Assembly: GCA_018064745.1 (NCBI GenBank)
Contig: JAGHUR010000011.1
Coordinates: 6,137 to 70,136, forward strand
Source of the DNA: Candidatus Fiminaster equi
GTDB taxonomy: Bacteria > Bacillota_I > Bacilli_A > RFN20 > CAG-826
Reading direction: 5' to 3'
Length of the DNA stretch: 64,000 bases
The translations under genes and the position numbers were made by a program. The notes beneath the pieces are model-generated. The model saw nothing but the letters and a program-made list of their open reading frames with translations, had not been told where the DNA came from and made no database searches. Of this stretch, positions 1 through 64,000 are shown one piece after another (within the stretch, counting starts at the first letter, position 1; every line of letters begins with the position of its first letter).

Positions 1-304
1 CAAAGTTTTCAAATGTAACAATTGCATCTGCAAGTTCCATTAAGTATTCTGGAGCACCAGAAATTTCCAACTCTTTTGAATTGATTAGTTCATTTGTAAT
101 TGTTTGTGGATCAATAACATCACCACGATTATATAAACGATAAATTGCACCGAAAATTGCACGGTGATCTGCATTCTCTTCAAAGAAATCATCTTCATCA
201 AGTTTAGCAACAGCTTCTGAAACTTTGCTTGAGGAGCGAATCATTGCACCTAAAACAGCTTTTTCAGCTTCAGTGTTATGTGGTAATTGTTTTTCTTTTG
301 CCAT
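1..304 (-). CDS. dnaB: replicative DNA helicase DnaB, N-terminal ~101 codons only (gene runs off the window at position 1)
   Basis: ATG at 304 is preceded by AGGAGG. Translation MAKEKQLPHNTEAEKAVLGAMIRSS... matches the DnaB N-terminal domain signature (LPHNxEAExAVLG). Order gdpP-rplI-dnaB matches Bacillus. Absent from the ORF track because it is open-ended. Confidence 0.85.
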   Translation of the reverse strand, partial: MAKEKQLPHNTEAEKAVLGAMIRSSSKVSEAVAKLDEDDFFEENADHRAIFGAIYRLYNRGDVIDPQTITNELINSKELEISGAPEYLMELADAIVTFENF

Positions 305-315
305 CTTCTCTCCTC

Positions 316-765
316 CTATTTTTTCTCGTTAACATGAACTGTAACAGTTCCGATAATTCCCTTGTATAATTCAATTTTTAATTTGCTGTAACCGAAATGA
401 TCAACAGCCATTTTTTCAACGAATTTCCTTTTATCAATTTCAATGCCGTGTTTGGCTTTGAGTTCTTCTTCAATTTGTTTGGTTGAGATGGTTCCAAACA
501 TTCTTCCATCACCGCTTCCTTTAGCTTCAAATTCGACAGTGATTTTTTCTAATTTAGCCGCGATTTCACGGGCATTTTGCTTCATTTTCTCAATATTTTC
601 GGCTTCAGCTTTCTTTTGTTCACCAAGAATTTCTAGAGCCTTATCGGATTGCATAATCGCAAGTCCGTGAGGAATTAAATAGTTGGATGCGTAACCATCT
701 TTTACGTTAACAATTTCTGACTTTTTGCCAACGCCTTTTACATCTTTAAGCATAATAACTTTCAT
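316..765 (-). CDS. rplI: 50S ribosomal protein L9
   Basis: 149 aa. [36 protein letters not shown] is the canonical L9 N-terminus. Sits between gdpP and dnaB. Confidence 0.95.
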
Positions 766-776
766 GGCTTTTCCTC

Positions 777-2783
777 CTAAATAATTCTGGCATCATTGAG
801 GTAGTCGGTTAAGACATTGAGAAGTCTAGTTTCAACTTGCACAAGTGTCATCTTCTTGAATGTACAAGCTGCTTGAGTGAAGTGACCACCACCATTGAGC
901 TTTTCTGCAAGTAATTGAACATTGATTGTTCCATCACTACGGCAAGAAATACGTGTTTCATCAACACCAGTTCTACCAATAACGAAACAAGCATTAACGC
1001 CTTTCATTTGCATACATTGGTTCGCAACCTTAGCAAGCGTAGCTTGTTCAATAATGTCATCTTCATCAGCCATACAATAAACAACACCATAGTGTGGAGT
1101 TCGTGTGGTTGAAATAATTCTTGTGATAAGAGCGAATTCTTCGAATTCATCTTTTAAGAAATCATCAGCTTTTGCGTTATCAGCACCATATTCTTTAAGA
1201 GCCATTGATGCTTCAAATGTACGAGTACCAACTGTAGTTGCCTTATAGAAGTTGGAGTCCATAAAGATACCAGAAAGCATAATTGTTGCATATTCTGATG
1301 GAATCATAATTCTTGGGTTTGCAGATGAATAGCTAACAAGTTCTGCAACCATTTCAGATGCAGAAGAAGCGGATGAGTCAATATGAGAGAAGACCGGGGT
1401 TTCAATAAAGTCTTCACCACGTCTATGGTGATCGATAATCATAATCTTATTAGCTTTTTCAATTACCTTTGGTGCAACTGTCATATTTGCTTTATGAACG
1501 TCACAAACAACAACTAAGGTGTTGGTTTTTAGTTTATCTAAAGCTTGAGCTTGAGTAACAAAAATCTTTTCCATCTCTTCTTTAGAGAAGCTTGAAATAA
1601 TTGCACCTTTAGTTTTTCTTTCGGTGCTCTTTGGTTCATAAATAACTTGTGCTGGTTTGTGACAATAGTCACACATTGCTTTAACACCCAAACATGCGCC
1701 TAACGAGTCCATATCGGTCATTGCGTGACCCATAATGATAATGTTCGATGAATTACGAATAAGTGATAGGACTGAGTCAGCCATAACACGAACTTTAACT
1801 TTGTTACGGTTTTCTTGAGCTTCTGATTTACCGCCAAAGAAGACTAAGTCTTGTCCGTATTGAGAAACAACAACTTGGTCACCACCACGAGACATAGCAA
1901 TTTCGATAGCGGCACTTGCCATATCATTAAGTTTGACTACGTCAGGGAAATCATAAGCAATACCAATTGATAAGGTTGGTGGAATTTCTTCGTTTTCTGA
2001 AATAGTGTGAATCTTATCAAGAAGTGAAAACTTATCAGCAATCATCTTCTCTAAAGATTCGTGGTTACAAAGTAAGAAGTATGCATCACTTCTAACTCTT
2101 CTAAGAAGAACTTGGTTATCTCTTCCATAGTCAAGAATGATGTTTCTTACTTTTGAGACAATATCAGAGTTTTCGTCCGCAGATCCTGAAATATCCGCAT
2201 AGTTATCTATAATAATTTGCCCACAAACTGTAGCTTGACGTTTTGAGAATGCTGAAACTGTTTCGTAGTCTGTTACATCTCTAAAGATGTATAAGCCAGC
2301 ATCTTTAAGTAATTTAACTTCGTAGTTACGGGAGTTAATATTAAGTTTCACTAAAGTGTTAATGCCACCATCAATAAGTTCTTGTAAAGATGGTTGCCAC
2401 TCTAAAATATTTTCGTCTAAAATTTCGATTTTTCTTTCATTAAACAAATCGTTAACCCAAATAACAGTGTTAGTTTCATTTACAACCGCAAGACCAATCA
2501 TACCAAAGTTGTATGCTTCTTGAATGTCGCTTCCGATTAAATCTGCAGCCCTTAAGTCACTTTGTTGTCTAATCTTTGAGAATCTGAAAATAAGAGCCCA
2601 ACAGAAGACAATATCAAAGATAACAACGGCACCTAATATTGAAAATATTATTTCGGAAGAAAATATCTCTTTAAAATTGAAGAAATTAAGTCCATAAGAG
2701 ATGCCTAAAAAGGCAATACCTGCCATCTCTATAAAGACTACAATAAATGCGAATATTTTCGTTTTGAATAACTTTGTTTTCAT
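777..2783 (-). CDS. gdpP: GdpP-type cyclic-di-AMP phosphodiesterase (2 TM + PAS-like + degenerate GGDEF + DHH/DHHA1)
   Basis: 668 aa with two N-terminal TM helices. DHH motifs ([22 protein letters not shown]) and DHHA1 GGGH near the C-terminus. Conserved position upstream of rplI-dnaB. Confidence 0.85.
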
Positions 2784-2933
2784 AATGTGCCTTATATTAT
2801 ATCAAACTTAGTGGTCAAAAAGTTATAAAAAATAAACTTTTTAATTAATAAGTATGAGTCTATATGTATTTTTAACTTTATTCTTTAGGATTTTATGGAT
2901 AAAATGTAGACACCTTGAAAGGAAAAACAAAAT

Positions 2934-3752
2934 ATGAAAGTTAGAAGTTTATTATTTGTTGGTTTAGCAGGCGTAGCTTTATCAAGCTGTGGTGGCTTAA
3001 AAAGTTATAAAACTGAAGTAAAAATGAAAACATTTATTGAGGAATTAGAAAGATTAGAAGGAAAATCTCCTCTTATTTCTGAAAATCCATATTCATTTGT
3101 TTTTGAAAGTTCTCAAGAAGAAGGATATAAAATCATCAACATGCAAAACAATAAGGAACTCAGCAAAGCTGAAGAAAAAGAAAAGTCAGAATATAAAGTT
3201 AAATTTGACTCAGTAAATTGCGTTATGGCTTATGAAGCAGAGTCAACTTCTTCTTACAAAGATCCTTCAAAAGAAGAAAAAGATGAATATTCATATGACC
3301 GCGTCTACCAAAAAGATAATAAAAATTGGTATCACATCGACAAGAACGCTGACACTTATGTAAAAGAAGAAAGTTCTGATTCAGAAAAATATGTTGGAAG
3401 TGTTGCAATGTCACAAGCTTATAGCTTAATCAACGCTTTTGAAAGCCACGTTATGCAAATTGGAGATGAAGGAAAATACTACATTGATGATAATGTTTAC
3501 ACTGTTGTTTTAGATTCAACTGACGAAAACACATCAAGAACAAAACACATCAAAACCATTTGCCAACTTACAGTAAATGACGACAGCTATGAATACTATT
3601 GTTCAGACACTACTGAAATTACTGAATTACATCGCAAAGACATCGATACAGATGTAATCAAAGGCAAACTTACAAAGAAATCAGTTATATTAGATCCAAT
3701 TGATCTTCATAGCTACTTAGAAGTTAAAGATCTTGACTTCCCAGCATTCTAA
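2934..3752 (+). CDS. hypothetical surface lipoprotein
   Basis: Signal peptide plus lipobox (LAGVALSSC-GG). The mature part is acidic and Lys-rich, with no recognisable domain. Confidence 0.65.
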   Translation: MKVRSLLFVGLAGVALSSCGGLKSYKTEVKMKTFIEELERLEGKSPLISENPYSFVFESSQEEGYKIINMQNNKELSKAEEKEKSEYKVKFDSVNCVMAYEAESTSSYKDPSKEEKDEYSYDRVYQKDNKNWYHIDKNADTYVKEESSDSEKYVGSVAMSQAYSLINAFESHVMQIGDEGKYYIDDNVYTVVLDSTDENTSRTKHIKTICQLTVNDDSYEYYCSDTTEITELHRKDIDTDVIKGKLTKKSVILDPIDLHSYLEVKDLDFPAF

Positions 3753-3757
3753 AAATA

Positions 3758-3781
3758 AAGCCTCTCAAACGAGAGGTTTTT
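3758..3781 (+). terminator. intrinsic terminator of the lipoprotein gene
   Basis: cctctc-aaac-gagagg hairpin followed by a T-run. Confidence 0.6.
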
Positions 3782-3786
3782 ATGTA

Positions 3787-3816
3787 TAAAAAAAGCACTC
3801 ATAATGAGTGCTTTTA
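3787..3816 (-). terminator. intrinsic terminator of the rpsF-ssb-rpsR operon
   Basis: agcactca-taa-tgagtgct 8-bp hairpin flanked by an A-run and a T-run, just downstream of the rpsR stop. Confidence 0.65.
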
Positions 3817-3828
3817 ATTTGATTTAAA

Positions 3829-4056
3829 TTAGTCTTGAACGTATGGTAATAAAGCCATGAAACGTGCATTCTTAATTGCTCTTGCAACTTCTCTTTGGTG
3901 CTTTGCACAAGTACCAGTGGAATGGCGTGATGCGATTTTACCATTTGGAGTAATGTACTTACTTAATGTTTCGACATCTTTATAATCAATGTATGCAACT
4001 TTGTTTTTGCAGAAGTTGCAGACCTTTTTGTGTGGTCTAACTTTTTTGAATCCCAT
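3829..4056 (-). CDS. rpsR: 30S ribosomal protein S18
   Basis: 75 aa. ...[22 protein letters not shown] is canonical S18. rpsF-ssb-rpsR operon order. Confidence 0.95.
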
Positions 4057-4076
4057 TTTGATTTTTCCTTTCTAAA

Positions 4077-4511
4077 TTAGAACGGAAGATCATCGTCAGT
4101 GACATCGATTGAGTCTAAATTCTTTGATTCCTCAACTGGTACAGCTGGTTCATCATCAAAGATGATTTCTTCATTTGGAATTTCTCTTGAACCTTTTGGT
4201 TCTAAGAACTCAACGTGATTGGCGATAACTTCAATGACTGAAGCTTTTGTTCCGTCTTTTCTTAAATAGGTGCGTTGACGAATACGTCCATCAACACCTA
4301 CAAGTGCTCCTTTTCTTAAGAATTTTGCAACATTGTCAGCTTGTTTATCCCAAACGGTAACACCAATAAATGTTGTTGTTTTTTCGCCGTTGGCATCTTT
4401 CATTGTATCATCAACTGCAATAGTAAATGATGCAACTGCTGTGTCTCCTGTTGTTCTTCTTAATTCAGGATCTCTGGTAAGTCTACCAGTTAAAACGATT
4501 CGATTTAACAT
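4077..4511 (-). CDS. ssb: single-stranded DNA-binding protein
   Basis: MLNRIVLTGRLTRDPELR OB-fold N-terminus and acidic C-terminal tip DDDLPF. Confidence 0.95.
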   Translation of the reverse strand: MLNRIVLTGRLTRDPELRRTTGDTAVASFTIAVDDTMKDANGEKTTTFIGVTVWDKQADNVAKFLRKGALVGVDGRIRQRTYLRKDGTKASVIEVIANHVEFLEPKGSREIPNEEIIFDDEPAVPVEESKNLDSIDVTDDDLPF

Positions 4512-4530
4512 AAATGTTAATCCCCCTTAA

Positions 4531-4818
4531 TTAGTCATTATCGACAGTAAATAAGTGACGTACAACATTTTGATCAATTTTTGCTAAACGAGAGAATTCG
4601 TTTAAAGCAGCTTCGTCAGCAGTGAGTTTAAGAACTACATAATAGCCTTTTGTTTGCTTATTGATTGGATAAGCAAAATCTCTTAAACCCCATTCTTTAA
4701 CATCGCCGAGCTTTGCTCCGTTAGATGTAAGAATTCCGTGAAGTTTTTCGATTTCAGCCTTCCTTGCAGCTTCATCGAGTCCGTCTTTCACGATGTACAT
4801 GAGTTCGTACTTTTTCAT
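4531..4818 (-). CDS. rpsF: 30S ribosomal protein S6
   Basis: MKKYELMYIV... is canonical S6. First gene of the rpsF-ssb-rpsR operon. Confidence 0.95.
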   Translation of the reverse strand: MKKYELMYIVKDGLDEAARKAEIEKLHGILTSNGAKLGDVKEWGLRDFAYPINKQTKGYYVVLKLTADEAALNEFSRLAKIDQNVVRHLFTVDND

Positions 4819-4845
4819 ATTCTTTTACCTCCCTTTGGTCTTCTG

Positions 4846-4864
4846 GCTGACATCTTCTGTCAGC
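4846..4864 (-). promoter_or_regulatory. rpsF 5' leader hairpin (possible S6:S18 autoregulatory element)
   Basis: Perfect 7-bp stem gctgaca/tgtcagc with a 5-nt loop, between the promoter-like element and the SD (aagggagg). Position resembles the r-protein leader described upstream of rpsF in Firmicutes. Its identity with that family is not verified. Confidence 0.35.
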
Positions 4865-4890
4865 AGAGAGAAACGCTTTCGCGTAGGTAT

Positions 4891-4919
4891 ATTATACACA
4901 AGACGTTTGCGTGTGTATA
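4891..4919 (-). promoter_or_regulatory. rpsF operon promoter-like element (TGTGTATAAT -10 region)
   Basis: Minus-strand tgtgtataat at 4891-4900, with a weak -35 (tataca) 17 nt upstream. It forms an 8-bp inverted repeat with tgtgtata at 4912-4919. Confidence 0.5.
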
Positions 4920-5036
4920 CAAAAATATGTTGGTTAGTAAATTATTGGAATTTTTTACATATATTAAAAATACCTGGGTAATACGTTAAATATGTTGTTT
5001 ATATATTATTAATATATGTAACGTATATCCCCCCTA

Positions 5037-5065
5037 TTGTAAGCTATTAAACAGTATGATAAATT
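5037..5065 (+). promoter_or_regulatory. promoter-like element for the orphan unit in the lysS-rpsF gap
   Basis: TTGTAA, a 17-nt spacer, then TAAATT preceded by TGa (extended -10). Confidence 0.45.
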
Positions 5066-5114
5066 ATGTTCGCCAATTTAAGAGATTGGATAGTTTAGAA
5101 GGAGGAACAAGCCC

Positions 5115-5237
5115 ATGACTAAATGTGTGGGAATTCACAGGCATTTAGTCGGAAAGGGGGTTTCCACTAATGGAGGCACTCCTGGTGCTATTTCTTGTTT
5201 TAGTAATGGTCAAGTTGCTTTTCAAGGAATAGCCTGA
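5115..5237 (+). other. candidate 40-codon small ORF, or core of a ~220-nt structured sRNA (unassigned)
   Basis: AGGAGG at 5100-5105 lies 9 nt before the ATG. ORF reads MTKCVGIHRHLVGKGVSTNGGTPGAISCFSNGQVAFQGIA*. The region is visibly more GC-rich than the surrounding spacer and holds serial hairpins (5117-5150, 5151-5165). It ends at a strong terminator. Too short to appear in the ORF track. Confidence 0.3.
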
Positions 5238-5252
5238 CTTGCTTGTGAATCC
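5226..5252 (+). repeat. 27-nt direct repeat, copy 1 (GGAATAGCCTGACTTGCTTGTGAATCC)
   Basis: 22/27 identical to copy 2, which lies exactly 70 nt downstream. The two copies bracket the terminator hairpin. Confidence 0.7.
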
Positions 5253-5264
5253 CAATAAACGAAG

Positions 5265-5295
5265 AAAAGAGACCGGCGGCAACCGGTCTCTTTTT
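5265..5295. terminator. bidirectional intrinsic terminator (lysS on the minus strand, orphan unit on the plus strand)
   Basis: gagaccgg-cggcaa-ccggtctc 8-bp GC-rich stem, with an A-run upstream and TTTTT downstream. Confidence 0.8.
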
Positions 5296-5322
5296 AGAAT
5301 TGCTTGACTTGCTTGTAATTCC
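5296..5322 (+). repeat. 27-nt direct repeat, copy 2 (AGAATTGCTTGACTTGCTTGTAATTCC)
   Basis: See copy 1. Its ends, GAATT...AATTC, are self-complementary. Confidence 0.7.
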
Positions 5323-5361
5323 TACTTATATGATACACTACTGAAATAAAATTTCAATATG

Positions 5362-6852
5362 TTATTTGCCTGAATCCTTCATGCATGGGAAGAGAAGAAC
5401 TTCTCTGATGGATGTTTGATTAGTCATAAGCATGACGAATCTATCGATTCCGATACCGATACCGCCTGTTGGAGGCATACCGTATTCAAGAGCTTCAAGG
5501 AAGTCTTCATCCATTTCAGACGCTTCTTCATCACCTGCAGCTTTAGCTTCAAGTTGTTTTACCAAACGTTCTTTTTGGTCTAGTGGATCATTAAGTTCGC
5601 TATAAGCGTTTCCATATTCCATTCCACCAATAAAGAGTTCAAATCTATCTGTGAACATTGGGTTGTCTTTGCACTTTTTGGTGAGCGGTGAAACTTCAAT
5701 TGGGTATTCATGGACGAATGTTGGTGTTTGAAGTAAATCATCACATTTTTCTTCAAAGAATGCATTGAGAATGTAGCCAACACTGTTCCAGTGTTTTTCA
5801 AGTTTGATGCCGTTATCTTTTGCAAGTTTAACAGCTTCTTCCATAGTAGTAACTTTGTTAAAGTCGATTCCTGTAGCTTCCAAAACACATTCTTTCATTG
5901 TCTTCCAACCAAATGGTTTTCCAAGATCTAATGTACCTTCACCATAAGGAATTGTGGTTGTGCCGTGAATCTTCATAGCGACTTCTTTGAAGAGGTTTTC
6001 TGCAAAGTGTCTCATATCTTGAAGATCACCATAAGCTTGATAAAGTTCAATTGTTGTGAATTCTGGATTGTGTTTTGTGTCCATTCCTTCGTTACGGAAT
6101 AAACGACCAATTTCATAAACTTTTTCCATACCACCAACGATACATTTCTTTAAAGAAATTTCGGTAGCAATACGAAGATAAAAATCCTTATCTAATGTAT
6201 TGTGATGAGTAACGAATGGTCTTGCTGCAGCACCGCCTAAAATTGGAGAAAGAATACTTGTCTCAACTTCGGTAAATCCAAGGCTATCACAGTAGTCTTG
6301 AATTGCACGAATAATTTTTGGTCTTGCTAAGGCAATTTTCATTGAATCATCATTCATAATTAGGTCAACATAACGGTGACGATATCTTTCTTCAACGTCA
6401 GTTAAACCATGGAATTTTTCAGGTAATGGACGAAGTGATTTTGTGAGGTGTGTGAATTTAGAAACTTTGATGGTCATTTCTCCTGTTTGAGAGAACATAA
6501 TGTGACCTTCAACACCACAAATATCGCCAATATCTGAAAGTTTAAATACTGAGTAATTTTCTTCACCTAAATAATCGATGCCTAACCAGCATTGAATGTT
6601 GCCAGTAACATCTTTGATGTTCATAAAGGCTGCTTTACCCATTTTACGTAAAGCCATAATACGTCCAGCAACTTTAACTTCTACTGGATTTGCTTGTAAT
6701 TCTTCGTTTGTTTTTCCGGCGCATTTTTCGCGAACTTCTTTGATTGAACTTGAGCGTTCAAATTTTTGTCCAAATGGTTCTACACCGAACTCTTCGTAAC
6801 GTGGAAGTTTGTCTCTTCTTGCACGTTCTTGATCTGTTAATTTACGTTCCAT
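5362..6852 (-). CDS. lysS: lysyl-tRNA synthetase (class II)
   Basis: Class II motifs are present (FRNEG, ...GGIGIGIDRFVMLM). I prefer the start at MERKLTDQE (ATG at 6852, preceded by gaggt) over the track's longer ORF starting at 6897. Confidence 0.95.
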   Translation of the reverse strand: MERKLTDQERARRDKLPRYEEFGVEPFGQKFERSSSIKEVREKCAGKTNEELQANPVEVKVAGRIMALRKMGKAAFMNIKDVTGNIQCWLGIDYLGEENYSVFKLSDIGDICGVEGHIMFSQTGEMTIKVSKFTHLTKSLRPLPEKFHGLTDVEERYRHRYVDLIMNDDSMKIALARPKIIRAIQDYCDSLGFTEVETSILSPILGGAAARPFVTHHNTLDKDFYLRIATEISLKKCIVGGMEKVYEIGRLFRNEGMDTKHNPEFTTIELYQAYGDLQDMRHFAENLFKEVAMKIHGTTTIPYGEGTLDLGKPFGWKTMKECVLEATGIDFNKVTTMEEAVKLAKDNGIKLEKHWNSVGYILNAFFEEKCDDLLQTPTFVHEYPIEVSPLTKKCKDNPMFTDRFELFIGGMEYGNAYSELNDPLDQKERLVKQLEAKAAGDEEASEMDEDFLEALEYGMPPTGGIGIGIDRFVMLMTNQTSIREVLLFPCMKDSGK

Positions 6853-7055
6853 TGTTAAAAACCTCGCTAATGAGTATAACAAAAACTTATATTGCAAGCA
6901 ATTAAGTTATTGCTAATCGCACTTTTTTGGTTTTTCAAAAACAAGAAAGTTGCTGAAAATTATATCGAGTTTTGGTTATCAATAAATCCTGATTTTATTA
7001 TATAATTTTCACTTTTATGTTGTGCTAACGCGTCACGTGATTTAAAATTTAGCGT

Positions 7056-8444
7056 ATGAAACCTGTAAAAATAGCGTTCATTTCGATTGTTGGAGCACTT
7101 TGCATAACACCGCTTGTGACTTTCACAATTTTTGGTTCGAAAGAAAAAGAGATGAATAGTGAATCAGTAGTGGTTAGAGAAAAATTAACTGCTGAAACCT
7201 GGTTTAATTCGAAGTTTCAAGCATCTTTTGAAGAATGGTGGTCAACTCACTTTCCAGGTAGAACTGGTCTAGTTAGTGCATACAATTCATTGCATTATCA
7301 AATCGAAAGCTCATCGGTTTTAGCAGCAATTGTTGATTTCTTAAGTGGCAACCTTTTTAGCAACAACGTCGACAGAACAAAAGAGTACCCGGAATACTAT
7401 TTTGCTGAAGACAACATTTTTGCCGAAATGAACAAAGTTGTTGCACAGCAAAATTTATCAATTCAGCCGAGTTTTCACGGGAATAATGGCATAATTGTGG
7501 GTAAAAGTGGGTACCTTTACTCTAAAGAATATGTTGACGAATATTACGGTTATTCTCCATCAAATGCAGTAGATGTAGCAGGAATTAATAAGACAATTGA
7601 TGAGATAAAATACATCCAAACAGAACTCAAAAAGATGGGAACCGAAGTTATTTTTGTTATTAGTCCGAACAAGGCTGCAGAAATGGCGGAGTTTGTTCCA
7701 GAATATTACAAAAATGCAAATACCCCATTAGAAAATTACAAACGTCACGTTGAATATTTAAAGGAAGGATTCGTAACTAATGGCGTCAATTTTATTGATA
7801 GCTCACAAGTCTTTAAAGATGTCGGGCTTTTAAACATCTTCCCAAAAACCGGAATTCACTGGAATTATGTTGCAGCATCCGAAGTTGTCTCATTTCTTCT
7901 AAAGAAGTATGAAGTTATTTCAAACACAGAATCTAGACAATTGACAGTGAAATGGGTTAATCAATCTAAGAACCCATACAACATCGGCAATGCCGAACAA
8001 GACATTTATGACATTCTTTATGGATCAATTCCTGAACACAAAAAAGACAGTATTGTGGATGATTATTATTACACGCCGGTATTAGAAACAACCAAAAAAG
8101 ACAAACCAAAACTTAAAGTTTTGATGCAAGGAGACTCTTTCTTAAATCCGTTCAGGGATTGTTTAGCTGATCATGAGATTGCAGATTTAACTTACATGTA
8201 TTACTACGGTGGTAGTTTATTTGAACAACACCCTGAACAAGATGTTTGGAAAAATGGTCCTGGAGCTTGGGAATCTTTGTTACAAAATAGGGATCTTCTA
8301 ATACTAGAAGCTAATGAACAACTTATTAGAAGCAAACACTATGAAGGTTCAAACTGGCTTGAATCTAGAGATCAGGATAAATATTGTCATAACTCAGTAT
8401 ATGACTCATTATATGCTTATTTGAAAGGCAAGGAAGGAAAGTAA
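7056..8444 (+). CDS. AlgJ/AlgX/DltD-like extracytoplasmic O-acyltransferase partner (N-terminal TM anchor)
   Basis: 462 aa with a single N-terminal TM helix. Has a GIHW motif (DHHW/AlgJ-like, with the Asp replaced by Gly) and a GDSF SGNH-type block. Sits immediately upstream of, and tightly coupled to, the MBOAT gene. Confidence 0.6.
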   Translation: MKPVKIAFISIVGALCITPLVTFTIFGSKEKEMNSESVVVREKLTAETWFNSKFQASFEEWWSTHFPGRTGLVSAYNSLHYQIESSSVLAAIVDFLSGNLFSNNVDRTKEYPEYYFAEDNIFAEMNKVVAQQNLSIQPSFHGNNGIIVGKSGYLYSKEYVDEYYGYSPSNAVDVAGINKTIDEIKYIQTELKKMGTEVIFVISPNKAAEMAEFVPEYYKNANTPLENYKRHVEYLKEGFVTNGVNFIDSSQVFKDVGLLNIFPKTGIHWNYVAASEVVSFLLKKYEVISNTESRQLTVKWVNQSKNPYNIGNAEQDIYDILYGSIPEHKKDSIVDDYYYTPVLETTKKDKPKLKVLMQGDSFLNPFRDCLADHEIADLTYMYYYGGSLFEQHPEQDVWKNGPGAWESLLQNRDLLILEANEQLIRSKHYEGSNWLESRDQDKYCHNSVYDSLYAYLKGKEGK

Positions 8445-8445
8445 A

Positions 8446-9873
8446 ATGGTATTTTCTTCTTTGGTTTTCTTACTAATATTCCTACCCGTCACTCTAGTGA
8501 TTTATTTTGTTATTCCAAAAAGGTTTATTACTGCAAAAAACATTGTATTGCTGATAGCTTCTTTGCTTTTCTATTCATGGGGCGAACCTAAAGCTATTTT
8601 ACTGATGGTTGCCTCAATTGCAGTTAACTACGTCTTTGGAATTTTGTTAAGTAAATTTGAATCGAAAACCAAAAGAAGAATTATTTTAATTTCATCATTG
8701 GTGTTTAACTTAGGAATGCTTTTCTTCTTCAAATACTTCAATTTTGTAACCGGAAATCGCTTCAAAAACATCGCACTTCCTATAGGAATTTCTTTCTACA
8801 CATTCCAAATTATGTCTTACGTAATTGATGTGTATAGAAAAGGTTGTTCGACACAAAAGAATATTGTTAAGTTGGCATTATATATTTCATTCTTCCCTCA
8901 ACTAATTGCAGGGCCAATTGTTAGATACACCGATATCGAAAAAGAATTAACAGAAAGAGAAACTAAACTTGATGATGTCTTCTATGGAGCACAAAGGTTT
9001 ATTCTTGGACTTTCAAAGAAGGTAATTATTTCAAACTGTGTTGCAGTCATTGCAGACCAAATTTTTGATAAATACCAAATGCAACTTTCTGTAAGCGGAG
9101 GTGCTGCTACCTTGCCTATGTTCGTGGCGTGGTTGGGTGTCATTGCTTACGCAATTCAGTTATTCTTTGACTTCTCTGGTTATTCGGATATGGCAATTGG
9201 CCTTGGTAAAATCTTTGGCTTTAAATTCCCTGAAAACTTCAACTATCCATACGCTGCAACATCCATCCAAGATTTCTGGAGAAGATGGCACATTACTCTT
9301 TCAACATGGTTTAAAGAATACCTTTACATCCCACTAGGTGGTAATAGAAAAGGAAAAGTTAGAACAATAATCAATCTACTAATTGTTTTCGCATTAACTG
9401 GCTTATGGCATGGCGCGTCGTGGACATTTATAGTGTGGGGCTTGTACCACGGATTTTTCATTGTTATCGAACGTATTGGATTCAAAAAAGTTCTTGATAA
9501 ATTACCAAAATTTGTTGGTAGAATTTACACAATTTTTGTAGTTTTAATTGGCTGGGTAATCTTTAGATCACCAGATATGACTTTTGCAGTTAAATACATT
9601 GGTTCATTATTTAATTTTGCAAGACCAGGTTGGACAAACGCCATGGGTATATTTAATACAGACGTCGGAAAATACTCATTAATAATTTTATTATTAGGAA
9701 TTATCTTTTCATTTCCACTTGTGCCAAAAATTAAAAAAGCAATTGAGAACAAGAAGTATGGACTTAATGTTTTAACAATTGCTAGTAGTATTCTAGGAAT
9801 TTTATTACTTGTTTATGCAGTTATGTGCTTAGCAAGTTCTAAATACAACCCATTTATTTATTTCAGATTTTAA
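8446..9873 (+). CDS. MBOAT-family membrane-bound O-acyltransferase (AlgI/DltB/PatA-like)
   Basis: 475 aa, polytopic. Signature FWRRWHITLSTWFKEYLYIPLGGNR...GLWHG carries the conserved MBOAT His. Confidence 0.9.
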   Translation: MVFSSLVFLLIFLPVTLVIYFVIPKRFITAKNIVLLIASLLFYSWGEPKAILLMVASIAVNYVFGILLSKFESKTKRRIILISSLVFNLGMLFFFKYFNFVTGNRFKNIALPIGISFYTFQIMSYVIDVYRKGCSTQKNIVKLALYISFFPQLIAGPIVRYTDIEKELTERETKLDDVFYGAQRFILGLSKKVIISNCVAVIADQIFDKYQMQLSVSGGAATLPMFVAWLGVIAYAIQLFFDFSGYSDMAIGLGKIFGFKFPENFNYPYAATSIQDFWRRWHITLSTWFKEYLYIPLGGNRKGKVRTIINLLIVFALTGLWHGASWTFIVWGLYHGFFIVIERIGFKKVLDKLPKFVGRIYTIFVVLIGWVIFRSPDMTFAVKYIGSLFNFARPGWTNAMGIFNTDVGKYSLIILLLGIIFSFPLVPKIKKAIENKKYGLNVLTIASSILGILLLVYAVMCLASSKYNPFIYFRF

Positions 9874-10831
9874 TTTCGTTTAATATTCTCTCTAATGATT
9901 CGCGTGTTGTTAATGCACTCGCGAGTTTATTTTTTGCTTTTTTCATGTCTGGATGACTGTTTAAAAATTTAGGAGCAATTCCACGTAAAACCATCATTGC
10001 GGTGTACTCACCTTTTTCCTCGATTAACATATCTGCTAAATCACGAATATATTGTATTGATTCTTCTAATGAAGAACTTTCAATTATAGAACCATCTTTA
10101 AAGTAAGAATCTATTTGCTTCACTAAGAAAGGGTTTCCAACACCTCCGCGGGCAACCATAACAGCATCAGCTTTGGTGCATTCTAAGGCCTTTATTGCGT
10201 CTTTTAGAGTGTAGATATCACCAGAGACAATTAGTGGAACTGACATTTCGTTACGGAAATCCTTTAAAAGTTCCCATCTTGGCTTTCCAGCATAACCTTG
10301 TCTTGTGGTTCTTGCATGAATTCCAATTGCTGCAACACCAGCATTTTCTAATGCCTTAACATTCTCTTTGAAATTTATTTCATCTTCGTTCCAACCGAGT
10401 CTTATTTTTGCGGTTACTGGAATTGGAGAATGTTTGCATATTTCTTTAAACATTTCTTCTAATTTCTTCGGATCTCTCAAGAGAGAAGAACCAGCACCAG
10501 TTTTGGTAACTTTTGGAGCAGGACACCCTAAATTGATATCAAAGATATCTATATTTGGATTATGTTTCAAAACAACATCCATTGCTTTGCAAATTGTTTC
10601 AGCAGAACTTCCAAATAATTGAATTGCAATAGGTCGTTCTTGCTCAGTTGATTTTAAATAATCAATTGTCTTTTGATTATCATAGATAAGACCGCAATCT
10701 GAAACCATTTCCGTTACAGTTAATGCAACGCCAAAAGGTTTCATAAAATTTCTGTAGCCTAAAGATGTGACTCCCGCCATAGGCGCCAAGACAACTTTGC
10801 CATTAATTTCAACGTTTCCAATTTTAAACAT
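9863..10831 (-). CDS. dus: tRNA-dihydrouridine synthase
   Basis: VLAPMAGVT..., NLGCPAPKV and the TIM-barrel Dus pattern. Its 3' end overlaps the MBOAT 3' end convergently by 11 nt. Confidence 0.9.
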   Translation of the reverse strand: MFKIGNVEINGKVVLAPMAGVTSLGYRNFMKPFGVALTVTEMVSDCGLIYDNQKTIDYLKSTEQERPIAIQLFGSSAETICKAMDVVLKHNPNIDIFDINLGCPAPKVTKTGAGSSLLRDPKKLEEMFKEICKHSPIPVTAKIRLGWNEDEINFKENVKALENAGVAAIGIHARTTRQGYAGKPRWELLKDFRNEMSVPLIVSGDIYTLKDAIKALECTKADAVMVARGGVGNPFLVKQIDSYFKDGSIIESSSLEESIQYIRDLADMLIEEKGEYTAMMVLRGIAPKFLNSHPDMKKAKNKLASALTTRESLERILNEIKI

Positions 10832-10864
10832 AAAAGTAAAAAGGGAGGTAAACCTCCCTATGAA

Positions 10865-12922
10865 TTATTCAGCTTTCTTTGCTGCTGGTTTTTTAGCAGG
10901 AGCCTTTTTGGCTGGGGCTTTCTTTGCTGCTGGTTTTTTCTCAACAGGTTTTGTTTCTTCAACAAGTGGTTGCTCTTCAACTTTTTTGCCAGCTAAGACA
11001 GCATCGATTTCTTCTGCAGTAATTGTTTCTTTTTCAAGAAGTGTTTCTGCAATTTTGATAACATCAGCTTTGTTAGCTTTAATAATGTCTTGAGCTTTCT
11101 TGTGAGCCTCATCGATAATCTTACGAACTTCTTGGTCAATTTCAAATGCAATTTGAGTAGAGAAATTCTTTTGTGTTGATGTGTAATCTCTTCCGAGGAA
11201 GACTGAGCCAGTATCCTTTTCATATTGAATTGGACCAAGTGAACTCATACCGTATTCAGTGACCATTGATCTTGCAATTTGTGTTGCAACTTCAATATCG
11301 TTTGAAGCGCCAGTTGTAACATCATCGAAGAAAATTTCTTCTGATGAACGTCCGCCCAAGAAACCAATAATTCTAGCTTCAAGCTCAGCTTTGCTGAGTA
11401 AGAATCTATCATCTTCTGGTGTCATTAAGACGTGACCACCAGTTCTTCCTCTAGGAATAATTGTGATTTTTTGAACTTTATCTGAATGAGGAAGTTTTAA
11501 ACCAATAATTGCATGGCCGGCTTCGTGGTAAGCAACACGTTTTCTTTCGTCTGCATTCATTCCTTTGGAATTCTTGGCTGGGCCTGCAATTCTTCTATCA
11601 ATTGCTTCGTCAACATCTTTGACTGAAATCATTTCTTCATTGTTGCGAACTGCAAGAATTGCCGCTTCATTCATGATATTTTCAATATCAGCACCTGAGA
11701 ATCCAACTGTTCTTTTTGCAAGTTGTGCAAAGTCGACTTTTGGATCAATAAGTTTATTTCTGGAGTGAACTTTAAAGATTGCTTCACGACCAGCTTTATC
11801 TGGTAAATTAACTGTGATTGTTCTATCAAAACGACCAGCTCTTAATAAGGCTGGATCAAGAACATCTTCACGGTTTGTTGCAGCAATAACAATAATGCCT
11901 GAATTATCTTCAAAACCATCCATTTCAACTAGAAGTTGATTGAGTGTTTGTTCTCGTTCATCGTTTCCGCCACCAAGACCAGCGCCTCTTTGACGTCCAA
12001 CAGCATCGATTTCATCGATAAATACTAAACATGGAGCAGATTGTTTTGCTTTTCTGAACATATCACGCACACGACCTGCACCAACGCCAACAAACATTTC
12101 GACAAAGTCGGAACCTGAAATTGAGAAGAATGGTACACCGGCTTCGCCTGCAACTGCTTTTGCAAGTAATGTCTTACCTGTACCTGGTTGACCTACGAGT
12201 AAGATACCTTTTGGAAGCTTTGCTCCAAACTTGGTATATTTTTGTGGGTTTTTAAGGTACTCAACAAGTTCGACCATTTCTGCTTTTTCTTCATCACACC
12301 CTGCAACATCGGCAAATTTGACTTTTGAACTGTCAATTTTACGTGCTCTTGAACGATTGAAATCTAAAGCTTTGTTATTAGAACCATTAACGGATCTTGA
12401 GAGCAATGAGAATAAAATAATTGCAATTAAGACGGTAACAATTATTGAAATAATTGATGGTCCCCATTGATCCCACCAAGAGACTTGGAATGCATAAACA
12501 TCTTTGATGTATGCTCTGTCTGCTTTATCTGGAAATGCAACTTTGTAATCATTAATTTCCTTTTCAAAGAGAGTTGAATATGCTGGGTGAGTTCCACCTT
12601 CTAATTCGAATTCGTGATTATATTTTTCGATATCAATAACGACATCAAATTGCTTTTCTCCATCATTTGGATTTGCAACCACATAAAATGTACCTGTGAT
12701 TTCAACTGTGGTTTCTTTGTTGTAAACTTCAGCAGTTACAACCTGGTTGTCTGCAAGAGCTTTATCTAGTGATCCTGCATCAGAATTCCACTTATAAACC
12801 TTAGCTGAGGTGGCTCTGACAATTAAAACTATAAAGGCTGCAATTGCTGCAATTATAATAAGATATGGGAGAATAACTCTTCCAAATCCTCTTCTTGGTT
12901 GTTGATTTTTATTTTCGTCCAT
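10865..12922 (-). CDS. ftsH: ATP-dependent zinc metalloprotease FtsH with a Lys/Ala/Pro-repeat C-terminal tail
   Basis: Walker [12 protein letters not shown] region, HEAGHA zinc motif and two TM helices. The C-terminus is ...[24 protein letters not shown]. Confidence 0.95.
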
Positions 12923-13035
12923 AATTAATACCTCCGGGGTTATCTAAACAAATGTTTTCGCTAAAAATAATACCAAAACTAAATGTTTTGTAAACAATTT
13001 TGTAAATATATTTAATTTTATAATTTAAGAATGGG

Positions 13036-14250
13036 CTATTTATTCCTAATTTTAGTTAAATCGATTTTCAAAATAGATTTATGATTATCCACAAAATCTT
13101 TGCGGTATCTAGGAACATAAATTAACTCATTGTTTTTGTTATAAATTCCAGGCCACATCTTTCTAAGATGAGTTGGCATTTTCCAGTTAATAAATTGTCT
13201 TCTAACTTCAACAAAATAGTCCTTAACTTTTACTCTGTCTTTAGGGTTAACATTTCTCACAATTAGTGGAAAATCTTCATCTTTAATTCCGCGGTCTTCT
13301 GCTCCCATCGAAAAATCAATTTTTAGGAATTTATTCATTGCTTTTTTGTTAACTACAAGCTCATAAGCATAAAAATTCTCTAAATCAGTCACCTCAACAT
13401 CATCGTACATTTTGGAAAGGGTAACGTGTTCAGTAATTTTGAATGAAATATTTGCGTTTGTTGCGAAAGATTTTTGAATCTCCTCAATAAATTTTGCACT
13501 CAAGTCACGGTGTTCATTATGTTTGGTCATATAAAAATCGATGAATCTAACGATATTTTCATATGACATTTTTGCGAATTTTTTATAAGAAATTTTAGGG
13601 ACAAATTTTTGTTCAATTTTTTGCTTGTTTTTGAGTTCTAAAATAATGTTTTTTCGCTCTTCTTTTGTTAATTTTTCAACCACGCTGTGGCGAACCTTAT
13701 TTCTTGAGTAATGATCAGTAAGATTTGACTCATCAATTGAATAAGGAATTTTATTAGAAATATCGTACTCCAAAAGTTCTTGTTTTGAATAACCCAAAAG
13801 CGGTCTAATTACCTTGACACCTAAAATATTGTTTTCCTCGCGAATTCCCCAGTATTTCACTAGGTTTTTGCGATTTTTTTGCATTTTATAGGTTTCAATT
13901 ACATCGTCTTCTTGATGAGCTACAAGAACACCTATAGCATTATGTTTTTCAACTACATTTTTAAAGAATTTATAACGTGTTTCACGAGCCCATTCTTGGA
14001 AGTTTCCAGATACCTCTAAATTTGCTGTGTCCAACACCTCAATTTTGATATTATTTTCGTTACAAAACTTAGTCAAAGAAGCTTGTTCAAAATTTGAAAT
14101 ATCTCTTTTGTGATAATTGACGTGCGCAACAACAATTTTTAAGTGATTTTTTAGGGTTGCAGAAAGTAGGGCCATTGAATCTGGTCCGAAAGAGCAAGCA
14201 ACAACATATTTCTTGCTGTGGTCTAAGTCTAATTTTAGTTCCTTACTCAT
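13036..14250 (-). CDS. tilS: tRNA(Ile)-lysidine synthase
   Basis: PP-loop SFGPDS near the N-terminus. I prefer the start at MSKELKL (ATG at 14250), which overlaps the mfd stop as ATGAGTAA. The track ORF starts at 14310, inside mfd. Confidence 0.85.
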   Translation of the reverse strand: MSKELKLDLDHSKKYVVACSFGPDSMALLSATLKNHLKIVVAHVNYHKRDISNFEQASLTKFCNENNIKIEVLDTANLEVSGNFQEWARETRYKFFKNVVEKHNAIGVLVAHQEDDVIETYKMQKNRKNLVKYWGIREENNILGVKVIRPLLGYSKQELLEYDISNKIPYSIDESNLTDHYSRNKVRHSVVEKLTKEERKNIILELKNKQKIEQKFVPKISYKKFAKMSYENIVRFIDFYMTKHNEHRDLSAKFIEEIQKSFATNANISFKITEHVTLSKMYDDVEVTDLENFYAYELVVNKKAMNKFLKIDFSMGAEDRGIKDEDFPLIVRNVNPKDRVKVKDYFVEVRRQFINWKMPTHLRKMWPGIYNKNNELIYVPRYRKDFVDNHKSILKIDLTKIRNK

Positions 14251-17200
14251 TTTTTCCCTTCTTATTATATTTTTTATAAAGTGTTGCAATACATTCAATA
14301 ATTGTTTCAAGATCTTTTATCCAATTGTCTAGCTTTTTAAGTCTGATTTTAAGAACTTTATTCAAATATGTTACTGAAATCTTTCCAAGATATGGTGTTA
14401 GTATCTCAAATAGGGCTGAACCAATACCTGAAATTGATGAAAATTTATCTGACAAAACAATCTCAATATCATTAGCATATTCATTAACATTTTCGAACTC
14501 TTCGTTGTTCATTAAAATATCGATTCTTCTCTTGTTAATTAACATCATAACTTCATGAGGAATTTTTCCATAAATATTGCGGATTTTAGCCTTTATTCCC
14601 TGCAATTCCTGGATATTTTGGGCATTTTCAAGTTCTTGATATAACTCGACTTTATCCTCTTTTACCATGTACACATCAGGTATGTAAGCATCAATTTTAA
14701 AGAGCTTAACTGGCTTAGGTGGCTCATATGCTTTTCCGGTCTTTTTCTCTTCAATAACTTCATTCAAAAGTTTGAGATACAATTCAAGACCAACTGAATC
14801 AATAAAACCAGCTTGTTCTGGTCCTAAAATATCGCCTGCACCACGAATCATAAGGTCTCTTTGTGCAATTTTATATCCAGAGCCCAATTGAGCAAAATCT
14901 TGAATGGCTTTTAGTCTCTTTTGAGCTGTTTTGTTAATATTTTTCTGCTCACTATAAAACAAATAAGCATAAGCAATACGATTTCCGCGTCCAACTCTTC
15001 CTTTAATTTGATAAAGTTGCGATAATCCAAAGCGATCAGCATTCTCAACGATGATTAAATTGGCATTTGGAATATCGATTCCGTTCTCGATAATAGATGT
15101 TGCAACCAATACATTTATTTCGCCAGAATAGAATCTCATCATAACGTCTTCTATTTCGTCTTTTGACATCTGTCCATGAACAACTCCAACGCTTGCTGAA
15201 GGTATTTGTCTTTGAATTTTGTTTGCAACTAAATGAATCGAAGAAACTACATTATGTATGTAAAAAACCTGGCCTTTTCGCGTTAATTCTCGTTCAATTA
15301 ACTCTCTGCACACACCTTCATTAAATGGTGCAACATAGGTTTGAATTGATGATCTATTTTCTGGTGGTGTGTTAATTTGAGAGACTGGTCTAACACCAAT
15401 TAAAGATAGTTGTAAAGTGCGTGGAATTGGGGTTGCAGAAAGAGATAAAACATCAATATTTGACTTCATCTCTTTAATTCTTTCTTTTTGTTCAACACCA
15501 AATCTTTGTTCTTCATCAACAATAAGTAATCCAAGGTCTTTAAATGAAAAATCTTTACTTAATAAACGGTGAGTTCCGATAACTAAGTGAATTTTTCCTT
15601 CTTTTATATCCTTAATATATTCTTTTTGTTGTTTTTCAGAGACTAGTCTCGAAATAATGGCAATATTAACTCCAAAATTTCTAAATCTTTCACATGCAAG
15701 TTCATAATGCTGTCTAGCAAGTAGTGTAGTTGGGCACAATATTGCAACTTGCTTTCCTGATGAAATAGCTTTAAAGACTGCTCTAAATGCAACTTCGGTT
15801 TTACCGAAGCCTACATCACCGCAAAGAAGTCTATCCATTACATCATCAGATTCCATATCTTTTTTAATATCAATTACAGCCTGTTGTTGATCGTAAGTTA
15901 ATTGATACGGGAATTCTTTTTCAAATGCTTCTTGAATTTCATCATCAGGCATAAAGGCAAAGCCTTTGCCGTGCGCTCTTTCGCTGTATAAAGCATACAA
16001 TCTATCTGCTAATTCATTAATTCTTGTCTTAATCTTTGATTTAGTCTTTTCCCACTCATCAGAATTTAAACTTGATAGTTTCGGTTCAGCACCTTCTCTA
16101 CCAGAGTATTTACGTAGTAATCTAAATTGAGTTAAAGGAATGTATAAAGTGCTTGTTCCAGAGTATTGAACATGAATAAAGTCTCTATGAATACCATCGA
16201 CCTCTATAGTTTGAATATCTAAGAATTTACCTATTCCATAATATTCATGTACAACAAAGTCTCCTGGTCTCAATTCTTCATAATTTCTTAAGATTGTAGC
16301 TTCCTTAAACCTATTCAAAAATCTAGAAGATCTATTTTGAAAGCCAAAAAGTTCTTTTGATGATACAAAAACTATTTTTTCATCAGGTAATTCAAATCCT
16401 TCTTCAAGAGAAAAGATCGTCACTCCAATTTTCTTATTTGGAATCTCTAATCCTTTCAATGCATCATAAGGAATCTTCTCAGATTTTAAGAATTCAACAA
16501 CTGTTTCGTATTGCTGTTTGTTAGACAATGCGAGAACTATTTTTTGAGATGTTGAAAGGTACTGATTTAAGATAATTGAAAGGTTAGAAGAATTAGCTTT
16601 TGAGAAAATAATCGGATTGGTTTTAAACTCAATTTGTTCGAGATTTTCACGGAAATTACTGGAGAAAATGAGGTATTTTTCAAATTTTAAGACATCGTTA
16701 ACATCATTATATAGTTCAAGATGTGTGATCAATTTTCCATCTTCGTTAAGTGATGAAAAGTAGTTCTTTGCTTCCTTAATTAAAAACTCAATTGTGGTAT
16801 CAAATTGATTCTTGTTAGATATAAATGTTAAGTCAGCTTTGAAGTAATCACAAATTGAATTAGTAAAGTGTTTTACATACCTTGTGTATTTGTATAAATG
16901 CGGATGATAAACACGTTCTTGGATGTGTTCAAAATCCCTATTTGCATTTTGCTCAAGATAAGCACCTAATTCTGGAATTAAATTGCGTTTATCTTTTGCG
17001 ATTTGTGCATCTAAATTCTTTTTGAATTCTTCAATTTCTAAATCTGTAAATAAAACATCGTTTGCAGGTTCAAATTTTATTGAGTCAATCTCCTTAAATG
17101 AGGTTTGCTTAGCTATGCTAAAATATGAAATTGACTCAATAGTATCGCCAAAGAATTCAATTCTGATTGGATTATCTTGTGAAACAGGATAAATGTCTAA

Positions 17201-17725
17201 AATATCACCACGAGATGCAAATTGAAGAGTTTGATCTATTTTATTAACTTGTTCATATCCTGCCTGCACTAATTTTTTCTTGGTTTCTGCTAAGTTATAT
17301 TCTTTTCCTTTTTCAAAGTAAAATGTGTTTGATAAAAAGTCGCTAACTGTTGGTAGCGGTGTAATCAACGCTGAGGCATGAGTAACAATGATTTTTGGCT
17401 TATCCTCTAATGCTTTTGTTAAGACATAAAGTCTTTGAGCTAATAATTCCTTTGATGAAGTTAAGCTTTCATTTCTTAACATGTCATCAACCGGGAATAG
17501 ATAAACATTATCTTCTCCAATGAGGGAAGCAATTACGTCAGAGACCTTTTGTGCATTGTATAAATTTGATGTTAATAATAGGTATTTCCCAGGTTTTTTG
17601 TGGAAAACTCCCGCGAAAAGTAGGGAGATTCCAATAGTATCATCAACGACAAAATTCCCACTTTTCGTTAAGAGGTGGGTAGCAGCTTCAGTGTTGGAAA
17701 TCAGTTTTAAGAGTTCATCATTCAA
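14243..17725 (-). CDS. mfd: transcription-repair coupling factor
   Basis: 1160 aa. Has a UvrB-like N-terminus, a CarD-like domain, and SF2 helicase motifs (GDVGFGKTEVA, DEEQRFG). Confidence 0.95.
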   Translation of the reverse strand: MNDELLKLISNTEAATHLLTKSGNFVVDDTIGISLLFAGVFHKKPGKYLLLTSNLYNAQKVSDVIASLIGEDNVYLFPVDDMLRNESLTSSKELLAQRLYVLTKALEDKPKIIVTHASALITPLPTVSDFLSNTFYFEKGKEYNLAETKKKLVQAGYEQVNKIDQTLQFASRGDILDIYPVSQDNPIRIEFFGDTIESISYFSIAKQTSFKEIDSIKFEPANDVLFTDLEIEEFKKNLDAQIAKDKRNLIPELGAYLEQNANRDFEHIQERVYHPHLYKYTRYVKHFTNSICDYFKADLTFISNKNQFDTTIEFLIKEAKNYFSSLNEDGKLITHLELYNDVNDVLKFEKYLIFSSNFRENLEQIEFKTNPIIFSKANSSNLSIILNQYLSTSQKIVLALSNKQQYETVVEFLKSEKIPYDALKGLEIPNKKIGVTIFSLEEGFELPDEKIVFVSSKELFGFQNRSSRFLNRFKEATILRNYEELRPGDFVVHEYYGIGKFLDIQTIEVDGIHRDFIHVQYSGTSTLYIPLTQFRLLRKYSGREGAEPKLSSLNSDEWEKTKSKIKTRINELADRLYALYSERAHGKGFAFMPDDEIQEAFEKEFPYQLTYDQQQAVIDIKKDMESDDVMDRLLCGDVGFGKTEVAFRAVFKAISSGKQVAILCPTTLLARQHYELACERFRNFGVNIAIISRLVSEKQQKEYIKDIKEGKIHLVIGTHRLLSKDFSFKDLGLLIVDEEQRFGVEQKERIKEMKSNIDVLSLSATPIPRTLQLSLIGVRPVSQINTPPENRSSIQTYVAPFNEGVCRELIERELTRKGQVFYIHNVVSSIHLVANKIQRQIPSASVGVVHGQMSKDEIEDVMMRFYSGEINVLVATSIIENGIDIPNANLIIVENADRFGLSQLYQIKGRVGRGNRIAYAYLFYSEQKNINKTAQKRLKAIQDFAQLGSGYKIAQRDLMIRGAGDILGPEQAGFIDSVGLELYLKLLNEVIEEKKTGKAYEPPKPVKLFKIDAYIPDVYMVKEDKVELYQELENAQNIQELQGIKAKIRNIYGKIPHEVMMLINKRRIDILMNNEEFENVNEYANDIEIVLSDKFSSISGIGSALFEILTPYLGKISVTYLNKVLKIRLKKLDNWIKDLETIIECIATLYKKYNKKGKNE

Positions 17726-18288
17726 CTATTACCACCTCCATTAAATTTTGACATTGCGTTTTGAAAATCGTTTATCAAAAATTCGCGTATAGCTTTTGTT
17801 GCGCGTTCTATTGCAGAGTCTATTTTTTCTTTTTCTTCACCTCTAGGTTCACCTAAAACGTGTTTGATTGGATCATATTTTGGTTCGCCAATACCAACGC
17901 GAATGCGTTTAATGTTTTCGGTTGAAAGATATTTAATAATATTTTCCATTCCTTTTTGGCCGCCGCTTGACCCACTTGCTCTTAACCTAAGATTACCTGG
18001 TTCAATAGCCATATCGTCATAGACGATTAAGATATCTTCTCTATGAATTTTAAAAAATTTAACAATCTCGTAAACTGCTAATCCTGATCCGTTCATCATT
18101 GTTAATGGTTTAAATAAAATGATATCTTCATCTTCAAATTTGAATCTTCCATAGACACCATGAAAATCTTCTTTATCGATGTCAACTGAAGTTGCATCAG
18201 CAAAAGCATCTACAACACGAAAACCACAATTGTGACGTGTCATTGCGTATTCTTTTCCTGGATTACCTAAACCAACAATAAGTTTCAT
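17722..18288 (-). CDS. pth: peptidyl-tRNA hydrolase
   Basis: MKLIVGLGNPGKEYAMTRHNCGF is the canonical Pth N-terminus. Overlaps the mfd start by 4 nt. Confidence 0.95.
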   Translation of the reverse strand: MKLIVGLGNPGKEYAMTRHNCGFRVVDAFADATSVDIDKEDFHGVYGRFKFEDEDIILFKPLTMMNGSGLAVYEIVKFFKIHREDILIVYDDMAIEPGNLRLRASGSSGGQKGMENIIKYLSTENIKRIRVGIGEPKYDPIKHVLGEPRGEEKEKIDSAIERATKAIREFLINDFQNAMSKFNGGGNS

Positions 18289-18330
18289 AATTGCATTTGA
18301 TTATATCACAACACATTATATTATGCTAAA

Positions 18331-19248
18331 ATGTTTCACATGAAAAAGAAATTGCCTACACCAATTAAGGATGGATTAATCGGCCTAGCTTTCGGTACAG
18401 GAATGATTATTCCGGGAATTGCTGGTGGCACTGTATTACTGATCTTTAGAGCATTCAAAAAGGTAGTTGGTGCAGTCGCTAATTTATTCAGCAAAAATTT
18501 TGGCCGCAATTTTCTTATTTTGTTGCCATTTGGAGTTGGTGCAATCTTATCATTTGCTGCATTAGTCATTCCATTAAACTTAGCAATGGAATATTGCATG
18601 TTTGCAATCATTTGTTTGTTTGCTGGGTTGGTCATTGGATCACTTCCTGGAGTTACTGATAATGTTAAAGACGAACCACGCAAAAAATCTTACATTTTAT
18701 CATTTGGAATTTTCTTCTTAATAACTGCATTTGTTGGGGTTTTCTCGGTGATTTTCCCTACAATTTCCTGGATAAATGACATTTTTAGAGATGTTCCAAC
18801 ATATCTTTATTTCATTATGATTGGGGTTGGATTTTTTGCAGCTGCAGGCTTAGTTATTCCTGGATTTTCTGGTTCGCTTTTATTGGTTGCAATTTGTTTC
18901 TATCAGCCTATTCTTGAATTGTTTAAATTTAAAAATGTTGGAGCCAGTTTTGGCCTAATATTCTCATTCTTAGTTGGAGCAATTCTTGGTTTTGTTATTT
19001 TCTCAAAATTAATGAACTATTTTCTTGCTAAACATAGAGTTGGAACATACTATGCTGCAATCGGAATGATTGTTGGCTCATTAATCTCAATTTTTGTTAA
19101 CTCCAAAATGTTTGATTACTGTAAGAGTTCATCATTTGGTCTTGTGGATCAAATATTAGGACCAATCCTATTTGTTTTAGCTATAATTGGTAGTTACATG
19201 ATTGTCCGCTATCTAAGAACACATAAGGAACCTAAAGAAAATGCCTAG
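18331..19248 (+). CDS. DUF368-family membrane protein (family implicated in polyprenyl-phosphate translocation)
   Basis: Polytopic, with a duplicated IPG(I/F)(A/S)GG motif (MIIPGIAGGT, LVIPGFSGS) typical of DUF368. Confidence 0.75.
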   Translation: MFHMKKKLPTPIKDGLIGLAFGTGMIIPGIAGGTVLLIFRAFKKVVGAVANLFSKNFGRNFLILLPFGVGAILSFAALVIPLNLAMEYCMFAIICLFAGLVIGSLPGVTDNVKDEPRKKSYILSFGIFFLITAFVGVFSVIFPTISWINDIFRDVPTYLYFIMIGVGFFAAAGLVIPGFSGSLLLVAICFYQPILELFKFKNVGASFGLIFSFLVGAILGFVIFSKLMNYFLAKHRVGTYYAAIGMIVGSLISIFVNSKMFDYCKSSSFGLVDQILGPILFVLAIIGSYMIVRYLRTHKEPKENA

Positions 19249-19807
19249 AACCAGAGAACAATTTTCTGAAATGAAAGACGAGAGATTAAACTCGATTTTA
19301 AGTGCTGCTCTCCCACTCTTTTCCTTGTATGGCAAAAAGGTTTCAATTGATGCAATTTCTAGCAAAGCAAAATGCTCTCATGGAATTGTATATCATTACT
19401 TCAAAAATTCAGATGAAATTTATCAAAAATTGCTTACAAGTTCAACTTATGTTGAATTAAACAATAGATTATTAATGATAACAGAAGGTTCGAGTTATGA
19501 AAAAATTGAAGAAATTATTTCAGTTTTGCTTGATGTTTCTGAAGCAAAATTCGAGAACGTTTGTTATTTAAATATCATCATTAAAAATAGAGATAAAAAT
19601 TCTTTGTTTTTTAAGCTTGCAAGACTCGTAAAAGAAGGACAAAATTCCGGCAAAGTTATTGCTGGTATTCCTGAAGAAGTAGTCAATACTTTATTCTTTG
19701 TCTTTAAGGGCATTTACCTTTCTTTTATACAAGAAAAGCACCCTGATATTAAGGTGCCTTCTTTAGAAAGTGTAATGCAATTGATTCGTAAACCAATTTT
19801 ATTTTAA
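19241..19807 (+). CDS. TetR/AcrR-family transcriptional regulator
   Basis: N-terminal HTH (SIDAISSKAKCSHGIVYHYFKN). The start overlaps the DUF368 stop by 8 nt. Confidence 0.8.
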   Translation: MPRTREQFSEMKDERLNSILSAALPLFSLYGKKVSIDAISSKAKCSHGIVYHYFKNSDEIYQKLLTSSTYVELNNRLLMITEGSSYEKIEEIISVLLDVSEAKFENVCYLNIIIKNRDKNSLFFKLARLVKEGQNSGKVIAGIPEEVVNTLFFVFKGIYLSFIQEKHPDIKVPSLESVMQLIRKPILF

Positions 19808-21361
19808 ATATTTATCATCAAATTGCTTGATGTCTTTATAGACACCTTTTAAGTTTGGATACATCTTCATGTACGCATGCTCATAAAGGTATTTATATTT
19901 TTCAACATTTTCAGGATTTGGAATAAATTCCACACTTTGGTGAACCATTGCTTCAGCAGCTTCTTCTTTTGATTTAAATTCACCTGCTGCAATAAAACCA
20001 GCCATAGCACAACCTAATGTTGAACATTCAAATGATTGAATTCTTGAAACTGGTCTGTTAAATATATCTGCGGTAATTTGGCAAATAACATCACTTTGTG
20101 ATCCACCACCTGAAATTCTAATTTTTTCAACCTTGTGGTGAAGGCGTTTTGTTTCAAATAAGTCGAGGCCTTCTTTTAAGCAATAACCAATACCTTCAAT
20201 GATTGCGCGATACATGTGAATTTTTGAGTGGACATCACTAAAACCAATGATTGCGCCTTTGGCGAGTGGTCTTCTTAAGCCTGGTCCCCAGTATGGTTGA
20301 AGAACTAGTCCATCAGATCCTGGAGCAACCTTTGCCATTTCATCATTAAATTCTTGAATCATGCCTCTGTTTACAACAATTTCTTCAACTGTTGGGCCTT
20401 GGCAACCAAATTGTTTAATAAACCAATTTAACATCCAATAACCACGATAGACTTGAACGTCCATATCATAACCACTGACAATATCAGGGTATGATGGAAG
20501 GAACGGCTCAGCAGATTTATATTTCTTAATAGGAACTTCAATTGAACAAGCTGTTCCATAGGAAACTGCTGCCATTTTATCATTAACAACACCTAGTCCA
20601 AGTGTTTCTGCTGATTTATCTGAACCACCTGCAAACATTTTCATTCCTTCTGGGAGTCCAGTTGTTTCGGCAGCTTCTTTTGAAATGGTTCCCATTACAT
20701 CGCCAGCCTTAACTAATTTACATAATTTTTTACCTGGAACACCAAAAACTTGGCCTTTCAAGTGATTGTCTTTTTTATACCATTCACCTTTCTTAAAATC
20801 GATAGGTAAATGACCAGCTTGGCATGATGCGCAATCGATGTATTCTCCAAGTAATTTTGAAGTAATATATGTGGAAATCATCATGAATTTCGCTGTATTT
20901 TCCCAAATATCTGGTTGATTTTCTTTTAACCAAACTCCCATTGATCTCTTGCGGTTAAGCTCAATAGTTGGGCCCATTCCAACGAGCTTAAAAATAGCTC
21001 TTGAAAGGGCAGGGAGTTTTTCTTTTCCTTCTGCTCTTCTTTCGTCTAACCAAAGAATTGCAGGACGTAATGGTTTGAAATTTTCATCACAACAGACAAC
21101 AGAATCTCTAAAGAAACACATAGAGATACCAAGGACATCACTCAATAAATCAGAATTATTTTGAACAATTTTCTTAGTACATGTACAAAGAGAATTGAAG
21201 TAATAATCTGGGTCTTGTTCAGCATAGCCAACAACTGGTGAGTTGTATGCTGGTTCATACTTAACTCTTTCCATTGCGACTATGTCGCCTTTTTTATTTA
21301 CGAGTCCAACACGGACTGATTGCGTACCAAAATCTATGGTAAGAATGAGTGGTTCTTTCAT
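19799..21361 (-). CDS. FGGY-family carbohydrate kinase (substrate unknown)
   Basis: N-terminal ILTIDFGTQSVRV and C-terminal ISGGGSQS actin-like ATPase motifs. Confidence 0.8.
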   Translation of the reverse strand: MKEPLILTIDFGTQSVRVGLVNKKGDIVAMERVKYEPAYNSPVVGYAEQDPDYYFNSLCTCTKKIVQNNSDLLSDVLGISMCFFRDSVVCCDENFKPLRPAILWLDERRAEGKEKLPALSRAIFKLVGMGPTIELNRKRSMGVWLKENQPDIWENTAKFMMISTYITSKLLGEYIDCASCQAGHLPIDFKKGEWYKKDNHLKGQVFGVPGKKLCKLVKAGDVMGTISKEAAETTGLPEGMKMFAGGSDKSAETLGLGVVNDKMAAVSYGTACSIEVPIKKYKSAEPFLPSYPDIVSGYDMDVQVYRGYWMLNWFIKQFGCQGPTVEEIVVNRGMIQEFNDEMAKVAPGSDGLVLQPYWGPGLRRPLAKGAIIGFSDVHSKIHMYRAIIEGIGYCLKEGLDLFETKRLHHKVEKIRISGGGSQSDVICQITADIFNRPVSRIQSFECSTLGCAMAGFIAAGEFKSKEEAAEAMVHQSVEFIPNPENVEKYKYLYEHAYMKMYPNLKGVYKDIKQFDDKYLK

Positions 21362-21427
21362 ATATCGTCTGCCTCTATTTATTTAGATTTTAAACTTTTT
21401 TGAAACCGCTTTTCAATTATTTTTTCT

Positions 21428-21456
21428 TTGCGAATGCACTCGTATATGTGTATACT
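21428..21456 (+). promoter_or_regulatory. ppdK promoter-like element
   Basis: TTGCGA, a 17-nt spacer, then TATACT preceded by TGTG (tgtgtatact at 21447-21456). Confidence 0.5.
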
Positions 21457-21513
21457 CATATTCGTGTGCGATTTCAGCACATCGTATATTATTGTCACTT
21501 TAGGAGGAATAAT

Positions 21514-24144
21514 ATGGCAAAGAAATACATCTACAACTTTAAAGAAGCCCATGGTTTAGGCAAAGAGTTGTTAGGTGGTAAAGGTGCCGGTCTTGCGGAA
21601 ATGACCAGCATTGGAGTTCCAATTCCACAAGGATTTACCATCACAACAGAAGCATGTAATCTCTACTATGATTCAGGTAAAAAATTACCAGATGACATCA
21701 TTGAAGATATTTATGCTCACATCAAAGAAGTTGAAAAAGAAACAGGCAAAAACTTCGGTGGAGATCATAACCCACTCTTAGTTTCTGTCCGTTCAGGCGC
21801 AAGAGTTTCCATGCCAGGTATGATGGATACCATCTTAAACTTAGGTTTAAATGATACAACCGTCGCAGCCTTAGCAAGAGAAACTGGTAACGAAAGATTC
21901 GCATTTGATAGCTATCGTCGTTTCATTCTTATGTTTACAAACATCGCCAAAGGTCATCCAAGAACTGAAATGGATAAGATGCTTGATGAACTCAAGGAAA
22001 AGAATGGCTACAAACTCGATACAGAAGTTACAGCAGATCAATTAAAAGATCTCGTCAAAGCTTACAAAGCTTACTACAAGAAAACATTTGGTGAAGAATT
22101 CCCATCAGATCCAAAAGTTCAATTACTTGAAGCTGTTACAGCAGTCTTCCGTTCCTGGGATAACCCAAGAGCAAACGTTTATCGTATGATGAACTCAATC
22201 CCATATTCATGGGGAACCGCTGTTAACGTTCAATCAATGGCCTTCGGTAACAAAGGCGAAACATCTGGTACAGGTGTTGCATTCTCACGTAACCCAGGCA
22301 CAGGCGAAAAAGTTATTTCCGCAGAATATTTACCAAACGCACAAGGCGAAGACGTTGTTGCAGGTATTCGTACCCCACTTCATATTGAAGAACTCAAGGC
22401 AAGAATGCCAGATGTTTACAACCAATTCGTTGAAACCATCAAAAAGATGGAGCACCACTACAGAGATATGCAAGATATGGAATTTACCGTCGAAGATGGT
22501 AAACTCTACTTCTTACAAACACGTAATGGTAAACGTACACCAGCAGCCGCATTAAAGATTGCATGTGACTTAGTTGATGAAGGATTAATCACTGAAGACG
22601 AAGCAGTCTTAAGAATTGATCCAGTATCATTTGATAAGCTTCTCTTACCAGCATTTGATAAGGACGACTTAGCAAAACATGAACCAATTGCACAAGGCTT
22701 AGCTGCAGGTCCAGGCGCAGGCACTGGTAAAATTGCCTTCACAGCTGAAGAAGCTGAAAGACGTCACGCAAATAAGGAAAAAGTTGTCCTTGTTCGTGCA
22801 GAAACATCCCCAGAAGACATCGTTGGTATGGTCGCTGCAGAAGGTGTTCTCACAATGCGTGGTGGTATGACTTCACACGCAGCCGTTGTTGCCCGTGGTA
22901 TGGGTAAGTGCTGTGTCTGTGGCTGTAAAGAAGCTATCATTGATGAAGAAGCTCGTACAGTTACCATTAATGGTAAAGTCTACACAGACCAAGATGAATT
23001 ATCACTCGATGGTTCAACAGGTAAAGTCTACCTTGGCTCAATCGCAAAGGTTATGCCAGACCTCACAGCAGGTTACTTCGGTAGATTAATGGCTTGGGTC
23101 GACAGAGCACGTACCTTAAAAGTTCGTACAAATGCCGATACTCCAAGAGATGCAAAACAAGCAAGAGAATTTGGTGCTGAAGGTATTGGCTTATGCCGTA
23201 CTGAACACATGTTCTTCGATAAGGATAGAATCTTCTCTATGAGAAAGATGATTCTTGCGGACACTGTAGAAGAAAGACGTGCTGCATTAGCAGAACTCGA
23301 ACCAATGCAACAAGCAGACTTTGAATCACTCTATGAAGCAATGCTTCCATTCAATGTCAACGTTCGTTTACTCGATCCACCTCTACACGAATTCCTCCCA
23401 CAAGAAGAAGATAAGATTGCAGAACTTGCTAAGGCAACTGGTAGAACAGTTCAACAAGTTAAAGATCGTATCGAATACTTACACGAATTCAACCCAATGA
23501 TGGGTCACCGTGGATGTAGATTAGCTGTTTCATATCCAGAAATCTGCGAAATGCAAACAAATGCTATTATCAAAGCAGCAATTGCAGTTTCAAAGAGAAC
23601 TGGCAAAGCAATTGAACCAGAAATCATGGTTCCACTCGTACTCGAAGTTAAAGAACTTAAGTTCGTTAAGAAGATTATCTGCGAAGTTGCAGACAAGCTC
23701 ATTAAAGAAGCTGGCGTTAACATGAAATACCATGTTGGTACTATGATTGAAATCCCAAGAGCTGCATTGCTCTCAGATGAAATCGCTCAAGAAGCAGAAT
23801 TCTTCTCATTTGGTACAAATGACTTAACACAAATGACATTCGGCTTCAGCCGTGATGACGCTGCTAAGTTCTTACCGGATTACTACAGCAATAAGATCTT
23901 AGAAGAAGATCCATTCAAAACACTCGATCAAAAAGGTGTTGGTAAACTCGTTGACATGTCCGTTAAACTCGGTCGTGCAACACGTAAGGATCTCCACATT
24001 GGTGTCTGTGGTGAAACTGGTGGTGAACCAAACTCAATCGACTTCTACCACAGAGCAGGACTCGACTACGTCTCATGTTCACCATTCCGTGTTCCAGTTG
24101 CTCGCTTAGCTGCTGCTCAAGCTGCAATTAAACACAGAAAATAA
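21514..24144 (+). CDS. ppdK: pyruvate, phosphate dikinase
   Basis: 876 aa from MAKKYIYNF (ATG at 21514, preceded by taggagga). Has the phosphohistidine loop GGMTSHAAVVARG and the PEP-utilising C-terminal domain (CRTEHMFF, GTNDLTQ). The track's TTG start at 21400 is an upstream extension. Confidence 0.95.
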   Translation: MAKKYIYNFKEAHGLGKELLGGKGAGLAEMTSIGVPIPQGFTITTEACNLYYDSGKKLPDDIIEDIYAHIKEVEKETGKNFGGDHNPLLVSVRSGARVSMPGMMDTILNLGLNDTTVAALARETGNERFAFDSYRRFILMFTNIAKGHPRTEMDKMLDELKEKNGYKLDTEVTADQLKDLVKAYKAYYKKTFGEEFPSDPKVQLLEAVTAVFRSWDNPRANVYRMMNSIPYSWGTAVNVQSMAFGNKGETSGTGVAFSRNPGTGEKVISAEYLPNAQGEDVVAGIRTPLHIEELKARMPDVYNQFVETIKKMEHHYRDMQDMEFTVEDGKLYFLQTRNGKRTPAAALKIACDLVDEGLITEDEAVLRIDPVSFDKLLLPAFDKDDLAKHEPIAQGLAAGPGAGTGKIAFTAEEAERRHANKEKVVLVRAETSPEDIVGMVAAEGVLTMRGGMTSHAAVVARGMGKCCVCGCKEAIIDEEARTVTINGKVYTDQDELSLDGSTGKVYLGSIAKVMPDLTAGYFGRLMAWVDRARTLKVRTNADTPRDAKQAREFGAEGIGLCRTEHMFFDKDRIFSMRKMILADTVEERRAALAELEPMQQADFESLYEAMLPFNVNVRLLDPPLHEFLPQEEDKIAELAKATGRTVQQVKDRIEYLHEFNPMMGHRGCRLAVSYPEICEMQTNAIIKAAIAVSKRTGKAIEPEIMVPLVLEVKELKFVKKIICEVADKLIKEAGVNMKYHVGTMIEIPRAALLSDEIAQEAEFFSFGTNDLTQMTFGFSRDDAAKFLPDYYSNKILEEDPFKTLDQKGVGKLVDMSVKLGRATRKDLHIGVCGETGGEPNSIDFYHRAGLDYVSCSPFRVPVARLAAAQAAIKHRK

Positions 24145-24163
24145 GTTTAAAACTTATAAATTA

Positions 24164-24190
24164 AACCTCAGGTTCGCCTGGGGTTTTCTT
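24164..24190 (+). terminator. ppdK intrinsic terminator
   Basis: aacctcagg-ttcg-cctggggtt 9-bp stem followed by a T-rich tract. Confidence 0.8.
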
Positions 24191-24210
24191 TTATGCACAT
24201 ATGTGTACAT

Positions 24211-24246
24211 AAATAATTTGCAAAATTGCAAATTATTTAGTATAAT
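24211..24246 (+). promoter_or_regulatory. near-consensus promoter overlapped by a perfect 13-2-13 inverted repeat (putative operator)
   Basis: AAATAATTTGCAA-aa-TTGCAAATTATTT at 24211-24238. -35 TTGCAA at 24218-24223, a 17-nt spacer, then -10 TATAAT at 24241-24246. Confidence 0.55.
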
Positions 24247-24268
24247 ATATGTAGGTAAGGAGAAAGAA

Positions 24269-24406
24269 ATGTTTGATCCATTTGATTCCAAACCAAAGAG
24301 TAAAAAGCAAGTTGAAAAGGAATACAAGGAGTACCTTGATGATCCAATAACCTTCTCAATTGATGAACAACTCGGTGTGCTTGGACCACGTTACGAAAAG
24401 ATCTAA
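24269..24406 (+). CDS. hypothetical 45-aa acidic/lysine-rich protein
   Basis: AAGGAG lies 6 nt upstream of the ATG at 24269. Sequence is MFDPFDSKPKSKKQVEKEYKEYLDDPITFSIDEQLGVLGPRYEKI. Has a strong promoter upstream and a hairpin plus T-run downstream. No family recognised. Confidence 0.5.
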   Translation: MFDPFDSKPKSKKQVEKEYKEYLDDPITFSIDEQLGVLGPRYEKI

Positions 24407-24480
24407 TTACTTATCTTATTTATTTTAATAAATAAAAAGACGCGTTTTTTTATTCGCGCCTTTTTCTATTTAATATTATA

Positions 24481-24516
24481 TTGATAAATATAAAATAATA
24501 GACTACAATTGTAGTC
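24481..24516 (+). promoter_or_regulatory. relBE promoter with a 16-bp perfect palindromic operator
   Basis: -35 TTGATA at 24481-24486, a 17-nt spacer, then -10 TACAAT at 24504-24509. The -10 is embedded in the palindrome GACTACAATTGTAGTC at 24501-24516. Confidence 0.55.
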
Positions 24517-24532
24517 GTAAGGAGGCATTAAC

Positions 24533-24754
24533 ATGAGTGTTTTGTCTGTAAGAATGAACAGCGCAGAGTATGGTGCGTTGCAAAAGTTTGCTAAAGCAAA
24601 CAATGTGTCCATGAACAAAGCTTTAAAAGATGCCTTTTTTGAGATGCTAGAAGATCAATACGACATTGAGGCTTTTGATAAAGCTTATGCTGAATATTTA
24701 AAAGAACCTGTCGCTTACACCTTAGAAGAAGTCAACAAACATCTTGGTAAATAA
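24533..24754 (+). CDS. relB: type II antitoxin, ribbon-helix-helix (RelB/DinJ-like)
   Basis: 73 aa. N-terminal beta-strand plus helices (VLSVRMNSAEYGALQKFAKANNVSMNKALKDAF). TAATG overlap with the downstream toxin gene. Confidence 0.8.
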   Translation: MSVLSVRMNSAEYGALQKFAKANNVSMNKALKDAFFEMLEDQYDIEAFDKAYAEYLKEPVAYTLEEVNKHLGK

Positions 24755-25020
24755 TGTTTAAATTATTAATCGCTAAATGTGCGGAAAGAGATCTTTCCAA
24801 ACTCGATAATAATTCATACTATTTAATTACAAGTTGGCTTAAAAGGAACATTGATGGCTGTGAAGATCCTAGAATTCATCGAAAAAGACTCAAAGGTAAT
24901 CTTAAAAGTTTCTGGAGATATAGGATTGGAGATTATCGAATTCTCTGCAGCATTAATGACAAGGAATTAATTGTTCTAGCAGTACGAATTGGACACAGAA
25001 AAGATGTCTATGACATCTAA
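24754..25020 (+). CDS. relE: type II toxin, RelE/ParE superfamily
   Basis: 88 aa. LKGNLKSFWRYRIGDYRILCSINDKELIVLAVRIGHRKDVY is the RelE/StbE consensus. Confidence 0.9.
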   Translation: MFKLLIAKCAERDLSKLDNNSYYLITSWLKRNIDGCEDPRIHRKRLKGNLKSFWRYRIGDYRILCSINDKELIVLAVRIGHRKDVYDI

Positions 25021-25023
25021 AAA

Positions 25024-25055
25024 AGAAAGCTTCGGACCCTTAACCGAAGCTTTTC
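25024..25055. terminator. bidirectional terminator between relE and the 86-aa repeat-protein gene
   Basis: agcttcgg-(8 nt)-ccgaagct stem flanked by an A-run and a T-run. Confidence 0.8.
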
Positions 25056-25316
25056 TTATTTTCCTCGCATTAATGCTTTTGAATCAAACTTTAGATCATT
25101 ATTAGGAGTTACATAACCCGCTAGTTCTTCGCGTATGTAAATATCGTAATTATCTTCTATATAACCTACATACTCACCTTGAATGTAAACATCGCCTTCA
25201 GCAGTTAATGATCCAAACTTATGCCCGTTTGCAAACATGTCTCCATCTGGCGAAATATAACCAACTAATTCGTCATCAATGTAAACATTCTTGCCATAAC
25301 ATTCGATAAATATCAT
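25056..25316 (-). CDS. hypothetical 86-aa protein built from four short beta-hairpin-like repeats (possibly the '4-fold beta flower' type)
   Basis: Internal periodicity NVYIDDELVGYI / GDMFANGHKFGSL / GDVYIQGEYVGYI / YDIYIREELAGYV. Starts 2 nt after the ispE stop. Confidence 0.5.
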   Translation of the reverse strand: MIFIECYGKNVYIDDELVGYISPDGDMFANGHKFGSLTAEGDVYIQGEYVGYIEDNYDIYIREELAGYVTPNNDLKFDSKALMRGK

Positions 25317-25317
25317 A

Positions 25318-26172
25318 TTAGCGAACTTTCTTTGTCTTAGTTAAATATACGTCATAGCCTTTATTATCGTATTTACGATACTTAGAATAGGCGAAACGAG
25401 AATCTGTAGTAAGTGCAAAGACACAACTTCCAGAGCCGGTCATAAGGACGCATTTAAAACCATCCTTTTTAAGCATATCCTTAATTTCTTGAATTTCAGG
25501 AACTAATGAAATTGATGTTTCTTCTAAGGAGTTAAACATGCCTTCTGCTAGCATATCTTCATCACCTAGTTCAAGAGCTTTAATAACTTTGTTAACATCA
25601 CCGTGTTTCATTTCAAAATTATCAGAAGCATCAAAAACTTTTTTAGTAGATAAACCTAGTTTAGGTTTAATAATAATTACACTAAAACGTTTAGCACATG
25701 AAATAGGAGTTACTTTTTCTCCAATACCTTCAACGTGTGCTGGAACATTTTGCATACAATAAGGAACATCTGCACCAAGTTTTAAAGTAAAATCGAGTTC
25801 CTCTTCTGGATCCATTTTTACCTTAAAAATTTTCTTAAATGCTTTCAAACATGCAGCAGCATTTGATGATCCTCCGCCAAGACCAGCACAAATAGGAATT
25901 TCCTTATGAACTGTAATATTCATATTGCTATGAACATCAAATTTCTTTCTAAATGCTTCTAATGTTTGATGGATTAAATCATACTTTGTTTCAGATTCTT
26001 CAACCCTGTCACATACTATATATGTGTCTCTTAAATATGGAAAATATTCAATCTCGATAACATCATGAAGTTCAAGTGGCAACATAACCATATCTAAATC
26101 ATGGTATCCGTTTTCTGTTTTACCCTTTACATCAAGGTAAATGTTAATTTTTGCGAATGCTTTTGCGTACAT
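25318..26172 (-). CDS. ispE: 4-diphosphocytidyl-2-C-methyl-D-erythritol kinase (MEP pathway)
   Basis: AKINIYLDV N-terminus and the GHMP-kinase motif PICAGLGGGSSNAAA. Confidence 0.9.
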   Translation of the reverse strand: MYAKAFAKINIYLDVKGKTENGYHDLDMVMLPLELHDVIEIEYFPYLRDTYIVCDRVEESETKYDLIHQTLEAFRKKFDVHSNMNITVHKEIPICAGLGGGSSNAAACLKAFKKIFKVKMDPEEELDFTLKLGADVPYCMQNVPAHVEGIGEKVTPISCAKRFSVIIIKPKLGLSTKKVFDASDNFEMKHGDVNKVIKALELGDEDMLAEGMFNSLEETSISLVPEIQEIKDMLKKDGFKCVLMTGSGSCVFALTTDSRFAYSKYRKYDNKGYDVYLTKTKKVR

Positions 26173-26195
26173 ACTAATATTATTTTCCTTCGAAC

Positions 26196-26990
26196 TTAAA
26201 AGTTCAATTCTTTTAATAACGACATGTAAAAATTAATATCTAATTCTTCTGGTCTCTTGTTTGTGTCTACACCAAGTTTTGCCAATATTTCTTTGGCTTT
26301 CTCTTTGTTTTTTGTAACATTTGCTAAGTTATTTAAAATATTCTTTCTTCTTAATAAGAAGAGTTGCTGCATAAGTTTTAATAATTTCTTATTCTCTTCA
26401 TTTTTAATATTCCTGTTTGGTGTAAGTGTAAAAACTACTGAATCAACATGAGGAATTGGTGCAAAATTATTTCTTCCAACTTCTTTTGCTGATGAAATAT
26501 CTGCAACATAGTTTAAAAACAATGAGAGTGGGCTCTTAAAATTGGATAAAAGTTTTGGATAAACTTCTTTTTGAGTCATCAATACTATTTTTTCGGCATT
26601 AGTAGCTGTTAACAAAATGTGTTCGATTATTGAGGAAGTAATATAGTAAGGAAGATTGCCAATAATTTTTGTAAATTTTGCTAAATCTTCTTTCAAAATA
26701 TTTTGTCTTCTAACAATAACATTTTCCATGTTCCCAAATTGTTCATTTAAGAACTGTAACATTCTCTCATCAATGTCAATTAATTGGGTTTTTGCAGGGA
26801 TTTTCGTTAAAAAATAGGACAAACTGCCTAAACCAGAGCCAATTTCAATAACCTCATCCTTATCAGAAACTTCAAGTAGATTTACGATGTTTTTTGCAAC
26901 TTCTGGGTTGATTAAAAAATTCTGGCCAAGTGACTTATTGGCAAGTAGTTTATAACTCTTCACATTTTCGAAATATTGGCTCTCGTTCAT
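26196..26990 (-). CDS. rsmA: 16S rRNA (adenine1518/1519-N6)-dimethyltransferase
   Basis: KSLGQNFLINP, EIGSGLGSLS (SAM site) and NLPYYITS. Confidence 0.95.
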   Translation of the reverse strand: MNESQYFENVKSYKLLANKSLGQNFLINPEVAKNIVNLLEVSDKDEVIEIGSGLGSLSYFLTKIPAKTQLIDIDERMLQFLNEQFGNMENVIVRRQNILKEDLAKFTKIIGNLPYYITSSIIEHILLTATNAEKIVLMTQKEVYPKLLSNFKSPLSLFLNYVADISSAKEVGRNNFAPIPHVDSVVFTLTPNRNIKNEENKKLLKLMQQLFLLRRKNILNNLANVTKNKEKAKEILAKLGVDTNKRPEELDINFYMSLLKELNF

Positions 26991-27517
26991 AAGTTTTCCT
27001 TAATCTCACTCAATGTTATACCACAATTATTTATTCTTTTAAGAAAAGTTTTTGCATTACAAAACCCTAAATGAAACTTTTCGCATATTTTTTGTCTTTT
27101 CGACTCTGAATCTTCTGTTCCAACTAGGCCTAGAGACACTAAATCAGACATTTGAATGTTTCCAATTGGGTCTTTTGAACTAACAATATAGTTTTTAAGA
27201 GCGTTGAGAACCTCTTCTTGAGTTGATTCTGCTACACCAACCTTATTATGTTTTATTGACTTTTCTTTCGCAACAAAACAATGCTTTAAATTTGGTATCT
27301 CGCAATCCAAAACATCTCTTATTCTTTTACCTGGGCTATCAGGATCAGTTAATACAAAAATATCGCGGTTTTCACGGCAATTTTTCAAATATTCTATGGT
27401 TTTTCCAGATATTTCTGAACCATTAGTTGTTACAAATTCTGCATCAATAAACTCGGAAAGGAAGGCAACATCAGACTTGCCTTCAACAACTAAAATTCCA
27501 TTTATTTTTGTTTTCAT
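26987..27517 (-). CDS. rnmV: ribonuclease M5 (Toprim)
   Basis: ILVVEGKSDV...VLTDPDSPGKRIR Toprim motifs. tatD-rnmV-rsmA order matches Bacillus. Confidence 0.9.
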   Translation of the reverse strand: MKTKINGILVVEGKSDVAFLSEFIDAEFVTTNGSEISGKTIEYLKNCRENRDIFVLTDPDSPGKRIRDVLDCEIPNLKHCFVAKEKSIKHNKVGVAESTQEEVLNALKNYIVSSKDPIGNIQMSDLVSLGLVGTEDSESKRQKICEKFHLGFCNAKTFLKRINNCGITLSEIKENL

Positions 27518-28278
27518 AAATCGAATACTCTTTTAAAGTTTTCAGTACTTTCTTTATCAACTTGCTCAGGAGTAATTTTTCTTAACTCTGCAATCTTGTT
27601 TCTAACTAAATAAAGATACTTTGAATGATTTGGGCGTCCTCTAAAAGGTTCTGGAGTTAAATAAGGAGCGTCAGTTTCCAAAACATAAGCGGTGGATGGT
27701 ATGCTTGCTATAACTTCTTTTGGTCTAACTGAGTTTTTAAAGGTTGTTGTTCCACCAAAACCAAGTAAGAAGCCTAATTTTATAAATTCAGGAGCCATTT
27801 CTAGGCTTCCGGCATAACAATGCATGATGCCTCCGCGGTTAACTTTATGATTTTTTAAAATTTCTAAACAGTCTTCTAGTCCCTCTCGGCAATGAATCGA
27901 GATTGGAAGGTTTAATTTGTTAGCTATTTCTATTTGTTGAATAAAGGTTTTCTTTTGATAATTTCTAACGTCAGGATCTTTGTCCCAATAATAATCTAAA
28001 CCTATCTCTCCAATGGCAATAACTTTCTTGTTTTTGGCAAGTTTTTCTATCTCTTCAAAGTCATGCTCTCCGACCTTCTTTACATCACTTGGATGAATAC
28101 CAACTGCAGCATATACATATTCGTGATTTTGAGCGATTTCCACGGCAATTCTCGAAGATTTTAGATCAAAACCAACATTTAAAAATGCGGAAACTCCAGC
28201 GCATCGAGCTTCTAAAATATACTCATCTGGATGAGCTAAATATGCTTCATCATTTATATGACAATGTGTGTCAATCAT
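27514..28278 (-). CDS. tatD: TatD-family metal-dependent DNase/hydrolase
   Basis: MIDTHCHI..., EIGLDYYW, SIHCRE and ETDAPYL. Confidence 0.9.
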   Translation of the reverse strand: MIDTHCHINDEAYLAHPDEYILEARCAGVSAFLNVGFDLKSSRIAVEIAQNHEYVYAAVGIHPSDVKKVGEHDFEEIEKLAKNKKVIAIGEIGLDYYWDKDPDVRNYQKKTFIQQIEIANKLNLPISIHCREGLEDCLEILKNHKVNRGGIMHCYAGSLEMAPEFIKLGFLLGFGGTTTFKNSVRPKEVIASIPSTAYVLETDAPYLTPEPFRGRPNHSKYLYLVRNKIAELRKITPEQVDKESTENFKRVFDL

Positions 28279-28283
28279 CTATG

Positions 28284-29597
28284 TTATTTTCCAACACAAA
28301 AACGAGAGAAAATTTCATCTGTTAAATCGTTTTTGTTATTCTCACCTAATAAATCTAAAGAAGAATTATAAGCAGCCATAATGTTAACTGAAATTAAGTC
28401 AATTGGCTGATTATCTTTAGCATCTTCAATTGCTTGTTCAAGATACATAACCATACTCTTTAAAATACCAAGTTGTCTTGTATTGTTAAATGATGGCTTA
28501 ATTGTAACTTCACCAATATTTAATTCTTCTTTAATTCTATTAACTAATTCTGAAATATCGTTTTCTTTAGCAGAAATATAAATCTTATCTTTTTCTTTAT
28601 TAGAAATTAAATCTGCTTTGCTAAATACAACTAAATGCTTTTTGTCTTTAATAAACGAATATAATTCGTTATCAAAACCAGTATCATCTACTAAGAAAAG
28701 GATTAAATCTGCTTCATCAATAACTTTCTTAGCTTTGCTAATACCAATTTGTTCAATTACATCAGTTGATTCTCTTAAACCTGCTGTGTCATAGAGATGT
28801 ACAGGAACACCTGAAAGATTAAATTCACCTTCAACAATATCTCTAGTAGTACCTGCAATATCTGTAACAATTGCTTTATCTTCCTTAAGGAAAACATTTA
28901 AAAGTGAGGATTTGCCAACATTTGGTTTTCCTACAATCGCAATTTTTACACCTTCTTTATAAATTCTGTCTTTTTCGCCTTGTTCAATTAATTTATTAAC
29001 ATCTTTAACAATTTTTGAACATTTATTAATGATTTCTTCTTTAGAAGTAACTTCAATATCTTCATACTCAGGATAATCGATATTTACTTCTATGTGAGAA
29101 AGAATTTCTCCTATCTCGTCCTTAATTGGCTTAAAGATTTTTGAAGTCTTTCCTAGTAAGGAAACCATAGACAAATCTTTAGCCTCTTCAGTTGTAGCAT
29201 TAATCATGTCATTGATGGCTTCAGCTTGAACTAGGTCAATTTTGCCATTTAAATAGGCTCTAGAGCTGAATTCACCATTAGTAGCCATCCTTGCACCTGA
29301 CTTAAGTAAAAGGCCTATTATTTGATTTACAATCAACATTGAACCATGGCTAATAATTTCTACTGAATTTTCACCAGTAAATGAATGTGGTGCAACATAG
29401 GCTAACAAAACGACTTGATCAATTTGTTTTTCGCCTTCAAGAATATAACCATAGTGAATTCCCTTTTCTTTAACATCTGTTAAGTCTTTAGAAAACACTT
29501 TTGAAACAACCTTAAAACAATCATCTCCAGATAATCTAATTAATGCTAGAGCTGACTTTGATGGTGGTGTTGCAAGTGCTACTATGGTTTCAAACAT
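28284..29597 (-). CDS. mnmE: tRNA modification GTPase MnmE
   Basis: TIVALATPP N-terminus, G-domain (GKPNVGKSSLLN, DTAGLR) and C-terminal FCVGK. Confidence 0.95.
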   Translation of the reverse strand: MFETIVALATPPSKSALALIRLSGDDCFKVVSKVFSKDLTDVKEKGIHYGYILEGEKQIDQVVLLAYVAPHSFTGENSVEIISHGSMLIVNQIIGLLLKSGARMATNGEFSSRAYLNGKIDLVQAEAINDMINATTEEAKDLSMVSLLGKTSKIFKPIKDEIGEILSHIEVNIDYPEYEDIEVTSKEEIINKCSKIVKDVNKLIEQGEKDRIYKEGVKIAIVGKPNVGKSSLLNVFLKEDKAIVTDIAGTTRDIVEGEFNLSGVPVHLYDTAGLRESTDVIEQIGISKAKKVIDEADLILFLVDDTGFDNELYSFIKDKKHLVVFSKADLISNKEKDKIYISAKENDISELVNRIKEELNIGEVTIKPSFNNTRQLGILKSMVMYLEQAIEDAKDNQPIDLISVNIMAAYNSSLDLLGENNKNDLTDEIFSRFCVGK

Positions 29598-29633
29598 ACT
29601 CTATATAATGAAAATAGAGATTAAAAATCTCTA

Positions 29634-30236
29634 TTATTCAACGTATTTAATTGTTACGGCTCTTCTATGTCCTTCGCCTGTAGATTCTGTCTTAATGTGA
29701 GAGAATTCTGCGACTGCGCTATGGACAACTCTACGCTCATCTGATGGCATAGGATCTAAAGTAACATCAACTTTTGTTTTTTGAACTTCTTTTGCAGTTC
29801 TACGTGCAATTGAAGCAACTCTTGAATATTTGGAATCTTTGTAATCGCCAATGTCGAGTAAGATTCTAAATCTTCTACGGAATTTTCCAGAAACTGCTAA
29901 TCTAACAATTTCATTTAATGCTTGAAGTGTAACGCCGTTCTTTCCAATTAAAATTGGGTTGTGATCTGAATCAATTTGTAGACGAATAATATCATCTTCA
30001 AGTGATGTCTTAACGCTAACTGAACCAATACCTAATGATTCAATTACATCTTTGACGTACTTTTCTGCAAAATCGATAGCATCTGTTAATTCATAAACAG
30101 TAATTGAAGCTTTCTTGCCAATCAAACCTTTCTTTTCGGAAGTGATGGTGAAGATAACATCATTTTCATCAATGCCAAGTTCCTCACTTGCCATCTTAAC
30201 TGCATCTTCAACAGTTTTTGCGGTATATTCTTTCAT
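29634..30236 (-). CDS. jag: Jag/KhpB RNA-binding protein (Jag_N + KH + R3H)
   Basis: Conserved position downstream of yidC. Has KH-like LIGKNGVTLQAL and an R3H C-terminal region. Confidence 0.85.
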   Translation of the reverse strand: MKEYTAKTVEDAVKMASEELGIDENDVIFTITSEKKGLIGKKASITVYELTDAIDFAEKYVKDVIESLGIGSVSVKTSLEDDIIRLQIDSDHNPILIGKNGVTLQALNEIVRLAVSGKFRRRFRILLDIGDYKDSKYSRVASIARRTAKEVQKTKVDVTLDPMPSDERRVVHSAVAEFSHIKTESTGEGHRRAVTIKYVE

Positions 30237-30245
30237 AAATTTCTC

Positions 30246-31715
30246 CTATTTTTTATGCTTCTTCCCAGTGAAAACATATTGGGTTAAAAGGGTTTGTGCT
30301 AATGAAACAAGAGCGCCGATGAACCAATAAACACCCATTGCTGCTGGTAGTGTGAAGCCCATGATAATAATCATGATTAACATTACCCAAGAAATAATGT
30401 TTGCTGTTCTGTTTTGTGATTTTTGTGCTGGATTCTTACCAAGACGAGCAACCTTTTTAGTTCTTGCCTTTTGAATCCATTGTGGAACTTTCATAGAAAC
30501 GAATTGAGAAACAGACATTAATATAATTAATACAAATGCTGTCCACCAACCTGCATTTCCAGAAGGACCCATTTTTAATGTAGTCCAAATAGAATCGGAT
30601 AAGTGAAGACCTAAAACTTGACCTGTTGCAAGAACAGCAGATCCGTTCATAGCGCCCCAAACACCGATAAATATTGGGAATTGTACTATAAGTACAAGTA
30701 ATGAAGACAAAGGATTAACTTTATTTTTCTTATACAAACGCATTTGCTCTTCAGCAAGTCTTTGTTTTTGAGCTTGGTTTGTATTTGAGTTTGGATATTT
30801 TTGTTGAATCTTAGCCAATTCTGGTTGTAAATTTGTCATCTTTTGTTGTGACAAAGTTGATTTAATTGTTACCAAGAAAATGAACAAACGAACGATAACA
30901 GTAACCAAAATTAAAGACATTAATTGAGGAACGCCATTTAAGAAGTTTGCTGAATCATGGCCTGCAAAAATATTTGCAAAGGTATCAACTAACCACGCAA
31001 CTGGATAAACGATCAATCCTTCAATAAGGTGTCCGCCTTTACCCCAGGCTTCGCCCCAACTTACACTTTCTAAGTGTACAGTAACGTTTTGAGAACCATA
31101 GTTACCGTATTCGCCCTCGATAGTTGTGATACAAGAACGATATGCATCAACAACCTGATTCATTGCATTAATATAAAGATTTTCAAAATCAACAGATGCA
31201 GCTTTTTCATAGCCTAATTCTGCTCTTAATTGATTATTTACGGCTCTATATGTTCCAAAAACATCTTCGGTATCACCGTTATAAAATTTGAAGTAACCAT
31301 ATGTCTTTAAGACATTTTCTACTTCACTAATAGTGATGTCTGTTTTGTTAAGATCTAAATTTCCTGCAGCTGCTGCGTTTTCTAAAACAATTTGGTCTAA
31401 TCTAATGAAATAATCAGTAGAAGGAACATAGACACCAGCTTGTTTAGCTGATTCAATAATTGTATTTAATTGAGCAGATTTTTCAAATCTGTTGTTTTCA
31501 TTAATTTTAACAATTTGATAAAGATTTGTACCTACTTTGCAAGCACCTTCTACAGGTTCTGAAGAAACCACGTATTCAGAAACACCTGGTTCCATAACGA
31601 AAGCAATTCTGCTTTTTTCTTTATTTGTACAGAAGTTTGCTGTACATGAAGAAGCAGCTATTCCTATTCCTAATAGACCTAATGCTAGTAATGCGATTTT
31701 ATTTCTTTTCTTCAC
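30246..31715 (-). CDS. yidC: membrane protein insertase YidC, lipoprotein-type with a ~220-aa N-terminal extracytoplasmic domain
   Basis: Lipobox IAASSC. The C-terminal 60-kDa-IMP core carries ...LYKKNKVNPLSS... and a basic tail. rnpA-yidC-jag order. Confidence 0.9.
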   Translation of the reverse strand: MKKRNKIALLALGLLGIGIAASSCTANFCTNKEKSRIAFVMEPGVSEYVVSSEPVEGACKVGTNLYQIVKINENNRFEKSAQLNTIIESAKQAGVYVPSTDYFIRLDQIVLENAAAAGNLDLNKTDITISEVENVLKTYGYFKFYNGDTEDVFGTYRAVNNQLRAELGYEKAASVDFENLYINAMNQVVDAYRSCITTIEGEYGNYGSQNVTVHLESVSWGEAWGKGGHLIEGLIVYPVAWLVDTFANIFAGHDSANFLNGVPQLMSLILVTVIVRLFIFLVTIKSTLSQQKMTNLQPELAKIQQKYPNSNTNQAQKQRLAEEQMRLYKKNKVNPLSSLLVLIVQFPIFIGVWGAMNGSAVLATGQVLGLHLSDSIWTTLKMGPSGNAGWWTAFVLIILMSVSQFVSMKVPQWIQKARTKKVARLGKNPAQKSQNRTANIISWVMLIMIIIMGFTLPAAMGVYWFIGALVSLAQTLLTQYVFTGKKHKK

Positions 31716-31724
31716 GAGTATATC

Positions 31725-32042
31725 CTACTTTTTAAATATTTCCTTTATATCTTGCTCAATCTCAGCAAAATTTTCAGGATTGTATGCTTTTTTAATAATC
31801 ATAACTAAATCTATTGATTTAGAATAATCAGTATTATGTGCACACATTGCGCGAATTTGGCGCTTGATCTTGTTTCTAATTACCGCGTTTCCGCTCTTTT
31901 TTGGAACAGAAATTCCAATACGAGTGTAACCTAATCTATTTTCCAATACATAAAATGTGAAGAATTTTGCTCTAACTAATTCACCCTTCGCAATTACTTC
32001 TTGAAATTCTTGGTGTTTTTTAATGCGGTTTTTAACAAGCAT
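31725..32042 (-). CDS. rnpA: ribonuclease P protein component
   Basis: 105 aa, basic, with GISVPKKSGNAVIRNKIKRQIR (RNR motif). Starts 5 nt after the rpmH stop. Confidence 0.9.
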   Translation of the reverse strand: MLVKNRIKKHQEFQEVIAKGELVRAKFFTFYVLENRLGYTRIGISVPKKSGNAVIRNKIKRQIRAMCAHNTDYSKSIDLVMIIKKAYNPENFAEIEQDIKEIFKK

Positions 32043-32047
32043 GGAAA

Positions 32048-32182
32048 TTAAAGAGCAATTCTTGCTCTTCCTTTTGCACGACGTGCAGCTAAAACTTTTC
32101 TGCCGCCAGCTGTTTTCATTCTTTGGCGGAAACCATGGACATTGCGTCTGTGTTTGTTACTTGGTTGAAATGTTCTTTTCAT
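32048..32182 (-). CDS. rpmH: 50S ribosomal protein L34
   Basis: Own translation gives [44 protein letters not shown] (44 aa), which is canonical L34. Below the ORF-track size cutoff. Confidence 0.9.
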
Positions 32183-32219
32183 ATGTGTATCTCCCCTGTG
32201 CTTTTAGCACGCGTTGAGT

Positions 32220-32229
32220 ATTATACACA
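32220..32229 (-). promoter_or_regulatory. rpmH promoter -10 region (TGTGTATAAT)
   Basis: Minus-strand tgcgtgtgtataat, followed by a leader with the gtgc-taaaa-gcac hairpin and a GGGGAG SD. Confidence 0.5.
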
Positions 32230-32325
32230 CGCATAACATGTTAGTCAAAGATTTTTCGCCTGTACGTGCTCAAAAGCGCACACAAACCTTATTTGATGTG
32301 TGAAACAAAATTGTAAGCGGTTAAC

Positions 32326-32623
32326 TTGTCCACATTTTTTATGAATTTTTCACGTAAAAACGCCTTACTTTTCAACATTTGACGTGCTTTTTCACATAAT
32401 GTTAAAAATATGTTGACAAATCATGTGGGAATAGAAAAAAATATCGATTATTTCTACATTTATCTATTATTTTTATATGTGGATTATATTAACACTGTTG
32501 TTAATCAACAATAAAGTTTTCCACATTTGTTCACAACGGGAATAGAAACTTTTTTAAAATTTGTGGAAAACTCTAAAAATATCGATAAAATCTGACTTAA
32601 TTTTAGTTAAAAATTGTGGAAAA
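32326..32623. promoter_or_regulatory. oriC part 1: DnaA-box cluster upstream of dnaA
   Basis: Five boxes lie within one mismatch of TTATCCACA: TTGTCCACA 32326-32334 (+), TGTGGATTA 32478-32486 (-), TTTTCCACA 32517-32525 (+), TGTGGAAAA 32562-32570 (-) and TGTGGAAAA 32615-32623 (-). A weaker one is at 32424-32432. AT-rich tracts lie between them. Confidence 0.85.
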
Positions 32624-32699
32624 AATAATTTCCTTAAAAATGTTCTTGCTATTTATAAATAAATAATTATACTTTTGAGTTAATCGGAAGGTAGAAAAT

Positions 32700-34055
32700 A
32701 TGAACGAGAGTATTTCGGAGCTCCAAAGCATATGGAGTAAGATTGTTGAAGAACTTCACGCTAATATCGAAGACACAATGTTTTTTGATGTATTCTTAGA
32801 TGAATCATCAATCCATTCTATCGATGGCGACGTTCTCACAATTGCTGTAAATTCTAACTTAGCTGTTAAGATCTTAAGTTCAAAATATGTTGATGTTGTC
32901 GAAGCAGCAGCCAAAACAGTTTTAGGTCATCCTTGCAAAGCAAAATTCAACATAAAAGAAAACTTAAAAGATGCTCCAGTAAGCGTAGAACAAAAGCCTG
33001 TATACTTTAACAACTCCACAGTAAATCCTTCATTTGTGTTCGAATCATTCGTTACTGGACCATGCAACTTAGAAGCAAAACAAGCTGCTATTTATATTGC
33101 AAATTATCCAGGAAAGGGTTTTAACCCTTTATTTATCTATTCGAACCCAGGACTTGGCAAAACCCATTTATTACATGCTATTTATAATCACGTAAAAACA
33201 ACAATGCCAGGTAAGAAGGCTTTATATTGTGATTCAACAGATTTTATTCAAGAATTTGTTAAAGGAATGACAGGTGAAAAAAGCGTTAATGATTTAAAAG
33301 ATTATTTAACAAGCTTTGATGTTTTCTTAATTGATGATATCCAAATGATGGCTAATAAAGAGCAAACATGTGGATTCTTCTTTGAGATTTTTAACATCAT
33401 GTATTCTAAAGGAAAACAAATTGTCATCACATCTGATAGACACCCATCTGAGTTAAAATCTTTCGATGAAAGATTAAAATCTAGATTCGCCGGTGGTTTG
33501 ACAGTAAATATCAATCAACCAGATGATGTAACTTGTGTTTCCATCTTAAAATCCAAAATTGAAAACAGTCCATTGGATATTAACTCATTTGATCAAAAGG
33601 TACTTGAATTCATCGCCGCAAAATTCTCTAAGAACATTCGCGACATTGATCAGGCCTTAAACAAATTGGTTTGGTACGTTACAAACTTCAGACCAACAAA
33701 ATACATCGATATGGATGTTGCATTAGAGTCACTTCAATCTTTGATTGATGTTAAAGATTCTAAGCAAAAACTAAATGAACAAAAAATCATTTCAGTAGTT
33801 GCTGACAAATACAACTTAACACCATCTCAAATCACTGGTCCTTCAAGACAAGGTACAGTGGCGATGGCAAGACATATTGCAATGTATCTAATAAGACAAA
33901 TGCTCGATACGCCATACACAAAAATTGGCATTACGTTCGGGGGAAAGGATCACTCCACAGTTATGTCTGGGGTAGAAAAAGTGGAAAAAGAGTTGAAAAC
34001 TAACACCAATCTAGAACAGGCAATTAATGAGATTAAAAATCAATTAAAAGCTTAA
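32700..34055 (+). CDS. dnaA: chromosomal replication initiator protein DnaA
   Basis: FVTGPCN, Walker A GLGKTHLL, box VII, and the C-terminal DNA-binding domain (ARHIAMYL..., GGKDHSTV). Confidence 0.97.
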   Translation: MNESISELQSIWSKIVEELHANIEDTMFFDVFLDESSIHSIDGDVLTIAVNSNLAVKILSSKYVDVVEAAAKTVLGHPCKAKFNIKENLKDAPVSVEQKPVYFNNSTVNPSFVFESFVTGPCNLEAKQAAIYIANYPGKGFNPLFIYSNPGLGKTHLLHAIYNHVKTTMPGKKALYCDSTDFIQEFVKGMTGEKSVNDLKDYLTSFDVFLIDDIQMMANKEQTCGFFFEIFNIMYSKGKQIVITSDRHPSELKSFDERLKSRFAGGLTVNINQPDDVTCVSILKSKIENSPLDINSFDQKVLEFIAAKFSKNIRDIDQALNKLVWYVTNFRPTKYIDMDVALESLQSLIDVKDSKQKLNEQKIISVVADKYNLTPSQITGPSRQGTVAMARHIAMYLIRQMLDTPYTKIGITFGGKDHSTVMSGVEKVEKELKTNTNLEQAINEIKNQLKA

Positions 34056-34117
34056 TCTATAATAAAATGTGCGTGTGCGCATGCGAGAACACTCAAAATC
34101 ACGTAAAAGTATGCGAG

Positions 34118-34135
34118 TTATCCACATAATCCACA
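34118..34135 (+). promoter_or_regulatory. oriC part 2: tandem DnaA boxes in the dnaA-dnaN spacer
   Basis: Perfect TTATCCACA (34118-34126) directly abutting TAATCCACA (34127-34135), followed by AT-rich sequence up to the dnaN SD. Confidence 0.85.
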
Positions 34136-34179
34136 CACTCTATAAATATAATTAAGTACTTAAGGAGAAATAAATAATT

Positions 34180-35298
34180 ATGAGATTTACAATTGATAAA
34201 GAAGCATTCATGAAAGGATTAACCTTAGTTTCAAAGGCAATCCCTCCAAAAGCAGAACTTCCTGTATTTGCTAATTTTAAGTTAGCATTAACTGAAAAAG
34301 GATTAGAAATTACTGGATCAGATGGAAACATGACAATTTTGACTGTTGTTCCGTTTATGATCGGTGATAAAGAGATTATTAGAAATTCACAACCAGGTGA
34401 AGCGTTAGTTGCAGCTAAAATCTTGATTGAAGTTGTAAGACACCTTGAAGAAGAAACAGCATCATTTGAATTAATTGATGGTTCCATTCTTAAAATTGAA
34501 GATTCTAAATCAAACTTTAAATTAAATTCAATTCGCGCAGACGAATATCCGCAAATTGATTTAAGCGTTTCTGGGGCCACATTAGAGGTCTCAGCTAAAG
34601 ATATTCAATCATTGGTTGAATCTACCGCATTTGCAGCCTCTATTAAGGAAACACGCCCTATTTTGACAGCAGTCAGCCTCGAAACACACGACAATTTGCT
34701 CTCTGCAACAGCTACAGACACTGCAAGACTTGCTCGTAAGACAATCGAGATTGATTCAGACGTCAAATTTGTGGCAAACATTCCAGCCAAAAAACTTGTT
34801 GATATCGTAAGAAGTTTTGAAGGCGGAGAAAATGTCACTATCGCAATAAGCGATAAAAAGGCAACATTTGCATTCGGAAATTCAGTTATTTCAACACGTT
34901 TAACCAACGGCGATTACCCAAATACAAAATCAATCATTCCAACCAAATTTAATTACTTCCTCGAAGTCAATTCACAAGAGTTCCTCAAAGCCATGGAACG
35001 TGTCTCACTTTTAAGTGCTGAATACGAAGGTGTTGTTAAACTCATTATGGATGAAGATGAAGTAGAAATGATCTCTAGATCATCACTAGTTGGTTCTGCT
35101 AATGAAAAATTATCAGTTTTCCAATTCAGTGGAGAGCATTTAGAGATCTCATTCCGTGCATCATTTGTTGCAGATGCAATTCGTGCTTGTAAGAGTGAAG
35201 ATGTAACCATTGCATTTGTTGGTGAAATGAAGCCATTTGTTGTTAAAAATAACAAAGATGCTTCCATCGAAATGTTACTCACTCCATTGCGTTCATAA
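34180..35298 (+). CDS. dnaN: DNA polymerase III beta sliding clamp
   Basis: 372 aa with the three-domain clamp pattern. Position is immediately after dnaA. Confidence 0.95.
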   Translation: MRFTIDKEAFMKGLTLVSKAIPPKAELPVFANFKLALTEKGLEITGSDGNMTILTVVPFMIGDKEIIRNSQPGEALVAAKILIEVVRHLEEETASFELIDGSILKIEDSKSNFKLNSIRADEYPQIDLSVSGATLEVSAKDIQSLVESTAFAASIKETRPILTAVSLETHDNLLSATATDTARLARKTIEIDSDVKFVANIPAKKLVDIVRSFEGGENVTIAISDKKATFAFGNSVISTRLTNGDYPNTKSIIPTKFNYFLEVNSQEFLKAMERVSLLSAEYEGVVKLIMDEDEVEMISRSSLVGSANEKLSVFQFSGEHLEISFRASFVADAIRACKSEDVTIAFVGEMKPFVVKNNKDASIEMLLTPLRS

Positions 35299-35335
35299 TT
35301 GCCGAAAAATCGACATTATAAACATATTACAAAAT

Positions 35336-35363
35336 AAGGGAATTTATTATTCCCTTTTTATTT
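35336..35363 (+). terminator. dnaN intrinsic terminator
   Basis: aagggaat-(loop)-attccctt hairpin followed by a T-run. Confidence 0.8.
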
Positions 35364-35408
35364 TATATATGATAAAATGTATCGCGAGGACGAAATTTAA
35401 CCTTTTTT

Positions 35409-35630
35409 ATGATTAAAAAAACAACCCAAATTACTATCACAACTGAGTACATTACTTTAGGTCAATTCCTCAAGTTTGCTGACATCATCGAAAACGGTGG
35501 AGAAGCAAAAAGTTTCTTAGCAGAGAATGAAGTTAGAGTTGATTCCGAGCCCGAGAACAGAAGAGGAAGAAAACTTAGAGGTGGCGAAATTGTGGAAGTC
35601 TTGGGTCAAAAATTCGAGATCAAAAGATGA
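35409..35630 (+). CDS. yaaA: S4-domain RNA-binding protein YaaA
   Basis: 73 aa. ITLGQFLKFA...GGEAKSFL...V.VD...ENRRGRKLRGGE. Conserved dnaN-yaaA-recF position. Confidence 0.85.
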   Translation: MIKKTTQITITTEYITLGQFLKFADIIENGGEAKSFLAENEVRVDSEPENRRGRKLRGGEIVEVLGQKFEIKR

Positions 35631-36706
35631 TTGTTAAAAAACTTGTCCTCAGGAATTTCCGAAACTACGATTTTGTTGATGTAGAGTTCGATCCAAAGTT
35701 GAATATCATCATCGGCGATAACGCAGCAGGCAAGACAAATATTGTTGAAGCGATTCACTTTTTGTCACTTGCCAGGTCGTTCCGAACATTAGAAAGCGCT
35801 GAATTAATAAAGAATAGGCGCCAATTTGCCACGATTGAGGCCTCAGTCGAGCAAGATACCATAAAAAAAGATATCGTTGCTCTAATGACCTCTTCTAGCA
35901 AAAAGTTCACATGCAACGACAAGCCAGTTAGGAAATTATCCGATCTTTCTAAACTTATAAATGTATTAGTCTTTCAACCAAAAGACACACTTATGTTTAG
36001 TGATTCACCTTTGGTGAGACGTAACTTTCTAGATGTTAACTTATCTAAAAAGTCACCAGTCTATTTAGAGAATTTGATGATTTTTGAGAAGTTACTTAGA
36101 GAAAGAAACGCAATTCTAAAAGAAGACAACATTGATCAGGTACAACTTAATGTTGTCACTGAACAATTAGTTGAAGTTGAGGAAACAATTTGCAAGTATA
36201 GACAAGCTTACATTAGTGAGATTAATCAGGTGCTTAGCAAAATTATTACCCAGCTTAAAGGTGAAATGGAGACCGCAAAACTTGAATACTTGCCGTTTAT
36301 TAAATTAGACGACAAGTTTAAAGTCTCCTGTGCGCGTGCGTATGAGCGCAATAAAGAAAGCGACATTAAACACAAGATGACTCAGATTGGAATTCATCGT
36401 GAGGATATGAAGATGATTCTGAATGGAAAAGATATTTCCCTTCAAGGATCTCAAGGAGAGAACAGAATCGCTGTTATTGCCCTTAAAATAGCCCCTTACT
36501 TCCTCATTGAGGACAAAGATGAGAAACCAATCATAGTGCTTGATGATGTGATGTCAGAATTAGACACAGAACACAAAGAAAGATTAATTACATTTGTAAA
36601 GGGGTTAGGACAAGTGTTCATAACCTCAACAAACACAACAGTTAAAAACGCTTCAATCTATGAAGTAAAACAGCATAACATTACAAGGAGGAATGCTAAA
36701 TGGTAG
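35627..36706 (+). CDS. recF: DNA replication/repair protein RecF
   Basis: LRNFRNY, Walker [15 protein letters not shown], and the SMC-like signature near the C-terminus. ATGA overlap with yaaA. Confidence 0.92.
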
Positions 36707-38703
36707 AACTAGATGAAAATGTCGAATTAAATGTAGACGCATCCACCGAAGATCGTCCAGATGCAGACTATTCTGCTAAAGATCTTCAAGTTCTCGAAGG
36801 CCTAGAGGCGGTTCGCAAACGTCCAGGTATGTACATTGGTACTACTGCAGCAGCAGGTCTTCACCACCTCGTTTGGGAAATTGTCGATAACTCTATCGAT
36901 GAGGCCCTTGCAGGATTCTGTGACAAAATTGTAGTCACAATCAACCCTGGCGACACCATCACAGTCGAAGATAATGGCCGTGGTGTTCCAGTCGACATCG
37001 TTGCAAAATCCGGATTATCCGGTGTCGAGACTGTCTTTACAATCTTACACGCCGGTGGTAAGTTCGGTGAAACTGGTGGATACAAAGTATCCGGCGGTTT
37101 ACACGGTGTTGGTGCATCAGTCGTTAACGCTTTGTCTGAATGGTTAGAATGTACTGTTCACAAAAATGGAAAAGTCCATTACATGAAATTTGGTCGTGGT
37201 GGTAAACCACTTGATCACTTAAAAGTAATTGGTGACTGCCCGGCTGAACAAACAGGTACAACTGTTACATTTAAACCAGATGACACAATCTTTACTGAAA
37301 CAACAGTTTATGATTACGATGTAATCTGTGATCACTTAAAACAAATGGCTTACCTTAACAAAGGTGTCAGAATTGTTGTAAGAGATGCACGTGTTGCCCC
37401 AGCTAAAGAAGAAACTTATTGCTACGAAGGTGGTATTAAGGAATACGTCCAATCAATTAACTTTAATAAAACCCCAATCATGCAAGAAATTATCTATTGC
37501 GAAGGTAGAGGAAAATACATGGTTGGTGATGAAGAAAAAGGTCATATCTATTGTGAGGTTGCTATGCAATATAACGAAAGCTATAACCCAACAATCTTCT
37601 CATTCTGTAACAACATTCACACACATGAAGGCGGAACCCACGAAGAAGGTTTCAGACTTGCAATGCGTCGTGTAATGAATGATTACGCAAGAAAAGCAAA
37701 ATTACTCAAGGATGATCAATCAGACCTTGAAACCTCGGATATTTTGGAAGGTTTAACCGCAATTATCTCAGTTAAACACCCAAACCCACAATATGAAGGA
37801 CAAACCAAGACAAAACTTGGTAACTCTGAAGTTCGTAAAATTGTTTCACAAATCGTTGGTGAACAACTTGAAAGATTCTTACTCGAGAATCCAAAAGTTG
37901 CCGAACAAATTGTCGCAAAACTTACAATGGCAGCAAAGGCTCGTATGGCTGCACGTGCTGCACAAGAATCTGTCCGTCGTAAAACAGGACTCGAAGTCAC
38001 AACTCTTCCAGGAAAATTAGCTGACTGCTCCAGCAAAGAACCAGAAAGATGTGAACTTTATATCGTCGAAGGTAACTCCGCTGGTGGCTCAGCCAAAAAC
38101 GGACGTGACCGTGAGACACAAGCAATTCTTCCACTTCGTGGAAAAATCTTAAATGTTGAAAAAGCAACTCAAGAAAAAGCTTTTGAAAACGCTGAAATTG
38201 GTAACATGATTGTCGCTATTGGTGCTGGCATTGACCCAGAATTCCATATCGAAAAAGCTCGTTATCACAAGATTGTTATTATGACCGATGCTGATGTTGA
38301 CGGAAGCCACATTAGAATTCTCTTATTAACATTCTTCTTCAGATTCATGAAGGAATTAATTGAAGCTGGTTATGTTTACATCGCACAACCACCTCTATAC
38401 AAAGTCGATTACCATGGTAAGTCATACTATGCTTACAACGATGATCAACTTGAAAACATCAAAAAACAACTCGCTTTAAAACCTGGATACCCATTCCAAC
38501 GTTATAAAGGTCTTGGTGAAATGGATGCAGAACAACTTTGGGAAACCACAATGGACCCAGCACACCGTAAAATGCTCCGTGTCACAATGTCTGATGCTAT
38601 CGAAGCCGACAAGGTCTTCACAGACTTAATGGGTGACGAAGTCTTACCAAGAAAAGAGTTCATTCACAAATATGCTAAGTTCGTTAAGAACTTAGATATC
38701 TAA
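36700..38703 (+). CDS. gyrB: DNA gyrase subunit B
   Basis: [20 protein letters not shown] ATPase, Toprim ([20 protein letters not shown]) and DADVDGSHI. Confidence 0.97.
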
Positions 38704-38721
38704 TGAAAGGAGAGTAAAATT

Positions 38722-41283
38722 ATGGCAGACGAAATTAAAGAAAATGAAGTAGTCGAAGAAGAAAAAGCTTCAGAAGCTCCTACTATCGAAGCCGGTGTCG
38801 CAGCTGGTCTTGAAGATACAGATTTAGCTCAAGAAGTTAGAAATTCCTTCCTTGATTACGCAATGTCAGTTATTGTTGCTCGTGCTATCCCAGATGTCCG
38901 TGATGGTTGTAAACCAGTTCACCGTAGAGTTATTTATGGTATGCACGTTACAGGAATGGTTCCTGGAACTCCTTATAAGAAATCAGCCCGTATCGTTGGT
39001 GATGTTATGGGTAAATATCACCCACACGGCGACTCAGCAATTTACTCAACATTAGTTAGACTTGCTCAACCATTCGCAATGCGTTATACACTTGTTGATG
39101 GACACGGTAACTTCGGCTCAGTTGATGGTGATGAACCAGCTGCTATGCGTTATACCGAAGCAAGAATGACTAAACTCGCAACCGAAATGGTTCGTGACCT
39201 CAACTGTAATACAGTTGATATGGTTGATAACTATGATGGTACAGAAGTTGAACCATCAGTCTTACCTTCAAGATTCCCTAACTTACTCGTCAATGGTAGT
39301 AACGGTATCGCTGTTGGTATGGCAACTTATATTCCAACACACAACTTAGGCGAAACAATTGACGCTGTTGTTGCTGTTGCAAGAAATCCTGAAATTACTC
39401 CACTTGAGATTATGCAAGATTACCTCTTTGGTCCTGACTTCTCAACAGGAGCTACCATTTTAGGAAGAACCGGAATCAAAGATTATTTTGAAACTGGTAC
39501 CGGATCTATCGTTATCCGTTCAAAAGCAGAAATTAAAGAGAACGAAAAAACCGGTAAAAAACAAATTATTGTTCACGAAATTCCATATCAAGTTAACAAA
39601 GCTAACATGATTGAATCTATCGCACATCTTGTAAGAGACAAGGTTGTCGACGGAATTACAGATATTCGTGATGAATCTTCAAAAGGTAATGTTCGTATCG
39701 TTATCGATGTTAGACATGACGCAATTCCAGAAGTTATTTTGAATCAACTTTACAAGATGACTCAACTTCAAACTTCAATGGGTATTATCATGCTCTGCTT
39801 AGTTGATGGTGCACCAAAAATCTTACCTATTACTGAAATCTTAAAGAAATACTTAGACTTCCAAGTCGAAGTTGTTGAAAGAAGAACAAAGTTCTTACTT
39901 GCAAAAGATGAAGCTCGTGATCACATCGTTTGTGGCTTACTTAAAGCTATTGGTGATATCGATGCAATCGTTGAAACAATTAAGAAATCAGCAACTCCAG
40001 AAGATGCTACAAGAGCGTTAATGGAAAAATTCGGTTTCTCCGAAGAACAAACGGCCGCAATTCTTGCTATGACTCTCCGTAGACTTACAGGTCTTGAAGA
40101 AGGCAAGCTCGAAGAAGAACGTGCTCAACTTGAAGCAAATATCGCAAAATACCATCATATTCTCGAATCAAGAGCAAACGTCACTGACGTTGTCGTTGAA
40201 GAATTACTCGAAATTAAAGAGAAATACAGTGATGAACGTAAGACCGATATTTCAGATGAAGCTGCAACTATCGAAGATGAAGCACTCATCCCACAAAAAC
40301 AAATTGTTGTCACATTATCCAAGAACAACTACGTTAAGAGAATGGATGCTGATACATTCCGTGCTCAAAATCGTGGTGGTCGTGGTGTCCGTGGCACAGC
40401 CTTAAATGATGAAGACGAAGTCTCTATCATGTTACACACAAGAACACACATTGACGTTATGTTCTTCTCTAATTTAGGAAGAGTCTACCGTCTCCGTGGT
40501 TACATGATTCCAGAAGGCTCAAGAATTTCTAAAGGCATTCCAATTCAAAACTTACTTAACCTTGAAAAGGGTGAAAAGATTATGTCTATCATTCCAATCG
40601 AGGATTACTCTGAAGGACATTTCTTATTCTTTGCAACAAAGGATGGTTTAGTAAAACGTACTCCAGTCAAAGAATATGAATCTGTTCGTAAGAATGGTAA
40701 GATTGCAATTTCACTTCGTGAAGGTGATGCATTACTTGATGTTAAACAAACAGATGGTAACGCAAAAATCTGTCTTGCATCCAGCAAGGGCAAACTTGTT
40801 AGATTCCAAGAAGATCAAGCACGTCCACTTGGCCGTACAGCATCAGGCGTTAAGGGTATTGAACTTGACGATGGTGCAGTTGCAGTCGGTATGACAACCT
40901 CACTTGAAGGAAATTACATCCTTGTTATTACATCTCATGGTTTCGGTAAGATGTCAGAAGTTGACGAATACCGTGAAACCAAACGTGGTGCAAAAGGCGT
41001 TACTGCTCTTAACTGCACAGTCAAGAACGGTAAACTTGTTGCCATGAGAGCTGTTGCAGGTGATGAAGACTTAATGATGGTTACCAACACTGGTGTCATC
41101 ATCAGAATTCCACTTGAACAAGTTAAGATTGCACACCGTGTTACTCAAGGTGTCAAAGTCATCAGATTAGAAGATGAAAAACAACGCGTTTCTTCCATCA
41201 CTGTTGTCCCACATGAAGACGCAGAAGAAGGTGTTGAAGAAGCCCCAGTTGAAGCCTCAGAAGCTCCAGCTGAAAATGAGTAA
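38722..41283 (+). CDS. gyrA: DNA gyrase subunit A
   Basis: DGCKPVHRRVIYGM, the active-site region AAMRYTEARM, GyrA-box/beta-pinwheel repeats, and an acidic C-terminal tail. Confidence 0.97.
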   Translation: MADEIKENEVVEEEKASEAPTIEAGVAAGLEDTDLAQEVRNSFLDYAMSVIVARAIPDVRDGCKPVHRRVIYGMHVTGMVPGTPYKKSARIVGDVMGKYHPHGDSAIYSTLVRLAQPFAMRYTLVDGHGNFGSVDGDEPAAMRYTEARMTKLATEMVRDLNCNTVDMVDNYDGTEVEPSVLPSRFPNLLVNGSNGIAVGMATYIPTHNLGETIDAVVAVARNPEITPLEIMQDYLFGPDFSTGATILGRTGIKDYFETGTGSIVIRSKAEIKENEKTGKKQIIVHEIPYQVNKANMIESIAHLVRDKVVDGITDIRDESSKGNVRIVIDVRHDAIPEVILNQLYKMTQLQTSMGIIMLCLVDGAPKILPITEILKKYLDFQVEVVERRTKFLLAKDEARDHIVCGLLKAIGDIDAIVETIKKSATPEDATRALMEKFGFSEEQTAAILAMTLRRLTGLEEGKLEEERAQLEANIAKYHHILESRANVTDVVVEELLEIKEKYSDERKTDISDEAATIEDEALIPQKQIVVTLSKNNYVKRMDADTFRAQNRGGRGVRGTALNDEDEVSIMLHTRTHIDVMFFSNLGRVYRLRGYMIPEGSRISKGIPIQNLLNLEKGEKIMSIIPIEDYSEGHFLFFATKDGLVKRTPVKEYESVRKNGKIAISLREGDALLDVKQTDGNAKICLASSKGKLVRFQEDQARPLGRTASGVKGIELDDGAVAVGMTTSLEGNYILVITSHGFGKMSEVDEYRETKRGAKGVTALNCTVKNGKLVAMRAVAGDEDLMMVTNTGVIIRIPLEQVKIAHRVTQGVKVIRLEDEKQRVSSITVVPHEDAEEGVEEAPVEASEAPAENE

Positions 41284-41374
41284 AATATCCGGGAATTCAT
41301 AAGGATTTCTCGAGAAAACAGGGGGTTTTTGAGAAAATCAAGACCCCCTCAAAATAAGAAAGAAGGATTTAATT

Positions 41375-42655
41375 ATGATCGATGTAAAATTAATTCTTGA
41401 TGATCCAAAAGGCATTGCTGCAAAGCTTGCTAAAAAAGGTTGTATCGTCGATTTTGATCCATTAATTAAATTGCAAGATAAAAGAAAAGAACTTCTTATC
41501 TCAGTCGAGCAAGCAAAAGCCGAAAGAAATAGACTTTCTGCAAGTGTTCCTCAAGTCAAAAAAGAAGGCGGCGACATCAATGCTATCTTTGCAAAAGTTA
41601 AAGAAATTTCTGCAAAGTCAGCTGCTGATGAAGTTGAACTTGGAAAAGTTGAAGAAGAAATCAAAAATTTCCTTTTGCCACTTCCAAACCTTCCAGATGA
41701 TGACCTTTTAGCTGGTGGAAAAGAAAATAATAAGGTTATTCACGAGTATGGAAAACCAATTAAATTCGATTTTGAGGCTAAAAACCATGTTGACCTTTGT
41801 GAATCTTTAGGTCTTATTGACTATGAAAGAGGCGCAAAAATGTCAGGCCATGGTTGTTGGGTCTACACTGGACTTGGTGCACAACTTGAATGGGCTCTTC
41901 TTAACTTCTTCATTAGCGAGCATCTTAAAGATGGATATACAATGATTCTTCCACCTCACATGCTCAATGAAGAATCTGGATATGTCGCAGGACAATTCCC
42001 AAAATTCAAAGAAGATGTCTTCTGGTTAAGTAATTCAGAACCAAAGAAATTCATTCTTCCAACTGCAGAAACAGCTCTTGTTAATATGCATAGAGACGAA
42101 ATTCTCTCTGAGGATGAACTTCCAAAGAAGTATTTTGCTTATACTCCATGCTATCGTAGAGAAGCAGGCACATATCGTACAGAAGAACGTGGTATGATTC
42201 GTGGATATCAATTTAATAAAATTGAAATGTTCCAGTACACCACCGAAGAAGGCGATATGCCAGCATTTGAAGAACTTGTCAAAAAAGCAATTTCTTTACT
42301 TGATAAACTCGGTCTTACATTCCGTGTATCTAAATTAGCAGCAGAAGATATTTCTGCTTCTATGGCAAGAACATATGATATTGAAATTTATATCCCATCA
42401 ATTGGTATTTATAAAGAAGTTAGCTCAGTTTCAACTGCTCATGATTACCAAGCAAGACGTGGAATGATCAGATATCGTGACAAAGCAACCGGCAAAACCA
42501 AGTATGCTCATACCTTAAATGGTTCAGGACTTGCAACATCACGTGTCTTCCCAGCTCTTGTTGAACAAATGCAACAACCAGACGGAAGTGTTAAGATTCC
42601 AGAAGTCTTAAGACCTTGGATGGGTGGACTTGAATACATCAAGCCAAAGAAATAA
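41375..42655 (+). CDS. serS: seryl-tRNA synthetase
   Basis: MIDVKLI coiled-coil arm and class II motifs (CYRREAG, FNKIEMF, GSGLATSR). Confidence 0.95.
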   Translation: MIDVKLILDDPKGIAAKLAKKGCIVDFDPLIKLQDKRKELLISVEQAKAERNRLSASVPQVKKEGGDINAIFAKVKEISAKSAADEVELGKVEEEIKNFLLPLPNLPDDDLLAGGKENNKVIHEYGKPIKFDFEAKNHVDLCESLGLIDYERGAKMSGHGCWVYTGLGAQLEWALLNFFISEHLKDGYTMILPPHMLNEESGYVAGQFPKFKEDVFWLSNSEPKKFILPTAETALVNMHRDEILSEDELPKKYFAYTPCYRREAGTYRTEERGMIRGYQFNKIEMFQYTTEEGDMPAFEELVKKAISLLDKLGLTFRVSKLAAEDISASMARTYDIEIYIPSIGIYKEVSSVSTAHDYQARRGMIRYRDKATGKTKYAHTLNGSGLATSRVFPALVEQMQQPDGSVKIPEVLRPWMGGLEYIKPKK

Positions 42656-42670
42656 CACTTAAACAAAACA

Positions 42671-42709
42671 AAAAGAAGCATTTGAATTTACTTCATTTGC
42701 TTCTTTTTT
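42671..42709. terminator. bidirectional terminator shared by serS and cysE
   Basis: gaagca..tgaa/ttca..tgcttc imperfect 12-bp stem, with an A-run upstream and a T-run downstream. Confidence 0.7.
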
Positions 42710-43400
42710 ATTTCTTTGAAATAACTAATGCTGGTTTACCAAATGTTACTTTGACATTATCTGGTATAGATTCTGTTATAAATACGTTTGAACCGATTGT
42801 TACATTATCACCAACAGTAATGTCTCCCAGAATACTTGCTCCCGCGTATATAATTACATTTTCGCCAAGTGTAGGATGTCTTTTAGTTCCCTTTAAAGAC
42901 GCTCCATTTTTTAAAGATAACGCACCAAGCGTAACTCCTTGATAAATCTTTAAATTTTTCTTTGAAATAGTAGTTTCACCGATGACGATACCAGTTCCGT
43001 GGTCAATAAATAATGGAGATGCAAGATTTGCACCTGGATGAATATCAATTCCGGTTTGTGAGTGAGCGGATTCAGACATCATACGAGCTTGAAGTTTATA
43101 ATTCATTGAATAAAGAATGTGAGCAATTCTATAAGTCATAATTGCTTTGTAACCAGGGTAGGCTAAAACGATTTCTTCCTTGCTATCAACGGCTGGATCG
43201 CTCTCCATAAAGAATTCTAGATCGTGTGAAAGCATATTTTTCACAATTTTTAATGAATTTAAATACTCTTTTGCCTTTGATTTATTTTTGTCTATTACTT
43301 GAAGGAATAAATTCTCAATTACATCTAAGTTTTCTTTATTAAAAACAACATAACTTTTTGTTACTTCAAGTAGCCTTAATAATTTCTTTGAACTTACCAT
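42708..43400 (-). CDS. cysE: serine O-acetyltransferase
   Basis: SAT N-terminal helical domain plus left-handed beta-helix hexapeptide repeats (GIDIHPGA..., IGETTI, LGENVIIYAGASILG). Confidence 0.85.
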   Translation of the reverse strand: MVSSKKLLRLLEVTKSYVVFNKENLDVIENLFLQVIDKNKSKAKEYLNSLKIVKNMLSHDLEFFMESDPAVDSKEEIVLAYPGYKAIMTYRIAHILYSMNYKLQARMMSESAHSQTGIDIHPGANLASPLFIDHGTGIVIGETTISKKNLKIYQGVTLGALSLKNGASLKGTKRHPTLGENVIIYAGASILGDITVGDNVTIGSNVFITESIPDNVKVTFGKPALVISKK

Positions 43401-44269
43401 TTATATCTGTCTCCTTTATCAGGGAAAATTAGCACAATATTTTTACCTGAAATCTTATTTTCTTTAATATATTTTATGCATGCTTCTAGGGCTGCTCCAG
43501 AAGAGAGCCCAATATCAATTTGCTCGAGATTTCGTATGGATTTTGCGCGTATTTCCGCATTTTTTCCTTTTACATCAACAATCTCATCAACAACATTTTT
43601 ATCAAAAAGTGGTGGTAGAAAATTTGCACCTATTCCTTGTATTGAATGAGGACCAGAAATGCCCTTAGTTAGAAGCGGTGATTCTTCTGGTTCAACACCG
43701 ATAATTTTACAGTTAGATTTTTCTTTTAAATACTTACCAGTTCCAGTTATTGTTCCGCCGGTTCCGATTCCTGCAAACAAATAATCAATTTTTGGCATTT
43801 CTTCTATTATTTCTGGACCAGTAGTTTTGTAGTGACCTAAAACATTACTTTTATTGTTGAATTGGTCAAACAAAATTGAATTTTTAGTCTTTTTCACCAA
43901 TTCAATTGCGTAATCTTCACTTTCTTGCATTCCACCTTTAGTCAAAACAAGCTCAGCGCCATAATTAGAAATCATTTCTTTTCTTTCTTTGGACATGCTT
44001 TCCGGCATAACAATTACAAGTTTGTAGTCAAATTCATTTTTATAATAGCCAAGTGAAATTCCAGTATTTCCACTGGTTGCTTCAATAACGGTGGTATTTG
44101 AATTTAACCTGCCCTCTTTTTGGTAATCAATAAGCATTTGGTATACTGCTCTATCTTTGATAGAGCCTGAAGGATTTGAGTTTTCTAATTTTGCATAAAC
44201 AAAATTGTTGAGATTATATTTTTCCTCAATTCTTGTTAAACGAATCAGTTTTGTATTTCCTGGTTTCAT
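43394..44269 (-). CDS. cysK: cysteine synthase A (O-acetylserine sulfhydrylase)
   Basis: NPSGSIKDRA (PLP lysine), TSGNTGIS and GIGTGGTITG. The N-terminus is ~10 aa shorter than typical CysK. Confidence 0.9.
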   Translation of the reverse strand: MKPGNTKLIRLTRIEEKYNLNNFVYAKLENSNPSGSIKDRAVYQMLIDYQKEGRLNSNTTVIEATSGNTGISLGYYKNEFDYKLVIVMPESMSKERKEMISNYGAELVLTKGGMQESEDYAIELVKKTKNSILFDQFNNKSNVLGHYKTTGPEIIEEMPKIDYLFAGIGTGGTITGTGKYLKEKSNCKIIGVEPEESPLLTKGISGPHSIQGIGANFLPPLFDKNVVDEIVDVKGKNAEIRAKSIRNLEQIDIGLSSGAALEACIKYIKENKISGKNIVLIFPDKGDRYKW

Positions 44270-44354
44270 ATCTTAATTTAGCATTATTATACTGATTTCT
44301 TAATAAAAGAAAAAATGTAATGATAAGAATTTTTGTATTTGCTATAATGTTTTA

Positions 44355-44436
44355 GCCATCGCAATGGTCTACTACGAACCAGGTCAGGGCAGGAATGCAG
44401 CAGCCTTAAGAAGATCAGATTATGTGCGATGGTTTT
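44355..44436 (+). ncRNA. ffs: small (4.5S-type) signal recognition particle RNA
   Basis: Closing stem gccatcgca...tgcgatggt. Domain IV core ACCAGGUCAGGGCAGGAAUGCAGCAGCC matches the universal CCAGGUCAGGUCCGGAAGGAAGCAGCC with a GGAA tetraloop. TATAAT at 44344-44349 and a T-run at the 3' end. Confidence 0.85.
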
Positions 44437-44441
44437 AAAAT

Positions 44442-44897
44442 ATGAAATCCATTGATGAAAAATTCATGTTACTTGCAATTAAAGAAGCAGAGAAATCTGC
44501 GTCTTTAGACGAAGTTCCAGTGGGTGCAATTATTGTAAAGGATAACAAAGTTATCGCTCGTGGTCATAACCTTAGAGAAAAGAGTAATGATCCAACAAGT
44601 CATGCTGAAATAAATGCAATTAGAAAAGCTTGCAAAAAGCTTGGCAGTTGGAGACTAGAAGATTGCACAATGTATGTCACTATTGAACCTTGTTCAATGT
44701 GTGCCGGAACTTTACTTTGGACAAGAATTAAAAGAATTGTCTATGGTGCATGCGATTTAAAAGGCGGTGCCTTGGGAAGTTCCTTTTCATTATTTGAAGT
44801 TAAGAATATAAATCATCATCCAGAGATAGTTGGAGGCATTCTTCAAGAAGAATGTGGAAAGATGATGAGCGACTTTTTCAAAGAAAAGCGTAAATAA
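44442..44897 (+). CDS. tadA: tRNA-specific adenosine deaminase
   Basis: CDA zinc motifs HAEINAI and PCSMCAG. 151 aa. Confidence 0.95.
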   Translation: MKSIDEKFMLLAIKEAEKSASLDEVPVGAIIVKDNKVIARGHNLREKSNDPTSHAEINAIRKACKKLGSWRLEDCTMYVTIEPCSMCAGTLLWTRIKRIVYGACDLKGGALGSSFSLFEVKNINHHPEIVGGILQEECGKMMSDFFKEKRK

Positions 44898-44963
44898 CAA
44901 TTGTACAGTGTATAATTTTTGTTATACTTATCTCACAAAGTTAAAACTTTAGAGCTGTTGTAT

Positions 44964-47438
44964 ATGTTTAAACACGTTCGCATTAAAAATAACAATATCG
45001 ATAGAGAAGACTTTCCACTTGATCTAGAAAACGGTTTAACAAGCACTCAAGTTTTAGAAAGACAACAAAATAATTTAATTAATAAAACCGGAAAACACGT
45101 TTCAAAATCTTATTTTAAGATTATTTACGAAAATGTAGTTAATTTCTGGAATCTTTTACTTTTTGCAATAGCTGCATTAATGATTATTGCCAAAATTAGC
45201 ATAACTTCATATGCATTCTTGGTAATTTTACTCGCAAATATTGCAATTGGCTTATATCAAGACATTCGTGCTAGAAAACTTCTTGATAAACTTAAAGTCG
45301 TATCTGCTCCAAAAGTTAGTGTACTAAGAGACGGAAAATTAGTATCAATTACTGCTGATCAAATCGTTTTATCAGATCTTGTTGAATTAAGACAGGGTAG
45401 CCAAATAGTATGTGATGGGTCGATTGTTAAGGGCTTTATTGAAGTAAACGAATCTTTATTAACAGGTGAGCCAGTAAATATTTTAAAGAATGTTGGTGAT
45501 TCAGTTTATTCTGGATCTTTTGCTACATCTGGTTGTGCATATTATCGTGTTGAGCAATTAGGCAAAGCTAACTATGCCGAAAAGCTTCAATCTAAAGCAA
45601 AAAAATTCAAAAAAGCTAAATCTGAAATCCTTATGTCTATCAAAGGTATATTTAAAGTTATTGGCTTCTTTGTCATTTTACTTGCTGTTGGATTAGGCCT
45701 TGTTTATGAAGGCAAATTACAATGGCCTGGATTTGAGAATATGAAAGATTCAGTTTTCCAATCCACAGTTGGTAGTATTTCGGGCTCTTTGGTCGCAATG
45801 ATCCCTATCGGTATGTATCTTCTTACCTCTATTACACTAGCAGTCGGTGCTATTCGTTTAGCAAAACAAAACACACTTACACAAGACATGTACTGTATTG
45901 AAATGCTAGCTAGAGCCGATATTTTATGCTTGGATAAAACAGGTACTTTAACTGATGGAAACTTGAACGTTCGTGAAATTATTCCTACTGGCGGAATATC
46001 GGAAAGAGACCTCGCAAAAATTGTTTATACCTTAGTCATGCAAACAGGTGATAAAAACGCAACGGCTAGGGCCATTATCGATAAATTCAGTAATTTAAAT
46101 CAATTTGATGCATACTCTGCAATACCATTTTCATCCGATAGAAAATTCTCTGCAGTTATGCTTGAGGATGGCCGTTCAATCGTAATGGGTGCACGTGAAT
46201 TCATTCCACACAACTGTCCAGAAGTGGATGAGAAGTGCAAATTATATGAAGCAGACGGATTGCGTGTTTTGTTAATAGTTCAACAAAGACACGTTGTTAA
46301 TATTAATGAACCATTAGAGGAGGGCGAGGTTTTAGGAATCCTTGTTCTTGAAGACCACATTAGAGATGATGCATATGATAATATCGAATGGTTCAAAAAC
46401 AATGATGTTGGTATCAGAATCATTACCGGAGATAACCCAGCATCAGCAGGCGAAGTTGCAAGAAGAGCTGGTATAGAGGGGTATGAAAAACAAATTTCTC
46501 TTGAAGGTATGCCACTTGAAGAAGTTAGACACATCGCAAGAGATTATGTGATTTTTGGACGTGTGTCTCCGGAACAAAAAGAAGTCATTATTGAAGCATT
46601 ACAAGATGATGGACACACAGTAGCTATGACCGGGGACGGTGTTAATGATATCCTTGCATTAAGGGTTGCAGACTGTTCTATTGCAATGGCTTCTGGTTCT
46701 GATGCTGCAAAGACTGTTTCTCACTTAGTTTCATTAGATTCAAATTTCTCATCATTGCCATCAGTTGTTAAAGAGGGTAGACGCGTTATTAATAACTTAC
46801 AACGTGCTATCTCTGTATTCTTGGTTAAGACTGTTTTCGCTATTGTATTAACTGGCGTGTTCTTAATTTGGGGTTTATCAGATAACAACATTACTTATCC
46901 ATTCGTTACAAATAACATGTACTTATGGGAAATTTTATTTATTGGTATTGGATCATTGTTCTTGTCACTGCAACCGAACGACGAAAGAATACAGTCCAAG
47001 TTCTTGCTTAACATCTTATTTAAAATTACCCCTGCATCGCTCATTCAGATATTTATTGTTCTTTTCTATTTCTTAGTAGGAAAACTCGCACTGGGTTGGG
47101 ATGTAGAGCTTGCCAAGACTCTTGCTGTCATATCATTCTCAGTATTTAGTTTTGTTATTTTAATTCGTGTTTGTATGCCATTTGATATTTACCGTATCTT
47201 TTTAACTGTGGGGCTCGGTTTCGTCGGTTTAATGGCTATACTGGCTGACTATTTCGCATTTAAAGAGAAATCAATCTTTGGTCTTTCGTATTCATTATTA
47301 AACGGAAGATATGTTGCAATATTATTTGTTGTTTTAGTTGTTTCAATTGCCGCATACGTCGGACTTGAAATTTTATTTGATCGTTTACATCAATTTATGG
47401 ATAGAAGAAAAGAGGAACAAAAATATGATCATTTCTAA
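44964..47438 (+). CDS. cation-translocating P-type ATPase (HAD-IC type, substrate unknown)
   Basis: TGEP, the phosphorylation site DKTGTLT, ITGDN and MTGDGVNDILAL. First ATG at 44964; the track's TTG start at 44919 is less likely. Confidence 0.9.
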   Translation: MFKHVRIKNNNIDREDFPLDLENGLTSTQVLERQQNNLINKTGKHVSKSYFKIIYENVVNFWNLLLFAIAALMIIAKISITSYAFLVILLANIAIGLYQDIRARKLLDKLKVVSAPKVSVLRDGKLVSITADQIVLSDLVELRQGSQIVCDGSIVKGFIEVNESLLTGEPVNILKNVGDSVYSGSFATSGCAYYRVEQLGKANYAEKLQSKAKKFKKAKSEILMSIKGIFKVIGFFVILLAVGLGLVYEGKLQWPGFENMKDSVFQSTVGSISGSLVAMIPIGMYLLTSITLAVGAIRLAKQNTLTQDMYCIEMLARADILCLDKTGTLTDGNLNVREIIPTGGISERDLAKIVYTLVMQTGDKNATARAIIDKFSNLNQFDAYSAIPFSSDRKFSAVMLEDGRSIVMGAREFIPHNCPEVDEKCKLYEADGLRVLLIVQQRHVVNINEPLEEGEVLGILVLEDHIRDDAYDNIEWFKNNDVGIRIITGDNPASAGEVARRAGIEGYEKQISLEGMPLEEVRHIARDYVIFGRVSPEQKEVIIEALQDDGHTVAMTGDGVNDILALRVADCSIAMASGSDAAKTVSHLVSLDSNFSSLPSVVKEGRRVINNLQRAISVFLVKTVFAIVLTGVFLIWGLSDNNITYPFVTNNMYLWEILFIGIGSLFLSLQPNDERIQSKFLLNILFKITPASLIQIFIVLFYFLVGKLALGWDVELAKTLAVISFSVFSFVILIRVCMPFDIYRIFLTVGLGFVGLMAILADYFAFKEKSIFGLSYSLLNGRYVAILFVVLVVSIAAYVGLEILFDRLHQFMDRRKEEQKYDHF

Positions 47439-48324
47439 GGAAGTACAAGAAGCTATTAAAAACCACAAACCTGTGGTAGCTCTAGAATCGACAATCATAT
47501 CACACGGTATGCCTTATCCTAAGAATGTTAAGACCGCATTAGAGGTTGAAGCAGTTATTAGAGAACATGGTGTTATACCTGCAACGATTGGCATCATTGA
47601 TGGTGAACCAGTCGTTGGTATGAGCCCAGAACAAATTGAAGAGTTTGGCAAAAGAGAAGGCATTACAAAAGTTTCTAGAAGAGACCTTCCGGTTGTTTTT
47701 GCAAAGAAACAATGGGGTGCCACAACAGTAGCTGCTACGATGATTATTGCAGCCCGTGCAGGTATTGAAATATTCGTAACGGGTGGGGTCGGAGGCGCTC
47801 ATAGAGGCGCTCAAGAGAACTTCGATATCTCTGCTGATCTTGAAGAATTAGGTAAAACAAATGTTACAGTTGTATCAGCTGGTGTTAAAGCAATTCTTGA
47901 TTTGCCACTTACTCTTGAAATCTTAGAAACAAAGGGCGTTCCTGTTTTAACTTATGGTACAGACGAATTCCCAGAGTTCTACACAAGAAGTTCTGGCATT
48001 AAAGTTGAGACTGTTGTCAATTCACCTCTTGAAGTTGCAAGTATCATTAAATGCAAACGTGATAACCAATTTGATGGTGGTGTGTTAGTTGCTAATCCAA
48101 TTCCAGAACAATACGCAATGGATAGAAAAGCAGTAGACTTTGCTATCAATAAAGCACTTAAGAGAGCTAAGAAAGATGGCATCACGGGTAAAAACATTAC
48201 CCCATATCTATTAAAAACAATTGTTGAGATTACAGGTGGTTTATCACTTGAAGCAAATATTCATCTTGTTAAAAATAATGCTGCGTTAGGAGCAGAGATT
48301 GCGAAAGAACTTTGTAACTTATGA
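47425..48324 (+). CDS. psuG: pseudouridine-5'-phosphate glycosidase
   Basis: ALESTIISHGMPYPKN and VTGGVGGAHRG. Start at MIISKE (ATG at 47425, AGAGGA SD) overlaps the ATPase 3' end by 14 nt. The track start at 47338 lies inside the ATPase gene. Confidence 0.9.
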   Translation: MIISKEVQEAIKNHKPVVALESTIISHGMPYPKNVKTALEVEAVIREHGVIPATIGIIDGEPVVGMSPEQIEEFGKREGITKVSRRDLPVVFAKKQWGATTVAATMIIAARAGIEIFVTGGVGGAHRGAQENFDISADLEELGKTNVTVVSAGVKAILDLPLTLEILETKGVPVLTYGTDEFPEFYTRSSGIKVETVVNSPLEVASIIKCKRDNQFDGGVLVANPIPEQYAMDRKAVDFAINKALKRAKKDGITGKNITPYLLKTIVEITGGLSLEANIHLVKNNAALGAEIAKELCNL

Positions 48325-48842
48325 AAATTGAGCAAGTATTCCAAGAAGGATTAAAGACTCTACTTAAAGAAAAACCTCTTGAAGATATTAATGTTATAGC
48401 ACTTTGTGAGCTCGTTCATTCGAACCGTCAGACGTTCTATTACCACTTTAGAGATATTTCGGATGTAGTAGATGCAACCTTTCTAAAAGCCAAAGTTGGC
48501 TATGGAAAGAAGTTTTTGGATTACGAATCAATTATTAAAGAAATGATTAGTTACATCACATCCAATATTCAGTATATCAATGCAATTAATAAATCATATG
48601 CATCTGATAAACTCTATTCATTTATGTTCTCGTATTTCTATACAAAGGTAGGCACGTTATTAAAGAATCACAATGTTGCTGGAGTTGAAATTACGCGATA
48701 CATATCGGTACTAAGTGCCAATGAGATTGAATTTTGGATCTCAAATAAAAGAAAAGAAAAAGCTGCATCGCTTATTAAAAGATTAACTACTATTTGGTTC
48801 TACTTAGTTAATCAATACCAATCTGATTTAAGCAGAAGATAG
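48321..48842 (+). CDS. TetR/DhaS-like transcriptional regulator (degenerate)
   Basis: N-terminal INVIALCELVHSNRQTFYYHFRDI resembles the TetR HTH (...FYYHF). ATGA overlap with psuG. Confidence 0.6.
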   Translation: MKIEQVFQEGLKTLLKEKPLEDINVIALCELVHSNRQTFYYHFRDISDVVDATFLKAKVGYGKKFLDYESIIKEMISYITSNIQYINAINKSYASDKLYSFMFSYFYTKVGTLLKNHNVAGVEITRYISVLSANEIEFWISNKRKEKAASLIKRLTTIWFYLVNQYQSDLSRR

Positions 48843-48850
48843 GAGTCGTT

Positions 48851-49987
48851 ATGAGAAAAGAAGAAGTTGCTAGTTTAATTGTTTATTTATTAATGATAGC
48901 CCTAGCCGTTATCGTTGGTTTATCAGTTGTCACAAATACAATGAGTGTTTGTAGACCAGATACAATAAATCCATTCTTATTTGTTATCATTGTTATCATT
49001 GTGGGTTTATTATTTAACATCATCATGCTTGAAGTCTTACATGCTATTGGCGGTAAACTTGGTGGATATAAGATTGCATCAATTAACATTCTTGGCTTCT
49101 GTTTTGAGAAAAGAGAAGGCAAGTGGAAATTCAAATTTAAAGACTTTGATGGACTAACGGGTGAAACTAAACTCGCTCCAAAGAAAGAAAAATTAAGTAT
49201 GAAACCATTTGTGTGGTTACCATTATTTGGTTATGCTGCAGAACTTGCTGGATGTATTGTTTTGCACTCACACATGATGAGTGATTCCGCAAGTAATGTG
49301 CGTTGGTTAGGTGTGTGCGCAATCTTATTTATTGTTTTATCATCAATGCTTGCTTTATATAATTTAGTTCCTATTAAATTAGACACAATGACTGATGGTT
49401 ATAAATTAGTTTTGATTTCTAAACCTGCAAATATTGAAGCATATAACGAAATGCTTAGAGCAGAAGATTTAGAAAGAAACGGACAACCAGTTCCAGAAAT
49501 GAAAATCTTTGAAGAGATTACAGAATTCACAGCAAGTATTAACTTATTTAGCGTATATCGACATTTAGAAAATAATGAATTAGATGAAGCAAAAAAAATC
49601 CTTGATATAACGCTCAAAGACCCTAAAAAACTCGAACCGTCTACATACTACCGTCTAATTTCTCAAAAACTTTACATCGTTATTTTGACCAAAGATAATG
49701 AAGATGCTAAAAAGGTATACGACGAGATTGCGGATGATAAAATTAGAAGATTTATTGCTAATGATGCATCTATGGAATCGATACGTGCATATCTATTAAT
49801 CTCGGGCATTCTAGAAAAGTCTCAAGCCGAAGTAAAATATGCAATAAATCGTAAAGGGAAGGCACTAAAACGCACAAACAAGCAAAAAGCAATGATTGAA
49901 GAGAAGCTTTATGATATTGCTCTTAATAAAGTGTATGAAGCCCATCCTAAATGGAAAGAAGAGGAAAAAGAAAACATCGCCGCATAA
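48851..49987 (+). CDS. membrane protein with a site-2-protease (M50)-like core carrying LExxH instead of HExxH, plus a helical-repeat C-terminal domain
   Basis: MLEVLHAIGGKLGGYK...ILGF aligns to the S2P HExxHxxxAxxxG...GFG segment, with the first His replaced by Leu. The second motif YNLVPIKLDTMTDG resembles NxxPxxxLDG. The C-terminal ~190 aa are alpha-helical and TPR-like. Confidence 0.45.
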   Translation: MRKEEVASLIVYLLMIALAVIVGLSVVTNTMSVCRPDTINPFLFVIIVIIVGLLFNIIMLEVLHAIGGKLGGYKIASINILGFCFEKREGKWKFKFKDFDGLTGETKLAPKKEKLSMKPFVWLPLFGYAAELAGCIVLHSHMMSDSASNVRWLGVCAILFIVLSSMLALYNLVPIKLDTMTDGYKLVLISKPANIEAYNEMLRAEDLERNGQPVPEMKIFEEITEFTASINLFSVYRHLENNELDEAKKILDITLKDPKKLEPSTYYRLISQKLYIVILTKDNEDAKKVYDEIADDKIRRFIANDASMESIRAYLLISGILEKSQAEVKYAINRKGKALKRTNKQKAMIEEKLYDIALNKVYEAHPKWKEEEKENIAA

Positions 49988-50014
49988 CGACGATGTTTTT
50001 TTGTTAAATAATAT

Positions 50015-50344
50015 TTAGTCTTTTTCTTCGTAACGAGAATTGTCTTCTCTTGGAAAATCCTCAAGAACTTCTGATTCAACTGCTTTGTTCTTTTTATGAA
50101 CTGCGCATAAATGTTCTCCCTCTTTCATATTTTCTTTAGAAAGAGATGAACTTTTCGACATAAAATCGTTAGCGTCTAGTTCCAATTCGCAACAAAGGAA
50201 GAATAAGTGTTTTGATTCAGGTTCAATAGAACCATCTTTCCATTTTTTGAATAATCCGTATTTTATACGGAAGCGCGAACAAAAAGCACGATCGTTGAGA
50301 TTGTATGATTTTTGAAGAAATAATACTTTCTCAATTGGTTTCAT
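50015..50344 (-). CDS. small XRE-like helix-turn-helix protein
   Basis: 109 aa. LNDRAFCSRFRIKYGLFKKWKDGSIEP fits the HTH_XRE pattern (...W..G...P). The start overlaps the mscL stop (TAATG). Confidence 0.45.
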   Translation of the reverse strand: MKPIEKVLFLQKSYNLNDRAFCSRFRIKYGLFKKWKDGSIEPESKHLFFLCCELELDANDFMSKSSSLSKENMKEGEHLCAVHKKNKAVESEVLEDFPREDNSRYEEKD

Positions 50345-50958
50345 TATTTAGCTTTCTTTTCTTTTAAAAGATCACGAATTTCAGTAAGAAGTTCTGCTTC
50401 AGTTGGTGCTGGTGCAGCTGGTGCTTCGACTACTGGTCTATCTTCTGGGTGTTTCTTGTAGTGTTCTTCAAGTGCTCTAGCTTTTGCTACTTCTCTTGCA
50501 TTCTTTAATGTTGCAACAGTTTTAATAATAACGAAGAGAACAAGTGCAATGATAATGAAGGAAATTACTGCATTGATAATTGAACCCCAGTCAATAATTG
50601 CGCATCCTTTGTAGTAGTAGCTACCACCATGTTGGACATACATACCGGCTTGGGTTGGTGTCCAGCCTTCACTTGCTTCCAAGAATTCTGCAACTTTATA
50701 GGAAACTTTATATCCCTCAGGTGGGATTTGCCCTTCGGACACTGCTGGAAGAACTGTAACTAATCCAGCTAAGCCTCCTGGTACTGGCCACATACAGATG
50801 CTTAATAAGACATTGACGACTGCTGTAACAATAGCACCGAAAGCGCCACCAACGACAACGCCGACTGCCATATCAAGGACATTACCACGTGAAATAAATG
50901 CTTTGAATTCAGCCCAAACGCCTTTGCCTTTGGCTCTTAATTTCTTTTCTTTTGCCAT
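50344..50958 (-). CDS. mscL: large-conductance mechanosensitive channel with an enlarged extracytoplasmic loop
   Basis: FKAFISRGNVLDMAVGVVVGGAFG (TM1) and the C-terminal APAPTEAELLTEIRDLLKEK, near-identical in pattern to E. coli MscL. Total 204 aa versus ~130-150 typical. Confidence 0.9.
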   Translation of the reverse strand: MAKEKKLRAKGKGVWAEFKAFISRGNVLDMAVGVVVGGAFGAIVTAVVNVLLSICMWPVPGGLAGLVTVLPAVSEGQIPPEGYKVSYKVAEFLEASEGWTPTQAGMYVQHGGSYYYKGCAIIDWGSIINAVISFIIIALVLFVIIKTVATLKNAREVAKARALEEHYKKHPEDRPVVEAPAAPAPTEAELLTEIRDLLKEKKAK

Positions 50959-51044
50959 TTAAATAGCCTCCAATTAAAATTGATTATAAATCAGTTTTAT
51001 TTCCTTTTCTACTAATTTTGATATAATAGAGCACAGGTTTATTT

Positions 51045-51896
51045 ATGAATAAAGTACAAATTATATGTGATTCTACAATAGATATCACGCAAGAATTATG
51101 CCAAAAATATGGCATTGATGTAATTCCATTACACGTCAGCTTTGGTGATGAAGACTATTTAGATGGTCAAAACATTACACTTGAGCAATTATACGCAAAA
51201 GTTAAAGAATATGGAGAACTTCCACATACTGCTGCGGTTTCTTCTGCAATCTTCGAAGAAGAATTCAAGAAATTTATCGACAAAGGTATGGATGTCGTTT
51301 ATGTTGGCATTGGAAGTACACTTTCAAGTGCATTCCAAAGTGCATATATTGCAAAGCAATCATTTCCAGATGATAGAGTAGCGTTGATTGACTCTAAAAA
51401 CCTTTCAACAGCATCTGCAATTTTAGCAATTAAAGCTGCTAAATTACGCGATGAAGGTAAATCAGCAGTAGAAATAGCTGAAGAAGTTCAAAAACTTGTT
51501 CCAAATGTTGTTGGTCAATTTTCAATTGAACAATTTGAATATTTACATAAAGGCGGAAGATGTTCCGGTGCTGCAAAAGTTGTTGGCACATTATTACATA
51601 TTCGTCCTTTCTTAAGAGTTATTGATGGAAAACTTCTTGTTTACAAGAAACCGCGTGGTCCAATGAAAGTTGCAATTAATGAACAAATTAATGGAATGAA
51701 AGAAGATGCTCCAAACATTGATGAAACAGTGGTATTCATTACACATACAGGTATGGCACCTGGAATGGTTGAATGGGTTCAAGAAGAAGTTGGTAAAATT
51801 GTTGATCCTAAATCAATTGTTGTAACAACAGCCGGGGCTGTTATTGGTTCACATTGTGGCCCAGGAACATTAGGAATCATTTATTTAAAAAAATAA
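51045..51896 (+). CDS. degV: DegV-family fatty-acid-binding protein
   Basis: IICDSTIDI..., SSAFQSA and EYLHKGGR motifs. 283 aa. Confidence 0.9.
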   Translation: MNKVQIICDSTIDITQELCQKYGIDVIPLHVSFGDEDYLDGQNITLEQLYAKVKEYGELPHTAAVSSAIFEEEFKKFIDKGMDVVYVGIGSTLSSAFQSAYIAKQSFPDDRVALIDSKNLSTASAILAIKAAKLRDEGKSAVEIAEEVQKLVPNVVGQFSIEQFEYLHKGGRCSGAAKVVGTLLHIRPFLRVIDGKLLVYKKPRGPMKVAINEQINGMKEDAPNIDETVVFITHTGMAPGMVEWVQEEVGKIVDPKSIVVTTAGAVIGSHCGPGTLGIIYLKK

Positions 51897-51898
51897 AA

Positions 51899-51933
51899 AT
51901 AAAAAACATCAGGTTTGAAATCTGATGTTTTTA
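51899..51933. terminator. bidirectional terminator between degV and the 391-aa membrane protein gene
   Basis: aacatcag-(9 nt)-ctgatgtt stem flanked by an A-run and a T-run. Confidence 0.8.
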
Positions 51934-51948
51934 TTAATAAATTAATAA

Positions 51949-53124
51949 TTAAGCGCGTTTTTCCTTTTTGTAATTCTTTTTCACACGGTGTGCAAGTATC
52001 GTGTACACGATTGTAAATGGAATTAATGCTAAGTAAAGAATTGATGGAATGAATGAAGAAGTTGTAACATTCAATGTCAAACTACTTAGGACAGATTTGA
52101 ATTCTTCCATAGGAAGGACTCCTGCAATTTGTGGAAGGAATTTACTTGTTGCAATTGTTAATGTAATTCCTAATAAAAGTTGTATTGAAGCAAAAACGAA
52201 TACATACCAGGATTTGACCCAACATTTTTTACGTCTAATTATTCTAATGATAGAAACAATTGCAAGTACAGCCCATGGTGCAACAAATGCCATTAATGCG
52301 ATGAAATAATACAAGCTGTATTCTGAGAAGGAAGATGCAAACCCATCAAGAGTCTCATTTAATTTTCCTTGAAGTGTATCTCTTATCTTTTGTTTAAGGT
52401 TAACAATTTTACCGTCAGCATCACAGAATTCATTTTCAATGAATTTGTTTTTCATTTCAATTCTAACACTTTCGGTCATTTCATTGCCAATTTTTGTTGT
52501 ATCAGCGAACTCTTCAACGTGAGCTTGGTTTGCTAATCTACTTGCAACATCTTTCATTCTGTCTGTAACAACTTCATCCATAACCTTGTCGATAGTAGGA
52601 TCTTCTTCTGTAGCTTTTTTATAAACATCTTCTGCAAATGTACTGAAATATTCTTCGTTAAGTCCGGCATCGCTCATAGCTTTATCGCGATCTGTTGTAG
52701 GGCTTAATTCAACAATTTTATTTTCGACAGACTCTCTAATAATTTTCTTAGCAACATTAGTTGCTGTTTTGTGAACAACATCTTCTAAGATTGGTGTTAT
52801 GTCATTCATTACATTTGTTTTTGCCTCTTCGAGAGGTTCTGTAATGCTGTTTTTTAAACCCTCTTTATCTGTGAATTTTAAAACATATTTAGCTTCGACT
52901 GTTGCTTTAACCTTAATATCAACGGTTTTGTCTTTGACAATTTCATCAACTTCATCACCAGTAATATCTTTTCCGGCAGCATCTTTAACCATTGATGATA
53001 ATTGATCTGATTGGATTTTATATCCTCCATCAATATCGATATATGGTTTTGTAAAGAAGCAAGTAATTGCTACCGCTGCAATTACTAAATAGACGAGATT
53101 TAAAATCTTAATCACAACTTTCAT
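51949..53124 (-). CDS. hypothetical membrane protein (N-terminal TM, ~250-aa charged helical ectodomain, four C-terminal TM helices)
   Basis: The ORF is intact and hydrophobic segments are obvious. No recognisable family. Lies downstream of pmbA on the same strand. Confidence 0.55.
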   Translation of the reverse strand: MKVVIKILNLVYLVIAAVAITCFFTKPYIDIDGGYKIQSDQLSSMVKDAAGKDITGDEVDEIVKDKTVDIKVKATVEAKYVLKFTDKEGLKNSITEPLEEAKTNVMNDITPILEDVVHKTATNVAKKIIRESVENKIVELSPTTDRDKAMSDAGLNEEYFSTFAEDVYKKATEEDPTIDKVMDEVVTDRMKDVASRLANQAHVEEFADTTKIGNEMTESVRIEMKNKFIENEFCDADGKIVNLKQKIRDTLQGKLNETLDGFASSFSEYSLYYFIALMAFVAPWAVLAIVSIIRIIRRKKCWVKSWYVFVFASIQLLLGITLTIATSKFLPQIAGVLPMEEFKSVLSSLTLNVTTSSFIPSILYLALIPFTIVYTILAHRVKKNYKKEKRA

Positions 53125-53174
53125 ATTTAAAACTCCTTATGCAAAATTTTATATTCTAAATTAAATTTTGTCTA

Positions 53175-54506
53175 TTATTTTCCGCTGATAGACATCTTAC
53201 TTATATAAATATATGGACATTCAGTGGTGGTTCTGATGACTAATTCAGTTTCCTTTGATAACCCTTTAATGTTGGAGAACATATTTACTAAATTATCAGC
53301 AACAGTGATAAGGGCAACTGGCTCTGCAATTTTGCCATCTCTAATCATAAATCCACCGCACGGAAGAGAGAAGTTTCCTGATTGAGAATTCATTCCTGAA
53401 TGTAAGCCTTGGAGTTCAGTAATAAGCACGCCTTCTTTTATTTCAGAAAAGAGCTCATTTTTTGATTTTCGTCCAGGTTTTACCGCTAAAAATGCAGTAT
53501 CTGCTGATGCTTTTGATCCAGCACGGTAACCATTTCCTGTTGGTTCAACACCAGCGATTTGAGCTGTTTGAAGAGTGTATAAGTAGGTTTTTAAAACACC
53601 ATTTTTGATGATTGCTTTTTTGTTAGTAGCAACACCTTCATCATCAAAATATCTAAAGAACAAATTCTTTCTTAATGGATCTTCAATAACTGTTAATTTT
53701 TTGCTTGCAATTTGTTGATTTAGTTTTCCTTCGAATAAAGAAGTGTGTTTTTGAACCTCTTCTGCATCAACAGAGCTCAATAAATGACGTAAAAGAGTTG
53801 ATGCACACTCTGGAGTGAGTACAACAGGGTACTTTTTCGATGGACATTGTATTGAACCAAGTTTGTCTAAGGCATCTTTTGCACATTCTTCAACAAATTT
53901 GTCAACATTGAACTCATTTGGATCAATGGAAGCAAAAATTTTGAAACCCGTTCTTACCTCATCGCCTTGCTTTGCTGTGATCTCTGCGAAGTATGAGTAA
54001 TCTGCAATTTTACTATTTAACTTTAAACCATATGAATTTGATAATTTTTCTTCGCTTAAACTTTCTTCATAACCAACTGTTACAACTTCATTAATACGTT
54101 TATCATAATTCTTTAATTTTCTTTCAATTTCAAGCAAAATACCCACTTTTTCCTGGATATTTCCGCTTAAAACGTTTTTGTTGAAGACAGATTTTTTATG
54201 ATATTTTTCGCTACCTTTAAAGATGATACTTGGGTCATCATTTTCGATTACTCCAGCGGTTCTTTTTATGCTATTAATTAAGAAGTTTGGAGCGTCTTTA
54301 TCAATAGCTTCTGTAGTGGCTGAACCAAACTTTCCATTGATAATTCCGCGGGCAGTAATTGTATGGGTATCATGTTCAGTCATTGAATCAACTTCGCCAT
54401 GGAAAATTGAGGTAGAAAGTGAGTAATTTCTCTTCAAATAAAGATCAGCTGATTCAAATTTATTTTCTTTTGCTAATTCAAAGAATTTTTGTTCATTTAA
54501 TTTCAT
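53175..54506 (-). CDS. pmbA: PmbA/TldE metalloprotease partner
   Basis: 443 aa of the PmbA_TldD family lacking HExxxH. ATGA overlap with tldD. Confidence 0.85.
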   Translation of the reverse strand: MKLNEQKFFELAKENKFESADLYLKRNYSLSTSIFHGEVDSMTEHDTHTITARGIINGKFGSATTEAIDKDAPNFLINSIKRTAGVIENDDPSIIFKGSEKYHKKSVFNKNVLSGNIQEKVGILLEIERKLKNYDKRINEVVTVGYEESLSEEKLSNSYGLKLNSKIADYSYFAEITAKQGDEVRTGFKIFASIDPNEFNVDKFVEECAKDALDKLGSIQCPSKKYPVVLTPECASTLLRHLLSSVDAEEVQKHTSLFEGKLNQQIASKKLTVIEDPLRKNLFFRYFDDEGVATNKKAIIKNGVLKTYLYTLQTAQIAGVEPTGNGYRAGSKASADTAFLAVKPGRKSKNELFSEIKEGVLITELQGLHSGMNSQSGNFSLPCGGFMIRDGKIAEPVALITVADNLVNMFSNIKGLSKETELVIRTTTECPYIYISKMSISGK

Positions 54507-55900
54507 TTGATTTCTCCTCCATTTCCGCCAACTGTCATTTCACTGACTCTAATTGTTGGTTGGCCAACATCAACTGGACAATAGCCAGATGCAGCACCGC
54601 ACATTCCTTGTGCTCTTGCTAAGTCGTTTCCAACCATATCAATTTTCATTAAGACGTCTTGACCTGTTCCAATAATGGATGCACCTCTAACTGGTTCGCA
54701 AATTTTGCCATCTCTTACTATGTAAGCAACTGAACATCCAAAGTTAAATTCGCCAGTAACAGGATTAACAGATCCACCAGCTAATGATTGTGCGTATAAA
54801 CCGAATTTTGTAGCTTTAATAATTTCTTCAGGAGTGGACTTTCCATTACAAATAAATGTATTGGACATTCTAGAAGTAGGTTCAAAACGGTAAGATTGTC
54901 TTCGACAAGCTCCATTTCCTGTTAATCCCATTCTTCTTCCATTGAAATCATCAATCAAATAGTTTTTTAAAATACCATTTTCAATCAATAAAGTTTTTTG
55001 GGTTGGATTTCCTTCATCATCAACATTGTTTGAACCCCAACCATTTGGGATTGTTCCATCGTCGATGGCTGAAACGACAGGAGAAGCAATTTGTTGACCA
55101 ATCTTGTTTGCAAAAACTGATAAACCCTTACTAACTGCACTTGCTTCAAGTGGGTGCCCACAAGCTTCATGGAACAAAGTTCCACCAAAGCCATTTCCAA
55201 TAATAACTGGCATTTTTCCACTTGGGCATTCTTTTGCTTCAAGCATCATGATTGCGTTGTGTGCAACTCTATTTGCAACTTCTTTAATATCTACATTTTT
55301 TAAGAAAAATTCAAAACCAGCAGAAGCGCCCGGTCCTTCAAAACCAGTTTCAATTTTTCCGCCCTCTGCTGCAACGCATGAGAGCGCGCATCTTCCGCGT
55401 TCTTTTTCATCTAAAATAATAAACCCTTTTGAGTTGATAATTTGAATGTTTGAATGTTGGTGAGAAAGTGATGCATTTGTTCTGACAATTCTTTTGTCAA
55501 ATCTGCTTAAAATTTCTTCACCAGATTTTAAATAATTTATGACTTCTTGGTCGCTAACTGTATCGAAAGGAATTTCTGATTTTGATAGGGTTTTTGCGGT
55601 CTTTTTTGTCAAATTATCCAAGAAAACGCATTGTTTTTCATGGAACGACTTGGACAATGATTCAATTAATTTTGTGATGGATTTTTCGTTAACTTCATTA
55701 GTGAATCCATAAACACTTTGATAGCCTTTTAAAAGTCTAACTCCAGCACCAAAAGTACGGTTGATTGAAGAGGTCTCAACTTTGCCATTTTCGATGACAA
55801 TATTTTGGGATGTTTTGTCTTCAATAAAAATCTCTGCATAATCAGCACCAGTGAGTAAGCCTTTTTGAAGTATTCTTAAACCTTGAGCTTTGTTTAACAT
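54503..55900 (-). CDS. tldD: TldD zinc metalloprotease
   Basis: 465 aa with the HEACGHPLE (HExxxH) motif and a C-terminal GxC...glycine-rich region. Confidence 0.9.
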   Translation of the reverse strand: MLNKAQGLRILQKGLLTGADYAEIFIEDKTSQNIVIENGKVETSSINRTFGAGVRLLKGYQSVYGFTNEVNEKSITKLIESLSKSFHEKQCVFLDNLTKKTAKTLSKSEIPFDTVSDQEVINYLKSGEEILSRFDKRIVRTNASLSHQHSNIQIINSKGFIILDEKERGRCALSCVAAEGGKIETGFEGPGASAGFEFFLKNVDIKEVANRVAHNAIMMLEAKECPSGKMPVIIGNGFGGTLFHEACGHPLEASAVSKGLSVFANKIGQQIASPVVSAIDDGTIPNGWGSNNVDDEGNPTQKTLLIENGILKNYLIDDFNGRRMGLTGNGACRRQSYRFEPTSRMSNTFICNGKSTPEEIIKATKFGLYAQSLAGGSVNPVTGEFNFGCSVAYIVRDGKICEPVRGASIIGTGQDVLMKIDMVGNDLARAQGMCGAASGYCPVDVGQPTIRVSEMTVGGNGGEIK

Positions 55901-56052
55901 ATGAAACTCCTTTTTGTGATTAGTATTATATAGATTTTTTGTGAAGATATAAATAAATTATATTTTTTCTTGCTTTTGCTTTTTAACATGTTAACATTAT
56001 AAGGCACTTTCTTTAGGAGCCACAGAGCCCTAAGGCGGAAGGAGTTAGATTT

Positions 56053-56256
56053 ATGAAAAAGGATATTCACCCAGAAGTTTACGAAGTAGAGGTTACTTGT
56101 GTCTCATGCGGAAGCAAGTTCAAAACACATTCCACACGCAAGGAAATTCACGTTGATACTTGCGCAAATTGCCACCCATTCTATACTGGCAAACAAAGAT
56201 TCGTTTCTACAGATGGCCGTGTTGATCGTTTCAACAAGAAATACGGTTTAAAATAA
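56053..56256 (+). CDS. rpmE: 50S ribosomal protein L31 (zinc-ribbon type A)
   Basis: MKKDIHPE..., with CVSC...[10 protein letters not shown]. Confidence 0.95.
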
Positions 56257-56275
56257 GAAACATTGGTAAAAATAT

Positions 56276-56307
56276 AAAACTCGCGGCATGTTCGCGAGTT
56301 TTTTTTA
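56276..56307 (+). terminator. rpmE intrinsic terminator
   Basis: actcgcg-(7 nt)-cgcgagt stem followed by T8. Confidence 0.85.
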
Positions 56308-56386
56308 AAATTTCTATATATTAATTATGTTTCGCTTTATTTTATAAAATAAGGGTTCTATAATATTTACATAGGAAGTGATAAAT

Positions 56387-57385
56387 ATGAGATTATTTAG
56401 AACAGTCAGTGTTATATCAACGGCAATTGTTTCATTTTGCTGTACGGCGTGTGGAGTTGATGAAAGTACATTGTATAAAATTGCAGTTACAAAAGCTCCA
56501 GATAAGATTAGTTATGTTGCCGGTGAAAAATTTGATCCTAAGGGAATGGAAGTAACTGGTTATTATGCTGAAGATAAAACAAAAGAGATTGAAGATTATA
56601 CATACACTCCAACAAAGGCTTTATCTACTTCTAACAAAACAGTGACAATTACTTACAAAGGTTTTAAATGTACAACTAAAATTAGTGTAAGCATTGCACC
56701 AAAACCAGACCCAGAAGGATATTACAAAGAATGTGAAGGTCTTCAAGGATCCCAATTAGAAGACAAACTTAAAGAGATTAATACACCACGTTCTCCAAGC
56801 TATGATTGGAAGAGATATGAAGCTGCAGATGAATCTGCAACTGATCCAAGTTGCATATTATCTTTGTATACAAGACACGACATTCCTAAAAATAATCACT
56901 GCGGTAACTATGCCTGGAATTATTGGAATAGAGAACACATATGGACACAAACCGCTTATCCAAATTCAAAACAAGATAATCACAATATCTTTGCTTGTGA
57001 AGGCCAAATAAATGCATATAGAGGTGATTTACCATTTGGTGAAGTATCTCATACCTCTGGAAATACAAAGAAAATTTTTGGTCACGATGTAGATTGTTAT
57101 TGGACAAGTAGTCGTTTTGAACCATGCGATGACGCCAAAGGCGAAGTTGCTAGAGCAGTTATGTATGGAACAGTTCAATATTCATATGACATTACTGATA
57201 TGATTTCAATCGACCTTGCTCTTAAATGGCACCTTGAACATCCTATCACTACTAGAGATCAAAATAGAAATAGTGTTGTTTATACACTTCAAGGAAACAG
57301 AAACCCATTTGTTGATCACCCTGAATATGCTTGTAAGATTTGGGGAACAACAAACTCTGCCACAAAGAAAATTTGTGGAATGTAA
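56387..57385 (+). CDS. surface lipoprotein nuclease: Ig-like domain + endonuclease I (EndA/Bsn) family domain
   Basis: Signal peptide plus Cys cluster (IVSFCCTAC). Has a ~70-aa Ig-like module (YKIAVTKAPDKISYVAGEKFDPKGMEVTGYY...VTITYKG). Endonuclease I motifs are NREHIWTQ, N.YRGDLPFG and NRNPFVDHPEYA. The ATG at 56387 (AGGAAG SD) is preferred over the track's GTG at 56378. Confidence 0.8.
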   Translation: MRLFRTVSVISTAIVSFCCTACGVDESTLYKIAVTKAPDKISYVAGEKFDPKGMEVTGYYAEDKTKEIEDYTYTPTKALSTSNKTVTITYKGFKCTTKISVSIAPKPDPEGYYKECEGLQGSQLEDKLKEINTPRSPSYDWKRYEAADESATDPSCILSLYTRHDIPKNNHCGNYAWNYWNREHIWTQTAYPNSKQDNHNIFACEGQINAYRGDLPFGEVSHTSGNTKKIFGHDVDCYWTSSRFEPCDDAKGEVARAVMYGTVQYSYDITDMISIDLALKWHLEHPITTRDQNRNSVVYTLQGNRNPFVDHPEYACKIWGTTNSATKKICGM

Positions 57386-57413
57386 TTTTTAATAAGAACA
57401 AGGAGTACCTCAT

Positions 57414-58991
57414 ATGAAAAACAAGTTCTACATTACTACGCCAATTTATTACCCAAGCGCGGAAGCGCACATAGGACACGCTTATTGCACAACCATGTGT
57501 GATATTTTAGCGCGTTCAAAACGAATGCGTGGTTTTGAAACTTATTTTTTAACTGGTACTGATGAACATGGCGAAAAGATCCAAAAGAAAGCTGCTGAAA
57601 AAGGCGTTACTCCTCAACAATATGTTGATGAAATTGCAGCTAAGTTCCAAGATTTATGGAAAGCCATGAGAATTTCAAATGATGATTTTATTAGAACGAC
57701 TCAAGAAAGACACACTAAAGTAGTTCAAAACATCTTTTCTACATTGTATAAAAACGAAGATATTTACCTTGGTAAATACGAAGGTTGGTATTGCACCCCT
57801 TGTGAATCTTTTTGGACTGATACTCAAGTTGGTGAAGAACGCCTTTGTCCAGATTGCCATAGAGAAGTTCATAAAGCTTCTGAAGAATGTTATTTCTTCA
57901 AGACAAATAAATATCTTGATGAACTATTAAAATATTATGATGAAAACCCAAAATTCATTACACCAATCAATCGTAAGAATGAAATGATGAATACATTCAT
58001 TAAGAACGGCCTTGATGATTTATGTGTTTCTAGAACAACTTTTGATTGGGGTGTTCCAGTTTTAGAAAACCCAAAACACGTTATGTATGTTTGGTTAGAC
58101 GCACTTTGTAATTATATTACAGCTTTAGGATATGGCTCTGAAAATACAGATAAGTTTGAAAAATTCTGGAATGATCCAAATACCGAAATTGTGCACGTTG
58201 TAGGCGCAGACATTACACGTTTCCACGTTATCTATTGGCCAATGTTTTTAAAAGGACTTAATCTTAGATTACCAGACAGAGTTTTCGTCCATGGTCTTTT
58301 AGATCTAAACGGCGAGAAGATGTCAAAGAGTCGCGGAAACGTTGTTTCGCCTCTTCCACTAATTGAAAGATATGGCGTTGATACAGTTCGTTGGTTCTTG
58401 GCAAAAGAATTCTCATTTGGTAGTGACGGAAGATTTACTCCAGAGTTATTTGCCGACCGCGTAAATGTAGATCTCGCTAACAATTTTGGCAACCTCGTTA
58501 ACCGTACCACTTCAATGATTTCAAAATACTTCGATGGTATTGTGCCAGAACTTAAAAATCCTGGAGAAAATGAGCGAAATATTGAGGTTTTGACGGAGAA
58601 AACAGTTAAAGCTTATGAGAATTTGATGGATGATTTGAAGGTTACTGAAGCCCTTCATGAAGTCATCAATTTGCTCAATGTTGCAAACAAATATATTGAA
58701 GAATCTCAACCTTGGGTTTTATCAAAAGAAGGCAAGATTGAAGAACTCGGAAATGTTATGGCAGTTTTAACAAATTGTATTATTGTTGGAACTAAACTTT
58801 TGTCCCCAGTATTAGTTGAATCTGCTCCAAAAGTTTTCGCATTATTTAATTTAACTGAAAAACAACAATCTTATGAATCAGTTCATGACTTTTGCTGCTT
58901 TGCAGGAAATCATGTTGATAAAGGAACACCATTGTTCCCACGTTTAGATGTTGCAGTGGAGACCGAATTTATTAATTCGTTGACAAAATAA
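57414..58991 (+). CDS. metG: methionyl-tRNA synthetase (short form without the C-terminal tRNA-binding domain)
   Basis: HIGHAY (HIGH), a Zn knuckle CPDCH, and KMSKSRGN (KMSKS). Confidence 0.95.
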   Translation: MKNKFYITTPIYYPSAEAHIGHAYCTTMCDILARSKRMRGFETYFLTGTDEHGEKIQKKAAEKGVTPQQYVDEIAAKFQDLWKAMRISNDDFIRTTQERHTKVVQNIFSTLYKNEDIYLGKYEGWYCTPCESFWTDTQVGEERLCPDCHREVHKASEECYFFKTNKYLDELLKYYDENPKFITPINRKNEMMNTFIKNGLDDLCVSRTTFDWGVPVLENPKHVMYVWLDALCNYITALGYGSENTDKFEKFWNDPNTEIVHVVGADITRFHVIYWPMFLKGLNLRLPDRVFVHGLLDLNGEKMSKSRGNVVSPLPLIERYGVDTVRWFLAKEFSFGSDGRFTPELFADRVNVDLANNFGNLVNRTTSMISKYFDGIVPELKNPGENERNIEVLTEKTVKAYENLMDDLKVTEALHEVINLLNVANKYIEESQPWVLSKEGKIEELGNVMAVLTNCIIVGTKLLSPVLVESAPKVFALFNLTEKQQSYESVHDFCCFAGNHVDKGTPLFPRLDVAVETEFINSLTK

Positions 58992-58992
58992 T

Positions 58993-61620
58993 ATGGGCAA
59001 GTACGATCAAAACAAAACACCATATTTAGATGCTCTTAAAAAGTATCTTTCTGATGACGTTCTTCAATTAGATGTTCCAGGACACGAAAGAGGAACATTA
59101 CCAAGTAAGTTTAGAAACTTTATTGGAGACTCTGTCTATAACGCTGACGTAAACGCGCCTATTGGAATGGACAATTTAGCCAATCCACAAGGAGTTCTTT
59201 TAGAAGCAGAAAAATATTTTGCTGATTTTGCTAATGCAGACAAGTCATTTTTCCTAGTTAACGGAACCTCTAGTGGCATTCTCGCTATGATTATGGTCGC
59301 GTGCAGTGCTAACGAGAAAATTATTCTCCCACGCAACGTGCACAAATCAATTATTTCTGCTCTTATTCTTTCTGGTGCTTCACCAATTTTTATTGCACCA
59401 AAAATTGATGCAGATTTAGAAATTGCTAATCAACCAACAGTTGATGATTATATTAATGCTATGCATAAATATCCTTCAGTGAAAGCAATTTTTGTTATTA
59501 ACCCAACTTATTTTGGCGCAGTTAATGACTTAAAACATTTAGTTGAAGAAGCTCACGCTAGAGGAATTGCGGTTTTGGTCGATGAAGCACACGGTGCTCA
59601 TTACTATTTTGATAAACAAGGACCAATTTCAGCCATGGATGCTGGAGCTGATATGTCTTCAGTTTCTTTCCACAAGACTGGTGGAAGTTTAACTCAATCA
59701 TCTGTTTTACTCCTCAAATCTAAACTTATTGATAGAGCTAGAGTTCAAAAAACTCTTAACATTTTAAACACAACTTCCCCATCCACAATTCTTATGGCAT
59801 CAATTGATTCCGCAAGATCATTTGCAGCCACAAAAGGCCAAGAATATATGGAAAAACTCCATGAAGTTTCTAAATATGGTCGTGAACAGATTGCAAAAAT
59901 TAATGGATTTGTTCCTTGTGGAAAAGAACATTTTAAAACTCGTGGTTGCTATGATTATGATGAAACAAAACTTGTTATCAAGCTTGAACATTTAGACATT
60001 AATGGTTTTGATGTTTATCAACTGCTCAAGAAAAAATACAACATTCAAATTGAGTTAGCAGAAACATATGTCATTATGGGCGTTTTATCAATGGCATTTA
60101 CAAAACAAAAAATGAATCGTTTAATTGCTGCACTCAAAGACATTTCAAAAAATCATTACAATAAAAAATACAATTATGAACGTCACGCCTTTGGCGTTGA
60201 TTTCCCATTCCAAGTCGTTAGACCAAGAAGTGCTTTCCATGCACCAGGAAATAAAGTTTTACTTAAAGATGCAGTTAACTGCATCTCTAGAGAATCAATT
60301 ATGATTTATCCTCCAGGAATTCCTTTAATTGTTCCGGGAGAAGTTTTCACAAAAGATTTAGTCGATAGAATTTATGCCTATAAGAAAACGGGCTGCACAA
60401 TCCTTTCAGATTACCATGGAGATTACGTTAACGTAATCGATACGACAAAGTGGAGAGCTTATAGAGCTCATAAAAATAAACTTAATGACTATTTGGTCAA
60501 GAGAATTTCTACACCTCGTGCAGATGAGTTTTCTATGCCTTTTGAAGGCAATAAACACAGTGGAACTATTGTTCTTTTACCATTTAGAAAAGATACTTGG
60601 AGAAAAAATGCTGAACCAGCACTTGAAAACTACAAACAAGTTATTACCAGTATTGCAAAATATGAACCTGTTTATGTTGGAATATCTCCAAAATTATGGA
60701 ATCGCGTAATCAAAGATTACGAAGGACTTAAAAATATTTATCCAATCAAGATTGCTTATAACGATGCTTGGGCACGTGACAATTCTCCAATTTTTGTTAC
60801 AAATGGTGACAGAATGAGAATCGTTGACTTTAGATTTAATGCTTGGGGCGGTGAAGTTGATGGATTGTACTCAAACTACAAACAAGATGATGCCTTAACT
60901 AAGAATTTAGCAAAGAAATTTGGTGTCGAATGTTATAGATTAGAAGACTTCATTCTTGAAGGTGGATCAATTCATGTTGATGGGGAGGGAACTTGTCTTG
61001 TAACAAAAGCTTGCCTTCTTTCAGAAGGAAGAAATCCACACCTTAATCAATTAGAAATTGAAGAAACACTCAAGATTTATCTTGGTGTATCTAAAATTAT
61101 TTGGTTAGAACACGGAATTTATGAAGATGAGACTAATGAGCACGTCGATAATGTCGCTTGTTTCATCAAACCTGGTGTTGTTGCACTCGCGTGGACAAAT
61201 GATAAAAATGATCCTCAATATAAATTCTCAAACGATGCTTATAAAGTCCTCAAAAATTCAACTGATGCAAAAGGCAGAAAGTTAGAAATTGTTAAAATTA
61301 AGGTTCCATCACCTATTTATATGTCAAAGAAAGAATCAAAAGGTATTTCTATAGGAAAATATAATGCAAAATCACGTGTTGAAGGAAATAGACTTGCTGC
61401 AAGTTATATTAACTTCTATCAAGGAGAAAAATTTGTCATTCTTCCTGCATTTGGAGTTCCTGAAGATAAGCTTGCTAAGAAAACATTACAAGCTCTTTAT
61501 CCAGAAAAAGAAATTATTCAATTTAACACAAAAGAAATCTTGTTAGGTGGTGGAAACGTTCACTGTATAACAATGCAAATCCCATACAATAAGGAGTTTA
61601 AAAAACGAAATGAAAATTAA
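58993..61620 (+). CDS. bifunctional fusion: SpeA-type PLP-dependent arginine decarboxylase (N, ~aa 1-485) + agmatine deiminase (C, ~aa 505-875)
   Basis: The N-terminal half is collinear with B. subtilis SpeA-type Orn/Lys/Arg decarboxylases (VPGHERG, NGTSSGILAM, PRNVHKS, DEAHGAH, SFHKTGGSLTQSS, YPPGIP). The C-terminal half has agmatine deiminase motifs (TPRADEFSMP, WARDNSPIF, EGGSIHVDGEGT, catalytic GGGNVHCITMQ). It is a single uninterrupted frame. Confidence 0.85.
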   Translation: MGKYDQNKTPYLDALKKYLSDDVLQLDVPGHERGTLPSKFRNFIGDSVYNADVNAPIGMDNLANPQGVLLEAEKYFADFANADKSFFLVNGTSSGILAMIMVACSANEKIILPRNVHKSIISALILSGASPIFIAPKIDADLEIANQPTVDDYINAMHKYPSVKAIFVINPTYFGAVNDLKHLVEEAHARGIAVLVDEAHGAHYYFDKQGPISAMDAGADMSSVSFHKTGGSLTQSSVLLLKSKLIDRARVQKTLNILNTTSPSTILMASIDSARSFAATKGQEYMEKLHEVSKYGREQIAKINGFVPCGKEHFKTRGCYDYDETKLVIKLEHLDINGFDVYQLLKKKYNIQIELAETYVIMGVLSMAFTKQKMNRLIAALKDISKNHYNKKYNYERHAFGVDFPFQVVRPRSAFHAPGNKVLLKDAVNCISRESIMIYPPGIPLIVPGEVFTKDLVDRIYAYKKTGCTILSDYHGDYVNVIDTTKWRAYRAHKNKLNDYLVKRISTPRADEFSMPFEGNKHSGTIVLLPFRKDTWRKNAEPALENYKQVITSIAKYEPVYVGISPKLWNRVIKDYEGLKNIYPIKIAYNDAWARDNSPIFVTNGDRMRIVDFRFNAWGGEVDGLYSNYKQDDALTKNLAKKFGVECYRLEDFILEGGSIHVDGEGTCLVTKACLLSEGRNPHLNQLEIEETLKIYLGVSKIIWLEHGIYEDETNEHVDNVACFIKPGVVALAWTNDKNDPQYKFSNDAYKVLKNSTDAKGRKLEIVKIKVPSPIYMSKKESKGISIGKYNAKSRVEGNRLAASYINFYQGEKFVILPAFGVPEDKLAKKTLQALYPEKEIIQFNTKEILLGGGNVHCITMQIPYNKEFKKRNEN

Positions 61621-62479
61621 GGTCGCAATTACTCAAATGAGCTGCTCCTCAAACTACGAGGAAAACATTAAAAAAGCCGAGAAAATGGTGGAAAATTGTG
61701 CAAAAGCAGGTGCAAATATCATTCTTTTGCAGGAACTTTTTTCTAATCTATATTTCTGCCAAGTCGAAGATTATGACAAGTTTGAATTAGCTGAAAATAG
61801 AAGCAAATCAAACTTAATTGAGCACTTTAAAAAAGTTGCAAAAAAATACAATGTAGTTCTTCCAATTTCATTCTTTGAAAAATCAGGAGCAAATTACTTT
61901 AATTCGTTAGTAATGATTGATGCTGATGGTAAAGATTTAGGGATGTATCGTAAAACACACATTCCAACTGGCGAATGTTACGAAGAAAAATTCTATTTCT
62001 CACCAGGAGATACAGGATTTAAAGTTTTCAAAACAAAATTTGGTCGTGTTGGTGTTGGAATTTGTTGGGATCAATGGTTCCCAGAAACTGCAAGAATTTT
62101 AGCATTAAAAGATGCAGAAATTTTACTTTATCCAACAGCAATTGGTTCTGAACCAGTTTTAGTGCGTGATTCCATGCCACACTGGCGCAATACAATGTGC
62201 GGTCATGCAGCTGCAAATATTATTCCTGTCTGTGCTTCCAACAGAGTTGGACTTGAAACAGCAGGAAAATCATCAATGACATTCCAAGGTTTCTCATTTA
62301 TAGCAGACCAATATGGAAATGTTGTTGAAGAAATGGACAGAAAAGAAGAAGGGTTCAGAGTACATGAATTTGACCTTCAATCAATAGATAAAGAAAGAGT
62401 TTCTTGGGGTGTGTTCAGAGATCGTAGACCAGAATGCTACAAGGAATTAATTGGTTATTCAAAAAACTTAGATGAATAA
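61610..62479 (+). CDS. aguB: N-carbamoylputrescine amidase (nitrilase superfamily)
   Basis: LQELF (Glu), YRKTHIP (Lys) and ICWDQWFPE (Cys) form the catalytic triad context. Overlaps the fusion gene by 11 nt. Confidence 0.9.
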   Translation: MKIKVAITQMSCSSNYEENIKKAEKMVENCAKAGANIILLQELFSNLYFCQVEDYDKFELAENRSKSNLIEHFKKVAKKYNVVLPISFFEKSGANYFNSLVMIDADGKDLGMYRKTHIPTGECYEEKFYFSPGDTGFKVFKTKFGRVGVGICWDQWFPETARILALKDAEILLYPTAIGSEPVLVRDSMPHWRNTMCGHAAANIIPVCASNRVGLETAGKSSMTFQGFSFIADQYGNVVEEMDRKEEGFRVHEFDLQSIDKERVSWGVFRDRRPECYKELIGYSKNLDE

Positions 62480-63389
62480 GAACGATAAAAAGAGAGAAAT
62501 CCACAAAGGTAAAGTTAACCCAAATTCGATTAAAGAATTCAAGGTTAAAGAAGAGTGCGAACTCCTCTCTTTTTTGTTTGAAAAATTTCCAAACTTATCC
62601 AGAAATGCAGTTAAATCAATTCTCTCAGGACACTATGTTGGAGTGAATGGAGCACCGGTTTCTCAATACAATTTAAAGCTCTCAAAAGATGACGTCGTAA
62701 TTGTCTCAAAACAGCGAATTTCCCGCAAAAATCGCCGTGATTTACCGATTATTTATGAAAATGATGAGTTTATTGTTATAGATAAACCAAGCGGATTGTT
62801 AACTGTTCCGAGCGATAATGAAAAGGGCAGAACAGCCTATCGTATGGTTAATGATTATGTGCAACAAAAAGATAAGCACAATAGAGTATTTGTGGTTCAC
62901 CGTTTAGACGAAGACACGTCTGGTGTTTTGATGTTTGCTAAGAACGCAAAAATTAAAGATATTTTACAAAAAGAATGGGGCGAAATTGTTCTTGAAAGAG
63001 GATACTATGCTGTTGTTGAAGGGAACATGGAAAAACCAGAGGACACTTTTGTTGATTATTTAAAAGAAAATGCCCTCAATTTAATGTATGTTTCAAACGA
63101 CAGAAAAAATGGCAAAAGATGTGTAACACAATACAAAGTATTGAAATCAAATAAACTTTATTCGCTTTTAGATGTAAAAATTGATACAGGAAGAAAGAAC
63201 CAAATTCGTGTACAATTAGGTCATAGAGGACACCACGTAATCGGAGACGACAAATATGGTGAACCAGCCGATCCAATTAAACGTCTTGGACTTCATGCAT
63301 ACAAATTAAAATTTGTTCATCCTGTAACAAAGAAAATTTTTGTTTTTGAGTCTAAAATGCCAGCTCAATTTGAGAATTTGTTCCATTAA
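62472..63389 (+). CDS. RluA-family pseudouridine synthase with an N-terminal S4-like domain
   Basis: HRLDEDTSGVLMFAK catalytic Asp motif and TGRKNQIRVQL. Overlaps aguB by 8 nt. Confidence 0.9.
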   Translation: MNKNDKKREIHKGKVNPNSIKEFKVKEECELLSFLFEKFPNLSRNAVKSILSGHYVGVNGAPVSQYNLKLSKDDVVIVSKQRISRKNRRDLPIIYENDEFIVIDKPSGLLTVPSDNEKGRTAYRMVNDYVQQKDKHNRVFVVHRLDEDTSGVLMFAKNAKIKDILQKEWGEIVLERGYYAVVEGNMEKPEDTFVDYLKENALNLMYVSNDRKNGKRCVTQYKVLKSNKLYSLLDVKIDTGRKNQIRVQLGHRGHHVIGDDKYGEPADPIKRLGLHAYKLKFVHPVTKKIFVFESKMPAQFENLFH

Positions 63390-63409
63390 TTCGTATTAGT
63401 TTTGTAGTA

Positions 63410-63440
63410 AAAAGGGCGCTCGTTATTGCGAGTGCTTTTT
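63410..63440 (+). terminator. intrinsic terminator of the metG-to-rluA-like operon
   Basis: gcgctcg-(6 nt)-cgagtgc stem followed by TTTTT. Confidence 0.8.
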
Positions 63441-63463
63441 AGTTATGGTTTAATATATACGCA

Positions 63464-64000
63464 ATGAGACAGGCACTGTTAAAACTAAAAGATTCACTTC
63501 TCTCAACTTTACCAGTATTGGTGGTTGTTTTAGTTTTATATTTTGCAAAAGTTGCAAATTTTGAATCAAATCAACTTTGGGTTTTTGGCATCAGTGTTGT
63601 TTTTGTAATCATTGGTATGTGGTTATTTAACATGGGTTCAGAAACATCCATGTCTAGAATGGGTGAACTCATTGGTTCATCAATCACCAAAAAAAGAAGT
63701 ATGGCAATGCTTGTCATTATTTTCTTCTTGTTTGGTGCATTTATTACAATGGCTGAACCAGACCTATCAGTGCTTGCTGACCAAGTTCCTATCGATAGTA
63801 CAGTTTTAACTGTGAGTATCGGTGTTGGCGTTGGCATTTTCTTAGTTATTGGTGCCATTAGAATTCTTTTACAAAAACCTTTAACCTTATGGTTATTAGC
63901 GTTCTATGGTTTAATGTTTGCATTATGTTGTTTAGTTGATTACGCATATGTTCCACTTTCTTTAGATAGTGGTGGCGTAACAACTGGACCAATTACCGTT
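63464..64000 (+). CDS. DUF1538-family membrane protein, N-terminal 179 codons (runs off the window end)
   Basis: Own translation from the ATG at 63464 gives MRQALLKLKDSL...ITMAEPDLSVLADQV...LDSGGVTTGPITV. The AEPD..VLA and DSGGVTTGP blocks are the DUF1538 hallmarks. Open-ended, so absent from the ORF track. Confidence 0.8.
   Translation, partial: MRQALLKLKDSLLSTLPVLVVVLVLYFAKVANFESNQLWVFGISVVFVIIGMWLFNMGSETSMSRMGELIGSSITKKRSMAMLVIIFFLFGAFITMAEPDLSVLADQVPIDSTVLTVSIGVGVGIFLVIGAIRILLQKPLTLWLLAFYGLMFALCCLVDYAYVPLSLDSGGVTTGPITV

Follow-up and report, generated by a model that had tools for sequence, protein, structure and literature searches.

A predicted par-like type I toxin-antitoxin module in the lysS–rpsF spacer of Candidatus Fiminaster equi

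The window analysed, a stretch of 64,000 nucleotides of Candidatus Fiminaster equi, shows a gap of 543 bp (4819-5361) bordered by rpsF (4531-4818) and by lysS, whose stop codon is at 5362, both encoded in the minus strand. A previous sequence-only reading of this gap proposed an autonomous plus-strand unit, from promoter to terminator, containing either a small ORF of 40 codons rich in glycine or a structured small RNA, in a stretch richer in G and C than its flanks. The rise in G and C is real, with a G+C content of 0.40-0.47 at 5090-5210 against 0.20-0.25 at 4910-5060. The features found or predicted in the gap are listed in Table 1. A scan for tRNA and tmRNA gave no match. None of the Rfam 15 covariance models, which include type I antitoxin RNAs and were run on the whole window, reaches its gathering score inside the gap, and a scan of 4780-5420 at E <= 10 gave chance-level matches alone, with the best sub-threshold E values between 1.2 and 9.5. 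In this fragment the RatA model obtains 20.2 bits, compared with a gathering score of 49 (E = 6.7). No known Rfam family accounts for the unit, in line with the statement of the sequence-only reading that it matches no family or riboswitch class.

Table 1. Position and description of the features of the lysS–rpsF gap; promoters, RNAs and their ends are predictions.
Feature	Position	Strand	Description
AT-rich palindromic segment	4950-5036	.	Arms 4955-4972 / 5004-5021; C6 run at 5030-5035; 5' of the toxin promoter
Predicted toxin-mRNA promoter	5037-5065	+	-35 TTGTAA (5037-5042), 17-nt spacer, TG-extended -10 TGATAAATT (5057-5065)
Predicted toxin mRNA	5072-5299	+	About 228 nt, ends predicted; 5' hairpin 5073-5089, P1 5117-5150, SD2 hairpin 5151-5165, P3 ~5187-5233, terminator
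5' partner of long-distance 5'-3' pairing	5093-5114	+	Spans SD1 and the bases before ATG 5115; pairs with 5240-5260
ORF-A	5115-5237	+	Leader-type, 40 codons in the window; behind strong SD1 AGGAGG (5100-5105)
SD2	5154-5160	+	AAGGGGG in the window, GGAGG in other alleles; in a small hairpin
hORF	5170-5232	+	Predicted membrane-active toxin; 20 codons plus TAG; MEALLVLFLVLVMVKLLFKE
Direct-repeat copy 1	5227-5252	+	GAATAGCCTGACTTGCTTGTGAATCC; across the hORF stop codon and 3' UTR; predicted antisense target
Predicted antitoxin sRNA	5256-5322	-	About 65-66 nt; single-stranded 5' seed, then terminator hairpin and U-tail (UUUUCUUCGUUU)
Bidirectional intrinsic terminator	5265-5294	.	Common to toxin mRNA (+), antisense RNA (-) and lysS (-)
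Direct-repeat copy 2	5297-5322	+	GAATTGCTTGACTTGCTTGTAATTCC; its reverse complement is the predicted antisense 5' end
Predicted antisense-RNA promoter	5330-5357	-	-35 TTGAAA (5357-5352), 16 nt, -10 TATCAT (5335-5330)

The comparison set contains nine copies of the unit from close relatives, distributed in four to five allele types, all of them within one narrow clade and at one genomic site. The flanks of the unit are approximately 95-100% identical among copies and its body approximately 50-60%. As a rule, relatives show the lysS–rpsF synteny with a gap of 150-280 nt and no unit, and the filled locus L088 and the empty locus L089 encode an identical RpsF. Genomes of type C keep the whole unit, with a far neighbour that is not lysS. 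The palindromic segment, whose arms form an inverted repeat with 94% complementarity, is present or absent jointly with the unit: it is kept in all the allele types, including the divergent type D, and it is missing at the empty sites L003 and L089. A natural deletion of about 131 nt in L085 takes out the toxin promoter and nothing else of the unit. Searches with nhmmer unit profiles in the 64-kb window and 98 loci found no copy outside the site upstream of rpsF and no paralogue, scans of metagenome contigs with the conserved promoter patterns gave no matches, and neither the plasmid and phage collections nor distant blastn searches matched the unit. Exact look-ups of SSB and of some RpsF variants gave nothing new or empty sites alone.

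The plus-strand promoter lies where the sequence-only reading had placed it. It scores 8 of 12 plus the extended TG and is not listed by the generic promoter scan; its hexamers are invariant in L081, L095 and L088, in which the spacer is changed at up to 8 of its 17 positions. We infer that transcription of the putative toxin mRNA starts around position 5072. The minus-strand promoter scores 10 of 12 in the promoter scan, begins 5 nt past the lysS stop codon and is kept in all four allele types, with TTGnnn as the -35 hexamer and TATCAT, TATTAT, TATATT or TATAAT as the -10 hexamer. This convergent promoter, and likewise the direct repeat that flanks the terminator, had been overlooked in the sequence-only reading. 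The terminator, which that reading did report, shows a stem formed by 5265-5276 and 5283-5294, with 13 pairs in the minus-strand call, a T-run on both sides, and compensatory changes across alleles in five of its pairs.

The plus-strand RNA of region 5070-5300 has a minimum free energy (MFE) of -92.3 kcal/mol, against -58.5 +/- 4.8 for shuffled sequences (z = -7.0), and the minus strand of the same region gives z = -5.1. The consensus fold of the alleles contains 47 pairs, 20 of which show double, compensatory changes. In this fold 90.9% of the alignment cells are paired, against 37-54% when the partners are slid, and none of 500 shuffles reaches that value. The autonomous plus-strand unit is thereby borne out as a conserved and strongly structured RNA. 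The serial hairpins previously noticed are present (5117-5133/5134-5150, and GGAAAGGGGGTTTCC at 5151-5165), except that the pairing proposed between the SD-proximal GGAACAAG and CTTGTTTT, at about 5195-5202, is used neither in the MFE nor in the consensus folds. In the MFE folds the SD-proximal ACAAGC partners GCTTGT at 5241-5246 instead. Pairing of the SD1 region with the 3' UTR in this way is predicted for types A, B and D, type C being the exception, and SD2 is inside a hairpin. In MFE folds computed per allele, the cognate 5' and 3' partners form the strongest duplex in the same three types and not in type C.

ORF-A, the 40-codon frame with its AGGAGG and ATG, is present as previously described, and its SD1 and start codon are the best of the unit (9-nt spacing) and conserved in all alleles. 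In addition, gene callers annotated this frame in two assemblies. A product of this frame, the Gly-rich peptide of the sequence-only reading, is nevertheless extremely unlikely and already contradicted by the comparison of alleles, in which the initiation region is conserved and the product is not: the frame contains 40, 25, 25, 35 or 18 codons with unrelated sequences, a 1-nt indel shifts it between the near-identical L002 and L083 of type C, only two of its nine private substitutions are at codon position 3, and the three changes between the window and L095 are all non-synonymous. An exact look-up of the 40-residue peptide found no record, and its sole homologue among 5.8 billion clustered proteins is a near-identical copy. 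ORF-A overlaps or abuts a second frame, hORF, in every allele, with variable relative frames and overlaps; in type D the UGA of ORF-A overlaps the AUU of hORF (AUUGA). A fusion of both frames by frameshifting was considered and rejected, because their relative frame is +1, -1, -1 and +1 among copies and differs even within type C.

In the window hORF, which appears in the ORF listing made with a minimum of 20 residues, lies in the +1 frame relative to ORF-A and specifies a strongly hydrophobic peptide with a GRAVY of 2.0 (1.6-2.5 among alleles). The frame is open and hydrophobic in the nine copies despite a nucleotide divergence of about 50%; types A to C show an identical length of 20 codons and the same stop column, and type D encodes 28 residues. 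The peptides of the allele types are MEALLVLFLVLVMVKLLFKE, LEYLTILVLVLVALKLLYKD, IPYLVLLVVILVLVAMLVNN and IEYLVMLFLIMVVLTVYYKKLLILPWVP. Ten of the 12 substitutions within types are at codon position 3 (binomial P = 5.4e-4, a statistic that rests on these 12 substitutions), ten being synonymous and two conservative, and the replacements between B and B' are all conservative (Y>F, T>S, I>V, V>I and A>V). Judged by this substitution pattern, hORF is under purifying selection. The conclusion that a type I toxin was unlikely had been drawn from the ORF-A peptide, which is not hydrophobic, and hORF had been overlooked. SD2 is located 8-9 nt 5' of the hORF start column in types A to C and is absent in type D. 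The start codon is AUG only in type A and UUG only in L097; types B, C and D show CUG, AUU/AUA and AUU, respectively, with no other in-frame canonical start, so translation in these types would need non-canonical initiation or coupling. The near-cognate codons of the start column are weak as statistical evidence, since single substitutions from an ancestral ATG suffice by descent to produce them. A minus-strand ORF of 45 residues (5145-5282), whose third codon positions coincide with those of hORF, was also rejected, as stops interrupt its frame in types B, C and D. Searches of the hORF peptides against Pfam and NCBIfam at E <= 10 gave no match.

These data bear on whether the plus-strand transcript could be a purely non-coding structured sRNA, new with respect to Rfam, in which the hydrophobic frame results incidentally from hairpin arms rich in U and in G. 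The very strong structure with compensatory changes, and the three of four allele types without a canonical hORF start codon, agree with such an RNA. However, constraints on stems do not predict the three-base periodicity with its ten synonymous changes, nor an ORF length and a stop column maintained across the divergence of the alleles, conservative replacements, and an SD2 at a fixed distance before the start column in types A to C, which makes a non-coding RNA a quite unlikely explanation. Of the two options of the sequence-only reading, the structured RNA stands and the choice between ORF and RNA does not: the transcript is better described as a putative structured mRNA for another small peptide, accompanied by an antisense RNA.

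The two copies of the direct repeat are 85% identical and flank the terminator. An architecture scan for bidirectional terminators with flanking direct repeats, in which two AT-rich low-complexity cases also scored, indicates that these repeats are unique among about 10 bidirectional terminators in the window and 57 in the loci. The copies differ between allele types and co-vary within each genome, and correlated changes in both of them are found even inside a type, such as GCATGAC in L081 and CAAACTGCCTTGAC in L097. The cognate seed duplex of the window is predicted at -32.8 kcal/mol, whereas shuffled sequences average -15.0 +/- 2.9. Across alleles, the seed gives -23.6 to -40.1 kcal/mol with its own mRNA, -13.6 to -26.7 with those of other types and -15 to -18 with shuffles, and in the 5x5 matrix of seeds and mRNAs the diagonal is the best value of every row. 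The predicted target lies over the end of hORF, with its stop codon, and the 3' UTR, without reaching any ribosome-binding site; when copy 1 is masked, no other site exceeds the shuffle background, ribosome-binding sites included. Copy 1 doubles as the 3' partner of the helix that sequesters SD1, for which the antisense seed competes in types A, B and D; according to the folding models, this competition could in principle open SD1 instead of closing it.

It is very unlikely that the region lacks an independent function and merely derives from a duplication or rearrangement of the lysS 3' UTR with its terminator and the DNA upstream of rpsF, the repeats being remnants. In favour of such an origin, lysS on the minus strand uses this terminator, which the repeat flanks, but the two copies stay matched in each genome while they are about 50% diverged between genomes, the hairpins are kept by compensatory change and the coding periodicity is kept, and type C has the whole unit beside a different gene.

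The region between approximately 4950 and 5360 is probably a dispensable, chromosomally inserted module similar to type I toxin-antitoxin (TA) systems, with an architecture of the par (Fst/RNA II) type. The spacer would be a fast-evolving cassette for two RNAs, a tightly folded mRNA of about 230 nt, which would encode a membrane-type peptide of 20 residues, and a convergent antisense RNA that shares its terminator, and the best reading of the lysS–rpsF module is a par-like type I TA of a new toxin family. Two generic features of type I systems are seen or predicted: a small hydrophobic peptide gene that appears to be coding, and a putative antisense RNA whose base-pairing with the toxin mRNA is predicted.

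In the mechanism proposed, the toxin mRNA would be made in a translationally closed form, with the SD1 region (5093-5114) paired with the 3' UTR (5240-5260), SD2 in its own hairpin and most of hORF folded into P3. The hORF start would be weak (AUG in the window and CUG, UUG, AUU or AUA elsewhere), and ribosomes loaded at the strong SD1 of ORF-A may be needed to open the structure, as in mok or a standby site. An antisense RNA of about 66 nt would be transcribed from its own promoter, and the same sequence would also be present in the lysS 3' UTR, because lysS reads into the same terminator. The 5' seed of this RNA may pair with repeat copy 1, a segment that includes the hORF stop codon and extends into the 3' UTR; a further contact may be established through the complementary terminator hairpins. 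The most likely outcome would be a duplex leading to decay of the RNase III type or to disruption of the 3' end of the toxin mRNA, as in txpA/RatA and bsrG/SR4, because the antisense covers neither ribosome-binding site; masking of the start site as in par is apparently not used. When the antisense supply fails, the peptide would insert into the membrane and the cell would be arrested or killed.

A different interpretation of the same RNAs is that hORF encodes a harmless small membrane protein, for example of the type of a regulatory or accessory subunit, whose mRNA is under the control of a cis-encoded antisense without any TA behaviour. This interpretation accounts equally well for everything observed at the sequence level, including the coding hORF, the structure of the mRNA and the co-variation of the seed; the peptide matches no toxin family, and the start codons are weak in most alleles. 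However, polymorphism of presence and absence, alleles that turn over quickly and pair self-specifically, and a loss such as that of the toxin promoter alone in L085 typify addictive or selfish modules and not housekeeping small proteins, and the translational locking in multiple layers characterises toxin mRNAs (PMC4147584), so a harmless membrane protein is rather unlikely.

A more specific proposal, only a tentative possibility, is that the TA-like module represents a new type I TA family of uncultured gut and rumen Bacilli with three features: a toxin of about 20 residues initiated at CUG, AUU or AUA and dependent on a mok-like leader ORF; an antitoxin sequence that exists as an independent sRNA and also as the 3' UTR of the mRNA of lysS, an essential gene; and one 3' UTR segment that co-evolves with the ribosome-binding region of the mRNA, the antisense seed and the region of the peptide stop codon. 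If true, such a family would amount to a set of natural alleles, all at a single chromosomal site, whose RNA-RNA specificities are orthogonal. Annotation routinely overlooks type I TA loci, and almost all that is known of them comes from cultured model Bacillota and from enterobacteria. With this locus the par-type architecture would reach into a gut and rumen lineage that is uncultured and has a reduced genome, and the toxin family would be both new and exceptionally short. Its four to five natural allele types, in which the seed, the mRNA target and, in three types, the helix sequestering the SD appear to have co-evolved, would be a ready test set for the diversification of RNA-RNA specificity and the avoidance of cross-talk. 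The locus also raises the questions of non-AUG initiation, of coupling to a leader ORF and of an essential aminoacyl-tRNA synthetase gene that has an antitoxin sequence in its 3' UTR. For annotation, the lesson is that the ORF with the best-looking SD and ATG of such a unit is not the conserved product.

Among known systems, par of the Enterococcus faecalis plasmid pAD1 and the chromosomal par-like loci contain a toxin mRNA, RNA I (Fst), of about 230 nt and a short antisense antitoxin, RNA II, with convergent promoters, a shared bidirectional terminator, direct repeats and intramolecular sequestration of the SD (PMC7472228). The complementary terminator hairpins of par form one contact site, and the oppositely transcribed direct repeats a second one, which is poorly conserved and system-specific (PMC7472228). 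The lysS–rpsF module resembles par in the following aspects: a predicted toxin mRNA of similar length and a predicted short antisense RNA; convergent toxin and antitoxin promoters with hexamers conserved across alleles, a likeness predicted at the sequence level; a shared bidirectional factor-independent terminator with U-runs on both strands; direct repeats as a second, system-specific complementarity (-24 to -40 kcal/mol for cognate pairs against -14 to -27 for non-cognate ones); intramolecular structures by which the toxin mRNA sequesters its own 5' end and SD, type C being excepted for SD1; and an intergenic chromosomal site in Bacillota (PMC7472228). In contrast to par, the mRNA repeat is at the 3' end and not over the start codon or SD, so masking of initiation is not predicted, a strong SD1 with a leader ORF is located upstream, and the start codons include CUG, AUU and AUA. 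Toxins of the Fst/Ldr superfamily show a transmembrane helix with a P/D/S/TxxxG(C) motif, a conserved Trp and a charged C-terminus (PMC7472228), whereas the hORF peptides lack the PxxxG motif, the conserved Trp and the charged tail, and have 20 residues (28 in type D) against approximately 27-35 in the par loci. With its 20 residues and a charged tail that is almost missing, the hORF peptide lies at the lower size limit of known type I toxins.

In txpA/RatA and bsrG/SR4 of Bacillus subtilis, as predicted here, a convergent antisense pairs with the toxin mRNA in its 3' part only; it has no complementarity to the translation initiation region, and decay dependent on RNase III is expected (PMC4147584; see also PMC3834814). 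These systems show a fully complementary 3' overlap of about 75-120 nt without direct repeats, whereas here the true overlap is the terminator only and the extra pairing would come from a duplicated segment, and their toxins have 38-59 residues against 20 in the window. The hok/mok/sok system of plasmid R1 shares with the predicted module a full-length toxin mRNA closed by long-distance 5'-3' pairing, and an upstream overlapping frame with a good ribosome-binding site before a poorly served toxin ORF (PMC4147584). However, Sok pairs with the mok initiation region, whereas the predicted antisense leaves the initiation region of ORF-A untouched. The hORF peptide is unrelated to Hok, and the relative frame and overlap of ORF-A and hORF vary among alleles. 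Toxin mRNAs of the aapA1/IsoA1 type are also locked by 5'-3' pairing, as predicted for the unit described here. The Ibs toxin of Escherichia coli has 18-19 residues and is almost purely hydrophobic. In the Ibs/Sib type I system (PMC4147584), from a Gram-negative host, Sib, on the opposite strand, extends over the complete ibs ORF together with its ribosome-binding site, with neither repeats nor a shared terminator, in contrast to the module of the lysS–rpsF gap. The likeness to Ibs is in the very short hydrophobic peptide, and Ibs shows that approximately 20 residues can act as a type I toxin.

The window comes from an uncultured member of the Bacilli of the gut or rumen, whose RpsF has an exact match only in assembly GCA_024500545.1; the nearest species representatives are MAGs from animal gut samples, labelled 'Bacilli bacterium'. 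Loci of relatives were obtained from an RpsF scan of the genome collection (80 loci) and from exact-match protein queries using RpsR, variants of RpsF and the 40-aa ORF (18 further loci). The candidate toxin-antisense RNA cassette of the lysS-rpsF gap (the unit, ~4950-5360) was detectable in nine sequences, which represent a single narrow clade and a single site and belong to allele types A, B, B', C and D. The plasmid and phage collections and two metagenome scans show no match to the unit.

In most relatives, only ~150-280 nt separate rpsF from lysS, the gene immediately upstream, and this interval contains the promoter and leader of rpsF as well as an ordinary terminator of lysS. The same RpsF (P0009) is encoded by two ENA contigs: L088 has a type D unit (643-1192, gap 540), whereas L089 has none (440-631, gap 181), its empty site carrying a lysS terminator of the ordinary kind. 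Close strains are polymorphic for the presence of the unit, which is, as judged from the compared loci, an accessory, insertion-like block. Type C units are complete up to the antisense promoter, although the far-side gene is not lysS: it is a convergent lipoprotein-like ORF of 579-585 aa (N-terminus MKTKAHILTGLSLCAFLVCSCAC; L002:1216-2952; L083:1-1691) with no Pfam hit on record. The type B locus L085 (1088-1400) has lost ~131 nt, corresponding to window ~4949-5079, a deletion which takes out only the plus-strand promoter (-35/-10) and the 5' arm of the first hairpin and retains intact hORF (the hydrophobic ORF described below), repeats, terminator and antisense promoter; it looks like a natural silencing of the predicted toxin. 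In another sub-clade (L086, L087, L090-L093, about 450-1350 in each), a gene encoding an MscS-type mechanosensitive channel of 288-291 aa takes the place of the unit between lysS and rpsF, a junction at which insertions seem to recur. Just upstream of the predicted toxin promoter, the window has an AT-rich 18-nt inverted repeat (4955-4972/5004-5021, 94% complementary) and a C6 run (5030-5035); both are present in every allele type, including the divergent D, are missing at empty sites, and may represent an UP-like element or a site for a regulator. The rpsF 5' leader (4825-4890, minus) shows two hairpins followed by a GGGAGG SD and is ~75-90% conserved in at least 25 relatives' loci. It is similar to the S6:S18-binding motif published for rpsF leaders, but no Rfam model matches it at E <= 10.

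The promoter, SD, start codon, hairpins and terminator listed by the sequence-only reading are all found at their positions, and its proposal of a structured RNA holds: the plus-strand RNA of 5070-5300 folds with an MFE of -92.3 kcal/mol, compared with -58.5 +/- 4.8 when its dinucleotides are shuffled (z = -7.0), and the G+C content, as it had noted, rises to 0.40-0.47 within the unit from 0.20-0.25 just upstream. Its view that the RNA belongs to no recognised class agrees with an Rfam scan of the window, which gives no family at gathering score in the gap; a relaxed scan gives chance-level hits only, such as RatA (20.2 bits, threshold 49). The sole match at gathering score in the window is a bacterial small SRP RNA at 44348-44444 (plus, 66.8 bits). 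Among the window, L001 and L002, identity is ~95-100% over the rpsF leader, the AT-rich upstream segment and the plus-strand promoter and only ~50-60% from about 5100 to 5330, so divergence is concentrated in the unit body. Both promoter hexamers (TTGTAA; TG-n-TAAATT) stay unchanged, even in copies whose spacer differs at up to 8 of 17 positions. The RNAalifold consensus of seven sequences has six helices: the 5' hairpin, hairpin P1, the hairpin holding SD2, the long hairpin P3 in two parts, and the terminator. Standard pairs occupy 90.9% of cells; sliding the partners by 1-3 columns lowers this to 37-54%. Changes on both sides are seen in 20 of 47 pairs, compared with 2-5 in the slid controls; none of 500 shuffles reaches the observed values. 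The hairpins are thus kept in relatives, and the predicted RNA structure of the unit is conserved. A long-distance helix is also predicted between the region of SD1 (AGGAGG) and the 3' UTR, its cognate 5'/3' combination being the strongest one in A, B and D, with type C as the exception.

The 40-codon Gly-rich frame behind SD1 (ORF-A, ATG at 5115), which the sequence-only reading had offered as a possible product, does not stand as a conserved one: its copies have 40, 25, 25, 35 and 18 codons and unrelated sequences, with only the initial M-x-K/N recurring. An indel of 1 nt in ORF-A separates L002 from L083. Private substitutions in the frame carry no coding bias, with two of nine at codon position 3, and three of three changes between the window and L095 are non-synonymous. 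A second frame, hORF, is conserved and encodes hydrophobic peptides with a GRAVY of 1.6-2.5. Of the twelve within-type substitutions on which its coding statistic is based, ten fall at codon position 3 and ten leave the residue unchanged (binomial P = 5.4e-4); the non-synonymous changes are L>Q and M>I, and every B versus B' replacement is conservative. A minus-strand 45-aa ORF with a TTG start (5145-5282), antisense to the unit and extending through the terminator, could mislead codon-position tests because its third positions coincide with those of hORF; it is open in type A only and has stops in B, C and D. Since the hORF frame is conserved, substitutions show the position-3 and synonymous bias, replacements are conservative and the minus-strand frame is broken, we conclude that hORF is probably translated. 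In its start column, type A has ATG and type B' has TTG. The codon is non-canonical in the other three types (CTG in B, ATT or ATA in C, ATT in D), none of which has a canonical start elsewhere in frame. SD2 (GGAGG-like) is 8-9 nt upstream of the start in types A-C and missing in type D, where the ORF-A UGA overlaps the hORF AUU (AUUGA).

Features of the lysS-rpsF gap and allele types of the unit
Feature	Position	Strand	Description
lysS-rpsF gap	rpsF 4531-4818; lysS stop codon 5362	minus (both genes)	543 bp
hORF, type A (window, L081, L095)	5170-5232	plus	MEALLVLFLVLVMVKLLFKE (window)
hORF, type B (L001, L085)	same columns		LEYLTILVLVLVALKLLYKD
hORF, type B' (L097)	same columns		LEFLSVLVLILVVLKLLFKD
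hORF, type C (L002, L083)	same columns		IPYLVLLVVILVLVAMLVNN
hORF, type D (L088)	same columns		IEYLVMLFLIMVVLTVYYKKLLILPWVP
Direct repeat, copy 1	5227-5252		85% identical to copy 2
Terminator	5265-5294	both (predicted)	between the repeats
Direct repeat, copy 2	5297-5322
Predicted antisense promoter	directly past copy 2, 5 nt after lysS stop	minus	TTGAAA, 16 nt, TATCAT; score 10/12
Predicted antisense RNA	about 5322 to 5256	minus	~66 nt: 5' seed (copy 2 reverse complement), terminator hairpin, U-tail

The repeat sequence differs by allele type, both copies match within one genome, and they also change jointly within a type (GCATGAC in L081, CAAACTGCCTTGAC in L097). Repeat-flanked bidirectional terminator-like hairpins are found in the unit alone, besides two AT-rich low-complexity cases (~10 hairpins in the window, 57 in the loci). 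The antisense promoter retains the -35 TTG and the -10 box in 4/4 types, type D having a perfect TATAAT, and the antisense U-tail corresponds to the conserved plus-strand AAACGAAGAAAAG. Seed-to-mRNA duplex energies are -23.6 to -40.1 kcal/mol for cognate pairs, -13.6 to -26.7 kcal/mol for other allele types and -15 to -18 kcal/mol for shuffled seeds; in the 5x5 matrix, each row has its best value on the diagonal. With copy 1 masked, no other antisense target site is above background, so the antisense RNA is predicted to leave SD1, SD2 and both start codons uncovered. The SD1 region and the seed would compete for one 3' UTR segment in types A, B and D, with a regulatory effect on ORF-A that could go either way. 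Because lysS transcription enters the same terminator, the lysS 3' UTR should also contain the antisense sequence.

The promoter-to-terminator elements and the structured RNA of the earlier interpretation are maintained, without ORF-A as conserved product, and the best explanation of the unit is, with somewhat better than even probability, a variant of a par-type type I toxin-antitoxin module. The unit has in common with par-type loci convergent promoters with a shared bidirectional terminator, direct repeats giving system-specific complementarity, an mRNA of ~230 nt that is highly structured and has an SD predicted to be sequestered, and a very small hydrophobic peptide. Together with the presence/absence polymorphism and rapid diversification, these features match the account published for type I toxin-antitoxin loci of the par type in Bacillota (PMC7472228). 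However, the repeat target is at the ORF 3' end, whereas that of par is over the initiation region; given this position, the antisense RNA would likely act by duplex-triggered decay of the toxin mRNA, as in txpA/RatA or bsrG/SR4 (PMC4147584). The Fst/Ldr signature is missing from the unit peptide, and the hORF peptides match no Pfam or NCBIfam family. The strong leader ORF before a weakly initiated toxin ORF recalls mok/hok (PMC4147584). Since the par features match but target, peptide and leader ORF differ, we file the unit as one that would work like a par-type type I toxin-antitoxin module, outside the Fst family.

Follow-up and report, generated by a model that had tools for sequence, protein, structure and literature searches.

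A putative arginine decarboxylase joined to agmatine deiminase in a single open reading frame of uncultured gut and rumen Bacilli

Agmatine deiminase (AIH, AguA) acts on the product of arginine decarboxylase (ADC), which raises the question of what it means when both enzymes appear to be encoded by one gene. In Candidatus Fiminaster equi, the original prediction for the 64,000-nt stretch of contig JAGHUR010000011.1 analyzed here (the window) described an 875-aa open reading frame (ORF) joining a SpeA-type decarboxylase to a complete AIH, followed by an overlapping gene for N-carbamoylputrescine amidase (aguB). Our data show the fused architecture with intact catalytic motifs, its conservation, a single fusion origin and the linkage to aguB, and they make it likely that this ORF encodes a bifunctional cytoplasmic enzyme of putative ADC and AIH activity, with a fixed junction between the halves that would favor local removal of agmatine.

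Organization of the fusion locus

The fusion gene lies in a tightly packed unit with the following features:

57414..58991, + strand: metG, methionine–tRNA ligase (NCBIfam NF008900, 733.7 bits versus a cutoff of 598)
[quoted passage not shown]
59017..60105, + strand: decarboxylase major (PLP-binding) domain, residues 9-371 (Pfam PF01276, OKR_DC_1, 229.3 bits, cutoff 27)
60106..60456, + strand: decarboxylase C-terminal domain, residues 372-488 (Pfam PF03711, OKR_DC_1_C, match at 371-455, 32.1 bits, cutoff 24.2)
60442..60510, + strand: connector, residues 484-506, a fixed-length junction with predicted helices at 488-492 and 494-503
60511..61587, + strand: agmatine deiminase (AguA/AIH) domain, residues about 501/507-865 (PAD_porph at 515-864, 360 bits; TIGR03380)
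61588..61620, + strand: non-catalytic C-terminal tail, residues 866-875 plus stop, doubling as the aguB translation-initiation region
61610..62479, + strand: aguB, N-carbamoylputrescine amidase of the CN-hydrolase type (TIGR03381, 425.3 bits versus 410.25; PF00795, 178.6 bits; motif ICWDQWFPE)
62472..63389, + strand: RluA-family pseudouridine synthase (TIGR00005, 189.4 bits, cutoff 192.7; Pfam PseudoU_synth_2)
63411..63440, + strand: intrinsic-terminator-like hairpin with a 13-bp stem and T-run (terminator scan), closing the metG-fusion-aguB-rluA unit

Both decarboxylase domains score above their Pfam gathering thresholds, and the sequence identifies the N-terminal half (residues 1 to ~488) as a fold-I PLP decarboxylase of the ancestral, wingless form typified by Bacillus subtilis SpeA. 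The wing (N-terminal REC domain) is absent, with the OKR_DC_1 match beginning at residue 9, and NCBIfam models of extended-form decarboxylases are matched only from model position ~100-135, at scores far under their cutoffs. This half aligns to 2x3l and to LdcC/LdcI with the SFHK PLP-lysine motif in register. Its PLP-lysine block SFHKTGGSLTQSS occupies residues 225-237 (PLP-Lys K228, nt 59674-59676), its DEAHGAH motif contains D197 and H200, and its C-terminal domain carries YPPGIP (residues 439-444) and ends in the native VIDxxxW tail (D483, W487).

The AIH half exceeds the equivalog cutoff of TIGR03380 aguA (NCBIfam; 445.6 bits, cutoff 381.8), as do the divergent members P0121 (404.6 bits) and L081 (421.5 bits). 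It matches Arabidopsis AIH (1vkp/3h7c) at E = 9e-96 in phmmer with the catalytic motifs aligned. In an AF2 monomer model of the fusion (pLDDT 90.9, pTM 0.82), the predicted fold of this half superposes on 1vkp, 3h7c, 6nic and 2jer with target-normalised TM scores of 0.94-0.96 and rmsd of 1.3-1.5 Å (Foldseek); the solved structures matched include a plant AIH entry with a covalent reaction intermediate. TPRADEFSMP (residues 507-516), WARDNSPIF (593-601) and GGGNVHCITMQ (852-862) are present, the last with catalytic Cys858 (nt 61564-61566), and the further key residues are H717, D719, D596 and E656. All motifs named in the original prediction were found where it had placed them, and the domain and family scores lie far above what chance would give.

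The fusion ATG follows the metG TAA stop after 1 nt. At the other end, the fusion and aguB overlap by 11 nt, as predicted, with the aguB Shine–Dalgarno sequence AAGGAG (61591-61596) and ATG (61610) both inside the fusion 3′ end; residues 866-875, which share this DNA, are not conserved in the clade at large (majority fraction 0.10). At the end of the unit, rluA shares 8 nt with aguB and probably has no functional connection to the fusion. While metG and rluA do flank the pair here, a context first remarked on as unusual for polyamine genes, this arrangement is limited to a close subclade: metG directly adjoins the fusion in the closest relatives alone, is found 2-3 kb upstream in the remaining members of the subclade of at least 67% and is missing from other loci, and an RluA-family gene is adjacent only within the subclade of at least 66%. 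Linkage to aguB is universal, the gene directly following the fusion in 80/80 GTDB genome loci.

Conservation, origin and junction of the fusion

A long ORF of this kind could in principle be an artefact, either of an error that erased a stop or frameshift between speA and aguA or of a chimeric contig. Comparative data refute this explanation, whose probability we regard as vanishingly small. The fusion architecture recurs in at least 240 independent protein clusters at 90% identity (120 + 120), each close to 870 aa and each containing the domains of both enzymes. It is likewise uninterrupted in at least 80 GTDB species genomes, which come from many different studies and were built with many assemblers. 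Each of the 80 best GTDB species loci gave one unbroken alignment over the whole protein (extracted ORFs of 866-885 aa), and a search for a stop or frameshift in relatives, which would have split the gene, found one open frame in 81/81 genomes. The region also has an even GC content. Carriers are all uncultured Bacilli-type MAGs, including the order RFN20, from habitats that, where stated, are mostly gut, rumen or faeces. Databases of such MAGs half-annotate the proteins as "agmatine deiminase", "arginine decarboxylase" or "lysine decarboxylase", and the GenBank name is only "agmatine deiminase".

Across the conservation set of 81 sequences (one per species-level genome), K228, H227, S225, D197, H200 and H117 of the decarboxylase and C858, H717, D719, D596, W593 and E656 of the AIH half are invariant. 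Over the whole fusion, the window differs from the closest relative (L001) at 253 codons synonymously and 30 non-synonymously, and the sequences indicate that both halves have been held under purifying selection since the fusion. Each half has a mean pairwise identity of 0.62, the two halves being correlated at r = 0.89, and the fused domains are monophyletic in distance-based neighbor-joining (NJ) trees built without characterised reference enzymes (bootstrap 100/100 for the decarboxylase, 94/100 for AIH). Since the halves are monophyletic and co-diverging, these data point to one ancient fusion. On this reading, a speA-type gene was joined near end-to-end to aguA once, in the ancestor of an uncultured, mostly gut and rumen Bacilli clade that includes RFN20.

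The two halves meet at the segment TTKWRAYRAHKNKLNDYLVKR (residues 484-504, nt 60442-60504), which the original prediction located correctly but described as a basic linker of ~20 aa. Its conservation and predicted structure argue against a flexible tether: region 480-510 is 31 aa long in 81/81 sequences, with W487 invariant and Y493 (95%), D499 (91%) and Y500 (94%) nearly so, and the window and L001 differ here by 8 synonymous and 0 non-synonymous changes. DSSP assignment on the AF2 model predicts a helical connector (pLDDT 82-92). Unfused decarboxylase relatives terminate ~50 aa past the YPPGIP start, equivalent to ~residue 488 (the tails of P0125 and P0126 carry VIDxxxW), and stand-alone agmatine deiminases begin at ~residue 501-505 of the fusion. 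By this alignment the connector consists of the abutting native termini of both enzymes plus roughly ≤10 new residues, a near end-to-end, predicted helical junction of fixed length that probably holds the two catalytic domains in a set relative position.

Substrate and role of the fused enzyme

Our analysis suggests a three-step route in which the N-terminal half would decarboxylate L-arginine to agmatine, the C-terminal half would hydrolyse agmatine to N-carbamoylputrescine and NH3 by means of Cys858, H717, D719 and D596, and the translationally coupled aguB product would convert N-carbamoylputrescine to putrescine, CO2 and NH3. With the fusion performing the first two steps and AguB the third, two overlapping genes would encode the conversion of arginine to putrescine.

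L-arginine is most probably the substrate of the decarboxylase half, given its fusion to AIH, the linkage to aguB and the agmatinase-linked context of close unfused relatives: P0125 (450 bits to the fusion decarboxylase half) adjoins an agmatinase gene, and P0133 (386 bits) sits within a speD-DC-speE-speB operon. Moreover, Bacilli ancestral-form enzymes assayed by Li et al. 2021 showed ADC activity only (PMC8503589). Specificity in this family nevertheless cannot be read from sequence or gene context, because in Clostridium botulinum, which has genes for AIH and N-carbamoylputrescine amidase (NCPAH) as well, a homolog is an ornithine decarboxylase (ODC), preferring ornithine 313-fold, and a Leptospirillum ferrooxidans enzyme encoded beside speD/speE is a lysine decarboxylase (LDC) (PMC8503589). 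Percent identity is equally uninformative: B. subtilis SpeA is itself ~48% identical to characterised ancestral-form ODCs (aODCs) (PMC8503589), so the 40-44% identities of the fusion decarboxylase do not discriminate substrate class.

These precedents, together with the bifunctional ornithine/lysine enzyme of Thermoanaerobacterium thermosaccharolyticum (PMC8503589), a Fusobacterium fusion of ODC to an arginase/agmatinase-like domain, and the "lysine decarboxylase" label that JGI pipelines give some members, leave room for a different reading, in which the decarboxylase acts on ornithine, lysine or a broad range of substrates, AIH and AguB use agmatine from the gut, and the two halves serve parallel diamine routes. 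We consider this quite unlikely. If the halves were unconnected, a 1:1 fusion with an intact AIH site in 81/81 sequences and aguB in 80/80 loci would be harder to explain, and an independent fusion of an alanine-racemase-fold (AR-fold) SpeA-like decarboxylase to AIH follows the same logic. The agmatinase-linked relatives and the ADC-only assays in Bacilli also speak against such a reading.

Family members can also lie outside polyamine metabolism. Many SpeA homologs are neither ADC, ODC nor LDC, and genes for the YaaO type, linked to 5-aminopentanol modification of EF-P, lie directly upstream of tmk, while SpeA genes lie with polyamine genes (Li et al., PMC8503589). The sole ancestral-form structure matched by the fusion, 2x3l, is from Staphylococcus aureus, whose only family homolog is a putative YaaO upstream of tmk (PMC8503589). 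A YaaO-type paralog or other non-polyamine enzyme, with an unrelated function for the fusion, is highly improbable here, however: the gene is flanked by metG and aguB rather than placed upstream of tmk (in L002, tmk is on the opposite strand at a distance of >9 kb), the 2x3l match (132 bits) is far weaker than those to P0125 and P0133 from speB and speDEB contexts, and the AIH fusion and aguB point to agmatine metabolism.

The same chemistry could instead serve a catabolic or protective role, with putrescine excreted. Each arginine converted to putrescine takes up one proton and yields 2 NH3 and 2 CO2, which would make acid tolerance or nitrogen harvesting possible in small-genome gut and rumen bacteria, and the mostly gut, rumen or faecal origin of carriers fits such a role. 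We found no speD, speE or agmatinase gene within the 64-kb window or the 1.21 Mb flanking 80 fusion loci, and therefore no linked onward route to spermidine, though spermidine genes could reside elsewhere in these genomes. The agmatine deiminase (AgDI) systems of lactic acid bacteria are catabolic, and in them aguA is clustered with genes for putrescine carbamoyltransferase, carbamate kinase and an agmatine/putrescine antiporter. None of these three partners occurs among the L001/L002 neighbors or the annotated window ORFs, the fusion has no linked agmatine/putrescine or arginine/agmatine antiporter, and the adjacent gene in 80/80 loci is the CN-hydrolase aguB, which places the locus outside the AgDI clusters. 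Because AguB is hydrolytic and replaces the carbamoyltransferase and kinase, no ATP would be gained. The fusion gene also sits, in the window, in a housekeeping operon near oriC. On balance we regard a catabolic or protective role as unlikely, though less so than a substrate other than arginine.

For the preferred reading, a bifunctional ADC–AIH enzyme feeding AguB, the likely gains from fusion would be strict 1:1 co-expression and the immediate local removal of agmatine. Strong product inhibition has been reported for ancestral-form decarboxylases (PMC8503589), and quick agmatine removal would counter it; relief of such inhibition is as good a rationale for the fusion as the agmatine channelling originally proposed, which is speculative. 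A more far-reaching version is possible but tentative, namely an obligate two-step enzyme in which the helical connector sets the AIH site near the decarboxylase site within a defined oligomer, agmatine passes between them by proximity or channelling without equilibrating with the cytoplasm, and product inhibition is abolished. The cassette of fusion plus aguB would then serve as the hallmark putrescine route, perhaps the sole one, of an order-level uncultured gut and rumen Bacilli clade (RFN20 and relatives), and if so its members would be self-contained contributors to luminal putrescine.

Comparison with known systems

The decarboxylase half resembles B. subtilis SpeA-type ancestral-form ADC (aADC; Li et al. 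2021, PMC8503589) in its wingless ~488-residue unit of OKR_DC_1 and OKR_DC_1_C, its PLP-Lys within S-x-H-K, its DEAHGAH and YPPGIP motifs, and the speB or speDEB operons of its close unfused relatives. Characterised aADCs are all stand-alone proteins of ~480-490 aa, whereas this putative ADC makes up the N-terminal half of an 875-aa polypeptide. The AIH half is 41-44% identical to the plant and Enterococcus faecalis AguA/AIH enzymes (TIGR03380; 1vkp, 3h7c, 2jer, 6nib), keeps their Cys/His/Asp catalytic residues and, in line with the hydrolytic AIH/NCPAH route, has aguB as its downstream neighbor, but a decarboxylase is covalently attached at its N-terminus.

The nearest architectural analogue is the 783-aa fusion of aODC to an arginase/agmatinase-like domain (WP_005898385), which is restricted to Fusobacteriaceae; its decarboxylase is experimentally an ODC, and its arginase-fold partner is considered inactive (Li et al. 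2021, PMC8503589). A 782-aa homolog of that protein, P0138, shows the Arginase domain. Our fusion does not belong to this group: its C-terminal half is a PAD_porph-fold AIH with an intact active site, not the arginase fold (PF00491), and the decarboxylase domains of the fusion group in a clade of their own, indicating that the ADC–AIH fusion arose independently. Partners in such fusions can decay, since the Fusobacterium partner is probably dead and the AIH half of P0122, a relative of our fusion, is degenerate.

The same pairing and order recur in P0174, a 1051-aa metagenomic protein (loci L089/L090) with an AR-fold SpeA-like decarboxylase N-terminal to an AIH that passes the aguA cutoff. P0174 forms a single cluster on two contigs with no adjacent aguB; the alanine-racemase fold of its decarboxylase is non-homologous to that of our fusion, and its AIH falls outside the fusion clade. 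Fusions of AdoMetDC to aminopropyltransferase likewise join two consecutive polyamine enzymes and have several independent origins (Green et al. 2011, as cited in PMC6356823), though they involve other enzymes and another step (diamine to triamine). The original prediction knew of no description of the ADC–AIH architecture, and full-text literature searches likewise found none; the nearest account, that of Li et al. 2021 (PMC8503589), covers no such fusion other than the aODC-arginase-like one of Fusobacterium. Although common, in half-annotated form, in MAG databases, the pairing of putative ADC and AIH in one polypeptide appears new to the literature searched.

The fused reading frame and its gene neighborhood

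Arginine decarboxylase (ADC), agmatine deiminase (AIH, AguA) and the pathway from arginine to putrescine are textbook biochemistry, and the new element here is the covalent ADC-AIH architecture itself. In the ORF listing of the window, 58993..61620 (+) is a single ATG-initiated ORF of 875 aa, with a putative ADC half followed by an AIH half. All motifs named in the original prediction were present where it had placed them (SFHKTGGSLTQSS, YPPGIP, TTKWRAYRAHKNKLNDYLVKR, TPRADEFSMP, WARDNSPIF and GGGNVHCITMQ in the fusion, and ICWDQWFPE in the gene directly after it), and Pfam assigned the following domains to the protein:

Residues 9-371, OKR_DC_1
Residues 371-455, OKR_DC_1_C
Residues 515-864, PAD_porph

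The fusion scored 445.6 bits against TIGR03380, the curated NCBIfam agmatine deiminase equivalog (cutoff 381.8), and its AIH half aligned to Arabidopsis AIH with E = 9e-96. In an AlphaFold2 model, the predicted structure of this half matched solved agmatine deiminases with TM 0.94-0.96 at 1.3-1.5 Å; none of the structural matches was a solved chain spanning both halves. Across 81 species-level sequences, decarboxylase residues K228 (the PLP lysine), S225, H227, D197, H200 and H117 were invariant, as were AIH residues W593, D596, E656, H717, D719 and C858. An internal translation start yielding a separate AIH was considered and rejected: M515 has no Shine-Dalgarno sequence upstream and occupies the conserved Met/Leu position in the 'xMPxE' motif of AIH.

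The next ORF (61610..62479) overlaps the fusion by 11 nt, as had been predicted, and its product scored 425.3 bits against TIGR03381, the N-carbamoylputrescine amidase (AguB) equivalog (cutoff 410.25). Pfam and NCBIfam likewise recovered metG upstream and an RluA-family pseudouridine synthase gene (rluA) downstream. The metG stop codon is separated from the fusion ATG by 1 nt, with no Shine-Dalgarno sequence there, and aguB and rluA overlap by 8 nt. Signals and genes at the 3' end of this array were:

61591-61596 (+), aguB Shine-Dalgarno AAGGAG, within the C-terminal tail of the fusion
61610 (+), aguB ATG, within the same tail
63411-63440 (+), strong terminator after rluA
about 63465-64000 (+), DUF1538 membrane-protein gene after rluA, running past the window end

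At 61588-61620, the tail codons …K-E-F-K-K-R-N-E-N* hold both the Shine-Dalgarno sequence and the start codon of aguB. The tail shows conservation within the subclade that has the 11-nt overlap but not clade-wide, which suggests that aguB translation initiation, and not the function of the protein, determines its sequence. The corresponding regions are L001:5433-6968 and L002:14433-16743 (contigs of close relatives). In L002 the DUF1538 gene precedes a small ORF and a gene of the P-II family, and close relatives retain this DUF1538/P-II pair downstream of the fusion cassette.

Among the best 80 loci from a genome scan using one genome per GTDB species, aguB lay directly downstream of the fusion in 80/80, and rluA adjacency and metG linkage were found in the closer subclade only. 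The neighbors behind the predicted 'unusual context' are therefore present, but they reflect lineage-specific gene packing and are not a general trait of the fusion. Judged by this adjacency, the conserved functional unit is the fusion plus aguB.

The distance between the fusion and dnaA is about 26 kb, with both genes in the same orientation, and the rest of the window consists of housekeeping genes, with these further features:

29634-41283, replication origin region (intergenic about 31716-32699), with jag/R3H and yidC on the - strand and dnaA (32700), dnaN, recF, gyrB and gyrA on the + strand
44348-44444 (+), bacterial small SRP RNA (RF00169, 66.8 bits), directly upstream of tadA
56378-57385 (+), Endonuclease I-domain ORF with a preceding Big_3 (bacterial Ig-like) domain and a hydrophobic, Cys-rich N-terminus (…SFCCTACG…)

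The small SRP RNA was the sole Rfam match in the window at the gathering threshold. The product of 56378-57385 is probably a nuclease that is secreted or lipid-anchored, and L002 likewise has an Endonuclease_1 gene upstream of metG. No NCBIfam match at E <= 1e-20 was obtained for a run of three ORFs at 47338-49987 (+), of 328, 173 and 378 aa, that follows a P-type ATPase gene, or for a 391-aa ORF at 51949-53124 (-).

Conservation, junction and origin of the fusion

A long ORF in a metagenome-assembled genome might arise from an assembly or sequencing error, such as a lost stop codon or frameshift between two genes. Searching 5.8 billion proteins yielded at least 120 clusters of ~875 aa, 71-97% identical and all with both domain sets, and a further search that started from the most divergent of the genome copies added at least 120 clusters. 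The best 80 GTDB species loci all matched residues 1 to ~870 at 52-91% identity, each in one unbroken alignment over the whole fusion protein, and the extracted ORFs (n=81) were 866-885 aa long. An exact look-up of the window protein gave no identical record; the closest of the matches listed were P0001, a relative 97% identical (L001), and L004, 91% identical ('Bacilli bacterium', SGB_3889). Between the window and L001 (the closest relative, 88% nucleotide identity), 253 codons differed synonymously and 30 non-synonymously; non-synonymous changes made up 0.12 of the differing codons in the decarboxylase half and 0.10 of those in the AIH half. Between the halves, the connector contained 8 synonymous and 0 non-synonymous changes. 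With the frames of relatives uninterrupted by stop codons or frameshifts, these comparative sequence data exclude an artefact as the source of the ORF.

The original prediction described the connector as a '~20-aa basic linker', but our data show that it is not a flexible basic tether. Segment 480-510 was exactly 31 residues long in 81/81 sequences, with W487 invariant, Y493, D499 and Y500 conserved at 91-95%, and the remaining positions variable. Residue 493 (window 60469-60471) is His in the window protein and in P0001, and Tyr in 77/81 species. The AlphaFold2 model (133 fusion sequences as input; mean pLDDT 90.9, pTM 0.82) predicted helices at 488-492 and 494-503 (pLDDT 82-92), and its high pTM suggests a fixed orientation between the domains. 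When tails were anchored on YPPGIP, unfused decarboxylases ended ~50 residues past the start of that motif, at window residue 488, and two of the closest (P0125 and P0126) already had the 'VIDxxxW' tail; unfused AIHs begin at about window residue 501-505. These native termini indicate that the two enzymes were joined almost end to end, with roughly <=10 new residues between them.

The two halves appear to share one history. Mean pairwise identity was 0.62 in each half, and the pairwise identities of the two halves were correlated (r = 0.89; 3240 pairs, 81 sequences). In neighbor-joining trees with the nearest unfused representatives, fused AIH domains were monophyletic in 94/100 bootstraps and fused decarboxylase domains in 100/100, the decarboxylase half being placed by gene context and by unnamed 50%-identity representatives in place of characterized aADC, aODC and aLDC enzymes. 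Because the fused domains are monophyletic in both trees, the data indicate that the halves were fused once and then diverged together by vertical descent. A horizontally transferred or mobile-element origin was rejected on the uniform GC content over the fusion region, the housekeeping neighborhood near oriC and the co-divergence of the halves. We also rejected the identification of P0130 as the characterized Thermoanaerobacterium O/LDC, from which it is distinct (485 aa versus 495 aa for WP_013298087).

When 1.84 billion representatives at 50% identity were scanned exhaustively with HMMER, only two proved to be full-length fusions (P0121 and P0122), with one more fragment crossing the junction. 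The architecture is therefore confined to one protein family-level clade, though a species-rich and heavily sampled one. Carriers among the matches listed were all uncultured metagenome-assembled genomes, titled 'Bacilli bacterium', 'Erysipelotrichaceae bacterium', 'Bacillales bacterium', 'uncultured Mollicutes', Candidatus Enteromonas sp. and Candidatus Alloenteromonas pullistercoris, among others, and came mostly from rumen, horse faeces or human gut where a source was stated. Candidatus Enteromonas belongs to GTDB order RFN20, family CAG-826, and has a genome of ~1.2 Mb (PMC8035907). The Bacilli-type fusion also occurs on long contigs in bins titled Escherichia coli, Faecalibacterium prausnitzii, Alistipes communis, Bacteroidaceae, Lachnospiraceae, Prevotella and others (L011, L016, L018, L021, L066, L067 and L071-L077; GenBank CAV… records, 'H07xxx-L1_cleanbin'). 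We judged these bins to be mislabelled rather than a sign of spread to other phyla.

Predicted function and possible benefit

Equivalog scores, catalytic residues and fold uphold the assignment of agmatine -> N-carbamoylputrescine -> putrescine to this locus, and steps 2 and 3 are well supported as being encoded here. For step 1, we infer that the decarboxylase half converts arginine to agmatine. This reading draws on the long-kept covalent tie to an intact AIH, plus aguB; on close unfused decarboxylases encoded beside agmatinase (P0125) and in a speD-DC-speE-speB operon (P0133); on an independent fusion of AIH to an alanine-racemase (AR)-fold SpeA-like decarboxylase (P0174); and on the finding that the Bacilli ancestral-form enzymes tested by Li et al. 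were ADC only (PMC8503589). Against certainty, a C. botulinum homolog is an ornithine decarboxylase (ODC) although its genome also encodes AIH and N-carbamoylputrescine amidase, an enzyme encoded next to speD/speE is a lysine decarboxylase (LDC) (PMC8503589), and sequence identity fails to separate the ADC, ODC and LDC classes. On balance, we consider it quite probable that the fusion is a bifunctional ADC/AIH.

The putative pathway may serve to make polyamines or, in the gut, to manage protons and nitrogen. Homologs of speD, speE and agmatinase genes were found neither in the window nor in the 1.21 Mb that flank the best 80 loci. Carbamate kinase, putrescine carbamoyltransferase and an antiporter were absent among the L001 and L002 neighbors listed and the annotated window ORFs, which, together with the hydrolytic AguB, argues against an ATP-yielding AgDI system.

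Agmatine channelling, suggested in the original prediction, is a possible reason for the fusion. 'Strong product inhibition' has been reported for ancestral-form decarboxylases (Li et al., PMC8503589), and relief of this inhibition together with 1:1 co-expression could be an alternative or complementary benefit. The fusion offers a natural test case of whether joining a product-inhibited decarboxylase to a product-consuming enzyme brings kinetic advantage or channelling, with built-in comparisons for enzymology in the convergent AR-fold fusion and a relative whose AIH half has decayed. To polyamine researchers, such a 'Rosetta-stone' link may also be a guide to ADC specificity, which is notoriously hard to predict in this family.

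Annotation, related architectures and known systems

The fusion of two known consecutive enzymes is real and conserved, and apparently undescribed: we found no description of it in the full-text literature searched, in line with the original claim of novelty, though the architecture is common in databases, where it is only half-annotated. It occurs in hundreds of metagenomic lineages, with pipelines naming one half only: NCBI names the copies 'agmatine deiminase', seemingly because the aguA equivalog alone passes its cutoff, and JGI uses 'arginine decarboxylase' or 'lysine decarboxylase'. A UniRef source is given for several unfused relatives but for none of the listed members of the fusion clusters. 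Half-annotation leads pathway reconstructions for abundant uncultured gut and rumen Bacilli to omit step 1 or miscount the pathway, and correct annotation alters predictions of gut putrescine makers.

Several other architectures were recovered. P0174 (1051 aa; L089:1793-4948 and L090:1893-5048, two contigs from different samples) joins the SpeA-like domains (Orn_Arg_deC_N and Orn_DAP_Arg_deC) to a full agmatine deiminase that passes the aguA cutoff; it adjoins an F420-ligase-family gene and a GNAT acetyltransferase gene, has no adjacent aguB, and is an independent, convergent decarboxylase-AIH fusion. Other proteins join an NNMT/PNMT/TEMT-type methyltransferase to OKR_DC_1 (P0147, 734 aa) or 5-formyltetrahydrofolate cyclo-ligase to AIH (P0156, 556 aa), carry N-terminal extensions of 130-215 aa without a Pfam match on a decarboxylase (P0145, 693 aa; P0151, 607 aa), or hold a decarboxylase domain inside a very long protein (P0218, 2469 aa).

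P0122 (863 aa; L088:9727-12318, ENA ERZ27245259), a singleton cluster, is a divergent relative of the fusion with an intact decarboxylase half and a degenerate AIH half. Its AIH motifs are lost (GGGNIHC -> MKSNLSE, WARDN -> NASES, EHVDN -> YKLSD), it reaches 45.8 bits with the aguA model (cutoff 381.8), and no aguB-like ORF follows in the 237 nt to the contig end. This half is possibly a pseudoenzyme domain, and it recalls the Fusobacterium fusion, whose arginase-like domain is probably inactive.

Fused polyamine enzymes have further precedent in AdoMetDC-aminopropyltransferase fusions (PMC6356823). Among described architectures, the closest is a 783-aa Fusobacteriaceae protein that joins an aODC to an arginase-like domain (homolog here P0138); its decarboxylase is an ODC and its partner domain is probably inactive.
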